A stretch of 57,563 nt of DNA, from NCBI GenBank assembly GCA_964545575.1, contig CAZJFL010000002.1:1-57563 (forward strand), in the 5' to 3' direction. The notes beneath the pieces were generated by a model that was not told where the DNA came from, searched no databases, and worked only from the letters and a program-made list of their open reading frames with translations. The position numbers and the translations under genes were made by a program. The stretch comes from an uncultured Planctomycetales bacterium. Its GTDB lineage: Bacteria > Omnitrophota > Gorgyraeia > Gygaellales > Profunditerraquicolaceae. The number at the start of each line of letters is the position of its first letter. Positions within the stretch are counted from its first letter, which is position 1. Below, one piece after another: positions 1 to 57,563 of the stretch.

Positions 1-1133
1 TAATGCGCGCGGATTTTAATGTCCCGCAGGACGCCAATTTAGCTATTACTGACGACACACGTATCAGGGCGACATTGCCCACTATAAAGTATATTTTAGA
101 CAACGGCGCCAAAAAACTTATTTTAATGAGCCATCTGGGCAGGCCCGACGGAAAAGTAGTGGCAAAATATAGCCTGGAGCCCGTGGCGCAAAGGCTAAAG
201 GAGCTATTAGGCGAACCGGTAAAGTTCTTAAGCGATTGCGTAGGGGATAATATCAAGAAAGAAATCGATGCGGCTAAAGATCGGGTAGTGCTGTTAGAAA
301 ACTTAAGGTTTCATCCTGAAGAAGAAGCTAATGACCCGGGTTTTTCTAAGCAGCTTGCTTCTTTAGGCGAGATTTACGTTAACGATGCCTTTGGCACGGC
401 GCACCGAGCCCATGCCTCTACTGAGGGTGTAGCGCATTATTTAAAAGGGGTATCAGGTTTTCTTCTGGAGAAGGAAATTCAGTACCTGGGCAATGCCGTA
501 GAGAAACCGCAAAAGCCGTTTATGGTCATTTTAGGAGGCGCTAAAGTTTCCGATAAGATAGGCGTGATTGAAAACCTGCTGCCTAAATGCGACGCTATTT
601 TAATCGGCGGGGGGATGGCTTATACCTTTCTTAAGGCGCGGGGTTTGGCTATCGGAAACTCAAAATTGGAAAAAGATAAACTGGACCTGGCAAAATCTAT
701 TCTGGATAAAGCCAAGGCGCTAAAGAAAGATATCCTGCTTCCCGTAGATAACCTGGTGGTGGATAACATTGACGCCAATGCTAAGACAGAGGTAGTGGGA
801 GAAAATATCCCCGACGGAAAAATTGCCGTGGATATCGGGCCCCAGACTATAAAACTGTTTGAAGAAAAGTTAAAATCTGCTAAAACCATTGTCTGGAACG
901 GCCCCTTAGGCATTTTTGAGATGGACGCTTTTAGTAAAGGGACGCAGGAGTTAGCTAAGTTTATAGGGGCACTCCAGGCCACCACCATTATCGGTGGAGG
1001 CGATACGGCGGCGGCAATAGCTAAATTTAAATTAGAAGATAAAATGACGCATATTTCTACCGGCGGAGGCGCCAGCCTCGAGTTCCTGGAGGGCAAAGTT
1101 CTGCCAGGCGTTGCTGCGTTAGCGGATAAATAA
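1..1133 (+). CDS. pgk: phosphoglycerate kinase (5' end truncated by window edge)
   Basis: ORF is open to the window start. Product has PGK hallmarks ([33 protein letters not shown]). tpiA follows directly. Confidence 0.95.
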
Positions 1134-1134
1134 A

Positions 1135-1905
1135 ATGAGGAAGACGATTATTGCCGGAAACTGGAAGATGTATAAAACTATAGCCGAGGCTATAGAATTA
1201 GCTAATGGCCTGAAGCGCCAGTTATTCTCTTTAGAAGATGCCGTGGATATAGTTATCTGTCCGCCTTTTACCGCGTTAAGCGAAGTAGCCGAAGTGATCG
1301 CTGAATCCAATATCCAATTAGGAGCACAGGATGTTCATTGGCAGGAGGAGGGCGCTTTTACCGGAGAATTATCCTGTAAGATGCTTGAAGACGCCGGTTG
1401 CAAATTTGTGATTATCGGGCACTCCGAGCGCAGGCAATATTTTTCTGAAACCAATGAAAGCGTAAATAAGAAGGCAAGAGCGGTTTTAAAATCCGGCCTC
1501 ACTCCTATTATCTGCGTAGGTGAAACCCTGGCGGAAAGAGAGAAAGGGCTTACCTTTAAAGTATTAGATGACCATATCCAGAACGGCTTAAAAGATATCG
1601 CTGGTGAGGAGATTTTAAAAGTAGTCATTGCCTATGAGCCGGTTTGGGCTATCGGTACCGGTAAAACTGCCACCCCCCAACAGGCAGAGGAAGCGCAAAA
1701 ATATATTCGGGATTTATTAACCAAGATGTATAATAAAGAGACGGCAGAAGAGCTACGGATACAATACGGGGGAAGCGTGAAGCCGGAAAATATTACCGAG
1801 CTGATGCGCCAGCCTAATATCGACGGCGCACTGGTGGGGGGTGCGAGCCTGGCAATAGAAACCTTCTCGGTAATAGTCAAAAAAGCAAGCGAGGTTATAA
1901 AATGA
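1135..1905 (+). CDS. tpiA: triosephosphate isomerase
   Basis: AGNWKM, IIGHSERR and AYEPVWAIGTGKTA motifs. Only a 1-nt gap after pgk. Confidence 0.95.
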   Translation: MRKTIIAGNWKMYKTIAEAIELANGLKRQLFSLEDAVDIVICPPFTALSEVAEVIAESNIQLGAQDVHWQEEGAFTGELSCKMLEDAGCKFVIIGHSERRQYFSETNESVNKKARAVLKSGLTPIICVGETLAEREKGLTFKVLDDHIQNGLKDIAGEEILKVVIAYEPVWAIGTGKTATPQQAEEAQKYIRDLLTKMYNKETAEELRIQYGGSVKPENITELMRQPNIDGALVGGASLAIETFSVIVKKASEVIK

Positions 1906-2243
1906 CGGGATTAATTATCGGCATACATGTGGCTATTTGCGCGTTACTCATTGTGATTATCCTGATTCAGGCTGGCCGCGGCGGGGGTTTGGTAGAGGGT
2001 TTTTCCGGGGTAGAGTCGATGTTTGGCACTAAAACCAATGCTTTTCTCACGCGCATCACCACGGTGCTGGCTGCGTTCTTTTTTGTTACCTGCGTGTCTC
2101 TGGCATTACTTTCGGCAAGGCAGAGCCGTTCTTTAATGCGCAATATTAAGCCGGAGAATGCGCCCGGCGCCTCTTTGCCGTTAGGGGAAGGATCTTTGCC
2201 GCAAGAGCTACCTAAACAGGAAGCAGCACCCAAGGCTCCTTAA
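1902..2243 (+). CDS. secG: preprotein translocase subunit SecG
   Basis: Small membrane protein with an N-terminal TM helix followed by QAGRGGG. Overlaps tpiA by 4 nt; classical tpiA-secG order. Confidence 0.8.
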   Translation: MTGLIIGIHVAICALLIVIILIQAGRGGGLVEGFSGVESMFGTKTNAFLTRITTVLAAFFFVTCVSLALLSARQSRSLMRNIKPENAPGASLPLGEGSLPQELPKQEAAPKAP

Positions 2244-2282
2244 AAATATTTTCATGGGTAAAACCATAAGGTTATCGCAAAG

Positions 2283-2309
2283 CTGCCGTTTTAAAACGGC
2301 AGTTTTTTT
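2283..2309 (+). terminator. rho-independent terminator after secG
   Basis: CTGCCGTTTT/AAAACGGCAG perfect stem followed by a run of seven T. Confidence 0.8.
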
Positions 2310-2321
2310 ATAGAGTTTGGT

Positions 2322-2368
2322 TTACTTATAGTTAATCATGATTACTTAAACTTACTTATATTTACTTT
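2322..2368 (+). repeat. phased TTACTTA direct repeats (four copies; the last three are tandem 10-mers)
   Basis: TTACTTA at 2322, 2342 and 2352, and TTACTTT at 2362. Spacings are 20, 10 and 10 nt, upstream of the MFS gene. Confidence 0.6.
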
Positions 2369-2401
2369 AAGATAGGGACACCCTTTCTGCTAATCGGGAG
2401 G

Positions 2402-3565
2402 GTGTCCCTAAAAGAGATGAAGAATAAAAAATTATTCTGGGTTTTTGTTTTAAGCAGCGCTATTTATTTTACCCAAGGCATAGAAGGCCTTCCTTCTCAA
2501 GGCTTATTCTATTATTTTAAGGAAGCGCTTGGCCTGTCTCCCGAAAAAATAATGGTTATCTCCAGTATTATCATGGGGGCCTGGCTGGTAAAGCCGTTGA
2601 TCGGCTATGTGATCGATAATTTCTTCAGCAAGAAAATCTGGATATTTCTGGCTATAGCCTTTGATATATTGCTGGTATTTATCATCGGCCTGTTTCATTT
2701 ACCGCTTTTTATCCTTATCGCCATACTGATCCTTAATTCTACCAGCGCCGCATTCAGGGACGTCAGCGTTGACGGCATTATGTGCGTGGAGGGCAAAAAG
2801 TATAGCGCGACGGGTAGAATCCAGAGCATCCAATGGATCTCGATTTCTTTCTCAGGGCTGATTACCGGCATCGGCGGAGGTTACATCGCCCAAAGGTGGG
2901 GGTATCGGGCGGGATTCCTCTGGCTGCTGCCGTTTTATATCATCACCGCTCTGGCGGCGCATTTCTACAAAGAGGAGGGGAGCACCAAAAATTTGAATTC
3001 GGCTACTTTGGTTGTTGATTTAAAGAGATTATTCACCGATAAAAAATTGCTCCTCGTTTGCCTCTTTATTTTTCTTTATAAATATTCTCCGTCGTTCGGC
3101 ACCCCGCTCTGGTTCATACAAAGAGACACCTTTAAATGGAGCAAATTATGGATAGGCGTACTCGGTTCTATAGGCACGGTCTTTGAGATAACCGGCGCCA
3201 TCCTTTATTATAAATTCAGCACCAGAATCAACATTAAGAAATGGCTGTTCTGGTCTGTGTTCCTGGGAGCCGTAACGACCTTAAGCTACCTTTATTACAC
3301 GCCGCTCACAGCTGTGGCTTATAATATAATCTATAGCTTTATCGGGATGTTTATTTTTATTATGGTAATGGACTTTATGGCCCGCAGCACCCTAACCGGG
3401 CTGGAAGCGACTTCCTTTGCCCTGCTTTGCAGCGTCAGTAACCTGGCATTGGTATCCAGCAATCTTTCCGGGGCCTGGCTATTGCCGGTCCTGGGCCTGA
3501 AATGGCTGATTATTATCTCTGCGCTGACCAGCTTCCTCTGCCTGCCTCTGATTAAGAAGATTTAA
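2402..3565 (+). CDS. MFS transporter, folate-biopterin (BT1)-like
   Basis: About 12 predicted TM segments with a BT1-like N-terminus (QGLFYYFKEALGLS). The GTG at 2402 lies inside a hairpin stem; ATG 2417 (MKNKKLFW) is an alternative start. Confidence 0.7.
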   Translation: MSLKEMKNKKLFWVFVLSSAIYFTQGIEGLPSQGLFYYFKEALGLSPEKIMVISSIIMGAWLVKPLIGYVIDNFFSKKIWIFLAIAFDILLVFIIGLFHLPLFILIAILILNSTSAAFRDVSVDGIMCVEGKKYSATGRIQSIQWISISFSGLITGIGGGYIAQRWGYRAGFLWLLPFYIITALAAHFYKEEGSTKNLNSATLVVDLKRLFTDKKLLLVCLFIFLYKYSPSFGTPLWFIQRDTFKWSKLWIGVLGSIGTVFEITGAILYYKFSTRINIKKWLFWSVFLGAVTTLSYLYYTPLTAVAYNIIYSFIGMFIFIMVMDFMARSTLTGLEATSFALLCSVSNLALVSSNLSGAWLLPVLGLKWLIIISALTSFLCLPLIKKI

Positions 3566-3613
3566 GATGATTTGCCTTGCCTTTCCCCCGGTCCTCGTAT
3601 ATAATATAAAGCT

Positions 3614-4213
3614 ATGTTAACGATACTGAAGCCTTATCTTTTAAGTTTTATCCCGATATTCGTGGCAGTGGATGCCATCGGTAATATCCCGCTTTTTGTT
3701 TCTTTGGTAGAGGGTACCACCAAGAAACAAAAGGATAAGATAATTGTCGATTCGGTAACTACGGCTACGGTGGTGGCGATTCTCTTTATGTTCGTCGGAA
3801 AATGGGTTTTAAGCATACTGGGGATTACCATCCCTGATTTTCAAATCGCTGGAGGCCTGCTCTTATTTGTCATTGCGGTGCGGCTCCTGCTTCCCGGTAC
3901 GCAAAAAAGCCTTTTGTCCAACGGCCATGATAAGGATGTGGGCGTTTTTCCTTTAGGCACGCCTTTGATCACCGGCCCGGCAGTTTTAACCACTACTTTA
4001 ATCATGCTGGATAGTTTCGGCCTGACAGTTACCTTCGTATCTTTAGCGATTAATATGTTGATCGTTTGGCTTACTCTGGTTAAAGCAGATTCGATTATGC
4101 GCATTATGGGTTCCGGCGGCACCCGGGCCTTTGCCAAAATTATGTATATCCTGCTTGCCGCAATCGGAGTGATGATGGTCAGGCGCGGGATTGTCGGGGT
4201 ATTCCTGAAATGA
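3614..4213 (+). CDS. MarC family (UPF0056) integral membrane protein
   Basis: 199-aa polytopic protein. IPIFVAVDAIGNIPLF and PLGTPLITGPAVLTT are typical of MarC/SnatA. Confidence 0.8.
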   Translation: MLTILKPYLLSFIPIFVAVDAIGNIPLFVSLVEGTTKKQKDKIIVDSVTTATVVAILFMFVGKWVLSILGITIPDFQIAGGLLLFVIAVRLLLPGTQKSLLSNGHDKDVGVFPLGTPLITGPAVLTTTLIMLDSFGLTVTFVSLAINMLIVWLTLVKADSIMRIMGSGGTRAFAKIMYILLAAIGVMMVRRGIVGVFLK

Positions 4214-5436
4214 TGAAGAAAGTCTTAACTTTTATTATGGCCGGCGGCAAGGGCGAGCGTTTATGGCCCCTGACTAAAGACCGCACCAAGCCGGCGGTTC
4301 CTTTCGGCGGAATATACCGCGTCATCGATTTTACTTTAAGCAACTGTATTAATTCGGGGCTGCGCAGGATTTATGTGCTGACCCAGTATAAGTCCGCGTC
4401 TTTACAGCGCCACATCCGTTTAGGCTGGAATATCCTGCCTTCGGAGCTCGGTCAGTATATCGAGCTTTTGCCGGCGCAGCAGAGGGTAGGGGAGACCTGG
4501 TACCTGGGCACGGCAGACGCCATTTATCAGAATTTTTATGCCGCAGAAATGGAGCGGCCCGATGAGGTGCTTATTCTTGCCGGAGACCATATTTACAAAA
4601 TGAATTATTACACCATGATTGATTTCCACCGCCAAGAGGAGGCGGATCTGACCGTCGGGGTGGTCGAGATAGATAAAGAAAAAGCCAGGCAATTAGGGGT
4701 AGTAGAGGTAGATAACCGGGGCAGGGTAAAAGGATTCCAGGAAAAGCCGCTTAGCCCTAAAACAAAAGGCGATGATCTTGCCAAGGCCTATGCCTCGATG
4801 GGGATTTACGTTTTTAAGAGTACGGTGCTGGAGAAGGAGTTGATAGAGGATTCCCGTAAAAATAATTCCACCCATGATTTCGGCAAAGATATTATTCCGC
4901 AGATGCTTAAAAAAAACCTTAAGGTTGCGGCTTATAATTTCATCGATGAAAATAAAAAAGAAGCCAGATACTGGCGCGATATCGGGACAATCGATGCCTA
5001 TTACGAAGCAAATATGGACTTGATCACCGTTGACCCGGTGTTTAATCTTTATGACCAGGATTGGCCTATCCGGACTTATCAGGAACAGTTTCCTCCGGTA
5101 AAGACGGTTTTTTCCGGCGAAGAGATTGCCGGGCGCGTGGGGTTGGTGCTGGATTCTTTGGTCTCCAGCGGCTGCGTGGTCAGCGGCGGCCGGGTGCAGC
5201 GTTCGGTGCTTTCTCCCAACGTCAGGATCCATAGCTATTCCCAAATCCATGATTCTATACTCATGGAAGGGGTAAACGTCGGCAGGTACGCTAAAATAAA
5301 AAGGGCGATCATCGATAAGGACGTGGATATCCCGCAGGGGATGGTCATCGGTTATGATGCGGGAGAGGACAAAAAGAGGTTTCAGGTCAGTGAATCCGGC
5401 ATTGTGATTGTGGCCAAAGGCACGGAGATTAAGTAG
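4210..5436 (+). CDS. glgC: glucose-1-phosphate adenylyltransferase
   Basis: LAGGKGERLWPLT-type N-terminus (IMAGGKGERLWPLTKDRTKPAVPFGG), YLGTADA motif, and a C-terminal left-handed beta-helix region. Confidence 0.93.
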   Translation: MMKKVLTFIMAGGKGERLWPLTKDRTKPAVPFGGIYRVIDFTLSNCINSGLRRIYVLTQYKSASLQRHIRLGWNILPSELGQYIELLPAQQRVGETWYLGTADAIYQNFYAAEMERPDEVLILAGDHIYKMNYYTMIDFHRQEEADLTVGVVEIDKEKARQLGVVEVDNRGRVKGFQEKPLSPKTKGDDLAKAYASMGIYVFKSTVLEKELIEDSRKNNSTHDFGKDIIPQMLKKNLKVAAYNFIDENKKEARYWRDIGTIDAYYEANMDLITVDPVFNLYDQDWPIRTYQEQFPPVKTVFSGEEIAGRVGLVLDSLVSSGCVVSGGRVQRSVLSPNVRIHSYSQIHDSILMEGVNVGRYAKIKRAIIDKDVDIPQGMVIGYDAGEDKKRFQVSESGIVIVAKGTEIK

Positions 5437-5457
5437 GGGAACATAGTGCAGCTAGTA

Positions 5458-5484
5458 GGGTCTGTCCCCGAAGGGGACTGACCC
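5458..5484 (+). other. GC-rich hairpin downstream of glgC (possible terminator or RNA stabiliser, no U-tract)
   Basis: GGGTCTGTCCCC-GAA-GGGGACTGACCC: a 12-bp stem with one T-T mismatch and a GAA loop. Confidence 0.3.
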
Positions 5485-5518
5485 GCGACAAGATAAGTGT
5501 TGAACGGGAGATAAGCCG

Positions 5519-5968
5519 ATGATTCGCAAGGCCAGAATAAAAGATATAAAGCAAATACAGGCTTTAATTAATTCTTTCGCTAAACAGGATCTTATGCTGC
5601 CGCGTTCTTTAAATGAATTATATGAGCAGATCAGGGATTTCTGGGTAGCAGAGGAGCGTAATAGGGTGGTGGGATGTTCTGCGCTGCACATTTCCTGGGA
5701 TAATTTAGCCGAGATAAAATCCTTAGCCGTAGCTAAAAACAGGCAGAAAAGAGGCCTGGGAAGAGAGCTCGTCACTGCCTGTCTCAAGGAAGCCGGGGAT
5801 CTGGGGGTGGAAAAGATTTTTGTGCTCACTTATAAACCAGGTTATTTTAAGAGATTCGGCTTTAGAAGGATTAAACACGCAAACCTTCCCCACAAGATCT
5901 GGGCAGAATGCATCAATTGCTGTAAGTTTCCGGACTGCCAGGAAACCGCACTTCTAAAAATCTTGTAG
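5519..5968 (+). CDS. GNAT family N-acetyltransferase (short ArgA-like)
   Basis: Acetyl-CoA binding motif QKRGLGRELV. Overall similarity to short N-acetylglutamate-synthase-like GNATs. Confidence 0.8.
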   Translation: MIRKARIKDIKQIQALINSFAKQDLMLPRSLNELYEQIRDFWVAEERNRVVGCSALHISWDNLAEIKSLAVAKNRQKRGLGRELVTACLKEAGDLGVEKIFVLTYKPGYFKRFGFRRIKHANLPHKIWAECINCCKFPDCQETALLKIL

Positions 5969-6023
5969 AATATAATCCGCATGGTAAAATTTCGCGCGCA
6001 ATATACATAAAGGAGGCAAGAGC

Positions 6024-7175
6024 ATGGATTATTTATTGACCGATGAACAGAAGATGGTAAAAGAACTGGCGCGCAAGATCGCCGAGGAAAAAATCCGGCC
6101 GGTAGCGGCCATTTACGACCAGAGAGAAGAATACCCCTGGGAGATGATCAAAGTCATTGCCGACGCCGGGCTCTTCGGCTTATTCATACCGGAAGAATAC
6201 GGCGGAATGAGCGTAGGCGTGCTTAACCTTTGCATTGCCACCGAGGAGATGTCGCGTGCCTGCGGAGGTATCGCAGTATGCTATGCCGCTTCAGCGCTGG
6301 GGACGTTTCCGATAGTGCTTTTTGGCAGCGAAGAGCAGAAGAAAAAGTATCTTCCGGATTTAGCCAGCGGTAAAAAATTAGCTGCTTTTGCGGTTACCGA
6401 GCCGGAGGCAGGTTCTGATGCTTCGGCAATTACCACCAGCGCAAAAAAACAAGGGGATCATTACCTCTTAAACGGCCTGAAGCATTTTATCACCAACGGC
6501 GGGGAGGCCGAAATCTACGTCGTTATTGCTATGACTGATAAAACCAAGGGCGCCCGGGGCGCATCCGCTTTTATCGTCGAGAAAGGAACCCCCGGCTTTA
6601 CTTTCGGCAAGAAAGAGGATAAATTAGGGATACGTGCTTCTTCTACCCGTGAGCTTATCTTTACCGATTGTAAAGTTTCCAAAGAGAACCTATTGGTCAG
6701 AGAAGGCATGGGTTTTATCATAACTATGAAGGCCTTTGATATGTCGCGGCCGGGAGTAGCTGCCCAGGCATTGGGGATCGCTCAGGGGGCATTGGAGTTA
6801 GCGGTAAAATATGCTAAAGAAAGGCGCCAGTTCGGTAAATCTATCTCCGCTTTTCAGGGGATTCAGTGGATGATCGCGGATATGGCGACCCAAGTAGAGG
6901 CTGCGCGGGCTTTAGTATATGCCGCGGCAAGAATGGTAGATGCCGGGATTAAAGAAATAGGCAAAGAATCGGCGATGGCTAAGATGTACGCTTCGGATGT
7001 GGCGATGAAAGTTGCAATCGATGCGCTGCAGATATTCGGCGGATACGGCTATATGCGCGATTACCCGATAGAAAAATACGTGCGCGACGCTAAGATCACC
7101 CAGATTTACGAAGGCACGAATCAGATCCAGCGTAATATCATTGCGCTAGAAATAATCAAGGAATTGGCAAAATAG
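6024..7175 (+). CDS. acyl-CoA dehydrogenase (butyryl-CoA dehydrogenase-like)
   Basis: 383 aa with AFAVTEPEAGSDA, a C-terminal YEGTNQIQR catalytic region, and etfBA immediately downstream. Confidence 0.93.
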   Translation: MDYLLTDEQKMVKELARKIAEEKIRPVAAIYDQREEYPWEMIKVIADAGLFGLFIPEEYGGMSVGVLNLCIATEEMSRACGGIAVCYAASALGTFPIVLFGSEEQKKKYLPDLASGKKLAAFAVTEPEAGSDASAITTSAKKQGDHYLLNGLKHFITNGGEAEIYVVIAMTDKTKGARGASAFIVEKGTPGFTFGKKEDKLGIRASSTRELIFTDCKVSKENLLVREGMGFIITMKAFDMSRPGVAAQALGIAQGALELAVKYAKERRQFGKSISAFQGIQWMIADMATQVEAARALVYAAARMVDAGIKEIGKESAMAKMYASDVAMKVAIDALQIFGGYGYMRDYPIEKYVRDAKITQIYEGTNQIQRNIIALEIIKELAK

Positions 7176-7232
7176 TGTCAAAGTGTCAAAGTATCAGGTG
7201 TCATGACACTTTGACACCTGACACTTTGATAC
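7175..7232. repeat. hairpin built from tandem 8-nt units (GTGTCAAA / GTATCAGG)
   Basis: 7175-7188 is the perfect reverse complement of 7204-7217 (14 bp). A second register pairs 7183-7203 with 7212-7232. The element fills the acd-etfB spacer. Confidence 0.8.
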
Positions 7233-7248
7233 AAATACTAATTTTAAT

Positions 7249-8031
7249 ATGCACATTATAGTTTGCATCAAACAGGTCCCCGAGACTACCGAAGTGCGGA
7301 TTAATCCTGAAACTAACACCCTCATCCGCGAGGGGGTCAAGTCTATTATTAATCCTTTTGATATGTATGCTATCGAAGAAGCGGTGCGCCTGAAAGAGAA
7401 GTTCGGCGGCAAGAGCACGGTCATTACCATGGGGCCTCCCCAGGCAGAAGCAGCTTTAAGGGAAGCTGTATCTTTAGGGATGGACGAAGCGATATTGATC
7501 TCTGACCGCGCCTTTGCCGGAAGCGATACCTGGGCTACCAGCTACACTTTATCCGCAGCGATTAAAAAAATCGGGGCATTTGATTTGATTATCTGCGGTA
7601 AACAAGCCTCTGATGGCGATACCGCCCAGGTCGGCCCGGGCATTTCCACCCATTTAGATATCCCGCAGGTAACTTATGTGAAAAAAATAGAGGAAGTAAA
7701 GGAAAAGAGTATGCGCGTAGAAAGGATGCTAGAGGAGGGGTATGAAATTATCCAGACCCCGCTGCCGTGCTTACTTACCGTAGTCAAAGAAATCAATGAA
7801 CCGAGGCTGCCTTCGTTAAAAGGGATGCTACGCGCAAAATCCGCCCGGATCATTACCTGGGGACAAAAGGATCTTAATCTTAACCCGGAGCAGATAGGTT
7901 TATGCGGTTCCCCTACGCAGGTGATTAAAATCTTCACTCCCCCGCATCGTTTGGGAGGGCAGATCTTAAAAGGCGAAATCCCTGAGATCGTCAGCCAGCT
8001 GGTAGACTTACTCCGGCCGGAGGTGCCTTAA
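7249..8031 (+). CDS. etfB: electron transfer flavoprotein beta subunit
   Basis: MHIIVCIKQVPE N-terminus and a GKQASDGDTAQVGP motif. Confidence 0.92.
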   Translation: MHIIVCIKQVPETTEVRINPETNTLIREGVKSIINPFDMYAIEEAVRLKEKFGGKSTVITMGPPQAEAALREAVSLGMDEAILISDRAFAGSDTWATSYTLSAAIKKIGAFDLIICGKQASDGDTAQVGPGISTHLDIPQVTYVKKIEEVKEKSMRVERMLEEGYEIIQTPLPCLLTVVKEINEPRLPSLKGMLRAKSARIITWGQKDLNLNPEQIGLCGSPTQVIKIFTPPHRLGGQILKGEIPEIVSQLVDLLRPEVP

Positions 8032-8033
8032 CT

Positions 8034-9236
8034 ATGTCGATCCGGGTGATCATAGATAAATGTACCGGTTGTACCCTCTGTATAAAGGCCTGCCCTTTTG
8101 CCGCTATCAATATGATCGAGAAAAAGGCGGTCATCGATTTAAATAAGTGTACCCTCTGCGGCGCCTGTGTCCCGGCCTGTAAGTTCAAAGCCATTATTTT
8201 AGAAAAAACTCCGGTTAAATGCGAGACTCCGGATATTAAAGATTATCAGGGGATCTGGGTTTTTATTGAACAGAAAAGAGGAAAAGTCCAATCCGTCGCT
8301 TATGAGCTTTTAGGTAAAGCGCAGGAATTAGCCCGGAAGTTGAATTGCCAGGTCAGCGGCGTCTTCATCGGCAATAATTTAGAGGATCAGCTGGATGAAT
8401 TGATCTGGCAGGGAGCGGATAATATCTACCTGGTAGAAGCCCCGGAATTAGCCGAATTTCAGGATGAGCCTTACACGAATATCATCACGGAGCTAATTAA
8501 AAAACATAAGCCTGAGATTGTGCTTTGCGGGGCAACGGCTATAGGCCGTTCTCTGATTTCGCGCGTCGCGATTAATATAAAAGCGGGCCTTACCGCAGAT
8601 TGTACCGGCCTCGATATTGAGCCAGAAAAGAAGATACTTCTACAGACTAGGCCCGCCTTCGGCGGCAATATCATGGCTACCATTATCAGCCCCAACTACC
8701 GGCCGCAGATGGCTACGGTAAGGCACAAAGTAATGCCGCCGATGGAGCCGGATAAAAGGCGCAAAGGTAAAATTATCCGGGAAAGTTTTGGCCCTAAATT
8801 ATATTCTTCTCGCACTAATCTTCTGGATATCGTGGAAGAAGTGGAATCCCTGGTTAATCTTGCCGAGGCAGATATTATTGTCTCCGGAGGCAGGGGGATG
8901 GGCGGCCCGGGAAATTTTAAAATCTTAGAAGAGCTGGCGCATGCATTAGGGGCAGCAGTGGGTTCTTCGCGCGCGGCAGTAGATGCCGGCTGGATGCCTT
9001 ATTCGCATCAGGTGGGGCAGACCGGCAGGACCGTTGCCCCCAAAGTATATATTGCCTGCGGCATCTCCGGCCAGATTCAGCATTTAGTGGGCATGCAGTC
9101 TTCCAAGATCATCGTGGCCATCAACAAAGATCCGGATGCGCCGATTTTTAAAGTCGCTACCTACGGGGTAGTAGGGGACCTCTTTCAGGTAATTCCCGCC
9201 TTAACCAAACGCTTCCAAGAAGTGCTCAAAAAATAA
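8034..9236 (+). CDS. etfA: electron transfer flavoprotein alpha subunit with N-terminal 2x[4Fe-4S] ferredoxin domain
   Basis: N-terminus has CTGCTLCIKACP and CTLCGACVPAC cluster motifs, followed by a canonical EtfA/FixB body (SGGRGMG, ACGISGQIQH). Confidence 0.92.
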   Translation: MSIRVIIDKCTGCTLCIKACPFAAINMIEKKAVIDLNKCTLCGACVPACKFKAIILEKTPVKCETPDIKDYQGIWVFIEQKRGKVQSVAYELLGKAQELARKLNCQVSGVFIGNNLEDQLDELIWQGADNIYLVEAPELAEFQDEPYTNIITELIKKHKPEIVLCGATAIGRSLISRVAINIKAGLTADCTGLDIEPEKKILLQTRPAFGGNIMATIISPNYRPQMATVRHKVMPPMEPDKRRKGKIIRESFGPKLYSSRTNLLDIVEEVESLVNLAEADIIVSGGRGMGGPGNFKILEELAHALGAAVGSSRAAVDAGWMPYSHQVGQTGRTVAPKVYIACGISGQIQHLVGMQSSKIIVAINKDPDAPIFKVATYGVVGDLFQVIPALTKRFQEVLKK

Positions 9237-9270
9237 CAAGAAAGCCTTTTCTTTAAAGCAATAAATATCC

Positions 9271-9299
9271 TTGAAATCAGGAAAAATTTAAGATATATT
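9271..9299 (+). promoter_or_regulatory. sigma70-like promoter upstream of PilZ gene
   Basis: TTGAAA, 17-nt spacer, TATATT. Confidence 0.45.
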
Positions 9300-9320
9300 T
9301 ATGCTATAAGAGTTTAAGCG

Positions 9321-9662
9321 ATGGATAATGCAGACTTTATAGAAAAACGGGCTTTTCCTCGATTTCCGGTAAGCATCCCCGTGGATTACTCTGATTTGAC
9401 TTCCCATAAAACTGCCCAGGGATATACCCAAGACATCAGCGCTCAGGGTTTGGGTTTAGTTACGCAGGATAAATTATCTGTGGGCACATCTTTGGATATT
9501 TGTTTGCGCATCGCGGATAACGGCGAGGAAATCCGCAGAAGAGGCACTGTGGTCTGGTCGAATATGCTCGAACCGGAGAAATACCGGGCAGGAATTAAAT
9601 TAGAAGAGCCAAAACTTAAACCCATCCCGCTGGTTTTAAGAACCGTCAGCCAGAAAATCTAA
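9321..9662 (+). CDS. PilZ domain protein (c-di-GMP receptor)
   Basis: RxxxR-type motif (KRAFPR) plus DISAQGLG (D/NxSxxG). Confidence 0.8.
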   Translation: MDNADFIEKRAFPRFPVSIPVDYSDLTSHKTAQGYTQDISAQGLGLVTQDKLSVGTSLDICLRIADNGEEIRRRGTVVWSNMLEPEKYRAGIKLEEPKLKPIPLVLRTVSQKI

Positions 9663-9777
9663 AACCCCACAACTTACCGCTCTAAACACCCTATTTATCA
9701 GTATGTCAACATTAACACTCTTTAGCATCTAAATTACTCTTTTAGGATATATATGTTAAAGAATGTAAAGATTTTCC

Positions 9778-9806
9778 TTGACAAATCCTATTTTCTTTAT
9801 TATAAT
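9778..9806 (+). promoter_or_regulatory. perfect-consensus sigma70 promoter
   Basis: TTGACA, exactly 17 nt, TATAAT, followed by AGGAGAG and ATG 9831. It lies inside the N-terminal extension drawn by the ORF track. Confidence 0.6.
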
Positions 9807-9830
9807 TATTCTTGTAAAGAGGAGAGAGAT

Positions 9831-10016
9831 ATGACAGCAGTTAACGGCGGGTTGATGACTATTGAAGATTTAGCAAGTTATCTAAAGGTCACCCGCAGGA
9901 CTATTTATGATTGGCTTAAAAATAATAAAATCCCGGCGGTAAAGCTCATCGGGCAATGGCGTTTTCGTAAAGATAAAATCGATGCCTGGATTGAAAATAA
10001 ATCCCAACCACATTAA
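9831..10016 (+). CDS. excisionase-family helix-turn-helix DNA-binding protein
   Basis: IEDLASYLKVTRRTIYDWLKNNKIPAVKLIGQWRF matches the excisionase/MerR-type HTH pattern. I chose the start downstream of the promoter and SD. Confidence 0.7.
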   Translation: MTAVNGGLMTIEDLASYLKVTRRTIYDWLKNNKIPAVKLIGQWRFRKDKIDAWIENKSQPH

Positions 10017-10115
10017 CGCCCGAACATATCTAGCACCCCGCCATATCGGAATAGCGGGTGTGCCGCCCATCGCGGCAATTGTTCGGCGTGCGCTTGCTGC
10101 GCAAGGAGAAGCTTT

Positions 10116-13100
10116 ATGTATTTTAAAAGATTAGAGCTCATCGGGTTCAAATCATTTTTCAATAAAACCACGCTTAATTTTGAGCCCGGTATCACCGCGA
10201 TAGTCGGGCCTAACGGTTGCGGTAAGTCTAATATCTTTGATGCCATCCGCTGGGTACTGGGCGAACAATCCGTCAAGTCCCTGCGTGGTTCAGAGATGCA
10301 GGACGTTATTTTCAACGGCACGGATCTTAAAGAGCCTCTCTCTATGGCAGAGGTCACTTTAATTTTTGATAACAGCACCCGGTTTTTTCAGCTAGATCAG
10401 CAGGAGGTGGTAGTAACCCGCAGGATTTTCAGGTCCGGAGAGAGTGAATACCTTCTGAATAAGACACTGGTGCGCCTGAAAGATATTTTAGATTTACTGA
10501 TGGGTACCGGTATCGGAGCGGAAAGCTATTCTTTGGTGGCGCAGGGCAAAATTGACCTCATCTTAAGCTCAAGGCCGGAAGACCGGCGCCTGGTTTTTGA
10601 TGAGGCAGCAGGCATCACCAAATATAAAACACAAAAGAAAGAGGCCCAGCGCAGGTTAGAAGAGACAGAGCAGAATCTTTTGCGCGTAAATGACATCGTG
10701 GTGGAAGTCAAGCGCCAGATCGGCTCGCTTGAACGCCAGGCGAATAAGGCGCGTAGATACCAGGAAGTATTCGCAGAGTTAAAAGCTAAGGAGGGGGTGC
10801 TGGCGCTTTCCCAGAAGAGCGAATTAGAGAAAGAGAAAAACGAAATAGCCGCAAAACTTGGCAAGATCATGTCCAGGCAGCAGGAATTGCTGGAGCTGAT
10901 CACCCAGCAGGAAGCCCGGATTAATTCCCATACTCGGGATTTAAAGGCTTTTGAAGACAGGATCCTGGATATCAAGAATCAGGTCTTAAGCCTGGATAAT
11001 GTTATCTTGCGCAATAAAGAACGCATCGGCTTTAACCAGGAGAGGGTTAAGGAGCTAGAGTCCGATAAAAAATATCTCCAAGGGCAAATCGAACAGACCA
11101 AAAACAGGCTCGCGCAGGATGAGGAAAAATTAGGCCACCTGAAAAAAGAGTACGCCGGCATAAATAATAATATTTTAGAGAAAACCGCCCTATTAAACGA
11201 AAAAGAAATACAGCTTAACAATATCACCGTCTCTATAAAATCAGCTTTAGAAAATATCGCATCGGCAAAAAAATCTATTTTAGATTTAGCCGCCCGGATC
11301 GCCGGTAAGAGAAACGAAATTACGGAATATTCTTCTAAAGACCAGATATACCTGGCGCGCCAGAAGCGCTTGGCGTTAGAAAAGGCTAAACTTAATGAAG
11401 AGCGCTCAGTAGTAGAGGCCAGCTTAAACAGCGTAAATCAGGAAGTAGAAACGCTTGAAAGGGACTTCGCCGGCATAGAGGCAGGGATCCGAGACAGGCA
11501 AACCGAAGCAGAGAAAGAAAACGGGTCTTTAAATAGCCTGAATACAGAAATCGCCGCCTTAGAAAAGCAAAGCCTCACCCTGCATTCGCAGAAAGAGTTT
11601 CTGGATAAGCTGAAAACCGAATACGAGGGGATAGGCGAATCGATGAATGCGCTGGTTTATCTGGATAAATTACCCAGCGATAAAGTAACCGGCCTGGTCT
11701 TAAAAATAAAAGAATACCTTAATTTAAACGACCAGGATAAGCAGGCGTTCGGCGTCGCCAGCCTTAAATTAAGCGGCGAGGCAAAACCCGTTGATTTAGA
11801 TACGCACAAGATCAGCGAAAAGATTGAACAGGCGAGAAACAAGATAGAGGCCTTACGAGGCGCCAAAGCAGAAAAAGAGAGGTGCCTGGAGGAATTAGGC
11901 AGCTTGATCGCTAAACTTAAAGAAGGCCTGCGCGCCCAAGAGATAGAGCTGGTCAATAAAAAGGCTTACCGTTCCGGCATCCTGGAGCAGTGCGGAAAAA
12001 TTAAAGAAGAAGACCAGATCATCGCCCTTGAGCTTGCTGACGTGGAGCGGGAATTATCGCTGTTAGAGGAAAAAATCTCCCAAATGCAGTCTGCCTTGGC
12101 GGCTGTAGAAGACGAAGAGAAGCATAAAGACGAATTGATTTTGCGAGAGCAGAATAATATTACTGCGCAGAATAGCTCTAAAGAAGAAGCAATAGTATTG
12201 ATTACCCAGACCAAGACCGAAATAGAAGACTTAAACAGGCGCCTCTCTTCCGACCAGAGTACGCTGGTTATCCTGGAGGATACCTGTCGGCAGGATAGGG
12301 AAACGCTGGAAAATCTAGAGCGGCAAATAGCGGATAACCAGTCCAAGTGCGCATCGCTTTCGCAAGAGATAAAAGATTTAGAGGCAAAAATAAAAGAGGC
12401 GGCCGATGATATCCGGGTCCAGCATGAGTCTTTAAGCCAGGTGCAGGATAAATACCGCGAGGTTTTCGGTGACCACGACGAGGTGCTTAAAAAAATAGAG
12501 CTGGATAAGAAAGAGCTGGATGGCCACAAGAACGGGGTGCACGAATTAGAAATGCGGGGCAAAGAAATAGATTACCGCTATTTAAGCATCAAAGAGAGGA
12601 TGCTGGGGGCTTACAAAATAGATTTAGATAGCCTGTATCAGGATAATCCGCTGGCGATAGACCCGGGATTAATTACTGAAGAAATACGCCTCTTGAAAGA
12701 GAAGCTGGATTCCTACGGCACGGTTAACCTGGTGGCGATAGAAGAATACGATGAGCTTAAAAAACGTTATGATTTTCTAACCCAGCAGCAGAATGATTTA
12801 CTTTCTGCCAAAGGATCCCTGCACGATGCAATACTTAAGATCAACCGCACCACTAAACTGTTATTCATGGAGACCTTTGAAAAAGTAAGGCAGGAGTTCC
12901 GCAACTATTTCCGGCTCTTATTTAACGGCGGCGATGCGCAGGTTTTCTTAATTGACGAGCAGGACCCTTTAGAATCGGGCATCGAAATCATCTGCCGGCC
13001 TCCGGGAAAGAAGCTGCAGAATGTCCTCTTGCTTTCGGGAGGAGAAAAAGCCCTGGCGGCAATAGCCTTGATTTTCGCCATCTTTAAAATCAAGCCCGCG

Positions 13101-13349
13101 CCCTTCTGCGTATTGGATGAAATAGACGCGGCGTTAGATGAGGCTAATGTTGACCGCTACAGCCGCCTGCTTCAGGAATTTGCCAAGGATTCGCAGTTTA
13201 TCGCCATTACCCATAACAAAAAGACCATTGCCAATGCCGACGTGATGTACGGAATAACTATGGAAGAGTCCGGGATTTCCAAGATCGTCTCGGTAAAGCT
13301 CGCTCAGAACAGGGATAAAGATAAAGCACCGGATATGGCGGCGGTTTAA
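10116..13349 (+). CDS. smc: chromosome segregation protein SMC
   Basis: 1077 aa. N-terminal Walker A GPNGCGKSN, long coiled coils, a hinge, and C-terminal LSGGEK and LDEIDAALD motifs. Confidence 0.95.
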   Translation: MYFKRLELIGFKSFFNKTTLNFEPGITAIVGPNGCGKSNIFDAIRWVLGEQSVKSLRGSEMQDVIFNGTDLKEPLSMAEVTLIFDNSTRFFQLDQQEVVVTRRIFRSGESEYLLNKTLVRLKDILDLLMGTGIGAESYSLVAQGKIDLILSSRPEDRRLVFDEAAGITKYKTQKKEAQRRLEETEQNLLRVNDIVVEVKRQIGSLERQANKARRYQEVFAELKAKEGVLALSQKSELEKEKNEIAAKLGKIMSRQQELLELITQQEARINSHTRDLKAFEDRILDIKNQVLSLDNVILRNKERIGFNQERVKELESDKKYLQGQIEQTKNRLAQDEEKLGHLKKEYAGINNNILEKTALLNEKEIQLNNITVSIKSALENIASAKKSILDLAARIAGKRNEITEYSSKDQIYLARQKRLALEKAKLNEERSVVEASLNSVNQEVETLERDFAGIEAGIRDRQTEAEKENGSLNSLNTEIAALEKQSLTLHSQKEFLDKLKTEYEGIGESMNALVYLDKLPSDKVTGLVLKIKEYLNLNDQDKQAFGVASLKLSGEAKPVDLDTHKISEKIEQARNKIEALRGAKAEKERCLEELGSLIAKLKEGLRAQEIELVNKKAYRSGILEQCGKIKEEDQIIALELADVERELSLLEEKISQMQSALAAVEDEEKHKDELILREQNNITAQNSSKEEAIVLITQTKTEIEDLNRRLSSDQSTLVILEDTCRQDRETLENLERQIADNQSKCASLSQEIKDLEAKIKEAADDIRVQHESLSQVQDKYREVFGDHDEVLKKIELDKKELDGHKNGVHELEMRGKEIDYRYLSIKERMLGAYKIDLDSLYQDNPLAIDPGLITEEIRLLKEKLDSYGTVNLVAIEEYDELKKRYDFLTQQQNDLLSAKGSLHDAILKINRTTKLLFMETFEKVRQEFRNYFRLLFNGGDAQVFLIDEQDPLESGIEIICRPPGKKLQNVLLLSGGEKALAAIALIFAIFKIKPAPFCVLDEIDAALDEANVDRYSRLLQEFAKDSQFIAITHNKKTIANADVMYGITMEESGISKIVSVKLAQNRDKDKAPDMAAV

Positions 13350-13355
13350 GTAGCT

Positions 13356-14519
13356 TTAAGAACAGGTGGTGTTTTTGCCTTTATGCTTTGCCTGGTAGAG
13401 CGCCTGGTCGGAATAGTGAATTAGTTCGGTAGGGTTAGAGCCGTTTTCCGGATGGGAAGATACGCCGATACTGACGGTTAGTTTTTTATTGGGCAGGACC
13501 TCTTCATAGACAAAATGCTGCTTTCCAATATCTATCCTTAATCTCTCCGCGATTAAAAGCGCCTCTTTCTTGTCGGTCTGCGGTAAGATAATCATAAACT
13601 CTTCTCCGCCGTAACGGCAGACAGAATCCATTTTACGGGATTGGTTTTTAATCAGTGCCGCCATTTCCTTAAGTATTTTATCGCCTGCCTGATGGCCGAG
13701 GGTGTCGTTATAGATCTTAAAATCATCTATGTCTATGGCCAGGAGGCTAGTGGGCTGCTTGGTTACTTTTGCTTTTTCTAATTCCGTCTGCAGGAGATAC
13801 TGGAAATAACCGTGGTTCCAGAGCTCAGTCAGCGAATCGGTGTGGCTACGCATTACCGTTTTTTCGTAAAGTTGGGAGTTTTCTATAGCCAGGCCGGCTT
13901 GGTTGGCAAGCATGATCAGCATGCTCATATCGTCCTTGGTAATCGGCTCTTTGGTGATGAAATTATCCGCCAGGATTATACCGTTTACCTTATCCTTTGC
14001 CTTTAAAGGCACGATCGCCATCTCCTCGCTGTGTAGTAAATGGATAATCTGGTCTTGGAAGTGTTTTTGTATGTTATCTTTAGTTAAATGCAGGGGCATA
14101 CCGTCGAGTACCCCTAAGGCAAGCAGCCCTCCGTTTTGTTCATCCATGGGTAGTTTCAGGTGTTTGATCTGCTGGTTGAGCCCCGATTCGATGATGCCCC
14201 CGGAGATCTTATAGGTATTAATCAGGTCATCCAGGGTCATCTGCTCCTTTTCTATATGCCACCAGATACGGTTAGCCTCTTCGGTGTTTTCCGGCCCGAT
14301 CCCCATTTTGCCTTCGATAATACCTTCTTTTTCATTCACCAGGAAAAGCATTGCCCGGTTAAAACCCAACCCTAAATGCGCAGTGACGCCGGTCAGGATG
14401 ATGTATAAAATCTCATCCAGTTTTAAGGTTGTGCGCATGGCATTGGAGATCTCATAGAGGATGGAAAGCTCTACCTTAGTGCGCTCTAGCTCCTGCTTTA
14501 TTTTAGCCAGTTCTTCCAT
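13356..14519 (-). CDS. GAF-GGDEF diguanylate cyclase
   Basis: N-terminal coiled coil plus GAF-like region. Active-site GGEEF with an RKMD (RxxD) I-site five residues upstream. Confidence 0.9.
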   Translation of the reverse strand: MEELAKIKQELERTKVELSILYEISNAMRTTLKLDEILYIILTGVTAHLGLGFNRAMLFLVNEKEGIIEGKMGIGPENTEEANRIWWHIEKEQMTLDDLINTYKISGGIIESGLNQQIKHLKLPMDEQNGGLLALGVLDGMPLHLTKDNIQKHFQDQIIHLLHSEEMAIVPLKAKDKVNGIILADNFITKEPITKDDMSMLIMLANQAGLAIENSQLYEKTVMRSHTDSLTELWNHGYFQYLLQTELEKAKVTKQPTSLLAIDIDDFKIYNDTLGHQAGDKILKEMAALIKNQSRKMDSVCRYGGEEFMIILPQTDKKEALLIAERLRIDIGKQHFVYEEVLPNKKLTVSIGVSSHPENGSNPTELIHYSDQALYQAKHKGKNTTCS

Positions 14520-14578
14520 AATTCATTAACTTTAACACATTTTTACCCTAGTGTCAAGGCTATAGCCCATTTAAAGCG

Positions 14579-14607
14579 TTGACACCCGCCTAAAAGCGTG
14601 ATATATT
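14579..14607 (+). promoter_or_regulatory. sigma70-like promoter for rpsU
   Basis: TTGACA, 17-nt spacer, TATATT. Confidence 0.55.
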
Positions 14608-14672
14608 AATGACTTACGTTATAAAAAAATTAAGGAAAATTTCAAAAATCTACAGGAAAGGGGATGATATAC

Positions 14673-14843
14673 TTGCCGCAGATAGAAATAAGAAAAGACG
14701 AATCTTTTGAAGCAGCATTGCGCCGTTTTAAGAAGAAAATCGAACAGGAGGGCATTTTAAGGGAACTCAGGGACCGCAAGCATTACGAAAAACCCAGCGA
14801 GCGCAAAAGAAAGAAGATGCGCCGGGGCGTAAGAAAGCCATAA
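14673..14843 (+). CDS. rpsU: 30S ribosomal protein S21 (absent from ORF track)
   Basis: Hand translation gives (M)[47 protein letters not shown]. The TTG start is about 9 nt after GGAAAGGGG; in-frame ATG 14664 is an alternative. Confidence 0.85.
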
Positions 14844-14845
14844 AC

Positions 14846-15760
14846 ATGCTTGGGCTTTCTACTGCTTGGCGGGCGTCACAATATGAAGACGCAAAGCAGA
14901 TGATCTTTGAAATAAAGGCCGCAGGCTTTACAGAGGTGGAGCTAAGCTTTAATTTAACTCATGGCATGGTAGGAGAAATCGCCGGGATGGTTAAAGAGGG
15001 ACAGATCAAAGTGGTTAGCCTGCATAACTTCTGCCCCATACCGGATAATCTGGCGAGAGAGGAGGCCCTCCCCGATTATTATTCTCTATCTTCTCTGGAT
15101 GAAACAGAGCGGCTAGAGGCGCTATATTTTACCAAGCGCACCATAGATACGGCGCAAGATATGGGGGCGAGGGCGGTAGTTTTACATTGCGGCAGGGTGG
15201 ATATTCCGGATAAAACCAGGGCGCTGATCGACCTTTATCAGCGCGGGTTAAAAGGTTCCCGGGAGTTTGACCAGGTCAAAGATGCTTTCATCATCCAGAG
15301 GCAGGCTGCTGTAAAGCCTTACTTGGCTTGTGCGCTGGAAAGCATAGCTACGCTTAGCCGATACGCTAAAAAATCAGGCATCCTTTTAGGCATAGAAACC
15401 CGTTTTTATTATCGCGAAATCCCGTCTTTGGAAGAATTAGGCATCATCTTAAATCAGTTTAAAGGCAGCAATGTATTTTACTGGCATGATACCGGGCATG
15501 CCCAGGTGATGGATAATCTGGGGTTGGCCAGACACGAGGAGTATTTAGAGCGGTATGCTCCGGAAATGCTCGGCATCCACCTGCATAATCTCATCGGATG
15601 CTCTGACCATCAAGCCCCGCATCAGGGGGATTTTGATTTTTACCGGTTAAAACCTTTTTTAAAAGAAAATACGCTTAAAATCATCGAAGCCCACGAACAG
15701 GCAACCGCCAGAGACTTAAAACTGAGTAAAGATTATCTGGAAAGGGTTTTTCATGGATGA
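14846..15760 (+). CDS. sugar phosphate isomerase/epimerase (xylose isomerase-like TIM barrel)
   Basis: Pattern of conserved H/D/E metal ligands (VVLHCG, GIETR, WHDTGH, EAHE) typical of the AP-endonuclease-2/TIM-barrel family. Confidence 0.75.
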   Translation: MLGLSTAWRASQYEDAKQMIFEIKAAGFTEVELSFNLTHGMVGEIAGMVKEGQIKVVSLHNFCPIPDNLAREEALPDYYSLSSLDETERLEALYFTKRTIDTAQDMGARAVVLHCGRVDIPDKTRALIDLYQRGLKGSREFDQVKDAFIIQRQAAVKPYLACALESIATLSRYAKKSGILLGIETRFYYREIPSLEELGIILNQFKGSNVFYWHDTGHAQVMDNLGLARHEEYLERYAPEMLGIHLHNLIGCSDHQAPHQGDFDFYRLKPFLKENTLKIIEAHEQATARDLKLSKDYLERVFHG

Positions 15761-16031
15761 AGGAAAGTTTATCCCTCCTGAGCCGGATTTTAATTTCTTT
15801 GTGACCACCCTTGCCTTGCAGGCCGCCATTGCCTTAGGGCAGGTGCCTAATCCGGCTACCGATAAAAAGGAAGAGGACCTGACTCAGGCTAAGTTTTTAG
15901 TGGATACGCTGGGCATGCTCGCCGATAAGACTAAGGGTAATCTCACTCAACAGGAGGCGTCTTTCATCGATAATTTACTTTACGAATTAAGAATGCAGTA
16001 TCTTGCAAAAACAAAAGGAGAACAGAAATGA
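15753..16031 (+). CDS. DUF1844 domain protein
   Basis: [19 protein letters not shown]...[14 protein letters not shown] pattern characteristic of DUF1844. Confidence 0.7.
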
Positions 16032-16183
16032 TTGACAAGGATTTATTAGAGATTCTGGCCTGCCCCGCCTGCAAGGGAGATGTGGAATTAAAAGACAATA
16101 AAATCGTCTGTAAAGCTTGCGGCAAGAAATACCCCGTAAAAGACGGGATACCGGTGATGCTCATTGATGAAGCGCAAGATTAA
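16028..16183 (+). CDS. Trm112-family zinc-ribbon protein (absent from ORF track)
   Basis: Hand translation gives [51 protein letters not shown]. Overlaps the upstream stop by 4 nt. Confidence 0.75.
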
Positions 16184-16628
16184 AAAAACAAAGAAAATAT
16201 TGGTTATCCACGGGCCTAGTCTTGGATTACTGGGCGAGAGGGAACCGAATATCTACGGCAGGGTGACCTTGAAACAGATAAATAGCGCTTTGCGCAAGAT
16301 CGCTTCCAGCAATAAGGTAAAGCTGCTGATCCGGCAGTCTAATTACGAAGGCGAGATTGTGGATTTGATTTGCCGCGCGAGAAATAAGTTTAACGCTTTA
16401 CTGATCAACCCGGCTGCCTATACCCATACCAGCGTCGCTATCCGGGATGCCATTTCCGGCTCAGGGATTATTACCGCGGAGGTGCATCTTTCCAATATCT
16501 ACGCCCGGGAAGATTTCCGGCATAAATCTTTGATCAGCCCGGTAGTGCAGGCTACCATCACCGGCTTTGGGCCAAAGAGCTATTTATTAGGCCTGGAGGC
16601 ATTAATAGATCTGCTTGATGCGCAATGA
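16164..16628 (+). CDS. aroQ: type II 3-dehydroquinate dehydratase
   Basis: [37 protein letters not shown] and HLSNIYARE motifs. Confidence 0.92.
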
Positions 16629-17683
16629 ACCTACGCATAAAAAAAGTTTATGCAAAGTTAAAAGAGGAAGGCCTGGACGGGCTACTTTTATCTTCCCCGG
16701 CAAATATTTCCTACCTTACCGGATATTTAAGCCGTGATTCCTATCTTTTAATTTCCCCCCGAGGCAAGGTTTATATCACCGATGCAAGATACCTCCAAGA
16801 AGCCAAGCAGAGCCTGAAAGGCTATTCTTTCCGGGAAACCAAAGGCAACCTTTCCGAGGTGATCGCCGATGCTTCCGGGAAACTAAAGCTAGAGCGTATC
16901 GGTTTTGAGGAAAGAGACTTAGTTTTTGCAGATTACAAAAAAATAAAGAGCGCCTTAGGCAGAACCGCCGATTTCATACCTGTCTATGGCCTGGTAGAAG
17001 AATTAAGGCAGATAAAGTCCCCCCAAGAATTAGCCTGCATTAGAAAAGCTGTCCAGATAACCCTAAAGGCGCTGGAGTTTGCCGCTGATTTTATCTCTCC
17101 CGGTAAAAAAGAGACTGAAGTGGCAGGGGAGCTGGAGCGTTTTATCCGCTATTGCGGGGGCAGAAGCTCTGCCTTTGATATCATCGTCGCCTCCGGCCCC
17201 AACTCCAGCTTCCCGCACCACTTGACTTCCCAGAGGCGCATCGGCAATAATGAGCCGGTCCTCATAGACATAGGCGTTGAATGCTCAGGATATAAATCCG
17301 ACTTGACAAGGGTATTCTTTTTGGGTAAAATAAACCTTCTAAACAGAAAGATTTACGATATAGTGCTAGGGGCGCAGGAAGCTGCCATAAAAAGGATAAA
17401 ACCCGGTATTTTTATAAATAAAATCGATACAGCTGCCCGCCAATATATTAGCAGAAAAGGATACGGCGGGTTTTTTGGTCATGCTTTAGGCCACGGGATA
17501 GGCCTGGCAGTGCACGAAGCGCCCGGTATATCCCCCCGGGCAGCCGGCAAATTAAAAGCCGGAATGGTTTTTACGGTTGAGCCGGCTATCTACCTTCCCG
17601 GCAAGTTCGGGATCAGGATAGAAGATATGGTCTTGGTAACCCAGAAAGGAGCCAGGGTAATCAGTGGCGCTCTCCATAAATGA
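16625..17683 (+). CDS. Xaa-Pro aminopeptidase/dipeptidase (M24B)
   Basis: Creatinase-like N-domain plus M24 metal ligands (DIG..YKSD, HGIGLAVHE, VEP..Y, IEDMV). Confidence 0.9.
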   Translation: MNLRIKKVYAKLKEEGLDGLLLSSPANISYLTGYLSRDSYLLISPRGKVYITDARYLQEAKQSLKGYSFRETKGNLSEVIADASGKLKLERIGFEERDLVFADYKKIKSALGRTADFIPVYGLVEELRQIKSPQELACIRKAVQITLKALEFAADFISPGKKETEVAGELERFIRYCGGRSSAFDIIVASGPNSSFPHHLTSQRRIGNNEPVLIDIGVECSGYKSDLTRVFFLGKINLLNRKIYDIVLGAQEAAIKRIKPGIFINKIDTAARQYISRKGYGGFFGHALGHGIGLAVHEAPGISPRAAGKLKAGMVFTVEPAIYLPGKFGIRIEDMVLVTQKGARVISGALHK

Positions 17684-18227
17684 AATCAAATCCGGGCTTA
17701 CTATCTTGGTCGACGGGGAAGTCTGGCTGGTCATCGATACCCAGCACGTCAAACCCGGTAAAGGCGCTGCCTTTGTGCGGGCTAAAATCAGGAACCTGAA
17801 GAACGGGAGCGTCCAGGAAAAGACCTTTAGGGGCGACGAAAAGATCGACGAGGCGTTCGTGGAGGAAAGAAAACTTCAGTATCAGTATTCCTCCGGTGGC
17901 CTCTACCATTTTATGGACCAGGAAAACTTTGAAGAAGTAGCAATCCCCAAAGACTATATTGCCGAAAAGGCCAAGTTCCTCAAAGATAACCTGGAAGTGA
18001 GCGCATATTACTATAAAGGCGATGTTTTGAATGTCAACCTTCCTAATTTTATCGAGTTCTCCATTACGCATACCGAACCCGGTATCAAGGGCGATACGGC
18101 AAAAAGCGGCACCAAGCCGGCAGAGATAGATACCGGCGCTACCGTCCAGGTACCGCTTTTTATCAACTCCGGCGATAGAATCAAAGTGGATACCAGAACC
18201 GGCCAGTACATAGAAAGGGTCGCTTAA
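17664..18227 (+). CDS. efp: elongation factor P
   Basis: GTG start. IDTQHVKPGKGAAFVRAKIRNL (KPGKG loop). 187 aa. Confidence 0.95.
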   Translation: MALSINEIKSGLTILVDGEVWLVIDTQHVKPGKGAAFVRAKIRNLKNGSVQEKTFRGDEKIDEAFVEERKLQYQYSSGGLYHFMDQENFEEVAIPKDYIAEKAKFLKDNLEVSAYYYKGDVLNVNLPNFIEFSITHTEPGIKGDTAKSGTKPAEIDTGATVQVPLFINSGDRIKVDTRTGQYIERVA

Positions 18228-18236
18228 AGCAGGAGT

Positions 18237-18701
18237 ATGCTTATGAACTTGAAAGAAATCAAAGAAATGATCGCTCTCATGAATGAGAACAATCTGATGG
18301 AACTTGAAATCGAAAAAGACGGAATGCGCATCAGGTTAAAAAAGACAGCCCCCGGAACCGAAGGAATAAGCAGCCCGATCATAGTAGAGAGGGAAAGGGT
18401 AGCCGAGCTCCCCAGGTATAAAGAGTCTGCGCAAGGCGTGGCAGAGAAAACAGGCTTAGGCACGGTAGAGATTAAGGCCCCGATGGTCGGGACTTTTTAC
18501 CGCGCGCCTTCTCCGGAAGCGCCGCCCTATGTGGAGGCAGGCCAGATCGTTGAGGCAGGGCAGGTCATCTGTATCATCGAGGCGATGAAGCTGATGAATG
18601 AGATCAAATCCGAAATAAAAGGCAAGATTATCGAAGTCCTGGTGGATAATGCCGAGCCTGTAGAGTTTGGCCAGTCAATGTTTCTCATCGAACCTATCTA
18701 A
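18237..18701 (+). CDS. accB: acetyl-CoA carboxylase biotin carboxyl carrier protein
   Basis: C-terminal biotinyl domain with the EAMKLMNEI biotinylation motif. Confidence 0.92.
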
Positions 18702-18703
18702 AG

Positions 18704-20062
18704 ATGTTCTCCAAAATCCTGATTGCTAACCGAGGCGAAATAGCCTTAAGAATCATACGTGCCTGCCGGGAGCTCGGTATCCGTACGGTTGCTGTTTACT
18801 CCGAAGTAGACCGGGAATCGCTGCATGTGCGCTTTGCCGATGAGGCGATTTGTATCGGCCAGGCGCAAAGCAGCAATAGTTATCTGAATATCCCCGCCAT
18901 TATCAGCGCAGCCGAGATTACCGATGTCGAGGCTATACATCCCGGATACGGCTTCTTAGCGGAAAACCCCCACTTTGCGGAAATCTGCGAATCCTGCCAG
19001 ATAACCTTTATCGGCCCGACCCCGGAAAACATTAAGCTGATGGGTGATAAGATGGCGGCGCGCGCCACCATGCAGAAAGCAGGCCTTCCCATTGTCCCGG
19101 GCGGCACCACCGTAGTGAAAAACAAAGAAGAAGCGATTAAAACCGCCAAGCGCATAGGCTATCCCGTAATTATTAAAGCGGCTGCCGGCGGAGGCGGTAA
19201 AGGGATGCGCGTCTGCCATAATGATATCACGCTGATTAGCAACCTGATGATTGCTCAGCAGGAGGCAGAGGCAAACTTCGGCAATCCTAATGTCTATATC
19301 GAGAAATATATCGATAAGCCGCGGCACATCGAAATACAGATCCTGGCGGATAAGCACGGCCATATCGTGCACTTAGGAGAAAGGGATTGTAGCATCCAGA
19401 GGAGGCATCAGAAGTTGCTGGAGGAATCCCCCTCGCCCGTCGTAAACAGTAAACTGCGCAAACGCTTGGGAGAAATGGCGGTCAGGGGGGCAAAGACCGT
19501 AAATTATATCAGCGCCGGGACCATAGAGTTTCTGCTGGATAGCAATAACAATTTTTATTTTATGGAGATGAATACCCGGATTCAGGTGGAGCATCCGGTA
19601 ACCGAGATGGTCACGGGTTTAGATTTAATCAAAGAGCAGATCAGGCTTGCCGCGGGAGAAAAACTACGCCTGCAGCAGGATGATATACGCCTTCAAGGTG
19701 CCGCCATAGAGTGTCGTATAAATGCCGAAGATTTCGAAAATAATTTTATGCCTTGCCCGGGCAGAATAGAGAAACTTAACCTGCCGGGGGGGCCGCGGGT
19801 GCGCGTCGATACGCATATCTATCAGGGGTATGAGATTTCGCCTTATTACGATTCTTTAGTAGCCAAGTTTATCACCCACGGCAATAACCGCAAGGAAGCG
19901 ATCAGGATCATGCAGCGTGCGTTAGGGGAGTTTGAGATCAGCCCCGTAAAAACTACCGCTGCTTTTCATCTGAAGCTCTTGAATAATCCGCTTTTTCTTG
20001 AGGGCAGGATATCGACGCATTTTGTCCAGGACTTACTGAAAGAAGAGAAGCTCCCAGAATGA
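18704..20062 (+). CDS. accC: acetyl-CoA carboxylase biotin carboxylase subunit
   Basis: [18 protein letters not shown]-terminus, ATP-grasp region, [14 protein letters not shown]. Confidence 0.96.
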
Positions 20063-20095
20063 TTAACCTCTATTAAATAGAAAGGGGGTAGAGAG

Positions 20096-20698
20096 TTGAG
20101 ATTTCTTACTAGTTTAGTAATCGTTTTTTATACCCTGATTTTTATTTTAATCGGAGCCGGTTTAATAGCCATTGCATTGAATCTTCTCCAACCCCAGGAT
20201 ATCACTCTACTCTTGACTTACGCACAGGCGAGCTTTAATTATAGAGTCGTATTCGCGCTTTGCGGGTTTCTCCTGATGCTGATCAGCGTATCTTTCGCGC
20301 AGCTTGTTTTGGGCCGCTTTCAGCGTGAAAAGACCATTGCCTTCAGTACCTCCTCGGGCCAGGTGACTATTGCCCTTTCTGCGGTGGAGGATTTGATCAA
20401 GCGGATTAGCAGCGTGATCCCCGAAATCAAAGAACTAAGGCCGGACGTAATAGCAACTAAGAAAGGCATCATCGTTGATCTGAAGCTGGTCTTAAAATCC
20501 GAGGCCAATATACCGGAATTAACCGCGCGGCTAGAGGAGATAGTCCGTGCCAAGATTCAGGAAGTTTTGGGAATCGAGGAGCAGATTCTGATCCGCATCC
20601 ATGTGGCAAAGATAGTCTCTGAGGAAAGAGAGAGAAAAAGAAAAGATTCAGGCAAGGAAGAACCCACGATACCATTTGGTGGGTACGGTAGAGTTTAA
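20096..20698 (+). CDS. Asp23/AmaP-like membrane-anchored alkaline shock family protein
   Basis: TTG start. Two N-terminal TM helices, then an Asp23-like segment (VTIALSAVEDLIKR...). The assignment is tentative. Confidence 0.5.
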   Translation: MRFLTSLVIVFYTLIFILIGAGLIAIALNLLQPQDITLLLTYAQASFNYRVVFALCGFLLMLISVSFAQLVLGRFQREKTIAFSTSSGQVTIALSAVEDLIKRISSVIPEIKELRPDVIATKKGIIVDLKLVLKSEANIPELTARLEEIVRAKIQEVLGIEEQILIRIHVAKIVSEERERKRKDSGKEEPTIPFGGYGRV

Positions 20699-20721
20699 GT
20701 GATTAAAGAAGGAGTGAGTTT

Positions 20722-21753
20722 ATGACAAGGATAGGCATACTTACTGGCGGAGGGGATTGCCCGGGATTAAATCCTGTAATCAGGGCAGCGGTGAGAAGGG
20801 CGATTAACGCAGGGTATGAAATCATCGGGATTAAAAACGGCTGGAAAGGCTTGATTGAAAACGATACCATGCCCCTGGACATAGAAACTGTTTCGGGGAT
20901 ATTGCCCAAAGGGGGCACGATCCTGGGTACCAGCCGGACTAACCCCTATAAAAAAGAAGGGGACGCTATCCGCCTAAAGGATAACTATAGGAAACTCGGC
21001 CTCGACGCATTAATTGCCGTCGGAGGAGAGGATACTTTAGGGGTAGCCGCCAAATTAATTAAAGACGGCATAGCGCATATAGTGGGGGTGCCTAAAACAA
21101 TCGATAACGATTTATCAGGCACGGATTACACCTTCGGATTTGATACTGCCTTAAATACGGCCACCGAATGCATCGATAGGCTGCATACCACTGCGGAAAG
21201 CCATCACCGCATCATGGTGGTAGAGGTAATGGGCAGGCATACCGGCTGGATCGCTGTCGAATCCGGCATTGCCGGAGGAGCGGACGTAATTTTAATCCCT
21301 GAGTTGCCTATTGATATCAAAGAAGTCACTAACATCATCAGAAAAAGGCACCAGCGGGGTAAGACATTCAGCATTGTAGTAGTGGCAGAAGGGGCGCAAT
21401 TCAAAGAAGGGACGATGGTCTTACAGGAAGCAAAGCTCGATGAGTTCGGGCATGTGCGCTTAGGAGGTATCGGCGAAAACCTGGGCAAGGAGATAGAAAA
21501 AATAACCGGGTATGAAACCAGGGTGAGCGTCCTGGGGCATCTGCAAAGAGGCGGCACACCCACCGCCTTTGACCGGATACTGGGTACGCGGTTCGGGGTA
21601 AAGGCAGTCGAGCTGATTGAGAAAAAGAAATTCGGTAGAATGGCGGCTTTAGTGGGCAATAAGATTGTAGACGTGCCGATAGAAAATGCGGTAAAGGAGT
21701 TAAAAACCGTAGATATGGAACTTTATGAAATCGCCAAAGTTTTCTTTGGTTAA
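20722..21753 (+). CDS. pfp: 6-phosphofructokinase, probably PPi-dependent
   Basis: GILTGGGDCPGLN, GGEDT (Asp rather than Gly) and PKTIDND (Lys) are residues associated with PPi specificity. Confidence 0.9.
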   Translation: MTRIGILTGGGDCPGLNPVIRAAVRRAINAGYEIIGIKNGWKGLIENDTMPLDIETVSGILPKGGTILGTSRTNPYKKEGDAIRLKDNYRKLGLDALIAVGGEDTLGVAAKLIKDGIAHIVGVPKTIDNDLSGTDYTFGFDTALNTATECIDRLHTTAESHHRIMVVEVMGRHTGWIAVESGIAGGADVILIPELPIDIKEVTNIIRKRHQRGKTFSIVVVAEGAQFKEGTMVLQEAKLDEFGHVRLGGIGENLGKEIEKITGYETRVSVLGHLQRGGTPTAFDRILGTRFGVKAVELIEKKKFGRMAALVGNKIVDVPIENAVKELKTVDMELYEIAKVFFG

Positions 21754-21771
21754 AAAATAAAGGATAGGGCC

Positions 21772-22338
21772 ATGAGAGATAAAATTAAAGATATATTCCT
21801 GGAAAGTATCCACGTAAAAGAAGAATTGCTGCGCAATAATATCGGACAGATTATCGCGATAGCCGATATGGCGATAGACTCGCTTAAAAAAGGCGGCAAG
21901 GTCATTGTTTTCGGTAACGGCGGCTCAGCCAGCGATAGCCAGCATATTGCGGCAGAGTTAGTGGGTAGGTTTAAAAAGGACAGGACCGCCCTGGCGGCAA
22001 TCGCACTTACCACCAATACTTCTGTTTTGACGTCCCTGGCGAATGATTATGGTTATGAGGTGGTTTTTGCCAAACAGATCGAAGCCTTAGGCAGCAAGAA
22101 CGACATTGCCATAGGGATCTCTACCAGCGGCAAGGCAAAAAACGTGATCCAGGGCGTAAGACAGGCCGCCAAAATGGGATTAAAAACCGTCATCCTTACC
22201 GGCGGAGACGGAGGGGAGTTGGCAAAAGCTGCGGATATAGCTTTAATCGTGCCTTCTTCAGTCACTGCCAGGATTCAGGAAGCGCACATCACCATCGGCC
22301 ACATCATTTGCGAAATGATAGAAGAAGCCTTATGCTAG
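21772..22338 (+). CDS. gmhA: D-sedoheptulose-7-phosphate isomerase (SIS domain)
   Basis: GNGGSASDSQHIAAEL and ISTSGKAKNV motifs. Confidence 0.9.
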   Translation: MRDKIKDIFLESIHVKEELLRNNIGQIIAIADMAIDSLKKGGKVIVFGNGGSASDSQHIAAELVGRFKKDRTALAAIALTTNTSVLTSLANDYGYEVVFAKQIEALGSKNDIAIGISTSGKAKNVIQGVRQAAKMGLKTVILTGGDGGELAKAADIALIVPSSVTARIQEAHITIGHIICEMIEEALC

Positions 22339-22811
22339 AATCAAAGATAAAGAGTTTAAAAGAAATCGAAACTATCTCCCGTAGGCTGCGTGCTCAAGGC
22401 AAGCGCATCGTCTTTACCAACGGCTGCTTTGACCTTATCCATTACGGGCACGTCAAATACCTCCAGGATGCCAAGAGAAAAGGCGATATCCTGGTGGTGG
22501 GGGTTAATTCCGATAGTTCGGTAAGGCATATTAAAGGCAGGAACAGGCCGATCGTCAGCGAAAAATACAGGATCAGGGTAATTGCGGGCCTGGAAAGCGT
22601 AGATTATACGTTTTTATTTAACCAAGATACTCCTTTGGCAGCGATCAAATCAGTTAAGCCGGATATACTGGTCAAGGGCGCGGACTGGAAAAAAAGCGAT
22701 ATCGTCGGCGCATCCTTTATGATCCGGCGCGGCGGCAGAGTAGATAATGCGAGATTAATAAAGAACCAATCCACAACGGGCTTGATTAGAAAAATTGCCA
22801 AGACATTTTAG
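22332..22811 (+). CDS. D-glycero-beta-D-manno-heptose 1-phosphate adenylyltransferase (RfaE domain II)
   Basis: Cytidylyltransferase fold with FTNGCFDLIHYGHVKYL. I chose the start at MLESK, overlapping the gmhA stop. Confidence 0.85.
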   Translation: MLESKIKSLKEIETISRRLRAQGKRIVFTNGCFDLIHYGHVKYLQDAKRKGDILVVGVNSDSSVRHIKGRNRPIVSEKYRIRVIAGLESVDYTFLFNQDTPLAAIKSVKPDILVKGADWKKSDIVGASFMIRRGGRVDNARLIKNQSTTGLIRKIAKTF

Positions 22812-23238
22812 GGCAAAAACCGTCAACAGGATTATAGATGCCAATATTAATCGGGCAAAAGAAGGTTTGCGCGTCTGCGAAGAAATAACCCGTTTTATCC
22901 TGGAAAGCCACAGTCTCACCGCCGAACTAAAAGGGGTAAGGCATAAAATAGATACCTTGTTAAAGGCGCTACCCGCAAGCAGATACCTGGTTCGCGAGCG
23001 TTCCAGCTTAAGCGATGTGGGCAGGGATATCTATGCCGGGGAACTAAAAAGAAAGAGTTGCCGGGATATTTTTTTTGCCAATATACAGCGCGTTAAAGAA
23101 TCGATCAGGGTTTTGGAAGAGTTTACTAAACTTACAAACATAAGGACGGCAGTCGCTTTTAAGAGGCTAAGGTACACTCTTTATGAAATAGAAAAGAAGA
23201 TTATTGGCAGGCTTTCGTCTTCATCTTGCCGTCGCTAG
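22795..23238 (+). CDS. ThiD2-like / thiamine-phosphate-synthase-associated N-terminal domain protein
   Basis: RIIDANINRAKEGLRVCEEITRF...IQRVKESIRVLEEF resembles the domain often fused N-terminally to ThiE. TTG start. Located just before thiC. Confidence 0.5.
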   Translation: MPRHFRAKTVNRIIDANINRAKEGLRVCEEITRFILESHSLTAELKGVRHKIDTLLKALPASRYLVRERSSLSDVGRDIYAGELKRKSCRDIFFANIQRVKESIRVLEEFTKLTNIRTAVAFKRLRYTLYEIEKKIIGRLSSSSCRR

Positions 23239-23252
23239 CCCTTTAGGATCTT

Positions 23253-24536
23253 ATGACCCAGTTAGAATACTCTAGGAGTAATATTGTCACACCTCTAGTG
23301 AAGAGGGTTGCTGTTTTAGAAGGTGCGAGCCCCCGCCTGATTTTGGCGCGCATAAAGTCAGGAAAAATCGTCATCCCCCGCAATAAAAATCACAAAATAG
23401 CTAAACCCTGCGCTATCGGTTACGGTCTGCGTACTAAAGTCAACGCTAATATCGGCACCTCTACAGATAAATCGGGGCGGAACTACGAATTAAGAAAACT
23501 GGACGCAGTAGTAAAAGCCGGCGCGGATACGGTGATGGATTTAAGCGTTGGCGGGGATCTTGCCGGGATAAGAAGGGAAATATTAAAAAAATCTCCGATA
23601 CCGGTGGGGACGGTGCCGATTTATGAAATATCCGTTAACGCCAAGAGAGATAAAGGCGACCTCTTAAATTTCGGTATCACCGATATACTGGATAGCTTAG
23701 AACGGCAGGCAGAAGAGGGGGTAGATTTTTTTACCATTCATGCCGGCGTGACGCAAAAAAGCTTAAGGGCCTTAAAGGCGTCGGGAAGAATCCTTGGTAT
23801 CGTCTCGCGGGGCGGTGCTATCTTAGCCCGCTGGATGAGCTGTTACAAAGAAGAAAACCCATTTTACTCCTGCTTTGAAGATATTTTAGATATCGCCTAT
23901 AAATACGATGTCACCTTAAGCTTGGGCGACGGTTTAAGGCCGGGTTCGATCCTGGACGCTACTGACCGGGCCCAGATAGCCGAACTTAAAATATTGGGTG
24001 AATTAGCTCAACGGGCCAGAAGAAGAAATGTTCAGGTGATGATTGAAGGGCCGGGGCATGTGCCGCTGGGCGAGATACAGAAAAATATTATCTTGGAAAA
24101 AAAACTTTGCGCTGGCGCTCCGTTTTATGTTTTAGGGCCGCTGGTGACGGATATCGCTACCGGCTATGACCACATTAACGCTTCTATCGGCGGGGCAATA
24201 GCGGCAAGCTGTGGTGCTGATTTTTTATGTTACGTCACCGCCTCGGAACATCTCAGGCACCCGTCTATAGAAGATGCAACCGAGGGGGTAATTGCCTCCA
24301 GGATTGCTGCCCACGCCGCAGATATCGCAAAAAAAGTAAAATCCGCAATAGAGCAGGATAAAAAAATGTCGCAGGCGCGCCGCAGGCGCGATTGGAAGAA
24401 ACAAATCCAGCTGTCCATAGATCCGGATAAGGCGCGTCGCTACCGGCTTTCTTCAAAGCCAGAGCTGTCGGATACCTGCACTATGTGCGGCGAGTATTGT
24501 TCCATAAAAATGGCAGATGAATGTTTGCGGGCGTAG
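23253..24536 (+). CDS. thiC: phosphomethylpyrimidine synthase
   Basis: Radical-SAM ThiC hallmarks (IEGPGHVP, TDIATGYDHI, C-terminal CTMCGEYCS cluster). Confidence 0.95.
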   Translation: MTQLEYSRSNIVTPLVKRVAVLEGASPRLILARIKSGKIVIPRNKNHKIAKPCAIGYGLRTKVNANIGTSTDKSGRNYELRKLDAVVKAGADTVMDLSVGGDLAGIRREILKKSPIPVGTVPIYEISVNAKRDKGDLLNFGITDILDSLERQAEEGVDFFTIHAGVTQKSLRALKASGRILGIVSRGGAILARWMSCYKEENPFYSCFEDILDIAYKYDVTLSLGDGLRPGSILDATDRAQIAELKILGELAQRARRRNVQVMIEGPGHVPLGEIQKNIILEKKLCAGAPFYVLGPLVTDIATGYDHINASIGGAIAASCGADFLCYVTASEHLRHPSIEDATEGVIASRIAAHAADIAKKVKSAIEQDKKMSQARRRRDWKKQIQLSIDPDKARRYRLSSKPELSDTCTMCGEYCSIKMADECLRA

Positions 24537-24597
24537 TTCATCGGTAGAACACCAGCTTCCCAAGCTGGATAGGTGGGTTCAATTCCCATCGCCCGCT
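24527..24597 (+). tRNA. tRNA-Gly (anticodon CCC)
   Basis: Hand fold: acceptor GCGGGCG/CGCCCGC, D arm GTTC-ATCGGTA-GAAC, anticodon arm CCAGC-TTCCCAA-GCTGG, T arm GTGGG-TTCAATT-CCCAT, discriminator T. 71 nt with no encoded CCA. Confidence 0.9.
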
Positions 24598-24646
24598 TTT
24601 AAATAATCAAAGTTCCTGCCTGGCCGGCAGGCAGGCAAAATGAAAA

Positions 24647-25336
24647 ATGCGAAATCATAATTCAAAATTAAAAATTTTTAATTTTAAGCCGTGGTTTTAC
24701 ATTTTACCTTTTACCTTTTATATTTTGTCTTTTATAGGATGCGCCACTGCTCCTTATATCGCGCCTACGGTAACGCCGGCTGTACCGGGGATTTATCACC
24801 GCGTAGAAAAAGGAGAGACCCTTTGGCAAATTTCCAAAATCTACGATGTTAGCCTTAGAGAACTGGCCAGGGTTAATCATATATCCGATGCCACTAACAT
24901 AGAGATAGGCCAGCTTATTTTTATACCTCATCGCCGCAAAGTAGAGCCGCCCCTGCGGGGGTCCTACGGCGAAGATTTTATCTGGCCGGTGAGAGGAAAA
25001 GTTATCGCTACTTTTGGCCACGCCTATAATGATATGCTAAATAAAGGGATAAATATAGCGACCTCCGGCGATGCCAGCATAGTTGCGGCGCGTAGCGGAA
25101 GGGTTGTTTTTTATAGCCCTGCCCTTAAAGGATTCGGCAGGACTATCATCATCGACCACGGTGATGGATTCTCTACCGTTTATGCCGGTATATCCGAAGC
25201 GCAGGTGAAAGCAGACGATAGAGTAGAGAAGGGGGGAGCCATCGCCAAAATGGGGACAGCGATGCAAAACAGCTGTTTGCATTTTGAGATCAGAAAAGGC
25301 TATACCCCGGAAAACCCTTATTTTTATTTACCATGA
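24647..25336 (+). CDS. LysM + M23 peptidase lipoprotein (NlpD/EnvC-like)
   Basis: Lipobox-like SFIGC, LysM (YHRVEKGETLWQISKIY), and M23 motifs (IIIDHGDGFSTVY, LHFEIR). Confidence 0.88.
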   Translation: MRNHNSKLKIFNFKPWFYILPFTFYILSFIGCATAPYIAPTVTPAVPGIYHRVEKGETLWQISKIYDVSLRELARVNHISDATNIEIGQLIFIPHRRKVEPPLRGSYGEDFIWPVRGKVIATFGHAYNDMLNKGINIATSGDASIVAARSGRVVFYSPALKGFGRTIIIDHGDGFSTVYAGISEAQVKADDRVEKGGAIAKMGTAMQNSCLHFEIRKGYTPENPYFYLP

Positions 25337-26928
25337 GCTTAAAAGAAGATTTTTTTGACCGTAAATATTATCTGGGCATCTTAGAAAAACGTATCCGCGA
25401 CCTCAAAGATGGCTACCGCCAGAATATTGCCATGATCGGGGACGAGCTCGTCGGTAAAACCGCGATCATCTTTAAATTCCTCAATAAATATTACGATAAC
25501 CGGACCCTGGTATTATATTTAGAAACCAGGCCCGAAACACTGGCTTCTTTTGCCGAGAGGTTTATCGGGGTATTACTCTACAATTTCCTGCTTAATAGCG
25601 GCCTCCCCTTAAAAGAAGAGCTTAATTTCCTGCTTAAAAAATCCGCCAGGTATATCCCCAAGACAGCCGAGAAGATCAGGTTTATCCTGACGGCCTTAGA
25701 GGGAAGGAAGAGAAACGACGTCTTTACCGAATTACTCTCACTATGCGAAATACTGCATGAAGAAACCGGTAAATACTGCGTAGTTATCTTTGACGAATTC
25801 CAGAACCTGGAGGCTATGGAGGTAAAAAATATATATTCCGAATGGGCCAAACTCTTGGTTTTGCAGAAGAGCACGATGTATATTATCATCAGCTCCGCTA
25901 GCTTTAGGGCAAAGCAGGTGCTTTCTAAGAATCTTTCTTTGCTCTTCGGTAACTTTGAAGTAGTGACGGTTGAGCCTTTCGATACCAAGGTTAGCGAGGA
26001 ATACCTGGAGCATAAGCTGGAAGCCATCCAGCTGAATGTCGGGTATAAGAACTTTATTGTTAATTTTACCGGCGGCTACCCGTTTTATCTAGAATTAATA
26101 TCCGAAGCCCTGTTAAGATCGCCGCAAACTAATTTAGCCGATACGCTGGAAAACCTGATCTTTGAGCCAGCGGGAATATTGAACCAAAGGTTTTCTAATT
26201 ATATTAAGCGCTTTTCAAGCATAACCCACAGCCAGGATTATATAACCATACTTTACCTGATTGCCAGCGGCCATAATAAGATAAAAGATATCGCGCATCT
26301 CCTGCGTAAGCCCAGAAAAGAGCTTAACTTTAGGATCGCGCATCTGGTGGAATGCGAAGCCATCTGCCGTAGCGGTGAGTTCTTAAAGATTAATGACCGG
26401 GTATTCAGTTTCTGGCTGAGGTTCGTTTATCAGGAGAAGCTGCGCGCCCTGACTTTTGATGCTAAAAACCAGAAGGACCTTTTTCGTGGTAAAATAGAAG
26501 TGATGATCCAGGAATTTCTCCTGCAGATGCAGAGGCCGGTGATAGAGAGGGTTTCCGAATTGTTCCGCCTTTTTGAGGACGAGACTGTGCAGATAGAAAG
26601 GAAAAAAATCAAACTGAACAGTTTCCGGGAGATAAAACCGGTTGAGTTCGGCGGCAGGCATTTGCGGGACGGCCTGATCGGCCGCTCGCGCGACAACCTT
26701 TGGATAATGGCCTTAAATTATGAGCCGCTCACCGAAAAAGACGTCATAGATTTTTCTAAAGAATGCAAAAAATACCGCAGCAGGCAGCAGCGCAGGATCA
26801 TTCTGGCATTTAAGGACGTAGATAGCAATGCCCACTTAAGGGCACTGGAAGAAAAAATCATCACCTGGGATTTAAATAACCTGAATCAGATACTGGACTT
26901 ATTTTCTAAGCCGAGAGTCATACTATGA
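25333..26928 (+). CDS. ATP-binding protein, archaeal-ATPase/DUF234-like with C-terminal uncharacterised domain
   Basis: Walker A GDELVGKT, Walker B VVIFDEFQ, a central winged-helix-like segment, and a roughly 130-aa C-terminal domain of unknown function. Confidence 0.7.
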   Translation: MSLKEDFFDRKYYLGILEKRIRDLKDGYRQNIAMIGDELVGKTAIIFKFLNKYYDNRTLVLYLETRPETLASFAERFIGVLLYNFLLNSGLPLKEELNFLLKKSARYIPKTAEKIRFILTALEGRKRNDVFTELLSLCEILHEETGKYCVVIFDEFQNLEAMEVKNIYSEWAKLLVLQKSTMYIIISSASFRAKQVLSKNLSLLFGNFEVVTVEPFDTKVSEEYLEHKLEAIQLNVGYKNFIVNFTGGYPFYLELISEALLRSPQTNLADTLENLIFEPAGILNQRFSNYIKRFSSITHSQDYITILYLIASGHNKIKDIAHLLRKPRKELNFRIAHLVECEAICRSGEFLKINDRVFSFWLRFVYQEKLRALTFDAKNQKDLFRGKIEVMIQEFLLQMQRPVIERVSELFRLFEDETVQIERKKIKLNSFREIKPVEFGGRHLRDGLIGRSRDNLWIMALNYEPLTEKDVIDFSKECKKYRSRQQRRIILAFKDVDSNAHLRALEEKIITWDLNNLNQILDLFSKPRVIL

Positions 26929-27413
26929 GGATAGGGGTACTTTCAGATACGCATATTCCTGACCGGGCCCCAGCTATACCGGCAAAGGTGCTGGAAGATT
27001 TTAAGCACGTAGATATGATTATTCATGCCGGAGACCTGGTGGACTTGGGGGTCTTAGAACAGTTAAAAAGCATCTGCGCCGATACCCGGGCAGTCTGGGG
27101 GAATATGGATCCCTATGAAGTGAGAAAACAGCTGCCGGAAAAAGAGGTGATTACAGTCGGAAATCATAAGATCGGGTTGATCCACGGTTATGGAGCGTCG
27201 GCAAAATTAATGGAATTGGCGGCGGGTATTTTTAAAAATGACCGGGTAGATATTATCGTCTTCGGCCACGCGCACTGTCCGGTCAACGAGAAAAAAGAGG
27301 GGATCCTGTATTTTAACCCCGGCAGCCCGACGGACAAAATATATTGCCCGTATACTTCTTACGGAATAATAGAAATTAACGATAAAGTAGAAGCTAAAAT
27401 CATTAAGATATAA
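26925..27413 (+). CDS. YfcE/MJ0936-family metallophosphoesterase
   Basis: LSDTH, HAGD, GNMD, GHAH motifs. Confidence 0.88.
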   Translation: MRIGVLSDTHIPDRAPAIPAKVLEDFKHVDMIIHAGDLVDLGVLEQLKSICADTRAVWGNMDPYEVRKQLPEKEVITVGNHKIGLIHGYGASAKLMELAAGIFKNDRVDIIVFGHAHCPVNEKKEGILYFNPGSPTDKIYCPYTSYGIIEINDKVEAKIIKI

Positions 27414-27420
27414 GTTTGCC

Positions 27421-27885
27421 ATGGATAAGCTCTGGGCCCCCTGGAGAATAAAGTATGTACAGTCTAAGAAGCGAAAGGGGTGTATTTTCTGCGCCGCCCT
27501 TAAATCACCGGATGAGAGTTTCCTGATTTTTAAAAATACGCATGCCTTCTCTATGCTCAATACCTTTCCGTACAATAACGGCCATGTGCTGGTTTCGCCG
27601 AAGAGGCACCTAAAAAATATAGGGCAGCTAAAAAAGGATGAGGTTTTAGATTTGTTCAAGATGCTGGACCTTACTACCAGGGCTTTAGAGCGGGCATTAA
27701 GGCCCGACGGTTATAACATCGGCATAAACGTATCGCGTGTTGCCGGCGCCGGAGTAACCGGCCACCTGCATATCCATATTGTGCCGCGCTGGCAGGGCGA
27801 TACTAATTTTATGCCGGTAATCTACAATACCAAGGTGGTTCCCGAGTCATTAAAAGAACTGTATAGAAGGCTAAAAAAATGTTGA
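27421..27885 (+). CDS. HIT family protein (Ap4A phosphorylase/hydrolase-like)
   Basis: LWAPWR N-terminus and the histidine triad HLHIHIVPR. Confidence 0.88.
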   Translation: MDKLWAPWRIKYVQSKKRKGCIFCAALKSPDESFLIFKNTHAFSMLNTFPYNNGHVLVSPKRHLKNIGQLKKDEVLDLFKMLDLTTRALERALRPDGYNIGINVSRVAGAGVTGHLHIHIVPRWQGDTNFMPVIYNTKVVPESLKELYRRLKKC

Positions 27886-29033
27886 CCCAGGAAGGGATCA
27901 GGGATTTCGAAGATAATTTCCTTGCGCCTTACGCCATGAAAAGTTATAATACCAGGGGTAGGGTGTATAAAGAGAATGAGCATCCTTACAGGTCAGCATA
28001 CCAGCGAGACCGCGACCGGGTAATACATTCTGCTGCCTTCAGGAGATTAGAATATAAAACACAGGTCTTTGTCAATCACGAAGGGGATTATTACCGCACC
28101 AGGCTCACACACACGATAGAAGTGGCCCAGATCGCCAGGACCATCGGCGCGGCGCTACGGTTAAATACCGACCTCATCGAAGCAGTGGCTTTGGCGCATG
28201 ATTTAGGCCATACGCCGTTCGGGCATTCCGGAGAAGACGCGCTCAATGAGCTGATGCTTAAGTTCGGCGGCTTCAATCATAACCTGCAGGGCTTAAGGGT
28301 GGTAGATGTCCTGGAAGAAAGATATCCGGATTTCCCCGGCTTAAACTTGACCTGGGAGGTAAGAGAGGGTATTGTCAAACATTCTTCCGCCTTTGATAAG
28401 TCGGCAAAGATTAAAGAGTTAGCACCCGCTGAGCAGCCGACACTGGAGACGCAGTTAGTCGATGTCGCCGACGAAATAGCTTACGATAACCACGACTTAG
28501 ACGATGGGCTTACTTCCGGGCTGCTTAAGGAAAGCGACCTGGAAAAACTGGATATCTGGAACGAGATATTAAAGAGAATCTCCAAAAAGTATGCTAAAAT
28601 AGACCCGGAAAAGAAAAAACACCTGATCATCCGGTCGCTGATCGATATCCAGGTCACGGATTTGATCCGGGAAACCGAGAACAAAATAAAGAAACTAAAG
28701 TTACGGTCCCATACTGATGCCAAAAAACTGGATAAAAAGATAGTCTCTTTTAGTAGCCAGATGCAAGAGGCAAGAAAGCCGTTACGCTCGCTGCTCTTGA
28801 ATAACCTTTACCATCATTACCGCGTAACGCGCATGAGCAATAAGGCCAAGCTTTTTATAGAAAGGCTCTTTCACAGTTATATGCATAACCCCGACGCGCT
28901 TCCTACAAAAATACAGAAGAGGATCACCCTTGACGGTACGCGGCGCGTAGTCTGCGACTATATCGCAGGCATGACAGACAGGTATGCCTTAGATGAATAC
29001 AAAAAACTATTTGACCCATACGAAAAAGTATAA
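27879..29033 (+). CDS. dGTPase-like deoxyguanosinetriphosphate triphosphohydrolase (HD domain)
   Basis: RDRDRVIHSAAFRRL, TRLTHTIEV, AHDLGHTPFGH, YIAGMTDRYA. Confidence 0.9.
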   Translation: MLTQEGIRDFEDNFLAPYAMKSYNTRGRVYKENEHPYRSAYQRDRDRVIHSAAFRRLEYKTQVFVNHEGDYYRTRLTHTIEVAQIARTIGAALRLNTDLIEAVALAHDLGHTPFGHSGEDALNELMLKFGGFNHNLQGLRVVDVLEERYPDFPGLNLTWEVREGIVKHSSAFDKSAKIKELAPAEQPTLETQLVDVADEIAYDNHDLDDGLTSGLLKESDLEKLDIWNEILKRISKKYAKIDPEKKKHLIIRSLIDIQVTDLIRETENKIKKLKLRSHTDAKKLDKKIVSFSSQMQEARKPLRSLLLNNLYHHYRVTRMSNKAKLFIERLFHSYMHNPDALPTKIQKRITLDGTRRVVCDYIAGMTDRYALDEYKKLFDPYEKV

Positions 29034-30063
29034 AACGCTGATTTCTTCGGTGCACAGCCTTTACCGGTTGATCAATTCTACTTTTGAATTAAATGACCTG
29101 ATTACGCGCCTGAGTAGATTGCTCTGTCAAATATTTAACGCTAAATCCTGCCTGGTGATACTGATTGACCCGACAAAGAGGCATTCTTTATTTAAATGCC
29201 TGATCAGCAGAGGCAAGAAATATACCGTCGATAAAAAAGCAAAGATTGCTAACTCCGTTGAAAAGAGGATCATTAGGACCGGATCATCCTTAAGGAAAGA
29301 TTATCTTCTGGGGATACCTCTGGTTTGCGAAGACGTCATCGGCCTGATCATCATCCAGAGGAGTAAAGATGACATACCGTTTGATAGGTTTGAAAGCGAA
29401 GTTTTAAATACCCTGGCCGAACAGGCAATCATCGGCATAAAGAACCTGCAGTTATACGAAGAGCAACAGAGAATAGTCTTAGGCAGCATTAAGTCGCTGG
29501 TTACGCTTCTGGATATACGCGTTCCCCGGGAGTATACCCATTCGCCGTATTTTAGCCGCCTGGTAGTCTCGATAGCGCACCAGATGCATCTTGACCAGAA
29601 ACAGATAGAAAGCCTCAAATACGCCAGCCTCCTGCATGACGCCGGAAAAGTAGACATCCCTATGGAGATACTCACAAAGACCACTAAGCTTACACCCCAT
29701 GAATATATGATCATCAAGCGCCATCCGGTAAAAGGCGCCCAGATACTTAGGCCGCTGCAGATTTTAAGGCCGGTAATCCCTATTATTATGCACCACCATG
29801 AGAAATACGACGGCACAGGCTATCCTTCAAGGCTAAAGAAAGGCCAGATCCCCCAGGGCGCACGGGTAATGGCGGTTGCCGATGCCTTTGAGGCGATGGT
29901 ATACGGCAGGCCTTACCGCGAAAGGATGGATATTAACTCTGCCGTAAAAGAGATAAAAAAGAAAAGCGGTACCCAGTTTGACCCCAAGGTAGTCGAGGCT
30001 TTCTTAAAAATTTTAAAGAAGGTAAATTTAAAGCAGTATACTCAAGGACCCCTGGGCAGATGA
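28993..30063 (+). CDS. GAF-like + HD-GYP c-di-GMP phosphodiesterase
   Basis: LLHDAGK and HHHEKYDGTGYP motifs. The start is uncertain because the ORF overlaps the previous gene by 41 nt. Confidence 0.88.
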   Translation: MNTKNYLTHTKKYKTLISSVHSLYRLINSTFELNDLITRLSRLLCQIFNAKSCLVILIDPTKRHSLFKCLISRGKKYTVDKKAKIANSVEKRIIRTGSSLRKDYLLGIPLVCEDVIGLIIIQRSKDDIPFDRFESEVLNTLAEQAIIGIKNLQLYEEQQRIVLGSIKSLVTLLDIRVPREYTHSPYFSRLVVSIAHQMHLDQKQIESLKYASLLHDAGKVDIPMEILTKTTKLTPHEYMIIKRHPVKGAQILRPLQILRPVIPIIMHHHEKYDGTGYPSRLKKGQIPQGARVMAVADAFEAMVYGRPYRERMDINSAVKEIKKKSGTQFDPKVVEAFLKILKKVNLKQYTQGPLGR

Positions 30064-30599
30064 AAACAGAAAATAATTCGCAGTTAGAATTGTTTGGCGA
30101 TATCAAAGGTGCCCTTGGCCAGGCGCCCCAGAAGCGCGGCTCTTTTTTCGGGCGTATGCAGGGCTACGAAAAAAAGGTGTTGCTGGTGATATGCTTTATT
30201 GTCGTCGCTATTGCCGCATTTTCCTTAGGCGTAGAAAAAGGCAAAAAGATCACACCAGAGGTAAATCTAGTTGCGGCCAAAACGCAGGTAGTTTTGCCAG
30301 AGGCTCCCGAGAAACAGGCTCCGGCGCTTATGCGCAAAGAGGATTCTGTTAATCCTAAGGAAGCCAAGAGCCCTCTAGAACGATATACTATTCAGGTAGC
30401 TAGCTATAAGACTGCCAGATACGCCCAACAGGAAGCAGAAGAATTCAGAAAAAAAGGCCTCACCCCTTTAATTATCACTAAAGGGGTTTATACCGTATTA
30501 TACGTAGGGAATTTTCCTGATCAGGAAGCAGCAAAATCGGCATTATCGGAATTAAAAAGGCAAAAACGTTATGCAGGTTCAATGGTAAGGAGGTTATAA
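30060..30599 (+). CDS. SPOR domain protein (membrane anchored)
   Basis: One TM helix and a C-terminal SPOR-like repeat (YTIQVASYKTARYAQQEAEEFRKKG). Confidence 0.75.
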   Translation: MKTENNSQLELFGDIKGALGQAPQKRGSFFGRMQGYEKKVLLVICFIVVAIAAFSLGVEKGKKITPEVNLVAAKTQVVLPEAPEKQAPALMRKEDSVNPKEAKSPLERYTIQVASYKTARYAQQEAEEFRKKGLTPLIITKGVYTVLYVGNFPDQEAAKSALSELKRQKRYAGSMVRRL

Positions 30600-30601
30600 A
30601 A

Positions 30602-30898
30602 ATGTCAATACACCCGTCATTAAGTAAAACCGGCAAGGATAGTAAGCCTAGATCCGTCTTAAAGCGCACCGAGCGTTTAAGAACGATGATGGAGAAGGGT
30701 GGCTGGAAAGAAGGGGACGATGTTTACGGCCTGCCTAAAATCAAGACCATAAGGATTAAGATCAAGAAAGAAAAAGCGGCGGAGAAGCCGGAAGCAGCAG
30801 CGGTTGAAGGTGCTGCACCAGCCGCAGCCGCTGGCGAAACCAAGGAACAAATTACCCCGGCAAAAGGCGCCGCCGCCAAGGGGCAGGAAAAGAAATAA
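30602..30898 (+). CDS. small basic protein family (MSIH..SL...RSVLKR..R) with Ala/Lys-rich tail
   Basis: The N-terminal 50 aa match the pattern of the conserved small basic protein family found in PVC and spirochaete genomes. Confidence 0.6.
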   Translation: MSIHPSLSKTGKDSKPRSVLKRTERLRTMMEKGGWKEGDDVYGLPKIKTIRIKIKKEKAAEKPEAAAVEGAAPAAAAGETKEQITPAKGAAAKGQEKK

Positions 30899-30899
30899 T

Positions 30900-31388
30900 A
30901 TGTATACCCAGCGCCGGATATGCGTATTTTTCGCACTGGCGTTATTCCTCTGGTTTAATAATCTTCGGGCCGCAGATTTTACCCCTTTTAGGGGAGAGGT
31001 TAACTCCTCGGATATCAATCTACGCGCTGACGCCACCATCTACTCCGAAAGCATCCTGAAGCTAAATAAGCAAGATTCTTTAGAGGTAGTAGCAGAGTTT
31101 TACGACTGGTATAAGGTAAGGCTGCCAGAAAATACGGCCGTATTTATTAAAAAGGATTATGTCGCGTTGGCCGGTGAGAAGTCAGGCAGGGTCAGGGGCA
31201 ACAACGTGAATATCCGCCTGCGTCCGAGCGATTCTTCGCTGATAGTAGGCAAAGTTAGCCGGGATGAAACAGTGAACATCCTCACAGAGGAGTTCGGCTG
31301 GTATAAAATAGAGGCGACAAAGAACAGCTTTGGCTGGATACATAAAAAATTTCTGGATAGGGTAAAGGCGGTGGATAAAAAAGAATGA
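30900..31388 (+). CDS. secreted tandem bacterial SH3 domain protein
   Basis: I chose the start at MYTQRR (signal-peptide-like). Two SH3b-like repeats (VNIRL/INLRA ... GWYKI/DWYKV ... GWI). Confidence 0.7.
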   Translation: MYTQRRICVFFALALFLWFNNLRAADFTPFRGEVNSSDINLRADATIYSESILKLNKQDSLEVVAEFYDWYKVRLPENTAVFIKKDYVALAGEKSGRVRGNNVNIRLRPSDSSLIVGKVSRDETVNILTEEFGWYKIEATKNSFGWIHKKFLDRVKAVDKKE

Positions 31389-32002
31389 ATATTGTAGGAT
31401 TTTTGTTCTCCTTTGGTTTATTGATCCTGGCGATGAGCGTGCATGAGTTTTCTCACGGCTGGGTAGCCTATAAACTGGGAGATAATACCGCGCGCTATTC
31501 CGGAAGGCTGACCCTGAACCCTTTGGCGCATATAGACCCGATCTGGACTGTGCTTATTCCGCTTACCCTTTTTTTGACTAGCGGCGGGCGTTTTATTTTC
31601 GGCGCGGCCAAGCCCGTACCGATAAATTATTGGGCCCTGAAAAACCCCAAAAGGGATATGCTCTGGATAGGATTAAGCGGCCCCTTAGCCAACTTTATCT
31701 TTGCTTTTCTTTTGAGTATCTTACGCAGGGTTATTCCCGCTCCCTTGATCGTAAGTTATCTCCTGGGAAACCTGATCTTAATCAATATCGTCTTGGGAGT
31801 CTTTAATCTTATACCTATTCCGCCCCTGGACGGTTCGCGGATTTTAGCGGGGTTGCTTCCCGAGCCCCTCGCTTCCAGATACGCGGCGATTGAGCCTATG
31901 GGTTTCATTATCATAATAATTTTTCTTGCCACCGGCATGTTTGATTTTATTGTCTGGCCTCTAGTCAGGATAATAGCTGGATTCATGGGGGTAAGCTTTT
32001 AA
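31385..32002 (+). CDS. site-2 protease family (M50) membrane metalloprotease
   Basis: HEFSHG zinc motif, polytopic, NLIPIPPLDG motif. Confidence 0.85.
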   Translation: MNIVGFLFSFGLLILAMSVHEFSHGWVAYKLGDNTARYSGRLTLNPLAHIDPIWTVLIPLTLFLTSGGRFIFGAAKPVPINYWALKNPKRDMLWIGLSGPLANFIFAFLLSILRRVIPAPLIVSYLLGNLILINIVLGVFNLIPIPPLDGSRILAGLLPEPLASRYAAIEPMGFIIIIIFLATGMFDFIVWPLVRIIAGFMGVSF

Positions 32003-32005
32003 AAA

Positions 32006-33091
32006 ATGAAGACCATAAAGGTTAGGTTAAAAAAACGTTCCTATGAAATTATCATCGGTAGCCGGATTTTGAGGCTTTTGGGAAAATATGTTAAAAAGCT
32101 AAACTTAGGTTCTGATGCCTACGTGATTACAAACGCCTACCTAAAGAATAAATACGGTAAACTGCTTAAGGGGGCGCTTAGAGCCGCGCGATTGAGCGTA
32201 CGTTTTAAACTGGTTGCCGACAGCGAGCAGAGCAAGTCCATCAATACGGCTTCTCGGGTAATCGAGGATTTAACGCGCTACGATAAGAAAAGGCGCATTT
32301 TTATCATTGCCTTCGGAGGAGGTGTAGTCGGAGATCTGGCCGGGTTCATCGCCTCTGTCTACAAACGGGGTATACCCTACGTGCAGGTTCCTACTACTTT
32401 ATTAGCTCAGGTTGATTCCAGTATCGGAGGTAAGACCGCAGTTGATTTGAGGCAGGGAAAAAACTTAATCGGGGCCTTTTATCAGCCAAGATTAGTCTTT
32501 AGCGATGTCAGCTTGCTGGAAAGCCTCAAACCCCGGCAGGTGAAAGCGGGTTTGGCGGAAGTAGCTAAATACGCAGTGATTAAAGATGCCCGCCTGTTTG
32601 ATTATTTAGAAAAAAATTACCGCAAAATTCTAAAAACAGAAGAGCCGGCTTTAGAGTTTATCGTTTCCCGCTGTAGTTTAATCAAAGCGCGCATTGTAGA
32701 GCAGGACGAAAGAGAGGAAAGGGGGATCAGGACGATTTTAAATTTCGGCCATACGCTGGGCCATGCCATCGAAGCAGCGGGCAGTTATAAAAAATATAAT
32801 CACGGCGAAGCAGTGGCTATAGGTATGCTTTTAGCCTCAGACTTAAGTAGAAAAATGAAGTTGCTTAACCAGGCGCCGGCCTTAAGGTTAGAACAGCTTA
32901 TCCGGAAGCTCGGCCTGCCGGATAAGATAGACGGTATCTCAGTCAAGAAGATAATCGCCGCGCATTACCGGGATAAAAAATTCATCGGCCCTAAAAACAG
33001 ATTTGTGCTGACCAGAGGTATCGGCAGGACGCAAATAAAAGAAGCTGTGGCGCTAGAAGCGATAAAAGAGGTTTTAAAAAAGAGGTCCTGA
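32006..33091 (+). CDS. aroB: 3-dehydroquinate synthase
   Basis: GGGVVGDLAGF, VPTTLLAQVDSSIGGKTAV, LNFGHTLGHAIE. Confidence 0.93.
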   Translation: MKTIKVRLKKRSYEIIIGSRILRLLGKYVKKLNLGSDAYVITNAYLKNKYGKLLKGALRAARLSVRFKLVADSEQSKSINTASRVIEDLTRYDKKRRIFIIAFGGGVVGDLAGFIASVYKRGIPYVQVPTTLLAQVDSSIGGKTAVDLRQGKNLIGAFYQPRLVFSDVSLLESLKPRQVKAGLAEVAKYAVIKDARLFDYLEKNYRKILKTEEPALEFIVSRCSLIKARIVEQDEREERGIRTILNFGHTLGHAIEAAGSYKKYNHGEAVAIGMLLASDLSRKMKLLNQAPALRLEQLIRKLGLPDKIDGISVKKIIAAHYRDKKFIGPKNRFVLTRGIGRTQIKEAVALEAIKEVLKKRS

Positions 33092-33094
33092 TGC

Positions 33095-33589
33095 TTAGTT
33101 GGGGGTTCTAAGCGTGATAGTTGAGTCTTCAGATTTAAGCTCTACCAGATCATGCGTTATACTGAGCACCGTTGCCCCGCAAACTTTATCTCCCTCCCTT
33201 ACAATCTGATTGTTAATTAAAGCAAAGCCCGCATCTTGAGAGAAGAATACCCCGTTTAATACGAAAGAAGGGGAAGGCGTCTTTGGTGTTTCCAGAGCTT
33301 TGGCGGTTAAGTCTGGCGGGGGAGCGGGCGGCGGGGGCAGGGCAAGAGGCGGAGGCGCGACCTCCGTTTTTAAAGGCGCGGCAGGCGCGGCAGCGGTTTT
33401 ATTTTGCGCTGGCGGATGAGCGAATAAGCTAAAAGATAAATTAGCGATAAATAACACCAGGGCCAGCACCAATATGTACACCAGATACGCCTGAGGGGCT
33501 TTTTTTTTGTTTTTTTCCTGCCGGGGGGCAGGCGGATTAGCGCCGGTAGATTCGTTCACCTTTTTTAAGGCATCGTAGATTACGCTCAT
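33095..33589 (-). CDS. GspB/ExeB-like protein (TM anchor, Pro-rich linker)
   Basis: I chose the start at MSVIYDALKK (GspB-type N-terminus), with an ATGA overlap onto the ExeA stop. One TM helix and a PPPAPPP linker. Confidence 0.6.
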   Translation of the reverse strand: MSVIYDALKKVNESTGANPPAPRQEKNKKKAPQAYLVYILVLALVLFIANLSFSLFAHPPAQNKTAAAPAAPLKTEVAPPPLALPPPPAPPPDLTAKALETPKTPSPSFVLNGVFFSQDAGFALINNQIVREGDKVCGATVLSITHDLVELKSEDSTITLRTPN

Positions 33590-34404
33590 TGTTTTACAAA
33601 ATAATGGTCCAGTTCTTCCGCACACCTATTAAAGATATCAAGGTCTATCAGATTAGTTTCTGCCACAAAACCTGCCAGAAGCGCCCGGTCACAAATGATA
33701 TTGATCAGGCGCGGCATCCCTGCGGAAAAGTCAGAAATTGCCTGAAGCGCTTCCTGGCTAAACTTTATCCTGCCGCCCGCACCGGCAACGCTTAAGCGGT
33801 GATGGATATAATTTTCGACCTCTTCTTTGACCAGGGGGCTGATATGGTAGCGGACCGCTATCCTCTGCTGGAGCTGGCGCAGTTCGTAGAGGTTTAACTT
33901 ACGGTTCAGCTCGGGCTGGCCCACCAGTATGATCTGGAGCAGTTTATTTTTTTCCGTCTCCAGATTAGAAAGCAGGCGTATTTGTTCCAGCTGGTGCGGC
34001 TTTAAGTTTTGCGCTTCGTCGATAATCAGGGCTACGTTATTTCCGTTTTCCGACTCCTGCAGCAGGAAGCTGTTTAATCCCCAGATAAAGGAAAAACGCG
34101 ACTTGCTTTTTATGGCGATGCCGAAATCTTTTACTATGGCCTCTAATAATTGTATCTGGGAAAAATAGGGATTCAGGATAAAGGCGGTCTTTACGTCTTT
34201 GCCTAACTGGTTAAGGAAAAACCTGCAGAGCGTAGTTTTACCCGTGCCTATTTCTCCCGTAATCACGATGATACCCTTCCTGTTGCTGATGCCGTAATGC
34301 AGGTGCGCGAGCGCTTCTTTATGCTGCCTGCTCAGGAAGAAAAAGGTAGGGTCTGCGGTTACGTTAAAAGGCCTCTCTTTTAAGGAATAAAACTGGCAGT
34401 ACAT
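33586..34404 (-). CDS. ExeA/GspA/MshM-like AAA ATPase (short form, no peptidoglycan-binding domain)
   Basis: FYSLKERPF, GEIGTGKTTLCR, LIIDEAQNL, LLQIILVGQPEL. Confidence 0.88.
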   Translation of the reverse strand: MYCQFYSLKERPFNVTADPTFFFLSRQHKEALAHLHYGISNRKGIIVITGEIGTGKTTLCRFFLNQLGKDVKTAFILNPYFSQIQLLEAIVKDFGIAIKSKSRFSFIWGLNSFLLQESENGNNVALIIDEAQNLKPHQLEQIRLLSNLETEKNKLLQIILVGQPELNRKLNLYELRQLQQRIAVRYHISPLVKEEVENYIHHRLSVAGAGGRIKFSQEALQAISDFSAGMPRLINIICDRALLAGFVAETNLIDLDIFNRCAEELDHYFVKQ

Positions 34405-34467
34405 AGGTATCCTTTGGTTGATTATATTATAACAGAAAATAAGCTGATGTAAATATCTCCTATATTC

Positions 34468-34558
34468 GGTGTCAAAATGTCAAGGTGTCAGAGTGTTAGA
34501 GTAAACCTGATACCATGACACCCTGATACCATGACACTTTGATACACGCTCTGATACG
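34468..34558. repeat. hairpin-type element built from GTGTCA/GTATCA-type 7-9-nt units
   Basis: Left arm is GGTGTCAAAATGTCAAGGTGTCAGAGTGTTAGAGT. Right arm is CTGATACCATGACACC repeated, followed by TTGATAC. Same unit vocabulary as 7175-7232. Confidence 0.7.
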
Positions 34559-34564
34559 CAGCTA

Positions 34565-34593
34565 TTGACAGACGGTAAAATATATGTTATATT
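34565..34593 (+). promoter_or_regulatory. sigma70-like promoter for PilZ gene
   Basis: TTGACA, 17-nt spacer, TATATT. It coincides with the spurious TTG start given in the ORF track. Confidence 0.55.
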
Positions 34594-34648
34594 TTATCTA
34601 AATCAGGGAGAAAAAGCCACGGCTTCCTTGAACCAGAAGGGAGCAAAT

Positions 34649-34993
34649 ATGGTTTTTATACCAGAAGAGAAGAGGCGCTTTCCCCGTATAAAAGTCCGGC
34701 TGCCGCTACGTTATCAGGTCAGAGGTACCCCTGAGTTTAATAATGTCATCACCGAAGATATTAGTTTGTCCGGCATAGGCTTTGCCAGCGATAAGTTTAT
34801 TGCCCCGGCGACTAAAGTGATGTTAGAAATCAATGCCTTGTTGCACATCCTTACTCCTATAGGCAGGGTCGCCTGGACCGCATCTTCGCCGCATTCTGAC
34901 AAATACCATTCGGGTGTCGAGTTTGTCCAGCTGGACCGGAACCAAAAAAAGTACCTCCAGGATTTTATCGGCATGCAGGCATTGAGAGTATAG
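34649..34993 (+). CDS. PilZ domain protein
   Basis: EKRRFPRIKV plus DISLSGIGF motifs. ATG 34649 is preceded by AAGGGAG. Confidence 0.8.
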   Translation: MVFIPEEKRRFPRIKVRLPLRYQVRGTPEFNNVITEDISLSGIGFASDKFIAPATKVMLEINALLHILTPIGRVAWTASSPHSDKYHSGVEFVQLDRNQKKYLQDFIGMQALRV

Positions 34994-35008
34994 AAAGGAA
35001 GATATAAA

Positions 35009-35200
35009 ATGGCAGCTCCCGAGGCAAAACCAACGGTAACACAGACAGCACCGGCTGCGCCGGCTAAGCCGGTAGTGGAAAAACAGACTAATTGCCCGGC
35101 TTGCAATAAGCCGATCAGGAAATTAAAACGCTATTACCGCGACGGTAAGTTTTATTGCGATAAAGAGTGCTGGAGAAAGTTTACCGCCCCCTTAAAGTAA
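35009..35200 (+). CDS. small zinc-ribbon-like protein (Pro/Ala-rich N-terminus)
   Basis: CPACNKPI...YCDKEC gives four Cys. Preceded by an AGGAAG SD-like sequence. Sandwiched between two PilZ genes. Confidence 0.5.
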   Translation: MAAPEAKPTVTQTAPAAPAKPVVEKQTNCPACNKPIRKLKRYYRDGKFYCDKECWRKFTAPLK

Positions 35201-35217
35201 GAAAAACAGGCCTAAAT

Positions 35218-35574
35218 ATGACCAAGCGAAAAAGCGGTATCGAAAGAAGGCGGCACCCGAGGCTCGAGCAGGCCTTACCGATCAGGATTGCGGCTAACGG
35301 TTATGATTTTTTAACCAGCACCCAGAATATTAGCTGCCTGGGCGCTTATTGCCGTCTGGATAAGTATATACCGCCTTTCACCAGAATCGCGGTAAGGCTG
35401 ATCTTGCCCAGTATCGCGCGCAAGAAGGAAGATTCCCGCGTGGAATGTAAGGGCGTAGTAGTCAGAAGCATAGACGCAGAAAACGGCGGCTTTAACATCG
35501 CCATCTTCTTTAACGAAATCGCAGATACCCAGAAGAAAAAGATATCCCAGTATATAAGCCGATTCTTGGCATAA
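35218..35574 (+). CDS. PilZ domain protein
   Basis: ERRRHPRLE plus QNISCLGAY motifs. I chose the start at MTKRKSG. Confidence 0.8.
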   Translation: MTKRKSGIERRRHPRLEQALPIRIAANGYDFLTSTQNISCLGAYCRLDKYIPPFTRIAVRLILPSIARKKEDSRVECKGVVVRSIDAENGGFNIAIFFNEIADTQKKKISQYISRFLA

Positions 35575-35592
35575 AGTTTCCCGCGGCAGATT

Positions 35593-36111
35593 ATGGGCCA
35601 GATTAAAAAACCCCAACCGGTAAAATTGATTACCGGTTTTATTTTTAAGGATGAAGCGGTATTAAAGAAGGCTGAGTCCTTCCTCAGCAAACAGTTCGGC
35701 GCAATAGATTTCCAAAGCCAGATCCTGCCGTTTAATTATACCGACTATTATGAAAAAGAGCTGGGGAAGAACCTGAAAAGACAATTTATCAGTTTTAAAA
35801 AGCTGATCCGGCCAGAGGGATTATCCCGCATTAAAATAATCACCAATAATATCGAGCGTAAATTGTCTTTCCGGGGAGCGCGCCGGATTAATATTGACCC
35901 CGGTTACCTTAACTTTTCCAAACTCATCCTTGCCTCTACCAAAGATTACAGCCACCGCATCAGTTTAGGCAAAGGCATCTACGCAGAACTGACCCTGCTT
36001 TATCAAAATAAGGCTTTTGGGCCCCTCGCCTGGACTTATCCGGATTATCGCACGCCCCAATATAGCGCAGTTTTTACGCGCATCAGGGAAATCTACGCCC
36101 GGCAGGTATAA
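35593..36111 (+). CDS. DUF4416 family protein
   Basis: KLITGFIF...FNYTDYYEKELG...INIDPGYL pattern typical of DUF4416. Confidence 0.7.
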   Translation: MGQIKKPQPVKLITGFIFKDEAVLKKAESFLSKQFGAIDFQSQILPFNYTDYYEKELGKNLKRQFISFKKLIRPEGLSRIKIITNNIERKLSFRGARRINIDPGYLNFSKLILASTKDYSHRISLGKGIYAELTLLYQNKAFGPLAWTYPDYRTPQYSAVFTRIREIYARQV

Positions 36112-36113
36112 AG

Positions 36114-37082
36114 ATGTATCCAGCGTACCTAGAATCATACCATCAGGGGAAACTGAGCGAAACCAGCAGAATAGTTTCTCGAATGCTTGGTTCTTGCAGC
36201 ATCTGCCCCCGCAAGTGTAAGGTCAACCGCCTTAGGAACGAGAAAGGTTTTTGCAAGACGGGACTTAAGCCTAAGGTTTGCAGTTTTATGCCCCACCACG
36301 GAGAAGAGCCTCCAATATCCGGCATACAGGGTTCAGGGACGATATTCTTTTCTTACTGCAATATGCGCTGCCTCTATTGCCAGAATTACGCCTTCAGCCA
36401 GCTGGGGGAGGGCAGGGAGGTGGAAATCGAGGAATTAGCCGATTTTATGCTGCAGTTAGAGGGGATGGGTTGCCATAATATCAACCTGGTTACCCCTACG
36501 CATGTGCTGCCGCAAATACTGCAAGCCTTGTGCCTGGCTATACCGCGGGGTTTAAAAATCCCCCTGGTATATAATACCGGCGGATATGAATTACCGGAAA
36601 TCATCAAATTATTAGACGGCATCATAGACGTATATTTAGCAGACGCCCGTTACGCAGATAACGATATTGCTATAAAATACTCCGCAGCCCCGGATTACCC
36701 TAAGTTTAATCAGGAATCACTAAGACAGATGCACCGGCAGGTCGGTGTTGCCAAGATGGATAATCAGGGTATAATAAAAAGAGGGTTAATTGTCCGGCAC
36801 CTGGTGATGCCGGGGAATATCTCGGGAACGGCTAAAATTATGCAGTTTATTGCCCGGGAGCTGTCCCCGGACACTTATGTGAGCCTGATGAGCCAGTATT
36901 TTCCCTGTTATCAGGCAGAGGGAATCCCTGAGATTGCGCGCCGCATTACTGATCAGGAATACGCCGCTGCCTGCGAGGCAATGCAGGAATGCGGATTATA
37001 TCAGGGCTGGACTCAAGACACCGGAGGCTTAGAACGGTTTGCCGGGACTAATATTAAGTCTATCTTTAAAGAAGGACGATGA
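36114..37082 (+). CDS. radical SAM protein, PflX-like (pyruvate formate-lyase activase homologue)
   Basis: CNMRCLYCQN (CX3CX2C) plus an upstream CSICPRKC...C cluster. Confidence 0.88.
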   Translation: MYPAYLESYHQGKLSETSRIVSRMLGSCSICPRKCKVNRLRNEKGFCKTGLKPKVCSFMPHHGEEPPISGIQGSGTIFFSYCNMRCLYCQNYAFSQLGEGREVEIEELADFMLQLEGMGCHNINLVTPTHVLPQILQALCLAIPRGLKIPLVYNTGGYELPEIIKLLDGIIDVYLADARYADNDIAIKYSAAPDYPKFNQESLRQMHRQVGVAKMDNQGIIKRGLIVRHLVMPGNISGTAKIMQFIARELSPDTYVSLMSQYFPCYQAEGIPEIARRITDQEYAAACEAMQECGLYQGWTQDTGGLERFAGTNIKSIFKEGR

Positions 37083-38635
37083 TACCTAAAAACCTGGGGG
37101 AACTCTTAAACTTAAGCGCTCGGCGCTACCCGAAACGAGTAGCCATTGTCTTTGGCCAGAAAAAGATAAGCTACAAAACTTTAAATGACTCAACCGATCA
37201 TCTTGCTGCCGGGCTGATCCACCTAGGCATTAAAAAGCAGGATAAAGTAGCGATATTCCTGGATAACTGCCCGGAGTTTATGATCAGCTATTTTTCTATT
37301 CTTAAGGCCGGGGCAGTAGTAGTGCCGGTTAATTATATGCTCAAGATAGAGGAGGCCAGGTTTATCCTGCAGGATAGTTCGGCAAAGTGCCTGATCACTT
37401 CCCGCGCTTATCTGGATATGGCAGAGGAATTAAGGCTCAGGATAGATAGTTTAAAAGATATTGTGACCACTACCAAGACCAAAAGCAATGTTTTAGATTT
37501 CCACGCTCTAAGGAGAGATCCCCGCGGCGCGCTGGATAAAGTGTCTCCTGACCCCGGTGACCTGGCAGTGGTTTTATATACCTCCGGGACAACCGGGTTT
37601 CCTAAAGGAGCGATGCTGTCGCACTACAACCTTATCTCCAACGCCCTGGATTCGGTCGGCGCGATAAAGGCTGATTACAAAGACAGCTTTATCTGTATCT
37701 TGCCGTTATTCCATTCCTTTGCCGCTACCGTCTGTATGAACATGCCGCTGGCAGCGGGGGCAAAAATAGTGGTGATGAAATCCGTCCGGCCCTTTAAACG
37801 CGTCATCCGCGCCATCAGGAAAAACAGGGTGAGTGTTTTTGTGGCAGTGCCTTCGATTTATAATATACTCAAAAACATGAAATTGCCCAAACTGTTTAAC
37901 AGCATGCTGATTAAATTGTTTAATCCGGTAAAAATATGTATTTCAGGAGCAGCGGCTTTGCCGGTGGAGACCTTCCGCGGCTTTGAAAAAAAGTTCCGCA
38001 TCCCGTTGCTGGAGGGTTATGGTTTGACCGAGGCATCTCCGGTAGTCACCCTCAATCCCTTAAGAGGCCCCAGAAGAGCCGGTTCCATCGGAGTAGGCCT
38101 ATCCGGCAATATCGCATTAAAGATTATTGATGGGAAAGGCAATGCCCTCGCCTCCGGCCAAATCGGAGAACTTCTGGTTAAGGGCCCCAACGTGATGCAG
38201 GGCTATTATAAGCAGGAGGAGGCCTCAAGAGAAGCCTTAAGAGATAGCTGGCTTTATACCGGAGATATGGCTAAGTGTGACGCCGCAGGTTACTTTTATA
38301 TTGTGGGCAGGAAAAAAGAAATGATTAATGTCCGGGGTTTGAATGTTTACCCCAGAGAGATAGAGGAGGTACTTTACCAGAATCCCAAAGTCAAAGAAGC
38401 CGCGGTAATCGGCATAGCGGATACCCATAAAGGAGAGGTGCCCAAGGGGTTTGTGGTTTTAAAGGAAAACGAATCCGCCGTGGAACATGAGATTATCCAG
38501 TACTTAAGGGACAAGTTAGCCGCCTATAAGATACCCAAGTATATTGAGTTTCGCGCCAGCCTCCCTAAGAATACCACAGGCAAGGTCCTGAAGCGCCTGC
38601 TCCAAGAGGAAGAAGTTAAAAAATATAAAGCATGA
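37079..38635 (+). CDS. long-chain acyl-CoA synthetase (AMP-forming)
   Basis: YTSGTTGFPKGA (AMP-binding motif), GYGLTE, YTGD, and a C-terminal GKVLKR. Confidence 0.92.
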   Translation: MIPKNLGELLNLSARRYPKRVAIVFGQKKISYKTLNDSTDHLAAGLIHLGIKKQDKVAIFLDNCPEFMISYFSILKAGAVVVPVNYMLKIEEARFILQDSSAKCLITSRAYLDMAEELRLRIDSLKDIVTTTKTKSNVLDFHALRRDPRGALDKVSPDPGDLAVVLYTSGTTGFPKGAMLSHYNLISNALDSVGAIKADYKDSFICILPLFHSFAATVCMNMPLAAGAKIVVMKSVRPFKRVIRAIRKNRVSVFVAVPSIYNILKNMKLPKLFNSMLIKLFNPVKICISGAAALPVETFRGFEKKFRIPLLEGYGLTEASPVVTLNPLRGPRRAGSIGVGLSGNIALKIIDGKGNALASGQIGELLVKGPNVMQGYYKQEEASREALRDSWLYTGDMAKCDAAGYFYIVGRKKEMINVRGLNVYPREIEEVLYQNPKVKEAAVIGIADTHKGEVPKGFVVLKENESAVEHEIIQYLRDKLAAYKIPKYIEFRASLPKNTTGKVLKRLLQEEEVKKYKA

Positions 38636-39375
38636 AAATAAAAGCAAAAATGGTTTTTATTTTATTACCGGCTCTTTTTGTGGCGGCTTTAGCCCTGGCA
38701 GCCCAAAATATGGGGGGGCTTCAAGTAGGGCGGCTTTACCCTGAACGCGCCGGAGAGGAGATAACCTATGAGGTCAAACTCGGCAATCTCTGGGTGGGTG
38801 AGGCCAGGTTTAAGTATAAGGGAAGAGTAGACTCTAACGGCAGGGCACTTAACCTACTGGTTTTTGAAACCCGGGTGATCAACTTTGCGGATACCGAGAA
38901 TATCTACAGCGATCCTGGAAACTTTCTTCCGGTCAGGATTGAGCGGGAGGTTATCACCTTATTTAAAAGGGAATATATTAGTGAAAATTATGACCAGAAA
39001 AACCACCGGGTTACAATCACCAAAAATAACGGTAAGGCCACCACTGAACAGCGGGTGATTAGCAGCAACGACGTAATCCATAATGCCATTTTGTTTCCTT
39101 ATGCCGTACGCGACCTGCCGGATTTGGTGGTCGGATGCGAATTCAGGGTAAACCTGCCTAAACGCACCCTGCGGGTAAAGCTGGTTTCCATAGAGAACTT
39201 AAAGCTTGGGAATAAGGTTTTTCAGGCCTTCCGCTTTGAAAGCACCCCTAAACAGATAGCAGTCTGGATCAGCACTGACGCGCTCAGAATTCCCCTGAAA
39301 ATAGAAGGGGCAGGGGTATTCGGTTATACCCTGATTCTTAAGAGTTATCGCGGCCAGCCAATCCGATCCCTCTAA
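38632..39375 (+). CDS. secreted DUF3108-like protein
   Basis: Signal peptide (ALALAAQN) and a beta-rich body resembling DUF3108. Confidence 0.65.
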   Translation: MKIKAKMVFILLPALFVAALALAAQNMGGLQVGRLYPERAGEEITYEVKLGNLWVGEARFKYKGRVDSNGRALNLLVFETRVINFADTENIYSDPGNFLPVRIEREVITLFKREYISENYDQKNHRVTITKNNGKATTEQRVISSNDVIHNAILFPYAVRDLPDLVVGCEFRVNLPKRTLRVKLVSIENLKLGNKVFQAFRFESTPKQIAVWISTDALRIPLKIEGAGVFGYTLILKSYRGQPIRSL

Positions 39376-39430
39376 TTTTCCTGTCAGAGAAGATCCTGTT
39401 TTGCCTCTAAATGTCAGGCTTAAAAAAAAT

Positions 39431-39446
39431 AAGTAAGAAGAAGTAA
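39431..39446 (-). repeat. two 10-bp-phased TTACTT motifs (reverse orientation)
   Basis: AAGTAA at 39431 and 39441 on the + strand. Confidence 0.5.
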
Positions 39447-39596
39447 ATCGAAATCGGCTTATCCACAGGGAAATACCATTTTGCTGTAATTCCTTATATA
39501 CAAAGGAGTTATAGCAATTTATTTCCTTTGCTCAAGTTAACATAAGATATCTTATAGGCACAAGTGCGACATACCGAAGATAAATAAAAATCCTGT

Positions 39597-39803
39597 TTAT
39601 AAAGCAGTTTTTGGCTCGTTTTCTTTTAAATACCTGCTAATTTGGGCTAATTCTTCTTTGCTTGGCTTGGCCTTTTCTTTAATCCACCTTTGTATTGTCC
39701 GGGGGCTAACCCCTAGATATTTCGCAAGATCCTTGGTTTCATAGCTGTCGGAATAAAAATGAAACTCATGCAATTTATACCACTCTTGTAGTTCTTTATC
39801 CAT
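39597..39803 (-). CDS. small helix-turn-helix protein
   Basis: DLAKYLGVSPRTIQRWIKE HTH signature. Confidence 0.6.
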   Translation of the reverse strand: MDKELQEWYKLHEFHFYSDSYETKDLAKYLGVSPRTIQRWIKEKAKPSKEELAQISRYLKENEPKTAL

Positions 39804-39813
39804 TCCTCGCTCC

Positions 39814-40638
39814 TCATGCCGAACCAGCTAAAAACCGCTCATATTTACGCTCTAAAAACAGCCTATTTTGGGCATTTTTATATAGAATATTGAATAATTT
39901 AACGCTATCTTTGTGGTCATATATAAACATATAGCTCCATCCGTTCTTCGTCTTTTGAATATATATGGTCCTTTTAGGCATACCTAATGACTCAAGGCTC
40001 TGCTGTAATCCTATAATAAAATCTTTAGAACTACTGACAAATTTTGACCTTAAGGGGAATTTTGGCCGGCGTTTATCAAAAAAAACGCTCCCATCTCCGT
40101 CAAAAACGCCTCTTATAAAATCCGCTAGATAAGCTTCCGGAACGTTGGGAAATTGAACTATCAGGCTTTTCTTGGGCACAACGCATAATTTCTTTAGATC
40201 CTTAACTATTTTTTCTCTAGAAAAGTGGTAACAATAGAGTCTTTTTTGATGCCTAGATGGAGTTATTTTATGTGCCGAACCCATAACTTTTTTAACTTTT
40301 TCAAGTAACTCTTTGTCATTCATACTAAGAGAAACGGTTCCTGCCCCTGAAATACAGCCATCTGTAATGATTAGGCCTAATACATATGCCATTTCTGGCG
40401 ACCAATCGCTAAAGAAATTCTCGTTTATATCAAAGAATTGCTGCGTTAATTTGCCCTGTTTTTGGGCCTCAATTCGAGCCTCTGATTTAGAGCGCTGGGC
40501 TATGCCGAATTTCTTAAGTTTTTTATAAACCGCTATGCGAGAAACCTTGTATAATCTGGCTATATCTTCTAAAGACTTCTTCTTATTTATATAAAGATCG
40601 GTTAAATTTTCTTTATTTAAATCGTTTAATTTAGCCAT
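39814..40638 (-). CDS. free-standing HTH + double-motif LAGLIDADG endonuclease-like protein
   Basis: N-terminal HTH (LEDIARLYKVSRIAVYKKL). Two LAGLIDADG motifs (AYVLGLIITDGCI and LADFIRGVFDGDGSV). Confidence 0.85.
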   Translation of the reverse strand: MAKLNDLNKENLTDLYINKKKSLEDIARLYKVSRIAVYKKLKKFGIAQRSKSEARIEAQKQGKLTQQFFDINENFFSDWSPEMAYVLGLIITDGCISGAGTVSLSMNDKELLEKVKKVMGSAHKITPSRHQKRLYCYHFSREKIVKDLKKLCVVPKKSLIVQFPNVPEAYLADFIRGVFDGDGSVFFDKRRPKFPLRSKFVSSSKDFIIGLQQSLESLGMPKRTIYIQKTKNGWSYMFIYDHKDSVKLFNILYKNAQNRLFLERKYERFLAGSA

Positions 40639-40956
40639 CTATAGTGTCTTTCTCAAGAGGATAATCTTGTAGCTACCTCCCTGTATTTTGATAATCTTCC
40701 CGTTGACCAGGGCGTCAGCCACTGTCTGGCGCGCTCTTTTGAGGATCCGGTTTAGGGTCGGTTGCGAGATATGCATTGACTTTGCCGTTTCTTTTTGGCT
40801 TAAGCCGGTGAAATCGGCGAGCCTAATCGCCTCAAACTCCTCCATCTTCAGCTCTACCTGATCCGGCCTGCCAGGCCTGCCCCGGGGGCTAAATTGGCTA
40901 ATCCGGGGGTCCAGGCGCACAATCCGGTATTTTTTAGGTCTGCCTCTAGGCTGCAT
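40639..40956 (-). CDS. DUF134 (UPF0251) DNA-binding protein
   Basis: RGRPKK...F.PRG...V.L..EE.EA.RL.D (LKMEEFEAIRLADFTGLSQKE) plus a sigma-70 region-4-like HTH. Its stop abuts the LAGLIDADG start. Confidence 0.85.
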   Translation of the reverse strand: MQPRGRPKKYRIVRLDPRISQFSPRGRPGRPDQVELKMEEFEAIRLADFTGLSQKETAKSMHISQPTLNRILKRARQTVADALVNGKIIKIQGGSYKIILLRKTL

Positions 40957-40957
40957 T

Positions 40958-40977
40958 TTACTTAAACTTACTTACTT
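40958..40977 (+). repeat. phased TTACTT motifs directly upstream of the DUF134 start
   Basis: TTACTT at 40958 and 40968 (10-nt phase), plus 40972. Confidence 0.5.
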
Positions 40978-41063
40978 TTTCCGCCACAATGCTTGGCGGA
41001 TGCGCCAATATTTGTGGCGCAAACCCCCTATTTATTATGAATAATTATCCATAAATAGCCAAT

Positions 41064-41095
41064 ATAAAAAGGCCTTTGCAGCGAAGCTAGGCCCT
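41064..41095 (-). terminator. rho-independent terminator
   Basis: On the minus strand: GGCCT-loop-AGGCC followed by TTTTTAT, just after the stop at 41104. Confidence 0.6.
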
Positions 41096-41103
41096 TTTAA
41101 TTT

Positions 41104-41289
41104 TTAAATCTCGGCGTCCTTAACTAACTTGCGGTAATAATCTATACACTGATGACAGGTTTTGCCTTCTTTTTTCCACTCCGGGTGGGCTTTCTGGATT
41201 AATTGCAAAAGGTATTCTTCGGCTTTAATATGCGAGATGCTGACATAATCATCGATATCCCGATCACAGAGCTGGCACCTGTATTTCAT
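41104..41289 (-). CDS. small Cys4 (zinc-ribbon-like) protein
   Basis: MKYRCQLCDR...CHQC. ATGA overlap with the upstream gene. Confidence 0.5.
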   Translation of the reverse strand: MKYRCQLCDRDIDDYVSISHIKAEEYLLQLIQKAHPEWKKEGKTCHQCIDYYRKLVKDAEI

Positions 41290-41468
41290 CTGATGCAATC
41301 CGATCTCCAGCAGCAGAGTTGTTGGTCGCAAGAGCCGCGGGCAGTGCCGAAACAGTCAAAGCTACCTTCAGAGCGCTGGATCTGTTTGATCAGCTCTTTT
41401 TTAGAAAACTTCCAGGTATCTTTGATCCTTAAGTTGCGGGCTTTCTTTTCTATTTCCGTAAGCCTCAT
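41286..41468 (-). CDS. Rho-N/SAP-like small protein with C-terminal CFGT..CDQ..C.WR.DC motif
   Basis: N-terminal helix-extended-helix (LTEIEKKARNLRIK...KKELIKQIQ) and a conserved Cys-rich tail. Confidence 0.55.
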   Translation of the reverse strand: MRLTEIEKKARNLRIKDTWKFSKKELIKQIQRSEGSFDCFGTARGSCDQQLCCWRSDCIR

Positions 41469-41481
41469 ACTCCACCTCCCC

Positions 41482-41877
41482 TTAAACTTTATAAATTATA
41501 TCGTGTTGCCTTACCCGTGAATTGACCTGAAAGCCTATTTCGTCGCCTTTTTTAGCGGAATCGACCACCACGTGGTTAATCTGTATGGAAGCGATGGTTT
41601 GGGTAAAGTCAGTAGTATGGCCCTTGATTTTGATGGTGTCTCCCACCGCTAAAGGCGCCTTTAATTTTGTCACTGCTGCCTGGACATGCGGGAAATAATG
41701 CGTAACCTTTCCTATGACCGTGCCTTGTTCTTTAGGTTTAGCTGCAGGAGCAAGAGCCTTGCGTTTTTTAGCTACAGGCTTTCTTTTACGGGGTTTTAGA
41801 GCAACCTTTCTTTTGACCGCCCTCTTTTTAAGGGTTATTTTCTTCTTTTTTACCGCTTTCTTCTTTTTTTTCGCCAT
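41482..41877 (-). CDS. Lys-rich (histone-H1-like) N-terminus + translation-elongation-factor-like beta-barrel domain protein
   Basis: About 50 aa of K/R/A/P-rich sequence, then IGKVTHYFPHVQAAV...VGDTIKIKGHTTDF...KGDEIGFQV (EF-Tu domain-2-like). Confidence 0.65.
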   Translation of the reverse strand: MAKKKKKAVKKKKITLKKRAVKRKVALKPRKRKPVAKKRKALAPAAKPKEQGTVIGKVTHYFPHVQAAVTKLKAPLAVGDTIKIKGHTTDFTQTIASIQINHVVVDSAKKGDEIGFQVNSRVRQHDIIYKV

Positions 41878-41895
41878 TTCCCCCTCCCTTTTATT

Positions 41896-42225
41896 TTAAA
41901 GTATCACCTTATCGGCGATATTTGAAATTACCGGCATGCGCCCATAATTACCCGCTAGTGCCTGCCAGATGCCCCATAAGGAAGCCAGGCTAAATACTAC
42001 TATTGCCGCTATTCTTATCGCTACACCCACAAAAGGGATAATCGAGAGAATAAATGCCCCCACCTCAAAGACAAATAATACTAAGCCTTGCTTGGCATGA
42101 TAGAGCGCAAACTTATTATCCTTTTTTAGGCTCAAACTGATGATGCAAAAGAAAGCAAGGTAAGAAATCAAAGCAAAAACCTTACCTTCCTGTATTTGTT
42201 TATCTGCTTCGGATATATCGCTCAA
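41896..42225 (-). CDS. DUF4870-like small membrane protein
   Basis: Three TM segments and an ALYHAKQGL motif. Confidence 0.65.
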   Translation of the reverse strand: MSDISEADKQIQEGKVFALISYLAFFCIISLSLKKDNKFALYHAKQGLVLFVFEVGAFILSIIPFVGVAIRIAAIVVFSLASLWGIWQALAGNYGRMPVISNIADKVIL

Positions 42226-42229
42226 TTTA

Positions 42230-43318
42230 TTATCCCGCCGCCTTTACCTCTACGAGGGAGTCCATTTCGCCGTAGGGGTTAACCTCTTTGTGGGGGTTAG
42301 CCGGGTCTTCGGTCCATTTTCCGTCAATCACAAAACGATAATGGTGCTGGCCGGGGGCAAGCCTTAATTTTTTGGTCCAGGCACCGTTATGTTGCTCCAT
42401 GCGGCTTTTATGGTCCAGCTGCCAGCCGTTAAAATCTCCTGCGACATAAACTTCTCCTGCCCCGGGCGCAGACACCGAGAATATAGTTTCAAGAAACCTG
42501 GGGAGCTCTTCTTTGAGTATCTCCTCCATTTTTTCCCTTAACTTCGGCATGTCTAAGGGTGTTGCTTCCTGCGTGATCACCTCACGCGATAAGCTAAAAT
42601 AATCTTTTGCCCCGCGGCAGTACTTATCGTAGCTTAGGATATGCCTGCCTTCGTTTTGCGCCTCTTTAAGCTTTACATTTACGTGGATGATGGTGCTAAA
42701 CATGCGGTTAGGGAAAGCCGCTTTTACTTTGTTTAAGATTTTGAAGGAGTGCTGCAGGCGCGAATCGAAGTTGATCACTAAGATGCGGTAATCCACCACA
42801 TGTTTTAGTCTGTCTCTAATGAGGTTGATGATTTCCGTAATCTGGCTTAAGCCTTCCAGGGAGAACCTGCTTGCCTCTACAGGGATGATTATTTCATCCG
42901 ATGCGCGGATAGCATTTATGGTTAAGATGCCTAAACTTGGCGGGCAGTCGATGAGGATATAGTCGTAATTGTCTTTGATGCTATCCAGTACTTCCCAGAG
43001 CCGCGATTCCCTGCCGATTTCTCCGGCTAATTCCTGTTCCAGGGTGCTTAAGACTATTCCCGAAGGGGCGATATCAAAATTAGCGCCGATATGCTGGATG
43101 ATATCCGCAAGCTTTGCCTTTTGGTGCGTCAGTTTGGAGAGGACATTATAAATACTTAAGTCTGATTGAATGTTAAGCCCGAGGGTGGCGTGTGACTGGG
43201 GGTCTAAGTCTATCAAAAGGACGCGCCGGGCATTAGCCGCCAGGGAGGCAGCCAGATTTACGGCGGTGGTAGTTTTGCCGCAACCCCCTTTTTGGTTAGC
43301 GATAGAAATGATGCGCAT
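42230..43318 (-). CDS. ParA/MinD-family ATPase fused to C-terminal CBM48/AMPK-beta-like glycogen-binding domain
   Basis: Deviant Walker A NQKGGCGKTTT, LLIDLDPQ, ILIDCPPSLG. The C-terminus VYVAGDFNGWQ...HHYRFVIDGKWTEDPANP matches the glycogen-binding module pattern. Confidence 0.85.
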   Translation of the reverse strand: MRIISIANQKGGCGKTTTAVNLAASLAANARRVLLIDLDPQSHATLGLNIQSDLSIYNVLSKLTHQKAKLADIIQHIGANFDIAPSGIVLSTLEQELAGEIGRESRLWEVLDSIKDNYDYILIDCPPSLGILTINAIRASDEIIIPVEASRFSLEGLSQITEIINLIRDRLKHVVDYRILVINFDSRLQHSFKILNKVKAAFPNRMFSTIIHVNVKLKEAQNEGRHILSYDKYCRGAKDYFSLSREVITQEATPLDMPKLREKMEEILKEELPRFLETIFSVSAPGAGEVYVAGDFNGWQLDHKSRMEQHNGAWTKKLRLAPGQHHYRFVIDGKWTEDPANPHKEVNPYGEMDSLVEVKAAG

Positions 43319-43334
43319 TAATCCCTCCTCTTTA

Positions 43335-43895
43335 TTATTTTAACAGGCTGATATTGTCAAGATAAGCGATGCCGTTTTTCTCTTTTGCGTTCCATTCCTC
43401 CACGATAAAAGAAAGGCTGGTAGCTTGCGATAATCTGGCGATGCCTTTAAAATCCGCCAGATTTATTTTATACTCCTGCCATTTATAGGGTAAGTCTTTG
43501 ATATAGACTGCGGATTTCTCTTTGAAGCCGCTGGTAAGTTCAATCTTTAAGTTTATTTTATTGAAATAGCCGGTTTTCCTGGCCGCAAAAGATAACACCC
43601 TAAAGCGCGATAAGTTTAAGCGGTTTAGCTTTATAGTATAGGCTTCCTTTTTGGCAGGGTTAAAATTAAAGTTAATTTTTACGGTTTCCGGTTGGAGGAT
43701 TAAAGCGATTTCAGAATCAGGCGGGGTTTTGCCAAGAGGGCCAAGGACCAAAACAACGAGTATCAAGGCAAGCGGAATACCCGCCCAGAGTATTTTTTTA
43801 AAGCCCAGAGGGTATCTCCGGCCCTTCTTTTTACGCTTAGAAGAAGCATCCAGGTAGATTTTTGCCAGATGTTCGTAGATATCTTTTTTGTCCAT
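43335..43895 (-). CDS. membrane-anchored protein with C-terminal beta-sandwich (CBM/CIA30-like?) domain
   Basis: I chose the start at MDKKDIY, downstream of a promoter-like site. Basic stretch, one TM helix, and a C-terminal ...GIAYLDNISLL. Confidence 0.55.
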   Translation of the reverse strand: MDKKDIYEHLAKIYLDASSKRKKKGRRYPLGFKKILWAGIPLALILVVLVLGPLGKTPPDSEIALILQPETVKINFNFNPAKKEAYTIKLNRLNLSRFRVLSFAARKTGYFNKINLKIELTSGFKEKSAVYIKDLPYKWQEYKINLADFKGIARLSQATSLSFIVEEWNAKEKNGIAYLDNISLLK

Positions 43896-43928
43896 AAAAC
43901 TGAAGAAAAGTCCTGAATTATCTTTATT

Positions 43929-43957
43929 TTTATAGCACAAAAACCCTTATCTGTCAA
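43929..43957 (-). promoter_or_regulatory. sigma70-like promoter
   Basis: Minus strand: TTGACA, 17-nt spacer, TATAAA. Confidence 0.45.
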
Positions 43958-43961
43958 GGAT

Positions 43962-45512
43962 TTAACTTAATGGCTTGTTGAGGTATTCAGGGATATCTTT
44001 GCCAAGCAGCGTATAAAAATTAGTCAAGTGCATCCTGAAGAGCCGGTCAAAGCTGCCGTCAGGATCTTCTCCTGCCCACCAGAACCAATCGCTTCCCTCC
44101 AGTATATACATTTGTTTATAGGCTAGTTCAGTGTTCAGTGTTCGGTGTTCAGTGCTTGCCAACTCTTTCCGGGCCAGCGCCAGCCACTCCCAGGCTTTAA
44201 CTTTTTTTGGGCTACCTATCCATTTGCTGAAATTGCCGTATATCCAGGAGCCTGCGCTCAAGCGCTTAATTTCATTTCTGGGGGGGTGAGTTTTTAGGTA
44301 TTCGCTTACGGTGGAAGTTTCAAGGAATGGGCTTTCCGACAATTTCCGGTAAAGCAGCTCCAGGAAGTCATGGCCGTCGCGGGGGTAATATTCCCAGGCA
44401 TTTTCTCCGTCCATGGCCACCGTAACCAGTATATCTTTATCCACAAAAGTATCGGCAATGATTTTTAAGTGCCCTAAGAAATCCGCTACCGCATCCGCGG
44501 CAGTAAGCCGGTGATAGACGAAGCCGATTAGATCAGAGAGGTTCCTGTCCCTAAAGACGATATTTAAGTTGCCCTCTTCTCTTTTTAAGAGGTGGGGTTG
44601 GTAAATTAGCGAAGCCTCCCTCCTCTTCTTTTTAAGCGACTTAAATAATATTGCCTCGTCCGCAACTATCCAGTTTATGCCGGCATTGATGATAAAAGGC
44701 AAGATGTGCTCGGATACGGATTCTTCCGAAGGCCACATCCCGCCGGGGGCTCTAGCGAAGAGGGATTTATGCAGCTCTACGGCTAAGGTTATCTGCTCCT
44801 TAGCATCTTGGGGATAGGCAAACTCTATCTTAGGCAGGATCGTTTTGGGGTTAGCTTCTTTGGCAATTTTGGTGCTGTAAAGCAGGGGCAATATCGGGTG
44901 GTAAAAAGGAGTGGTGGTAATTTCGATCTGGCCGCGTTCTTGGATTTTGCGATAAGCAGGTATGATTTCTTTTAAAGTCCCTAGCTGGATATCTAAAACC
45001 GAAAGCTTCTCCTCTTCGCTAAAAAATCTCCCTTTCTCAACTAATCTTTTTAATTCCGGGATGCGCTCTCTTAAGTCCGGGTCAAACCAGGCCAGGTTAA
45101 ACCAGGCCACCAGGTCCAGATAATCCTGGGTATTAAACTCCTTCGCGTTCCCTTTTTTAAAATATAACTCATAATAACGGGGGAAGAGCGAGATTACGGT
45201 CTCGGTGTTAATGCTGAAGAAGTTTTGCAGGATAAAGTTTTTATCCGCGCCGGTCAGTTCCCGGGCCGGTTTACGGGAAAGCTCAAGGTAACTATCTTTT
45301 ACCCGGCCGCCGCAATAATCCTCTATTTGTTCTAGCATAGATGGCACAAGGTTAAAGGTTTGCCTTATGGCGGGGTAATTCTCTAGGATCTCTACCATAT
45401 CCAGGTAATCTTTAATCCCGTGCAGGCGCACCCAGGGCGTATCCACCTCCTGGTTCAGGAGATTTTTGTAATAAGGCTGGTGCATGTGGTAGATGAAGGC
45501 TAGATATAGCAT
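43962..45512 (-). CDS. glycoside hydrolase family 57 (alpha-glucan-active enzyme)
   Basis: N-terminal YHMHQPYY and WVRLHGIKDY, a central GH57 catalytic region, and C-terminal EGSDWFWW. Confidence 0.9.
   Translation of the reverse strand: MLYLAFIYHMHQPYYKNLLNQEVDTPWVRLHGIKDYLDMVEILENYPAIRQTFNLVPSMLEQIEDYCGGRVKDSYLELSRKPARELTGADKNFILQNFFSINTETVISLFPRYYELYFKKGNAKEFNTQDYLDLVAWFNLAWFDPDLRERIPELKRLVEKGRFFSEEEKLSVLDIQLGTLKEIIPAYRKIQERGQIEITTTPFYHPILPLLYSTKIAKEANPKTILPKIEFAYPQDAKEQITLAVELHKSLFARAPGGMWPSEESVSEHILPFIINAGINWIVADEAILFKSLKKKRREASLIYQPHLLKREEGNLNIVFRDRNLSDLIGFVYHRLTAADAVADFLGHLKIIADTFVDKDILVTVAMDGENAWEYYPRDGHDFLELLYRKLSESPFLETSTVSEYLKTHPPRNEIKRLSAGSWIYGNFSKWIGSPKKVKAWEWLALARKELASTEHRTLNTELAYKQMYILEGSDWFWWAGEDPDGSFDRLFRMHLTNFYTLLGKDIPEYLNKPLS
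44126..44154. repeat. four tandem GTTCAGT/GTTCGGT heptamers inside the GH57 CDS
   Basis: The + strand reads GTTCAGTGTTCAGTGTTCGGTGTTCAGTG. On the coding strand it is translated in frame as TEHRTLNTEL. Confidence 0.8.
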
Positions 45513-45531
45513 AAATTAGCTTTGGGTTGAT

Positions 45532-45562
45532 GGTCTATAGTCTATGGTCTATAGTCGATAGT
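45532..45562. repeat. left 31-bp inverted-repeat arm (GGTCTAT/AGTCTAT heptamers) flanking the four-helix-bundle gene
   Basis: GGTCTATAGTCTATGGTCTATAGTCGATAGT matches the reverse complement of 45930-45960 at 27 of 31 positions (hand alignment). It abuts the stop codon. Confidence 0.85.
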
Positions 45563-45919
45563 TTATTTTTTCAAATAATTTTTAAAAGCGTGCAGCATTT
45601 TTGAAATTTGTTCACATTGGCCATAAAAAGAAGAAAATTCAGTTTGGCTCATATACTTTTGTTCTAAGCTTATATATAGAATAGTAACCACCTCATTTAG
45701 GGATCCTATAGCTATTTGGATAAAGCGGCGTAAATCCGCGTCAGAACCCCTGCCTTCTCCCTCTGCTATGTTTAAACTGATAGATACTGCGGCCCTGTTT
45801 AACTGTGCAGTTATCCCGAATTGCTCTTCTTTTGGAAATTTTTTCGTTAAGGTATAAATTTCGCTGGCGAATTTAACCGATTCTTTCCAAATTTTTAGCT
45901 CTTCAAATTTAAACGCCAT
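45563..45919 (-). CDS. four-helix-bundle protein (23S rRNA intervening-sequence protein / Avd-like family)
   Basis: ELKIWKESVKFASEIY...QLNRAAVSISLNIAEG...FIQIAIGSLNE pattern of the S23p/IVS family. Confidence 0.9.
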   Translation of the reverse strand: MAFKFEELKIWKESVKFASEIYTLTKKFPKEEQFGITAQLNRAAVSISLNIAEGEGRGSDADLRRFIQIAIGSLNEVVTILYISLEQKYMSQTEFSSFYGQCEQISKMLHAFKNYLKK

Positions 45920-45929
45920 ATTTGCCTTT

Positions 45930-45960
45930 ACTATAGACTATTGACTATCGACTATAGACC
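45930..45960. repeat. right 31-bp inverted-repeat arm
   Basis: ACTATAGACTATTGACTATCGACTATAGACC, located 10 nt upstream of the gene's ATG. Confidence 0.85.
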
Positions 45961-45979
45961 CAGCGCTATTAGCTGTCAA
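45951..45979 (-). promoter_or_regulatory. sigma70-like promoter whose -10 lies inside the repeat arm
   Basis: Minus strand: TTGACA, 17-nt spacer, TATAGT. Confidence 0.5.
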
Positions 45980-45983
45980 TAAT

Positions 45984-46016
45984 AAAAAACCCCCGGGGGA
46001 TTGCTCCCCCGAGGGT
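45984..46016 (-). terminator. rho-independent terminator of the porin gene
   Basis: Minus strand: GGGGGA-GCAA-TCCCCC stem-loop (with flanking G/C) followed by TTTTTT. Confidence 0.65.
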
Positions 46017-46038
46017 CTTGTTTATTACATTAGCTGTT

Positions 46039-47487
46039 TTAGAAAGTAACCTTCATCGAACCAATCATCTGGACAGCGTTTTCGTCGAATCTCCATATAC
46101 CATTTGCTGTTTTATCAAACGCGGTTCCCGGGTTGAAATATCCGAAAGTCAGGCCGAACTGCACATCTTCGGTGTAGTCGTAAGTAGTGGTAATATCAAG
46201 TGCCTGGCCGAGATATTTGTCATTATTGTCTGATAAGGAGTATACTCCTCCCAATCCGACTGGACCATAGGTTGATGGCACCCATCCAAAAGTGGGCTTT
46301 ACCCAGAGTAGGTAATAACCCCAGACACCGGATACGGTAACATCCTCCATCGGTTTAAAACTACCCTTAAGCGCAACGTATTGAGTGTTGGTATGGGGTA
46401 GAATAGCATTAGTGATGCTATTAATGGTCTGGTCTTCAAACATCGGGTCCCACATAGTGTATTTTTTATTGTCTTTCTTGTCTCCGCTCAGGATGCCGTA
46501 AATAACCCCGACTTGAGGGGAGTATTTGCTAATACGCGCAACATCCTTTAAGTCGTAGTTAGCAGTAAGCTGCAGCGCCCATGCCCTGCGTTTAGCATCA
46601 ACACTAGCAGTGAAGCCTTTCATATCGCCAACTAAGGGATTAGCAGCGTTTCCAAACTGAAAAGCGCCTTCTAAGCTGGCAGTAAGGTTATTGACGATTT
46701 GACCACGGGTCAAGAAACCAATGGTATGGACGGAATCTTTCTTTTGACCAAGGACGTAAGCTGGAGCTCTGTTCATTTTGCTAAACCAGTATATGTCAGT
46801 CGCTCCTTTAAACCCTAAGGCAGTCATGTCATAGCTGGCATTCATGCCATAGAGATCAACATCGTTTTTCTCGGGGGTACCTACACCTGGCCCCATCTGC
46901 ATCCACCAAATATCATTTTCCTGGATTTTGGAATAAATGACATCTACCACCAGAGGCTCGTAGTTTAAGGTTGCCCTCACAGCATCAAAGGATTTCCTTA
47001 AACTTAAGTCCCAGGGTATCTGCCATTCATTGGCTTCCGGAACACCATCTACGCGCGGCGAGTTGGTATCCACATCACCGATGATTAAAGCATTACCGAA
47101 CCTTAATTCCTGACGGCCTACGGTAAGGCTCAGCGGTGAATAAAGGAACTCTTTTAAGGTAACATATGCTAAATCAATACCTACGCCATCATCTCTTTCG
47201 TTAACTGCCAATGCTCCGTACCAATCGTTTCCCCATGTCCTTTCATTAATTAACCTGATGCATGCGGAAACATTATCGGTTAAGTCGGCATCAATTCTTA
47301 CGCGCACCTGCGAAATGAACCCTGAATCATGATATTTATAATCTTCGCTGAGGCTGAAGTTCTGCCTGTCAATTGCGCGCATAAGGATATCGCCGCTTAC
47401 CTTTATATTCTGGACCGCTGCGAATGCGCTGCTCAGTGAGCAGACCACAAACGCTATGGCCAGAACTAAAATTAAGCGTTTACCCAT
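46039..47487 (-). CDS. outer-membrane beta-barrel porin-like protein
   Basis: Signal peptide ending SSAFA, alternating beta-strand pattern, aromatic C-terminus (KVTF). Confidence 0.75.
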   Translation of the reverse strand: MGKRLILVLAIAFVVCSLSSAFAAVQNIKVSGDILMRAIDRQNFSLSEDYKYHDSGFISQVRVRIDADLTDNVSACIRLINERTWGNDWYGALAVNERDDGVGIDLAYVTLKEFLYSPLSLTVGRQELRFGNALIIGDVDTNSPRVDGVPEANEWQIPWDLSLRKSFDAVRATLNYEPLVVDVIYSKIQENDIWWMQMGPGVGTPEKNDVDLYGMNASYDMTALGFKGATDIYWFSKMNRAPAYVLGQKKDSVHTIGFLTRGQIVNNLTASLEGAFQFGNAANPLVGDMKGFTASVDAKRRAWALQLTANYDLKDVARISKYSPQVGVIYGILSGDKKDNKKYTMWDPMFEDQTINSITNAILPHTNTQYVALKGSFKPMEDVTVSGVWGYYLLWVKPTFGWVPSTYGPVGLGGVYSLSDNNDKYLGQALDITTTYDYTEDVQFGLTFGYFNPGTAFDKTANGIWRFDENAVQMIGSMKVTF

Positions 47488-47730
47488 TTTGTATATCCTC
47501 CTTTAATTTACAAAAATATAACTGCTATTGCCTTTGCTATATTTAACTAGGGAATTCTAAAATCTTTCCTAGAAAGTTACCTATCTATATGTATATCACT
47601 GGATTTCTCATGGCTCCAGGCTTTTTGTTTATACTCACCTCCTTTTGCCGCCTAAGATTAAAACCATATCCAGTGGTATATCCTATTTTGTTTCTTTTTA
47701 TCACATAACTCTTTAATTGTCAAGTGTTTT

Positions 47731-48384
47731 TTATAAAATTATCAATTTACCCAGGAATAACCCCAAATTCCGGTAGATTTTGGCGATATCCCTCGTTTTT
47801 AAGCCGGCTTTTCGGGCGATTTCGGCTAATTTAGCGGGTTTGGGGATATCTTGCGGCGAGTGGCTGTCGGTATTGACGATTAATTTAGCACCCAGCCTTA
47901 AGCCAGCCGCGGCAACATGGGCGTTAGTATTGCGGTGCCCGCGGCGGGCAGTGAGCTCTAAGAACACGCCCTTAAGCTTAGCCAGCTTAATATCCGCATC
48001 GGTAATTAATCCGGGGTGGGCTAAAATATCTATGCCTGCCTCCAAAGCGGCGCGGTTAGTCCCTTTGCGCACCGGCTCAGCCGGGGATTCGCCGTGCGCC
48101 ACAATAATCTTAATTCCCATTTTGCGCGCATAATTGCATAGCGGCTTAAATTGTTCCAAAGGCAGATGCGTCAGTTCAATCCCGGGCAAAACTTTTATTT
48201 TAGAAGTTTTAGGCCAATGTTTGGTAAATTTTAATATCGCTCGGGTTATAAATTCAATGTTACTGTAATCAGCGTGATCAGAGATTGCGATTACCTTATA
48301 GCCTAGCGCGGCATACCTAGCCGCAATTTCGGATGGCAATAGTAGGCCATCGCTTAGTAATGAGTGAGTATGCAGATCATACAT
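47731..48384 (-). CDS. PHP domain phosphoesterase (histidinol-phosphatase-like)
   Basis: MYDLHTHS, ISDHAD, AHG/AHPG, TDSH metal-ligand motifs. Confidence 0.85.
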   Translation of the reverse strand: MYDLHTHSLLSDGLLLPSEIAARYAALGYKVIAISDHADYSNIEFITRAILKFTKHWPKTSKIKVLPGIELTHLPLEQFKPLCNYARKMGIKIIVAHGESPAEPVRKGTNRAALEAGIDILAHPGLITDADIKLAKLKGVFLELTARRGHRNTNAHVAAAGLRLGAKLIVNTDSHSPQDIPKPAKLAEIARKAGLKTRDIAKIYRNLGLFLGKLIIL

Positions 48385-48418
48385 ATAAAATTTGTACCCT
48401 TATAAATGAGGGATAGAT

Positions 48419-48488
48419 TTTGCGGGTGGCACGGGGATGCTTCGCAGCGCATCTAGCGCAAGAAGCGCCCCGTGACAGGACCCGCAAA
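48419..48488. other. long GC-rich imperfect hairpin (about 25 bp paired)
   Basis: TTTGCGGGT pairs with ACCCGCAAA, CACGGGG with CCCCGTG, GCTTC with GAAGC, and GCGC with GCGC. Located between tRNA-Arg and the PHP gene. Confidence 0.4.
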
Positions 48489-48505
48489 CTTTATCCGAAT
48501 GTAAG

Positions 48506-48579
48506 CGCCCCTGGCAGGAATCGAACCTGCCACCCACAGTTTAGGAAACTGCTGCTCTATCCTTATGAGCTACAGGGGC
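48506..48579 (-). tRNA. tRNA-Arg (anticodon CCT)
   Basis: Hand fold: acceptor GCCCCTG/CAGGGGC, D arm GCTC-ATAAGGATA-GAGC, anticodon arm GCAGT-TTCCTAA-ACTGT, T arm GCAGG-TTCGATT-CCTGC, discriminator G. 74 nt. Confidence 0.9.
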
Positions 48580-48703
48580 GTTAATCTTTTTATATCCTGT
48601 AGTGAATCCGCCAACGCTTTGTGGCGGAGAGCTACAGGGGCGTTAATCTTTTTATATCCTGTAGTGAATCCGCCAACGCTTTGTGGCGGAGAGCTACAGG
48701 GGC
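48567..48703. repeat. 62-bp tandem repeat (two perfect copies plus a 13-nt partial) starting inside the tRNA-Arg 5' end
   Basis: 48567-48628 is identical to 48629-48690. 48691-48703 repeats the first 13 nt. Each unit contains tRNA positions 1-13 and a TCCGCCA/TGGCGGA hairpin. Confidence 0.9.
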
Positions 48704-49295
48704 TAATTTTAGAGAATAATTTACTAAAACATATTTTAAGGATCTCTTTCATATAGTCAGAGGTATACGGAACGTCTTCTTTTTCTTGGAAATACTGCCT
48801 GATCACTTTTAATTGATCAATCCCGTCATCATATCCTGTAATGTGGGTGCGGTAATTATCGAACGTACAACGGTTATGCATGTTCAACAAATACAGGAGC
48901 CCGCCCGGTTTTATTACCCGATGCAATTCCTGGACCGCCTTTTGGAATTTGGAGGCTTCTACGTGCTGAAGCACGTGCAAAGAGAAAGCAAAATCAACGG
49001 AATTGTCTTTAATCTTGCGCATTTTATCAAAATGAAACAGGTGTAATCGCGCGCGGTATTCCCTGGGGATATATTTTTTGCAATAGGTAAGCATTCTCTT
49101 TGACTCGTCTACTCCGTTAACCTCTACTCGCGGAAATTCCTTAAGTATCTCTTTAGATACGCGCCCGACTCCTATCCCAAAATCCAGGACTACGGCATCC
49201 TGTTTAATCCATCGCCTGAAATGAGCCATCTGCTCTTCGGTCTCTACCTCCCAGCGATAACCGGTATGTAGGGTACCTATATCCGAGAGGATCAT
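48570..49295 (-). CDS. class I SAM-dependent methyltransferase (C-terminal about 45 aa read through the tandem repeat)
   Basis: VVLDFGIGVGR (motif I), LHVLQHV, GGLLYL. The stop codon is TAG at tRNA-Arg positions 8-10. Confidence 0.8.
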   Translation of the reverse strand: MILSDIGTLHTGYRWEVETEEQMAHFRRWIKQDAVVLDFGIGVGRVSKEILKEFPRVEVNGVDESKRMLTYCKKYIPREYRARLHLFHFDKMRKIKDNSVDFAFSLHVLQHVEASKFQKAVQELHRVIKPGGLLYLLNMHNRCTFDNYRTHITGYDDGIDQLKVIRQYFQEKEDVPYTSDYMKEILKICFSKLFSKISPCSSPPQSVGGFTTGYKKINAPVALRHKALADSLQDIKRLTPL

Positions 49296-49431
49296 TTTTT
49301 TTGCGTCATCAAAGCAAAAGGGATAAAAAGCGCGCGTTGTTTTTTTAAGAAATGGCTTAAGTATCTTTTTGTGTATCTTTTCTATAATATTTATTTGACT
49401 CCTCCTCGTTTATTGTACCACTCTTAAATTG

Positions 49432-49956
49432 TCAATACTTTATCAATGAAAATACCGGATAATCTTTTAACTTATCTCTGCCTTTTAAATCCTCTAGCTC
49501 AATAAGAAAAGCAATACCGGCAATTTTTCCTTTTTGTTTTTTGACCAATTCGATTACCGCCTTTACCGTTCCTCCGGTAGCCAGCAGGTCATCGACAATC
49601 AGGATTTTATCCTCTGGCCGGATACTCTCATGATGCATCTCTAGGGTGTCGGTTCCGTACTCCAGGGCGTAGCTTACAGAATGTTTTTTCCAGGGGAGCT
49701 TTCCGCTTTTGCGCACCGGGACAAACCCGGCGCCTAATTTATGCGCCACGGCGCCGCCTAAAATAAAACCCCTTGCCTCTACCGCCACTACAGTATCGAT
49801 TTTTTTACCTTTGTATTTACCTGCCAGGGCATTCACCGCATATCTAAATGCGCCTTTGTTTTGTAATAAGGTAGTGATATCGCGGAAGAGGATTCCGGCT
49901 TTCGGAAAATCCGGGATGGTGCGGATATGGTGTTTTAATTCTATAGTTTTAGCCAT
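49432..49956 (-). CDS. apt: adenine phosphoribosyltransferase
   Basis: PDFPKAGILFRDIT and the ILIVDDLLATGGT PRPP motif. Confidence 0.93.
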   Translation of the reverse strand: MAKTIELKHHIRTIPDFPKAGILFRDITTLLQNKGAFRYAVNALAGKYKGKKIDTVVAVEARGFILGGAVAHKLGAGFVPVRKSGKLPWKKHSVSYALEYGTDTLEMHHESIRPEDKILIVDDLLATGGTVKAVIELVKKQKGKIAGIAFLIELEDLKGRDKLKDYPVFSLIKY

Positions 49957-50772
49957 CTAAAGCTCCTGCCTCTGAAACTCTATAAAGTCTCTTAGCTTCT
50001 GTAACGCCTGCTCTTCGATCTGGCGCACCCTTTCCCGGGAGAGCGAAAACTTTTTTGCCACTTCCGCCAGCGTATGCGGTTTGCCGTCTGCTAAGCCAAA
50101 GCGCATATCCAGAATCTCTCTCTCCCTCCTAGTCATTACCTCTAATAGGTTAGACACTCTTTCTTTGTCTAAGAGGCGTTCTATCCCGGCATCCGGAGAG
50201 GCGATATTCTGGTCTTCCACCAGATCAATGACCTGCCCCTCCCCTTCTTCCCCTACCGGCGCATCCAGGGAGGAGGTGCTGGTAGAGAGCCAGAAATTTA
50301 TCTGGGAGCTTTTTTCTTTATCGAGTTTCATAGCTTTGCTGAGCTCCGCATCGCTAGGCTGGCGTTTTAATTTTTGCGAGAGGCGTTCCTTGGTCTTTTT
50401 CCATTTAGTGATCAATTCGTTCATGTAAACCGGCACGCGGATAGTCTTACCGTGCTCGGAAATAAAACGGGTGACCCCCTGTTTTATCCACCAGGCAGCA
50501 TAGGTGGAAAAACGGTAGCCTTTTTTGTGGTCGAACTTATCCACCGCCTTCATCAACCCGAGGTTCCCTTCTTCGATTAAATCCAGAAGCGGAACACCCA
50601 AATACATATAGCGCTTGGCAATATTGATCACCAGGCGCAGGTTTGAGCGGATCATCTCCTTGCGCGCCTGTTCGTCCCCTCTCTTGATGCGTTTGTTTAA
50701 GGTTATTTCCTGCTCTGCAGTCAAAAGCGGTATATCGCGGATTTCTTTAAGGTAAGTTTTGAGGGCTTCCAT
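49957..50772 (-). CDS. sigma-70 family RNA polymerase sigma factor (short RpoD/RpoS-like)
   Basis: Regions 1.2 to 4 are present: YLKEIRDIPLLTAEQE, DLIEEGNLGLMKAVDKFD, FSTYAAWWI, TLAEVAKKFSLSRERVRQIE. Confidence 0.9.
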   Translation of the reverse strand: MEALKTYLKEIRDIPLLTAEQEITLNKRIKRGDEQARKEMIRSNLRLVINIAKRYMYLGVPLLDLIEEGNLGLMKAVDKFDHKKGYRFSTYAAWWIKQGVTRFISEHGKTIRVPVYMNELITKWKKTKERLSQKLKRQPSDAELSKAMKLDKEKSSQINFWLSTSTSSLDAPVGEEGEGQVIDLVEDQNIASPDAGIERLLDKERVSNLLEVMTRREREILDMRFGLADGKPHTLAEVAKKFSLSRERVRQIEEQALQKLRDFIEFQRQEL

Positions 50773-50856
50773 GGTTTAGTTCAGGGTTCAGGGTTCAGAG
50801 TTCAGAGTTCATAATCAAGTCGACTATGGACAAAGAACACTGAACTATGAACTAAC
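50773..50856. repeat. GTTCAGN-heptamer hairpin element filling the ppdK-sigma spacer
   Basis: Left arm is GTTCAGG x2, GTTCAGA x2, then GTTCAT. A 22-nt spacer follows. Right arm is GAACACTGAACTATGAACTAAC. Confidence 0.8.
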
Positions 50857-53595
50857 TCATTTTTTTCTTTCGCGAAGGACTGCCTGGGCTGCCGCCAATT
50901 TTGCAATCGGTACCCGAAAAGGCGAGCAGCTGACGTAATCCATGCCTACGCGGTGGCAGAATTCTACCGAGCGCGGCTCTCCGCCGTGCTCGCCGCAGAT
51001 ACCCACTTCTAAATCTTTACGCGTTTTTCTACCGCGCTCAATGCCGATTTTAATTAATTCGCCGATGCCTGTCTGGTCAATGCTCTGGAAGGGGTCTTCG
51101 GGGAGTATTCCTTTTTTAATATACTCAGGCAAAAATCCGCCGATATCATCGCGTGAAAAGCCAAAGCCCATCTGGGTCAGGTCATTGGTGCCGTAGGAGA
51201 AAAATTGCGCCACCGTCGCCAGCTGGCCTGCGACTAATGCCGCGCGCGGGATCTCTATCATCGTGCCGAACATATGCTTGATTGTTTTTAAGCCGTATTT
51301 CTCTAGTACCTCTGCGTAGACTTTTTTAGCAATTGCCAGCTGGTCTTGCAGTTCCTTGACATCCGAGACTACCGGGATCATGATTTCCGGATAAGGTTTT
51401 TTACCCTCCTCTAGTAGTTCCGCAGCCGCTTCCATCACCGCGCGGATCTGCATGGTGCTCACTTCCGGATAAGTAACCCCCAGGCGTACGCCGCGGTGGC
51501 CCATCATCGGGTTTGACTCATGCAGGCCTTCGGCTCTCTTGGCCAGTTCTTCCATGCTGATATTTAAATCCCGGGCGAGCTGCTCCAATTTTTCCTTTTC
51601 GCGAGGGACGAATTCATGTAAGGGCGGGTCAAGCAGGCGGATGACTACTGGCAGGCCGTCCATGGCTGCCAGCGTATCTTTGATATCTTTTTTCACAAAA
51701 GGAAAAAGTTCATCCAGCGCTTTCTTTCTCTCCTCTTCGGTTTTAGAAATAATCATCTTGCGCAGGAGAAATAAAGGCTCATCCGAGCCTTTACCGTAGA
51801 ACATATGTTCTGTCCGGAATAAACCGATGCCTTCTGCCCCGAACTGGCGCGCTTTAAGTGCATCTTCCGGAGTATCGGCGTTGGTGCGGATACCCAGCCG
51901 CTTAATCTGTCCGCAGATTTTCAGGAAATTATCCAAGAGTGTATTTTCTTCGGTAGCATCCATCGTCGGCAACTGGCCCTTGTAAACATTGCCCTTGGTG
52001 CCGTTTAAAGTAATCCAGTCCCCTTCTTTTAAGACTTCTGCCTCAATTCGCAGTTCTTTTTCTTCGTAAGCCACATGCAAGGCGTTGCATCCGACGATAC
52101 AGCATTTTCCCCAGCCGCGGGCGACTAATGCCGCATGACTAGTCATGCCTCCCCTGGCAGTGAGAATTGCCTGGGCTGCGCGCATCCCCTCTACGTCTTC
52201 CGGATTGGTCTCCTCGCGCACCAGGATTACTTTTTTACCCTGTTTTGCCCAAGCCACGGCATCGTTAGCTGAGAAAACAATCTGTCCGCTTGCGCCGCCC
52301 GGCCCGGCAGGCAGGCCTTTTGCCAAAGGCTTATGCGTCAGTTCTATTTTAGGGTTAATGATCGGATGCAGTAATTCATCCAGCTGCGCCGGAGTTACGC
52401 GCATGACTGTGTCTTCTTTTTTGATTAATTTTTCCTTGAGCATATCCATGGCCATGCGTACTGCTGCTGGGCCGTTACGTTTGCCGATGCGGCACTGCAG
52501 CATGAAGAGCCTGTCCTTCTCGATAGTGAACTCGATATCCTGCATATCGTGATAATGCTTTTCCAGGCGGTTCTGGATATCGAAAAGCTCTTTATAGATT
52601 TTCGGCATCGCTTTTTCCAGGGTGAGCAATTCTTTATTCTGGCTGGATTTGGAATATTCGTTGATCGGCGCAGGCGTCCTGATGCCGGCGACTACGTCTT
52701 CACCCTGGGCATTAATGAGGTATTCGCCGTAAAAATTATTTTCTCCGTTGCCGGGATTACGCGTAAAAGCCACGCCGGTGGCGGAATCATCCCCCATGTT
52801 TCCGAAGACCATGGTCTGCACGGTTACCGCCGTCCCCCATTCATCCGGGATCCCCTCTATCCTTCGGTAGCTGACTGCGCGCTTGCCGTTCCAGGAGGCA
52901 AATACCGCGCCGATGCCGCCCCATAGCTGCTGCTCTGGTTCGTCGGGAAATTCCTTTCCCAGCACTTCTTTTATTTTTACCTTAAAGGCGGCGCAAAGAA
53001 TTTTGAGGTCTTCTGAGTTTAGGTCAGTATCGCTCTTGTAGCCTTTATCCTTTTTTATCTGCGACATGATTTTTTCCAGCTGCTTACGGATGCCCTGCTC
53101 GTCTTTAGGTTCTATGCCGGCTGCCTTTTCCATGACTACGTCAGAATACATCATCAGCAGCCGCCGATAGGCATCATAAACAAAACGGGCATTGCCGCCG
53201 CTTTTGTTGATTAATCCGGGGATAGTTTTTTCGGTTAAGCCCACGTTTAAGACGGTCTCCATCATCCCGGGCATGGATTTCCTCGCGCCGGAGCGAACAG
53301 AGACTAAAAGCGGGTCATGCGGATCCCCGAATTTTTTAGCCATCAGTTTTTCTATTTTTTCCATGGCCTTTTCTGTCGCTTCTTTTAAACCCTTAGGATA
53401 AGTGCGTTTGTTTTTATAATAATGGATACAGACTTCGGTGGTGATCGTAAATCCCGGCGGAACCGGAAGGCGCAGATTCTTGTGCCCGGCCATCTCGGCA
53501 AGGTTTGCGCCTTTTCCGCCGAGTAAATTTTTCATGCTTTCGTTTCCGTCTGCCTTACCCCCGCCAAAGCTGTAAACGTATTTTTTAGTTGCCAT
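50857..53595 (-). CDS. ppdK: pyruvate, phosphate dikinase
   Basis: 912 aa. GGKGANLAEM, GGMTSHAALVARG (phosphohistidine), a C-terminal PEP-utilising TIM barrel, and GICGEHGG. Confidence 0.97.
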   Translation of the reverse strand: MATKKYVYSFGGGKADGNESMKNLLGGKGANLAEMAGHKNLRLPVPPGFTITTEVCIHYYKNKRTYPKGLKEATEKAMEKIEKLMAKKFGDPHDPLLVSVRSGARKSMPGMMETVLNVGLTEKTIPGLINKSGGNARFVYDAYRRLLMMYSDVVMEKAAGIEPKDEQGIRKQLEKIMSQIKKDKGYKSDTDLNSEDLKILCAAFKVKIKEVLGKEFPDEPEQQLWGGIGAVFASWNGKRAVSYRRIEGIPDEWGTAVTVQTMVFGNMGDDSATGVAFTRNPGNGENNFYGEYLINAQGEDVVAGIRTPAPINEYSKSSQNKELLTLEKAMPKIYKELFDIQNRLEKHYHDMQDIEFTIEKDRLFMLQCRIGKRNGPAAVRMAMDMLKEKLIKKEDTVMRVTPAQLDELLHPIINPKIELTHKPLAKGLPAGPGGASGQIVFSANDAVAWAKQGKKVILVREETNPEDVEGMRAAQAILTARGGMTSHAALVARGWGKCCIVGCNALHVAYEEKELRIEAEVLKEGDWITLNGTKGNVYKGQLPTMDATEENTLLDNFLKICGQIKRLGIRTNADTPEDALKARQFGAEGIGLFRTEHMFYGKGSDEPLFLLRKMIISKTEEERKKALDELFPFVKKDIKDTLAAMDGLPVVIRLLDPPLHEFVPREKEKLEQLARDLNISMEELAKRAEGLHESNPMMGHRGVRLGVTYPEVSTMQIRAVMEAAAELLEEGKKPYPEIMIPVVSDVKELQDQLAIAKKVYAEVLEKYGLKTIKHMFGTMIEIPRAALVAGQLATVAQFFSYGTNDLTQMGFGFSRDDIGGFLPEYIKKGILPEDPFQSIDQTGIGELIKIGIERGRKTRKDLEVGICGEHGGEPRSVEFCHRVGMDYVSCSPFRVPIAKLAAAQAVLRERKK

Positions 53596-53617
53596 GTGTT
53601 TAAAAACCTCCTTTATT

Positions 53618-53678
53618 GTTCAGTGTTCAGGGTTCAGTGTATATAGACGATGAACTCTGAACCATGAACTATGAACAC
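53618..53678. repeat. GTTCAGN-heptamer hairpin element upstream of ppdK, overlapping the glyQS stop
   Basis: Left arm is GTTCAGTGTTCAGGGTTCAGTGT, spacer is ATATAGACGA, right arm is TGAACTCTGAACCATGAACTATGAACAC. Confidence 0.8.
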
Positions 53679-54976
53679 GCTAATTTCTCTAGCAGGTATT
53701 TTTTTAAACTATCTATACTAATCCGTTCCTGCTGCATGGTATCACGGTCTCTAACCGTAACCTGCTTGTCTTCTAGTGTCTGCACATCTACGGTAATACA
53801 ATAAAGCGTTCCTACCTCATCCTGCCGGCGGTAGAGTTTCCCGATAGCGCCGGTGTCGTCATAGACCGTAACAAATGATTTCTTTAAGTCCTGGGCGATT
53901 TTTTTCGCCAGCCCTACGATTTCCGGACGGTTCCTTAAAAGCGGCAGCACCGCCACTTTGGTCGGAGCCAGATCTTTGTGCAGGCTTAATACTACCCTGG
54001 TATCATCTTTGACTTTTTCTTCCTTGTAGGCGTCTACCAGAAATGCCAGGACCGACCTGTCTACGCCGCCGGATGGCTCGATAATATAAGGATAAAACCT
54101 TTCTTTGGCTGCGTCGTCAAAATATTGCAGGTCTTTGCCGCTTACTTTTGCGTGCTGCTTCAGGTCAAAATCCGTCCTGTTGGCAATGCCTTCCAATTCC
54201 GACCACCCGAAGGGGAAATTATATTCTATATCGGTGCAGGCTTTGGCATAATGCGCCAGCTCATCTTTACCGTGCGGGCGTTTACGTAGATTTTCTTTTT
54301 TTAGGCCGAGACCCAGATACCAGCTGAAGCGGTAATCAATCCATTCTTCCAATTTTTTATCCGCGTCGGAAGGCTTGACAAAATACTCGATCTCCATCTG
54401 TTCGAATTCGCGCGTCCTGAAAGTGAAATTACCCGGAGTGATTTCGTTACGGAAGGCCTTGCCGATCTGCGCCAGGCCAAAGGGAAGCTTAGGGTGCCGC
54501 GAGTCTAAAATATTCTGGAAATTGACAAACATGCCCTGCGCCGTCTCGGGCCGCAGGTAAATCTTATTGCTATCGTCTTTAACCGGCCCCTGATAGGTCT
54601 CAAACATCAGATTGAATGGCCTGGCTTCGGTAAGCTCTCCGCCGCACTCAGGACAAATCTTTTTATCTTGTAAATCCGCTGCCTTAAAACGTTTTTTGCA
54701 GGATTTACAGTCGCTCTTTAAATCAAAGAAGTTCTCTAGGTGCCCGGAAGCCTCCCAGACCTTTGGGTGCATCAGGATTGCCGCATCCATGCCGAAAATA
54801 TCATCGCGTTCGTATACTACGGATTTCCACCAGGCTTTTTTTAGGTTATTTTTCAGCTCTACGCCATAAGGCCCGTAATCCCAGGTATTGCTTAATCCGC
54901 CGTAAACTTCCGAGGATTGAAAGATAAGCCCGCGGCGCTTGCAGAGAGAAACTATTTTATCCATTAAATTTTCCAT
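53669..54976 (-). CDS. glyQS: glycine--tRNA ligase (dimeric class II form)
   Basis: RRGLIFQSSEVYGGL, NLMFETYQGP, FRNEITP.. motif 2, GGVDR motif 3, and an anticodon-binding C-domain. Confidence 0.95.
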   Translation of the reverse strand: MENLMDKIVSLCKRRGLIFQSSEVYGGLSNTWDYGPYGVELKNNLKKAWWKSVVYERDDIFGMDAAILMHPKVWEASGHLENFFDLKSDCKSCKKRFKAADLQDKKICPECGGELTEARPFNLMFETYQGPVKDDSNKIYLRPETAQGMFVNFQNILDSRHPKLPFGLAQIGKAFRNEITPGNFTFRTREFEQMEIEYFVKPSDADKKLEEWIDYRFSWYLGLGLKKENLRKRPHGKDELAHYAKACTDIEYNFPFGWSELEGIANRTDFDLKQHAKVSGKDLQYFDDAAKERFYPYIIEPSGGVDRSVLAFLVDAYKEEKVKDDTRVVLSLHKDLAPTKVAVLPLLRNRPEIVGLAKKIAQDLKKSFVTVYDDTGAIGKLYRRQDEVGTLYCITVDVQTLEDKQVTVRDRDTMQQERISIDSLKKYLLEKLACS

Positions 54977-55010
54977 AGAACTTTATTTTTAACTCAAGTT
55001 AGCCTAAAAG

Positions 55011-55739
55011 TCAAGGCAATTCTAGGTTTAGCTCTTCGGCGGTGGAAATTATGGTAAACACTTTAGTTAAGTCTAAAATCCCTTGCTTGTCCTTTATATA
55101 TACCTTGAAGAATCCGCCTTCGTTGTCGATGATATCGCAGTTAAAGTAATTTTGCTTTTCTCCCAGATTATAAGTAATATAGCCCCGGTAATCAGGCATC
55201 ACGAATTTAATCATTTTAATATTTTTCTGGTCCCCCAGGTTAGGCGTGAAGATGGTTTTCATGATCGCAAAAAACGCATCGGTCAGGTTTTGTATTCTGG
55301 CAGTCTCGGCGGCCAGGGTGCGGCTGATAAATATATAATTATCGCTTACGCCCCGCTTGATTAATTGCGGAAATAATTCGGGGAAAAACCCGGGCTTTTC
55401 ATAAAGCAGGTAGATTGCCGAACCGCTAAGCTTACGCGCGCCTTTAGTGTAGTAAAACTTCTTCATCTCCTCCTGTGTCACGTTAAACCCTTTGGGCAGG
55501 TAGATTTGCATCTTGGGGAATTTATAAAGCAGGAGCCCGCTTTTGTAATCCTGGTCGATTAAAGGGTTTACGATTTTGGTCTCTGGCGATAAGCAAAGAA
55601 CGGGTATCTTCTGGCAACTGCCGACACCCGTCTGTACATAAGCCCTTAATAAAGAAGGCCCGCCGAACTTAATCAGGAAAAACAGGGCAAAAATAAGGAC
55701 AACGGCAGTGGTAATAAATTGAGCGGCCTTCTTTTTCAT
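55011..55739 (-). CDS. membrane-anchored hypothetical protein
   Basis: N-terminal TM helix. Overlaps the panB stop by 4 nt. I recognise no family. Confidence 0.5.
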   Translation of the reverse strand: MKKKAAQFITTAVVLIFALFFLIKFGGPSLLRAYVQTGVGSCQKIPVLCLSPETKIVNPLIDQDYKSGLLLYKFPKMQIYLPKGFNVTQEEMKKFYYTKGARKLSGSAIYLLYEKPGFFPELFPQLIKRGVSDNYIFISRTLAAETARIQNLTDAFFAIMKTIFTPNLGDQKNIKMIKFVMPDYRGYITYNLGEKQNYFNCDIIDNEGGFFKVYIKDKQGILDLTKVFTIISTAEELNLELP

Positions 55740-56569
55740 AGCTTTAGCTTTCCAAGCTCCTCCTCTTTTATGGTAAAACTATGTTCCTTGCCGGGGAAGG
55801 CGCCTTCTGTCACCTCTTTTTTAAACTCTGCTATCGCTTTTTGAATTAATTGTGAGAGATTGATATACTGCTTTACGAATTTAGGCTTGTACCTTTGGAA
55901 AAGCCCCAGCATATCGTGGATAACCAGCACCTGTCCGTCGCAATATGGCCCTGCCCCGATGCCGATGGTGGGGATTTTTAACTTTTTAGTGATCAGCTCG
56001 GCGATTTTATCCGGCACGCATTCCAGGACCAGCGCAAAACACCCGCATTCTTCTAGCGCCAGAGCTTGTTCAATCAGCCGGCCGGCAGCATCGGCGTCTT
56101 TTCCCTGCACTTTAAATCCGCCTTGTTTTTCAGCTGTCTGAGGGGTCAGGCCGATGTGCCCCATTACCGGAATGCCGGCTTTGACGATTTTTTCAGTTAC
56201 CTCTAAACACCGGTCAAACCATTCTAATTTTACTGCGCCGCATTTTGCTTCCGCGATAAACCTGGCGGCATTTTTAACCGCTTCTTCAGGGTGCAGCTGA
56301 TATGATTCGTAGGGCATATCTCCTATTACCAGGGCGAATTTTGCCGCGCGAGTCACTGCTTTGGCATGATATATCATTTCGAGCATGCCGACCTGCGTTG
56401 TAGATTCCAGGCCCAATACTACGTTAGCCAATGAATCGCCCACTAAAATCATATCAATCCCTGCCTGATCCAGGAGGTACGCAAGCGGATAATCATAGGC
56501 AGTAAGCATGGTGATCTTGCGCTTGCCTTTCAGGCCGGTTATATCTTGGATAGTGATTTTAGTGCCCAT
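55736..56569 (-). CDS. panB: 3-methyl-2-oxobutanoate hydroxymethyltransferase
   Basis: MLTAYDY, LVGDSL, GHIGLTPQ, LECVP motifs. Confidence 0.95.
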   Translation of the reverse strand: MGTKITIQDITGLKGKRKITMLTAYDYPLAYLLDQAGIDMILVGDSLANVVLGLESTTQVGMLEMIYHAKAVTRAAKFALVIGDMPYESYQLHPEEAVKNAARFIAEAKCGAVKLEWFDRCLEVTEKIVKAGIPVMGHIGLTPQTAEKQGGFKVQGKDADAAGRLIEQALALEECGCFALVLECVPDKIAELITKKLKIPTIGIGAGPYCDGQVLVIHDMLGLFQRYKPKFVKQYINLSQLIQKAIAEFKKEVTEGAFPGKEHSFTIKEEELGKLKL

Positions 56570-56570
56570 T

Positions 56571-57563
56571 TTAAAATCTTAGCGCAGGTATAAACAGCTG
56601 CGCTGTTTTAAAATATATTATCAGCCCCACTACATCTACTATGCTTGTAGTGATGGGGCCTGCCAGGACTGCCGGGTCAAGGCCTATTCTTTTAGAAAAA
56701 AATGGCAGGAATACGCCTGTGGCTATAGCTAAAATCGCGATTAAAAGCATGGTAATTCCTACTACGATCGCCAACATAAAATCCTTCTGCAGCAAAAATG
56801 CCCTACCAAAGGCGACCGCACCGATGATCGCGCCCATTAAAAGTGCAGCAACTAATTCAAGCCGTATGACTTTAAATATATTTTTGAAATTAACGTCTCC
56901 GGTGGCCAGCCCCCTGATTATTGTAATAGATGTCTGCGCCCCGGCGTTGCCACCAGTATCTAAAAGCATGGGGATGAAGAAGGCCAAAGCCACGACTGTG
57001 TTTAAGCTATGCTCGAAATTTTTTAATACCGTGCCGGTTAAAAAGTCAAAAATCAAAAGCAATATCAGCCAGCCGGCGCGCCTTTTTACCAGATCACCTA
57101 CGCTCGAGCGCGCGTAGCTAATTATCTCTCCGCCTTTAGCCGACATCTTACCGATTTCATATATATCCTTGGTATTTTCCTTTTCTATAGACTCTACGAT
57201 ATCGTCTACGGTAATTATACCTACCAGCATATTATTCTGGTCTACCACTGGCACATCAAGCAAGTCATACCTTTTAAACCAATTGGCTACGTCCTGAGTA
57301 TCTGTCTGGACGTTTATTTTGATAGCGTCCGCTCCGGACATAATATCCCTTACCAGTATATCCGGCGGCGCCTTAAGCAGGTCCTGCAGGCTGATCAGGC
57401 CGATAAGTTTATGGTTTTCATCGGTAACAAAAACAGAATAAATATTTTCTCTATATTCTCCGCGCAGGTTCTCCTGGATAGAAACAATTGCCTGGCGGGC
57501 GGTCATTTCTTTCTTGAGCCCTACAAACTCTGTGGTCATCAGACTTCCGGCAGTGCCTTCTTT
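56571..57563 (-). CDS. mgtE: magnesium transporter MgtE (N-terminus beyond window edge)
   Basis: CBS pair followed by the five-TM MgtE domain (PMLLDTGGNAGAQ). The ORF is open to the window end. Confidence 0.9.
   Translation of the reverse strand, partial: KEGTAGSLMTTEFVGLKKEMTARQAIVSIQENLRGEYRENIYSVFVTDENHKLIGLISLQDLLKAPPDILVRDIMSGADAIKINVQTDTQDVANWFKRYDLLDVPVVDQNNMLVGIITVDDIVESIEKENTKDIYEIGKMSAKGGEIISYARSSVGDLVKRRAGWLILLLIFDFLTGTVLKNFEHSLNTVVALAFFIPMLLDTGGNAGAQTSITIIRGLATGDVNFKNIFKVIRLELVAALLMGAIIGAVAFGRAFLLQKDFMLAIVVGITMLLIAILAIATGVFLPFFSKRIGLDPAVLAGPITTSIVDVVGLIIYFKTAQLFIPALRF

Follow-up and report, generated by a model that had tools for sequence, protein, structure and literature searches.

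The window analyzed here, a stretch of 57,563 nucleotides, carries on its minus strand a gene for a 362-aa protein that joins a Soj-like ParA ATPase to an AMPK-beta-type CBM48 domain (42230..43318, stop codon included, ATG start; supported by the ORF list and its translation, Pfam, and orthologues). Judged from its sequence, this ParA-CBM48 fusion is best read as part of a ParA-type system that would tether or partition alpha-glucan particles by linking them to the nucleoid, a reading to which we give a nearly even chance. ParA/MinD ATPases organize chromosomes, plasmids, carboxysomes, chemoreceptor arrays, flagella, and the divisome. To our knowledge, how bacteria place carbon-storage polysaccharide and pass it on is essentially unknown. 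A sequence-only reading of this DNA was aware of no ParA-based system for glycogen granules, and the literature searched contained no description of a ParA-CBM48 protein or of a ParA-based glycogen system either.

Architecture of the fusion protein

The ATPase domain spans residues 1-252 (42563..43318, minus strand) and is intact, as the sequence-only reading had held for residues 1 to about 250. Pfam AAA_31 covers residues 1-173 (E 1.9e-57), a CbiA match reaches E 6.6e-20, and the motifs quoted in that reading lie in the 362-aa ORF as described (KGGCGKTTT at 10-18, LLIDLDPQ at 34-41, and ILIDCPPSLG at 121-130). The deviant Walker A motif NQKGGCGKTT occupies residues 8-17 and includes the signature lysine K10 as well as K15; D37, D39, the Walker B aspartate D124, and the Soj-type DNA-binding residues R187 and K216 are also present. 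Neither of the two Walker A lysines varies in 69 orthologues or in 55 distant representatives, which are 32-45% identical to the window protein, and so they are not degenerate in orthologues. D37, D39, and D124, together with W299 and Y327 of the C-terminal domain, are likewise invariant among the 55. The protein has the motifs and fold of the ParA/MinD superfamily, namely Walker A, the Walker A'/B aspartates, and the ParA fold.

A Foldseek search with an AF2 model of the fusion (built with an alignment; overall pLDDT 77.6) returned B. subtilis Soj 9a6n as the best match (43% identity, TM(target) 0.81), followed by ParA 8ray and Thermus Soj 2bek, and TM(target) to Soj, ParA, and McdA structures was 0.76-0.83. 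For Soj and ParA structures, identity ranged from 36 to 43%, at a TM(target) of about 0.8. MinD structures matched more weakly (19-24% identity), and MinD profile models scored far under cutoff. The phmmer match to 8ray (E 2.9e-52) aligned R187 to the Soj DxR arginine. R187 and K216 align to B. subtilis Soj R189 and R218, the conserved surface arginines for non-specific DNA binding. A basic residue occupies these two positions in 100% and 100% of orthologues and in 91% and 69% of distant members, and position K218 is basic in 87% of the 55 distant representatives.

The linker (residues 253-275; 42494..42562, minus strand) contains a predicted helix at 258-269 and has a pLDDT of 46-60 in the AF2 model. 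Mean pairwise identity is 0.40 for the ATPase, 0.37 for the CBM, and 0.10 for the linker, the least conserved segment, which in other family members is disordered and 10-380 aa long. Two equally constrained domains joined by a free linker of such variable, disordered length fit a tether and not a rigid sensor. Hydropathy analysis found no signal peptide or TM segment in the fusion protein, which is cytoplasmic; the usual cytoplasmic alpha-glucan is glycogen.

Profile searches bear out the glycogen-binding module that had been proposed for the C-terminal domain (residues 276-362; 42233..42493, minus strand), with matches above the curated thresholds. AMPK1_CBM (PF16561) matches residues 286-360 (E 6.3e-15, 55.6 bits against a gathering cutoff of 26.8) and CBM_48 (PF02922) residues 277-338 (E 1.5e-5, 25.6 bits against 22.4). 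With its last 108 aa the protein matches the rat AMPK beta1 CBM 1Z0N (E 3.3e-11), and the closest relatives are the AMPK beta1/beta2 CBMs, an archaeal neopullulanase, and the SEX4/LSF1 glucan phosphatases. The AF2 model places eight beta strands between residues 276 and 358 (pLDDT 79-88); the Foldseek ranking for the whole model is dominated by the ATPase domain.

W299, R328, W335, Y349, and D353 align to AMPK beta1 W100, K126, W133, L146, and N150 in a numbering re-derived from the 1Z0N alignment. These AMPK residues are reported to be carbohydrate contacts (Polekhina et al. 2005). Across the family, W299 is kept in 100% of sequences, K/R at 328 in 98%, W335 in 95%, N/D at 353 in 91%, and F/Y/L at 349 in 65%. 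The C-terminal domain is a predicted alpha-glucan (glycogen) binding module, and from their residues both domains of the protein look functional.

Distribution of the family

The fusion family is large, with at least 135 clusters at 50% identity: of the 150 best such clusters, 135 show the architecture. A relative is present in no fewer than 583 GTDB species genomes. The window protein is 100% identical to cluster P0001 and has more than 120 full-length orthologues at 69-85% identity. Named carriers belong to the Omnitrophota, the Desulfobacterales, and the Nitrospirota, with one PVC-group bacterium, and the best 80 of the at least 583 relatives include the complete genome of Ca. Velamenicoccus archaeovorus. 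The genome scan used alignment A1, so that the 80 returned loci are biased towards Omnitrophota. All carriers except one are MAGs. The only annotations that members carry at present are "AAA family ATPase" and "chromosome partitioning protein". Conservation of the fusion and of its linkage to GH57, raised together in the sequence-only reading, came apart in the survey: the fusion occurs across several phyla, but the linkage is limited to particular clades.

Gene neighborhood in the window

The fusion gene lies in a tight co-directional string, as had been described, with gaps of 21, 16, 4, and 18 bp separating, in order, the genes for a GH57 protein, a TM protein, the fusion, a 109-aa protein, and a Lys-rich protein, all on the minus strand. 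A sigma-70-like promoter match (TTGACA-17-TATAGT, 11/12; 45951..45979, minus strand) was the best in a consensus scan and is the probable start of the unit IVP-GH57-TM-fusion-109aa-Lys-rich. Between 41482 and 45950 no comparably strong minus-strand terminator was found; one weak candidate is intragenic (44506-44486). A terminator-like hairpin with a 15-bp stem, nine GC pairs, and a T run (45986..46019, minus strand) ends the upstream gene, which encodes an Alginate_exp-type porin. The porin was considered as a co-transcribed member and rejected, as the strong terminator and the promoter-like site lie in between; its synteny is shared with flanking housekeeping genes.

The GH57 glycoside hydrolase (43962..45512, minus strand; 516 aa) is confirmed by PF03065 (E 1.5e-64) and is not of the branching-enzyme type. 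Its nearest solved relatives are of the 8ZYI/9IHT family (E 3e-89), the branching enzyme 1UFA matches at only E 7e-4, and NCBIfam branching-enzyme models score far under cutoff. The string holds no second glucan gene, so that its earlier description as a GH57 glucan cluster is right about the GH57 but overstated. Similarly, glgC (glucose-1-phosphate adenylyltransferase) is in the window as had been noted (4210..5436, plus strand; NF001947, 571.6 bits against a cutoff of 470; TIGR02091, 480.2 bits against 424.9), but is unlinked, about 37 kb from the fusion. Its presence means that the organism can make ADP-glucose for glycogen, which counts in favor of the glycogen reading.

The TM-anchored protein of about 186 aa (43335..43895 from an ATG, minus strand; the ORF list extends it to 43940 from a TTG) is supported by synteny and by alignment A4. 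It consists of a conserved cytoplasmic N-peptide (MDKKDIYEHLAKIYLDASS; MDKKDIYEHLAKIYLDASSKRKKK in the window), a basic stretch, one TM segment, and a periplasmic beta-rich domain, with 12 K/R ahead of the single hydrophobic segment and 2 behind it. In the alignment, the N-terminal 16-mer is 66% identical versus 38% for the ectodomain. No Pfam match was found for the protein, and a carbohydrate-binding role of the ectodomain was dropped, the only match being a non-significant one to CBM11 (E 0.44). By its position the TM protein is a candidate partner or membrane anchor of the fusion.

Two small genes follow the fusion. The first (41896..42225, minus strand) encodes a 109-aa membrane protein that is defined by hydropathy, with about three hydrophobic segments, and by synteny. 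Its earlier naming as a DUF4870 protein stands for the annotation of orthologues, for which a weak PF09685 (MamF_MmsF, formerly DUF4870) match is precomputed, but not for the window protein, which has no Pfam match even at E<=1. The second (41482..41877, minus strand) encodes a 131-aa Lys-rich protein, supported by synteny, alignment A5, and profile matches. Its N-terminal half is disordered and polycationic, with 26 K/R among the first 50 residues, and is followed by an EF-Tu-domain-2-like beta barrel (PF03144 in 12/26 orthologues, best E 3.5e-5; eEFSec domain 2, E 0.003). The Lys-rich protein is a candidate partner or nucleoid-binding protein.

Conservation of the neighborhood and of glucan linkage

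In Omnitrophota, the constant neighbors of the fusion are the TM protein, directly upstream in all 70 loci with enough flank, and the Lys-rich protein, downstream in 59 of 63; the gene for the 109-aa protein is directly downstream in 52 of 77. Much of this synteny reaches housekeeping genes (PPDK, sigma-70, PRTase) and therefore partly reflects shared ancestry. In classes A and B, the membrane-protein neighbors are absent. No carboxysome genes were present at any fusion locus.

The link to GH57 is more restricted. A GH57 gene adjoins the fusion in 31 of 35 loci at >=60% fusion identity, versus 4 of 23 Omnitrophota loci at <60%. None of the six class-B loci, five of them from the family Desulfobacteraceae or close relatives, has a GH57 or any other glucan gene near the fusion, whereas 3 of the 4 class-A loci have a different GH57, a branching enzyme, at a distance of 2.5-4.7 kb. 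Glucan linkage came about separately in two lineages, each with a GH57 of a different type, which favors the glycogen reading. Its weakness in the distant Omnitrophota (4/23) and in class B (0/6) counts against that reading.

The class-B loci without glucan genes close by (6/6) would be accounted for if the C-terminal domain bound something else, perhaps another glycan, a polysaccharide in the course of export, or a protein, and the ParA positioned that cargo instead. Domains of the CBM48 fold and E-set domains are versatile, and in Omnitrophota the fusion adjoins the Alginate_exp-type porin and the TM protein with its possibly CBM-like periplasmic domain. We nevertheless hold this to be highly improbable, given that the sugar-contact residues of AMPK beta1 are kept family-wide and that the best sequence matches of the CBM are all alpha-glucan binders. 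Moreover, the fusion protein is cytoplasmic, the porin belongs to a separate transcription unit, and the CBM11 similarity of the TM protein falls short of significance.

The two inner-membrane proteins bear on another possibility, drawn by analogy with MinD, whose C-terminal appendage chooses its surface. The fusion might be a scaffold or regulator and not a positioning motor. Its ATPase would work as a nucleotide switch, by which glycogen, or an enzyme like the GH57, is recruited or sequestered at a membrane site set by the flanking TM and 3-TM proteins; glycogen or the membrane, not the nucleoid, would be the working surface. Both membrane proteins are tied to the fusion at the frequencies given above, and the GH57 is co-transcribed in the window's lineage. 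The best-kept part of the TM protein is its cytoplasmic N-terminal 16-mer, the usual ATPase-interacting place, and the CBM occupies the C-terminal position that in MinD and FlhG belongs to the membrane-targeting sequence (PMC10241942). However, the Soj-type DNA-binding arginine, kept in 91% of diverse members, would be needless if DNA were irrelevant. Classes A and B are without the membrane-protein neighbors, and the TM N-peptide does not fit the ParB-like peptide profile described below. On balance, we regard a membrane scaffold as unlikely. For nucleoid-based glycogen positioning, the flanking membrane proteins are a difficulty in turn, as a purely nucleoid-based model leaves both of them unexplained. 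Their co-transcription with the fusion and the GH57 in the window's lineage points to a likely link of the system to the membrane also.

Partner proteins and the ParB question

Directly downstream of the fusion, all six class-B and all four class-A loci carry a partner gene whose product starts M.KK.LG[RK]G[LI][ED][DE]IS (class B: MAKKSLGRGLDDISDVFLST). The two partner families have only this N-terminal peptide in common, and profile searches found no ParB domain, neither HTH nor CTPase, in either of them. The peptide mirrors the N-termini of H. pylori ParB (MAKNKVLGRGLADIF; 4UMK) and Caulobacter ParB (GLGRGLSALL; 6T1F), which were read from deposited chains found with a ParB N-domain query; a direct PDB search with the 25-aa partner peptide gave no match. 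ParA/MinD ATPases are generally acted on by the positively charged N-terminus of a partner protein (PMC10241942). The idea that a cargo module fused to the ATPase removes the need for an adaptor is therefore contradicted in these other clades, where dedicated, adaptor-like partners exist.

In the window's clade, 8277 candidate N-termini, drawn from the window and from the loci of Omnitrophota, were scanned with a peptide HMM, which found no significant LGRGL-type partner within +-10 kb (best E 0.81). The TM N-peptide was also considered as a diverged ParB-like peptide, but the TM protein is absent from the HMM matches. The TM N-peptide and the N-terminus of the Lys-rich protein are purely positional candidates in this clade. 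A tblastn search over 1.42 Mb with the H. pylori ParB N-domain as query detected no ParB-like sequence within +-10 kb of 97 related loci or in the window, and the window contains no ParB-family gene. Membership of the fusion in a canonical parAB operon was discarded on this basis.

The ATPase domain is nearest to chromosomal Soj/ParA (43% identity to B. subtilis Soj; E 2.9e-52 to 8ray), which raises the possibility of a glycogen-sensing ParA of the chromosome or cell cycle. The fusion would then be a Soj paralogue, or the only Soj in reduced genomes, that uses ParB-type peptides, and its CBM would report carbon reserves to chromosome segregation or replication control, a role comparable to that of the AMPK beta CBM, which ties kinase activity to glycogen. 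The class A/B peptides are near-copies of the ParB N-terminus, so cross-talk with real ParB is conceivable, and no dedicated LGRGL partner is close by in the window's clade. We consider such a sensor distinctly unlikely, however, as ParB-like sequences are missing from the 97 loci and the window and the class A/B partners are without ParB domains. Published annotation tables list both K03496 and K03497 (ParA, ParB) for Omnitrophota genomes, which suggests a separate canonical system, and a linker that is disordered and 10-380 aa long is ill suited to allosteric sensing.

Proposed mechanism

In the favored reading, nucleoid-based positioning of glycogen, the fusion would act as a cytoplasmic ParA/Soj-type ATPase that has its own alpha-glucan binding module on a flexible leash. 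ATP binding would form a sandwich dimer through the signature lysine K10, and the dimer would bind nucleoid DNA non-specifically via R187 and K216, as their conservation suggests. Its two CBM48s may grip glycogen through stacking by W299 and W335, together with R328 and D353, to judge from homology and conservation. The positively charged N-terminal peptide of a partner, a near-copy of the ParB N-terminus in classes A/B, would trigger ATP hydrolysis and release. In the window's clade, the candidates for this partner would be the adjacent TM protein, the Lys-rich protein, and chromosomal ParB. Through cycles of binding and release, glycogen particles would be kept on the nucleoid, dispersed over it, and divided between the daughter cells.

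The Brownian-ratchet model normally needs a stimulator on the cargo. This requirement and the negative search for an LGRGL-type partner within +-10 kb in the window's clade count against the positioning reading. Many Omnitrophota are ultra-small cells (PMC10066038). In such cells granule spacing may not matter, which we likewise count against it.

Comparison with known systems

The fusion resembles chromosomal ParA/Soj (9A6N, 2BEK, and H. pylori Soj 6IUB/8JMJ) in fold, catalytic motifs, and sequence (33-43% identity), and shares with ParABS the conserved DNA-binding arginine position and, in classes A/B, partners with a ParB-like LG[RK]GL N-terminal peptide. Unlike the Soj of ParABS, it has a C-terminal CBM48 on a flexible linker and a family-specific Cys in its Walker A KGGCGKTT; parB is never adjacent at the loci searched, and the partners are without the ParB HTH and CTPase domains.

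With McdA/McdB, the system has in common a ParA-family ATPase and a small, fast-evolving adjacent partner, in class B as a two-gene module in unrelated contexts, and the presumed task of spreading an inclusion other than DNA through the cytoplasm along the nucleoid. Among the structures matched by Foldseek, McdA lies further off than Soj (25-26% identity, ranks 17-22). Cargo binding is the job of the partner in McdAB, but of a predicted domain of the ATPase itself in the fusion, and the cargo would be a polysaccharide instead of a protein shell.

The C-terminal domain shares its family and its sugar-contact residues with the AMPK beta CBM, plant SEX4/LSF1, and PTST. In these proteins CBM48 brings a non-hydrolytic activity to the glucan surface, as it would here. 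The activity delivered is that of a kinase, phosphatase, or starch synthase; no ParA-type ATPase is known among these proteins, and most are eukaryotic. PhaM/PhaF-type tethers link PHB granules to the nucleoid for inheritance by daughter cells. Unlike the fusion, they are passive bifunctional binders of a different polymer and are not known to be ATPases or to have a ParA fold. As in MinD and FlhG, a C-terminal extension of the ATPase would decide which surface or cargo is engaged (PMC10241942). The extension is not the short amphipathic membrane helix of MinD but a folded 85-aa carbohydrate-binding domain, and no hydrophobic or amphipathic C-terminal tail was found in the fusion protein.

Significance

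The present annotation labels of the family mislead genome interpretation, especially in the poorly understood phylum Omnitrophota. The class A/B partners suggest that the ParB N-terminal peptide is a portable tag that can be carried by unrelated proteins. The fusion would also be a naturally occurring "minimal positioning system", in which one polypeptide binds both matrix and cargo, acts as the ATPase, and is joined by a short activating peptide; designs of this kind are sought by synthetic biologists (PMC10241942).

A conserved ParA with a built-in predicted glycogen-binding domain offers a molecular handle on the placement of storage polysaccharide, and suggests active tethering or distribution of stored glycogen in some bacteria. 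If so, which we put at somewhat below an even chance, glycogen granules would be an actively managed cargo of a ParA/MinD-family ATPase, the family's first polysaccharide cargo, as opposed to DNA or protein, and the first case of a cargo-binding domain inside the ATPase itself. Unrelated partners would have converged on, or borrowed, the ParB activation peptide, and the system would be near-core in Omnitrophota and present also in Desulfobacterota, Nitrospirota, and other PVC bacteria.

Domain architecture of the fusion protein

The open reading frame at 42230-43318 (reverse strand) starts with ATG and encodes 362 amino acids. A sequence-only reading had described its product as a ParA-type ATPase fused to a glycogen-binding CBM48 domain, and this observation was confirmed as a whole. 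The ParA motifs KGGCGKTTT (residues 10-18), LLIDLDPQ (34-41), and ILIDCPPSLG (121-130) are all present. In Pfam, AAA_31 covers residues 1-173 (E 1.9e-57), and CbiA, MipZ, and BcsQ-type models also match the ATPase part. The C-terminal domain gives significant matches to AMPK1_CBM at residues 286-360 (E 6.3e-15; 55.6 bits, gathering score 26.8) and to CBM_48 at residues 277-338 (E 1.5e-5; 25.6 bits vs a gathering score of 22.4). Similarities to ParA, MinD, and RepA in NCBIfam were all below threshold, so that no equivalog model claims the protein, and database names for family members are generic ("AAA family ATPase", "chromosome partitioning protein").

In an AF2 model built with a 69-sequence alignment (pLDDT 77.6), the ATPase domain is Rossmann-like, the linker, with one helix at residues 258-269, is poorly defined, and eight beta strands lie within residues 276-358 (pLDDT 79-88). 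The top Foldseek match in the PDB was Bacillus subtilis Soj (9A6N; 43% identity, TM(target) 0.81), followed by the ParA-ATP structure 8RAY (39-40%), Thermus Soj (36%), Helicobacter pylori Soj (33%), McdA (25-26%), and MinD, FlhG, and BcsQ (15-24%). Because Soj and ParA lead this ranking, the ATPase was assigned to the Soj type. When the fusion was aligned with Thermus Soj and 8RAY, R187 took the place of the DxR arginine and K216 that of the second arginine in PRNVRL; these two are the DNA-binding arginines of Soj. We place the protein in the ParA/MinD superfamily, with a CBM48-family domain attached; McdA and MinD are both distinct from it, and its gene does not form part of a ParABS operon.

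For the C-terminal 108 residues, the best match is the CBM of rat AMPK beta1 (1Z0N, E 3.3e-11), followed by AMPK beta2, archaeal neopullulanase, SEX4, Sip2, pullulanase, LSF1, and, weakly, GlgB. With AMPK beta1 numbering correctly re-derived from the 1Z0N construct, W299, R328, W335, Y349, and D353 of the fusion align with W100, K126, W133, L146, and N150, the carbohydrate-contact residues of that protein. Giant proteins with 6-17 tandem AMPK-beta-like CBMs and without ParA were also among the best C-domain matches: P0122 (1812 aa), P0157 (1436 aa), P0205 (1409 aa), and P0262 (844 aa).

Spread and conservation of the family

The ParA-CBM fusion is a large, old family with a wide phyletic spread. 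In a search of 5.8 billion proteins, the best 120 matches were all full-length fusions of ~360 aa with 69-85% identity, from Candidatus Omnitrophota wherever the source was named. When 1.84 billion representatives at 50% identity were searched exhaustively and domains were mapped in the best 150 clusters, 135 of these had an N-terminal ParA and a C-terminal CBM. Linker length varied from ~10 to ~380 residues across these fusions, and the long linkers are disordered, being acidic-repeat or Ala/Pro-rich; the two domains are connected by a free, disordered tether. A profile built on 55 diverse representatives picked up fusions assigned to Desulfobacterales, Desulfobacteraceae, "Deltaproteobacteria", a "PVC group bacterium", and Omnitrophota, and a 718-aa long-linker fusion has a Nitrospirota source. 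With one genome per GTDB species, tblastn confirmed at least 583 relatives; the best 80 of these are all Omnitrophota with full-length or contig-truncated fusions. As a yardstick, GTDB R232 contains 705 species representatives of Omnitrophota according to a recent preprint. Ca. Velamenicoccus archaeovorus LiM, the only cultivated carrier, is among the best 80 with its complete genome, as are some genomes deposited as "Planctomycetales" MAGs. Many "uncultured Planctomycetales bacterium" MAGs (loci L012, L015, L016, L027, L029, L034, and L036 among them) have an Omnitrophota-type fusion with 65-72% identity and identical synteny, and their taxonomic labels are probably wrong.

Residue conservation was scored in 55 representatives sharing 32-45% identity with the window protein. 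The catalytic positions K10, K15, D37, D39, and D124 of the ATPase are invariant, as are W299 and Y327 of the CBM, and the Walker A cysteine (KGGCGKTT) is a family signature. Two of the conditions that the sequence-only reading had named as refuting its idea therefore do not apply: the Walker A lysines are intact in orthologues, and the C-terminal domain matches CBM48 significantly. In the CBM, W335 is kept in 95%, position 328 is K/R in 98%, and position 353 is N/D in 91%. The putative DNA-binding positions, assigned by alignment with Soj, are basic in 91% (R187) and 69% (K216), and K218 on the basic surface is basic in 87%. Averaged over pairs of sequences, identity is 0.40 in the ATPase and 0.37 in the CBM, against 0.10 in the linker. 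Both halves are under selection and the linker is not; the predicted catalytic and DNA-binding positions of a Soj-type ATPase and the predicted sugar-binding positions of an AMPK-beta-type CBM are intact.

Gene neighbourhood in the window and in Omnitrophota

The fusion lies in a co-directional string, as had been read from the sequence, with intergenic gaps of 21, 16, 4, and 18 bp. The adjacent GH57 gene (43962-45512; PF03065, E 1.5e-64) was also verified; the closest family to its product is 8ZYI/9IHT (E 3e-89) rather than the branching enzymes, and the GH57 motifs HQP, GQIEI, WPSE, and DGEN can be read by eye in its sequence. The glgC gene is indeed in the window (4210-5436), ~37 kb from the fusion. 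A strong terminator hairpin (46019-45986, reverse strand) and the best promoter-like site (45979-45951, reverse strand) separate the upstream porin from a probable transcription unit of IVP gene, GH57, TM protein, fusion, 109-aa protein, and Lys-rich protein.

Neighbours were compared by tblastn with the window's proteins in 80 GTDB loci of Omnitrophota, counting loci with enough flank. A ~190-aa TM protein is directly upstream of the fusion in 70/70 loci, an Alginate_exp porin upstream in 40/46, a ~108-aa 3-TM protein directly downstream in 52/77, and the Lys-rich protein downstream in 59/63. GH57 is near the fusion in 31 of 35 loci with fusions at least 60% identical to that of the window and in 4 of 23 below 60%; in many of the latter group's loci the porin is directly ahead of the TM protein. 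Part of this conservation reflects shared ancestry, because wider housekeeping synteny (PPDK, sigma-70, PRTase, PHP) is also kept.

Several further elements were seen nearby. The PF05635 "23S rRNA intervening-sequence protein" gene (45563-45919, reverse strand; E 4e-39, four-helix bundle), between the porin terminator and GH57, is bracketed exactly by inverted repeats of 31-39 nt with CTATAGAC-type units (arms 45532-45562 and 45930-45960, 87% complementary); the whole stretch 45532-45960 resembles a small cassette, mobile or IVS-like. Relatives have this gene at the same spot only sometimes (L022, L032) and elsewhere in L003, L066, L070, L085, and L072 (12696-13061). The porin-GH57 gap looks like an insertion hotspot, since PhdYeFM/ParE and AbiEii/HTH toxin-antitoxin-like genes occupy it in L001-L003 (~5800-7750). 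In many Omnitrophota loci, the Lys-rich gene is closely followed by a conserved 75-aa Cys-rich ORF (58-75% identity; 41104-41331, reverse strand, in the window) with two CxxC pairs and no Pfam match. In Ca. V. archaeovorus LiM (L072, 11094-11992), two extra ORFs of 166 and 133 aa, by eye nitroreductase-like and OsmC-like, lie between the fusion and the Lys-rich gene, and no 3-TM protein is present there.

Elsewhere, the window carries housekeeping genes. Next to a DUF134 regulator is a free-standing ORF (39814-40638, reverse strand) that has an N-terminal HTH and resembles LAGLIDADG_3 homing endonucleases; a similar ORF occurs in L012. Two PilZ-domain proteins and one GGDEF diguanylate cyclase (9321-9662, 13356-14519, 34565-34993) relate to c-di-GMP signalling; an SMC gene (10116-13349) adjoins PilZ/GGDEF genes.

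Another explanation is that the fusion may have a cell-cycle role. No ParB-like sequence was found in 97 related loci plus the window (1.42 Mb in total), and the rest of the window holds neither ParB nor a second Soj-like ParA. Published annotation tables list ParA, ParB, and GlgC (K03496, K03497, K00975) for Omnitrophota genomes, which suggests that a canonical ParA/ParB system exists there separately from the fusion.

Partner proteins

Two groups of distant fusion loci each have their own downstream partner gene. Class B consists of six loci from Desulfobacteraceae and relatives (L007, L008, L010, L095, L096, L097), with fusions 41-44% identical to the window protein. A 184-190-aa Cys-containing protein begins 7-14 bp after the fusion, and the conserved unit is a two-gene module because other flanking genes differ between most loci. 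No glucan genes occur within 10 kb of the six class B fusions. Class A consists of four loci: L009 (PVC group), L092 (an Omnitrophota MAG), L093, and L094. Here, the gene after the fusion encodes a ~300-aa protein whose MinD/ParA fold is degenerate and which has no Walker A (CbiA, E 3.6e-5; minD_arch, E 2e-6), and the next one a ~225-aa protein with weak similarity to the nuclease fold NucS_C (E 1.4e-4). The pair spans 11107-12704 in L009, 9128-10748 in L092, 9153-10753 in L093, and 9121-10694 in L094. In three of the four, Cu-oxidase_4, DUF4912, and a GH57 branching enzyme (Glyco_hydro_57 + BE_C; NF041133, 339 bits) lie 2.5-4.7 kb downstream.

Between class A and class B partners, similarity is confined to the first ~20 residues, which read ..K.KKLGKGLEDISYLFLS in class A and M.KKSLGRGL[DE][DE]IS.[IV]FLS in class B. 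The same motif occupies the same place in the deposited sequences of ParB from H. pylori (4UMK, MAKNKVLGRGLADIF...) and Caulobacter (6T1F, ...GLGRGLSALLGE). The N-terminal peptide of ParB contacts and stimulates ParA. Partners of ParA/MinD ATPases generally act via a positively charged N-terminus (PMC10241942). Since ParB-type peptides occur on neighbours in both classes, ParA-CBM proteins have dedicated partners in two clades, and the earlier idea that direct fusion to the cargo module dispenses with an adaptor does not hold there. A pseudo-ParA, such as the ~300-aa protein of class A, would be an unusual partner for a ParA.

In the window's clade, a peptide HMM found no ParB-like peptide among 8277 N-termini from Omnitrophota loci and the window (best E 0.81), and the TM protein was absent from the matches. 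By position only, the TM protein (43335-43895) and the Lys-rich protein (41482-41877) are two partner candidates. The best-conserved part of the TM protein is its N-terminal 16-mer MDKKDIYEHLAKIYLD (66% vs 38% for the ectodomain), placed in the cytoplasm by the positive-inside rule; L091, with a 45% identical fusion, has an upstream TM protein with a homologous C-terminal domain. In the Lys-rich protein, 26 K/R fall within residues 1-50, and an EF-Tu-domain-2-like barrel comes after this segment.

Proposed function

The fusion would bind the nucleoid in an ATP-dependent manner, its CBM pair would grip glycogen, and a partner would trigger release; together, these steps would tether, space, and partition glycogen particles. 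The variable, disordered linker favours a tether over an AMPK-like allosteric sensor. That the protein is an alpha-glucan-binding ParA-type ATPase is, in our view, very probable. A role in positioning or partitioning glycogen on the nucleoid is a more tentative reading, to which we give close to an even chance. GH57 linkage recurs with two different enzymes in two lineages and is not universal. As a rough estimate and not a computed statistic, the chance of GH57 within 5 kb of any given gene is ~1%, assuming ~2000 genes per genome with one to three GH57 genes, so two independent occurrences are unlikely by chance. The original granule-positioning proposal is partly supported: the fusion and the CBM48 match stand, the absence of an adaptor does not hold in classes A and B, and GH57 linkage extends to part of the family. 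Because the neighbours are membrane proteins, membrane involvement is indicated in the window's clade, and a simple tethering model does not explain it. Full-text literature searches did not turn up any account of a ParA system linked to glycogen or to CBM48. Compared with known ParA systems, this family would offer a new class of cargo, cargo binding inside the ATPase itself, and reuse of the ParB peptide on unrelated partners.

Follow-up and report, generated by a model that had tools for sequence, protein, structure and literature searches.

A PF05635 gene and its heptamer arms as a candidate mobile gene-plus-repeat cassette in an Omnitrophota order without detectable RNase III

A small four-helix-bundle gene and the short repeats that enclose it appear to have moved through an order of Omnitrophota as one piece. 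The gene, a member of PF05635, is bracketed by 31-nt inverted arms built of RGTCDAT heptamers (45532-45562 and 45930-45960) in the window, the whole stretch of 57,563 nucleotides that we analyzed. The best explanation overall is a mobile gene-plus-cognate-repeat cassette whose protein reads its own repeats, and we give this complete account an even chance. Its components stand at different levels. Comparison with relatives makes it very probable that the cassette moves as a unit and that its arms are constrained in sequence; that the encoded protein is what reads the word is plausible, at just short of even. The locus is laid out as follows.

46039-47487, minus strand: porin gene, Alginate_exp-type, upstream of the cassette
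45986-46019, minus strand: intrinsic terminator of the porin gene, kept in 24 relatives; upstream edge of the occupied junction
45951-45979, minus strand: sigma-70-type promoter, TTGACA (45979-45974), 17-nt spacer, TATAGT (45956-45951)
45930-45960, minus strand: upstream arm, GGTCTAT AGTCGAT AGTCAAT AGTCTAT AGT in gene orientation, 4.4 units of RGTCDAT
45920-45929, minus strand: spacer from arm to ATG, AAAGGCAAAT, containing a purine-rich ribosome-binding stretch; similar spacers in orthologues
45563-45919, minus strand: four-helix-bundle protein gene, 118 aa, PF05635/TIGR02436
45532-45562, minus strand: downstream arm, ACTATCG ACTATAG ACCATAG ACTATAG ACC, 19 nt short of the GH57 ATG (45512)
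45517-45531, no strand: weak outer inverted-repeat extension, TAGCTTTGGGTTGAT, which pairs with 45961-45968
43962-45512, minus strand: GH57 gene, directly downstream of the cassette

Positions 45532-45979 make up a compact, self-contained cassette of promoter, arm, ribosome-binding spacer, PF05635 gene, and second arm, and GH57 is probably co-transcribed with it. The original prediction had placed a gene with heptamer-built arms between a porin and a GH57 gene, with a -10 box inside one arm, and all of these elements were recovered. The arms are complementary at 27 of 31 positions (87%) in full register, and the TTGACA-17-TATAGT promoter, which is also kept in orthologue L141, scores 11/12 for sigma-70. 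The downstream arm abuts the stop codon, and the upstream arm ends 10 nt before the ATG. A two-unit register shift yields 17/17 pairing; in register, the four mismatches all fall at variable positions, with no co-variation between the arms. Including the outer extension, the inverted repeat spans 39 nt at 79% complementarity. RNA fold prediction bore out the proposed stem, as the arms form the outer stem of the minimum-free-energy structure (z -3.1). With up to one mismatch allowed, RGTCNATRGTCNAT has eight matches in the window, all within the two arms, against 0.42 expected from shuffles, and the arms are the sole RGTCDAT arrays in the window. Unit number varies, with 3.4 units in L141 against 4.4 in this genome (G000). 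The sequence AGCTAAT, found 7 and 10 nt outside the G000 arms, overlaps the weak outer inverted repeat; it is kept at 6/7 positions in L141 and is absent from L143 and L155. As it neither abuts the arms nor is general among orthologues, it is at most a possible target-site duplication. No transposase or nuclease was found in or beside the cassettes.

The predicted identity of the gene, a four-helix-bundle protein of the type encoded in 23S rRNA intervening sequences (IVSs), held up well. The protein matches PF05635 at E 4.2e-39 (133.5 bits, cut-off 33.8), with residues 6-110 covering profile positions 1-105 of 106, and TIGR02436 at E 5.4e-37 (126.3 bits, cut-off 24). It is homologous to the pentameric XCC0516 (Protein Data Bank 2gsc; E 4.9e-20, residues 6-117) and to 2rld (E 6.3e-07). 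These profile and structure matches assign it to the PF05635/TIGR02436 four-helix-bundle family and make it a homologue of solved homopentameric structures. The suggested homology to the Avd proteins of diversity-generating retroelements (DGRs) stood in part: bAvd (PF22296), the only other Pfam match, is hit at 26.6 bits, below its cut-off of 40. The two families are distant homologues with the same pentameric four-helix-bundle fold class; unlike a DGR, the cassette has no template/variable repeat pair, and reverse transcriptase (PF00078) has no match anywhere in the genome. A DGR reading was rejected on these grounds. The 118-aa protein is near neutral in charge and contains no known DNA- or RNA-binding motif, and its gene is under purifying selection, with dN/dS at or below 0.19 where measurable.

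The tie between gene and arms extends to other copies of the family. An inverted-repeat flank score of at least 14 is reached by 8 of 1174 ORFs in the genome, including both PF05635 genes, and arrays that have an inverted partner at a distance of 150-600 nt are limited to the two cassettes plus one marginal GTTCAGN array at the threshold score. PF05635 is the sole cargo seen inside such hairpins in this genome. Among 30 PF05635 loci in 40 relatives, 13 score at least 14 and at least 24 are visibly armed, as expected had the arms been a conserved part of the element. Further PF05635 copies are armed too, the layout being common to most of about 80 further loci, and in most cassettes the arms abut the start and stop codons. 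Homologues 74-88% identical with RGTCDAT arms occupy six or more unrelated gene junctions, and the close relatives of the cassette are placed as follows.

P0002, P0005, and P0022: porin-GH57 junction; RGTCDAT arms
P0009: beside IS3/HepT genes; RGTCDAT arms
P0025: toxin-antitoxin island; downstream arrays only, upstream arm missing
P0028: EpsI-Bac_transf junction; RGTCDAT arms
P0064: after an AMP-binding gene; word drifted
P0069: Pribosyltran-tRNA junction; RGTCDAT arms

Sister proteins have a common word despite unrelated flanking genes. As judged from these sequences, the 118-aa protein and the RGTCDAT word are shown to be inherited and relocated together as one lineage. Comparison of orthologous spacers, which the original prediction proposed, found that 22 of the 24 related genomes compared lack a PF05635 gene at the porin-GH57 junction; G006 has a broken cassette copy there and G017 a solo arm. 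Empty hairpins of the same word also lie beside the loaded cassette in L158. Together with the six or more junctions, the L158 empties and the G017 solo arm bear out the prediction of an element family that has both loaded and empty members and moves over evolutionary time. Within the family, the GH57 tree has a star-like shape; for a count of gains and losses at this junction, its only clear point is the sister pairing of G006 (filled, broken copy) with G005 (empty) at 99% support. The pgk-tpiA spacer contains two unrelated cassettes, and some cassettes lie within mobile-element-rich islands. Neighbors are co-oriented with the cassette in 56 of 57 cases upstream and 52 of 54 downstream; we do not take this as a sign of an orientation-specific mechanism, since the genome background is already 92.3% co-oriented.

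Conservation of the word provides the main argument that it is read. Across 62 units from eight cassettes, RGTCDAT positions 2, 3, 4, 6, and 7 are 90-100% fixed, while synonymous sites are saturated (pS 0.68-0.91). G000 and L143 have upstream arms that agree at 30 of 31 positions at pS 0.89, and four other sister pairs keep the word at pS 0.69-0.86. Distances between proteins and between words are correlated (Mantel r 0.40, p 0.0002). These comparisons show that selection beyond base pairing alone maintains the word, and that it diverges in step with the protein. Sequence-specific reading of the word is argued for solely by its conservation past synonymous saturation, which does not by itself specify the reader, and shared words in sister cassettes would also be expected from co-inheritance alone.

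An unlikely alternative places the function in RNA without RNase III, with the arms clamping the 5' and 3' ends of the mRNA for exonuclease protection or for translation gating of the four-helix-bundle gene and GH57, and the word conserved for reasons besides protein recognition. The long-range stem does form the outer helix of the predicted fold, with 10 nt between its base and one start codon and 19 nt on the side of the other; most cassettes have arms that abut the start and stop codons, and cassettes sit between co-oriented genes. Lack of RNase III does not go with poorer arm complementarity: a score of at least 14 is reached by 10 of 12 in genomes without the enzyme and by 5 of 17 in genomes with it. 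However, pairing alone predicts compensatory drift after synonymous saturation, and the word is unchanged; the arms do not co-vary in register, their four mismatches being confined to variable positions; and a clamp leaves the pile-up of free same-word arrays in cassette-holding genomes unexplained.

That pile-up was seen with four words, whose free arrays are concentrated where the corresponding cassette is present; orphan arrays are the exceptions. For RGTCDATx3 matches, cassette-bearing genomes rank 1, 2, and 4 of 41 (G030 with 74, G006 with 31, and G000 with 10). G035 ranks first for TAGCGNN (110 matches) and G000 for GCGATNN (58 matches), and for GTAGRTN the genomes with the corresponding cassette, G012 and G010, are in ranks 1 and 3. 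The exceptions come from assemblies that are 64-86% complete, namely G021 (12 RGTCDAT matches) and G007 (14 GTAGRTN matches), neither of which has a PF05635 gene, and G039, G013, and G009, which have many TAGCGNN matches and no matching cassette. A strict period-7 scan of about 1.4 Mb from 24 relatives found 5 arrays in the 679 kb from genomes that lack the gene and 9 in the 740 kb from those that have it. We discarded the conclusion that arrays and gene are uncoupled, as the strict scan misses degenerate arrays; G030 has 0 strict arrays and 74 RGTCDAT matches.

Arrays that persist without any PF05635 gene, as in G018 and G021, would suit a non-autonomous element whose arms are recognized by an unlinked enzyme, such as a Y1/HUH transposase of the RAYT/IS200 type, with the four-helix-bundle gene as cargo, for example Avd-like or defense-related. 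Gene-less hairpins far outnumber loaded ones in this genome, the cassettes found in mobile-element-rich islands would fit as well, and the genome has two RAYT-like genes (C13:5580-6063 and C8:47115-47637), each between hairpins of its own. Those hairpins, however, are of a different sequence, GGGACA. The cassettes of one genome also differ in word, with two words in G000 and seven among the eight copies of G030 (one copy lacking a clear array), which argues against a shared host factor; a single trans-acting enzyme is not expected to read all seven. Since the word also tracks the phylogeny of the four-helix-bundle protein, and no cargo but PF05635 has been seen in hairpins of this kind here, we regard this explanation as doubtful.

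Four further hairpins and an array within GH57 had been predicted to belong to the same family as this cassette. The corresponding features are listed below.

7175-7232, no strand: gene-less hairpin, word GTGTCAAR (TGTCAAR family)
34469-34542, no strand: gene-less hairpin, word family TGTCAAR/TGTCAGA
44125-44154, no strand: solo GTTCAGN array within a hypervariable loop of GH57, read in frame
50771-50860, no strand: gene-less hairpin, GTTCAGN; occupies the spacer after the pyruvate phosphate dikinase gene
53612-53678, no strand: gene-less hairpin, GTTCAGN; upstream of the pyruvate phosphate dikinase gene

The four hairpins are real and made of tandem 7-8-nt units. By their words (TGTCAAR and GTTCAGN), they and the GH57 array are best classed as other repeats and not as empty copies of the RGTCDAT cassette, so the claim that an arm of the same units lies at 44126 fails. 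Nor is the GH57 array an in-frame insertion, as it replaces part of the hypervariable loop with no gain in length over homologues. GTTCAGN is one of the two commonest words in the genome and has no cassette in the assembly. Both the pyruvate phosphate dikinase and ThrRS genes lie between hairpins of one word.

Genome-wide, the strict scan returned 87 raw period-7 runs (73 after merging), against at most 12 for every other period from 4 to 15. Arrays contain 3-5 units, with a mode of 4, and the genome's arrays qualify as heptanucleotide tandem repeats of the STRR type. Besides this cassette, the genome has a second one, with a paralogous gene at C1:123340-123654 and GCGATAW arrays, and only two free arrays of the RGTCDAT word. 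The abundance of arrays, and the two other genes bracketed by same-word hairpins, could suggest that the PF05635 gene merely happens to sit between two generic heptamer arrays. The controls refute this reading, and we consider it highly improbable: single-hairpin loops enclose both PF05635 genes and hardly any other gene, the layout recurs in most of the roughly 80 further loci, and the window's only RGTCDAT arrays are these two arms.

The original prediction noted the resemblance to ORF-bearing 23S rRNA IVSs, and the comparison is close. In Coxiella burnetii, the IVS has a 28-bp stem that RNase III cleaves internally, tandem heptamers precede the S23p start codon, and strains differ in the number of heptamer units (Warrier et al. 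2016, PMC4990558). The cassette and the IVSs of Coxiella and Leptospira have in common the PF05635 family, an ORF in the loop of an approximately 28-31-bp terminal-inverted-repeat stem, tandem heptamers in the arm that immediately precedes the start codon, and variable unit number. In contrast, the cassette lies between protein-coding genes and not in rRNA helix 25 or 45 (the 23S rRNA gene is not present in the assembly), has its own promoter, and carries a gene under purifying selection, whereas the Coxiella IVS ORF is decaying. The shared architecture would fit a processing module in which RNase III cuts the stem, frees the four-helix-bundle mRNA, and separates the flanking messages. No RNase III gene was found in this genome with three models (5.5% of the genome is unassembled) or in any of the 41 genomes of the order, comprising this one and 40 relatives, whereas the same search was positive for the enzyme in 86 of the 151 genomes examined across the phylum. 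With two Omnitrophota RNase III proteins as queries, tblastn against this genome reached E 0.74 at best. With no RNase III detectable, the excision proposed for this stem is unavailable in this clade, and we consider such a module improbable here.

Returning to a cassette whose protein reads its own repeats, the nearest parallel is the REP/REPIN-RAYT system. Both have a single-copy gene flanked by an inverted short repeat, gene-less copies dispersed in the same genome, and a repeat sequence that co-varies with the gene lineage, here with orphan arrays as exceptions. RAYT, however, is a Y1 HUH transposase, whereas the cassette protein is a 118-aa four-helix bundle with no HUH/Y1 motifs, and the REP/REPIN repeat is a single palindrome in place of a tandem array of a 7-nt word. 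By analogy, the gene with its arms would be the master copy of the repeat family, and gene-less hairpins and solo arrays its derivatives. The arms would serve as putative arrays of recognition sites, either in DNA or in the RNA stem, to which the four-helix-bundle oligomer of the same cassette would bind. If it binds at the upstream arm, the -10 box would be covered, which would gate transcription of both the cassette and the GH57 glycogen operon behind it.

Heptanucleotide repeats are known from other bacteria, including GGGNATC of Xanthomonas and Nostoc (Rehm et al. 2015, PMC4692102) and the H4 elements of Geobacter metallireducens (PMC2700814). Like these repeats and the cyanobacterial STRRs, the arrays described here have about four 7-nt units, lie mostly between co-oriented ORFs and sometimes inside genes, and use genome-specific words. 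No associated gene is reported in PMC4692102 or PMC2700814, whereas the present arrays bracket a specific gene family and follow its phylogeny. A tentative generalization, less probable than the reading of this cassette, is that PF05635 proteins are putative sequence-specific readers of 7-nt words, and that gene plus arrays act as autonomous master copies with no known transposase or nuclease fold. Such copies would seed gene-less hairpins and solo arrays and could explain the bacterial heptanucleotide excess, with ORF-bearing rRNA IVSs as one special landing site.

PF05635 genes with heptamer arms outside rRNA are not described in the non-subscription literature that we searched. The new elements here are a protein and word that appear to move as one unit, selection on the word, the coupling of free arrays to cassettes, and the order-wide absence of detectable RNase III. 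Two paralogues with two different words coexist in one genome. An order that keeps its hairpins without RNase III separates the biology of the element from rRNA processing. The function of the "23S rRNA IVS protein" and the excess of 7-base tandem repeats in bacteria may be two halves of one system. If the protein reads its own word, the cassette would be a minimal mobile or self-propagating element of a new kind and would offer programmable binders of 7-nt words; otherwise, it would still be a well-defined insulator or regulator module before a glycogen operon.

The cassette between the porin and GH57 genes conformed in every detail to the original observation of a 23S-IVS-type four-helix-bundle gene held within heptamer-built inverted arms, one of which contains a −10 box. 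In profile searches, its product matched PF05635 (23S rRNA intervening-sequence protein; E 4.2e-39) and TIGR02436 (four helix bundle protein; E 5.4e-37), while the match to the bAvd profile fell below the cut-off. The protein is also homologous to pentameric XCC0516 (PDB 2gsc; E 4.9e-20). In gene orientation, the features are as follows.

Features of the cassette and its junction
46019-45986, minus strand: porin terminator, the first feature
45930-45960: upstream arm, 31 nt
Between the upstream arm and the ATG: spacer AAAGGCAAAT
45563-45919, minus strand: four-helix-bundle ORF, 118 aa, ending in TAA
45532-45562: downstream arm, 31 nt, followed by 19 nt and the GH57 ATG

The promoter (−35 TTGACA, 17-nt spacer, −10 TATAGT) matches consensus at 11 of 12 positions; its −10 box sits within the upstream arm, the remainder of which then follows. 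Both arms are tandem RGTCNAT heptamers, complementary at 27 of 31 positions and at 17 of 17 when the register is shifted by two units. When the mRNA strand was folded, as had been proposed, the arms paired as the outer helix of the minimum-free-energy structure (z −3.1). If chance were the explanation, 0.42 matches to RGTCNAT would be expected in the window; there are eight, all within the cassette arms.

The association of gene and arms is not peculiar to this site. A flank inverted-repeat score of at least 14 was reached by 8 of the 1174 ORFs in the source genome (G000), including both of its PF05635 genes. The others were a LAGLIDADG gene between tRNA genes, three housekeeping genes, each between two complete hairpins, and two RAYT/IS200-like (Y1 transposase-like) genes outside the window (contig positions C13:5580-6063 and C8:47115-47637), each flanked by its own inverted GGGACA...TGTCCC hairpins. 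The latter form a system of REP/REPIN type, separate from the heptamer arrays. Among 40 related genomes, 13 of 30 PF05635 loci scored at least 14, and inverted tandem arrays were visible by eye at no fewer than 24 of the 30; 20 further copies and a phylum-wide sample of 29 loci had the same armed appearance. Arm periods are mostly 7, sometimes 8-10, and each cassette lineage has its own repeat unit, or word. The suggested search for heptamer arms thus yielded other copies, both in relatives and as a second G000 cassette (C1:123340-123654; word GCGATAW) directly adjoined by an empty, gene-less hairpin of the same word. The downstream arm of this second cassette (GCATATC x4; C1:123251-123287) is read in frame within the signal peptide that the following gene encodes.

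Four further hairpins in the window (7175, 34469, 50771 and 53612) had been assigned to the same family. They are real and built of tandem 7-8-nt units, but their words, TGTCAAR and GTTCAGN, differ from RGTCDAT. Likewise, the arm noted inside GH57 at 44126 does not consist of the cassette's own units:

44125-44154: GTTCAGN array inside GH57, in a hypervariable loop, with no added length compared with homologues

GTTCAGN is confined to G000 (24 matches), the assembly of which (1.48 Mb, 18 contigs, 94.5% complete) holds no GTTCAGN cassette. A strict scan of this genome, which misses degenerate arrays, returned 87 raw period-7 runs (73 merged); no other period between 4 and 15 exceeded 12. For 20 merged arrays, an inverted partner lay 150 nt away or less, and 47 were solo; partners 150-600 nt away were found for the two PF05635 cassettes and one marginal case, a GTTCAGN array (C5:9694) whose partner scores only at threshold. 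An earlier, cruder array-density test was withdrawn because the strict scan behind it misses degenerate arrays.

RNase III is a near-universal bacterial enzyme, and the arms had been proposed to form a stem that it cleaves. Three models did not find the enzyme in G000, and tblastn of two Omnitrophota RNase III proteins against this genome gave a best E of 0.74. Across the phylum, TIGR02191 detected RNase III in 86 of 151 genomes; within the order, it gave no match in any of the 41, which include 20 of high quality. As the enzyme was not found in the order, the cassettes of this clade do not work by RNase III excision. The absence looks like a lineage-wide loss in this Omnitrophota order, which might be the reason long hairpins are tolerated here inside operons and genes. 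Cassettes with arms are present whether or not a genome has RNase III. The complementarity of the arms is, if anything, higher where the enzyme is lacking, with scores of at least 14 in 10 of 12 cases versus 5 of 17 where it is present, a comparison among related genomes that carries no formal test. Reverse transcriptase was also not found in G000, ruling out that the cassette protein is an Avd of a diversity-generating retroelement.

Homologues 74-82% identical to the cassette protein were found at other junctions, and almost all retain RGTCDAT-type arms.

Relocated homologues
P0009, beside IS3 and HepT genes: arrays on both sides, inversion not clear
P0025, in a toxin-antitoxin island: upstream arm lost, downstream arrays alone kept
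Homologue between EpsI and a sugar transferase gene
P0064, after an AMP-binding enzyme gene: word drifted
Homologue at a phosphoribosyltransferase-tRNA gene junction: two genes upstream of the porin, same syntenic block

At the last site (locus L158, ~2950-3180), a loaded cassette is followed by a tRNA gene and two tandem empty RGTCDAT-like hairpins. The ~20-nt loops of these hairpins are mutually similar, suggesting copies of each other rather than independent decay products. In a tree of 28 proteins from relatives, the sister pairs L001/L008, L003/L006, L005/L007 and L019/L030 each share a word despite unrelated flanking genes. Conversely, the pgk-tpiA spacer is occupied in two families by unrelated PF05635 cassettes with different words (L005 in G035, L013 in G026); one of these cassettes has the pgk stop codon inside the initial unit of its upstream arm.

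Cassettes at L011 (G006), L194 (G030), L028, L158 and L200 lie directly between or beside tRNA genes, reminiscent of the classical setting of 23S rRNA intervening sequences (IVSs) in rRNA and tRNA operons. At 48385-48700, the window itself has a minus-strand tRNA gene preceded by a ~59-nt tandem duplication, which copies the tRNA's initial 12 nt along with the sequence upstream of it, and followed by a GC-rich hairpin. Elsewhere, at ~38000-41000, cumulative GC skew peaks and gene orientation switches from plus to minus, probably marking a replication terminus or another strand-switch point.

Comparison of orthologous spacers, also proposed earlier, revealed presence/absence among relatives, with filled, broken, solo-arm and empty states. 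Porin-GH57 synteny is kept in 24 relatives, 22 of which lack a PF05635 gene at the junction; in 13 of the 24, the spacer is 65-99 nt and consists of a conserved terminator plus a few bases ahead of the GH57 ATG. The G006 cassette has TATAGAC-type arms and its ORF is broken; G020 has an empty hairpin of a different word. G017 has a solo arm, GGTCGATAGTCAATAGTCGAT, with 0 mismatches to the word pattern and 17 nt identical to the G000 arm, ending ~20 nt before the GH57 ATG. Cassettes encoding proteins 81-88% identical to that of G000 occupy the same junction in metagenome contigs, one with an upstream arm one heptamer shorter and the promoter retained. Gains and losses are not countable because the GH57 tree is star-like, its one clear point being filled G006 as sister to empty G005 (99% support). 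In most relatives (24 spacers, L032-L058), GH57 starts only 5-30 nt past the porin's strong intrinsic terminator, too short a gap for a promoter to fit; a near-consensus one is provided by the cassette in G000 and its close orthologues. This spacer is a hot spot of other small repeats, too (G018, G020, G017).

The cassette gene has a dN/dS of 0.19 against its closest orthologue; against other lineage members, pS is 0.68-0.91 (saturated) and pN 0.10-0.16. Over 62 heptamer units from eight cassettes of the lineage, the consensus is R-G-T-C-D-A-T, with positions 2, 3, 4, 6 and 7 fixed at 90-100% and C never at position 5. G000 and L143 share 30 of 31 positions in their upstream arms at pS 0.89, and four other sister pairs keep their word at pS 0.69-0.86. 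An RNA clamp working without RNase III would draw on the pairing of the arms; a stem alone, however, would tolerate compensatory drift, yet the word is conserved, which argues that something reads the sequence. Words also diverge with the proteins: they differ by 0.75 mismatches when the protein distance is under 35%, by 1.5 when it is 35-50% and by ~3.4 when it is greater (Mantel r 0.40, p 0.0002). Were the gene a passenger inside ends read by an unlinked enzyme, the reader would lie outside the cassette. Words differ within one genome, with two in G000 and seven among eight copies in G030 (the eighth without a clear array), making a shared host factor unlikely. The cassette encodes nothing but the four-helix-bundle protein, and we infer that this protein reads the word.

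The words are genome-specific. For a word with a known cassette, the highest count falls in a genome that carries this cassette, and orphan arrays exist.

Three-unit array matches per genome, for four words searched across all 41 of the order's genomes
RGTCDAT: with matching cassette, G030 74, G006 31, G000 10 (ranks 1, 2, 4); others, G021 12; none in 31 genomes
TAGCGNN: with matching cassette, G035 110 (rank 1), G030 10, G029 8 (ranks 6, 7); others, G039 65, G013 55, G009 19, no matching cassette found in any
GCGATNN (searched as the control for TAGCGNN, with the pattern reversed): with matching cassette, G000 58 (rank 1); other, G030 24
GTAGRTN: with matching cassette, G012 20, G010 10 (ranks 1, 3); other, G007 14, cassette not found

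The exception genomes are all assemblies 64-86% complete. No PF05635 gene was found in the assemblies of G021, G018 and G024.

Together, these findings best support a self-contained cassette, a gene with cognate word arrays and here its own promoter, that relocates as a unit between gene junctions. The relocating unit would leave or seed gene-less arrays of its own word. A four-helix-bundle oligomer may read that word and, at this locus, could sit on the −10 box ahead of the GH57/ParA-CBM48 glycogen genes.

Among described objects, the ORF-bearing 23S rRNA IVS comes closest. In Coxiella, this element has a stem of 28 bp, with GACAGAT heptamers in tandem ahead of the S23p start codon, and is cut by RNase III (Warrier 2016, PMC4990558); RNase III excision defines IVS biology (PMC4990558). 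Heptamer arrays preferring four units are known and unexplained (PMC4692102, PMC2700814); our literature search found no paper on such a cassette outside rRNA. What is new here is the absence of RNase III from this order, a word conserved past synonymous saturation, the step-wise divergence of word and protein together, genome-level coupling for four words, and a filled, broken, solo-arm and empty series at one orthologous junction.
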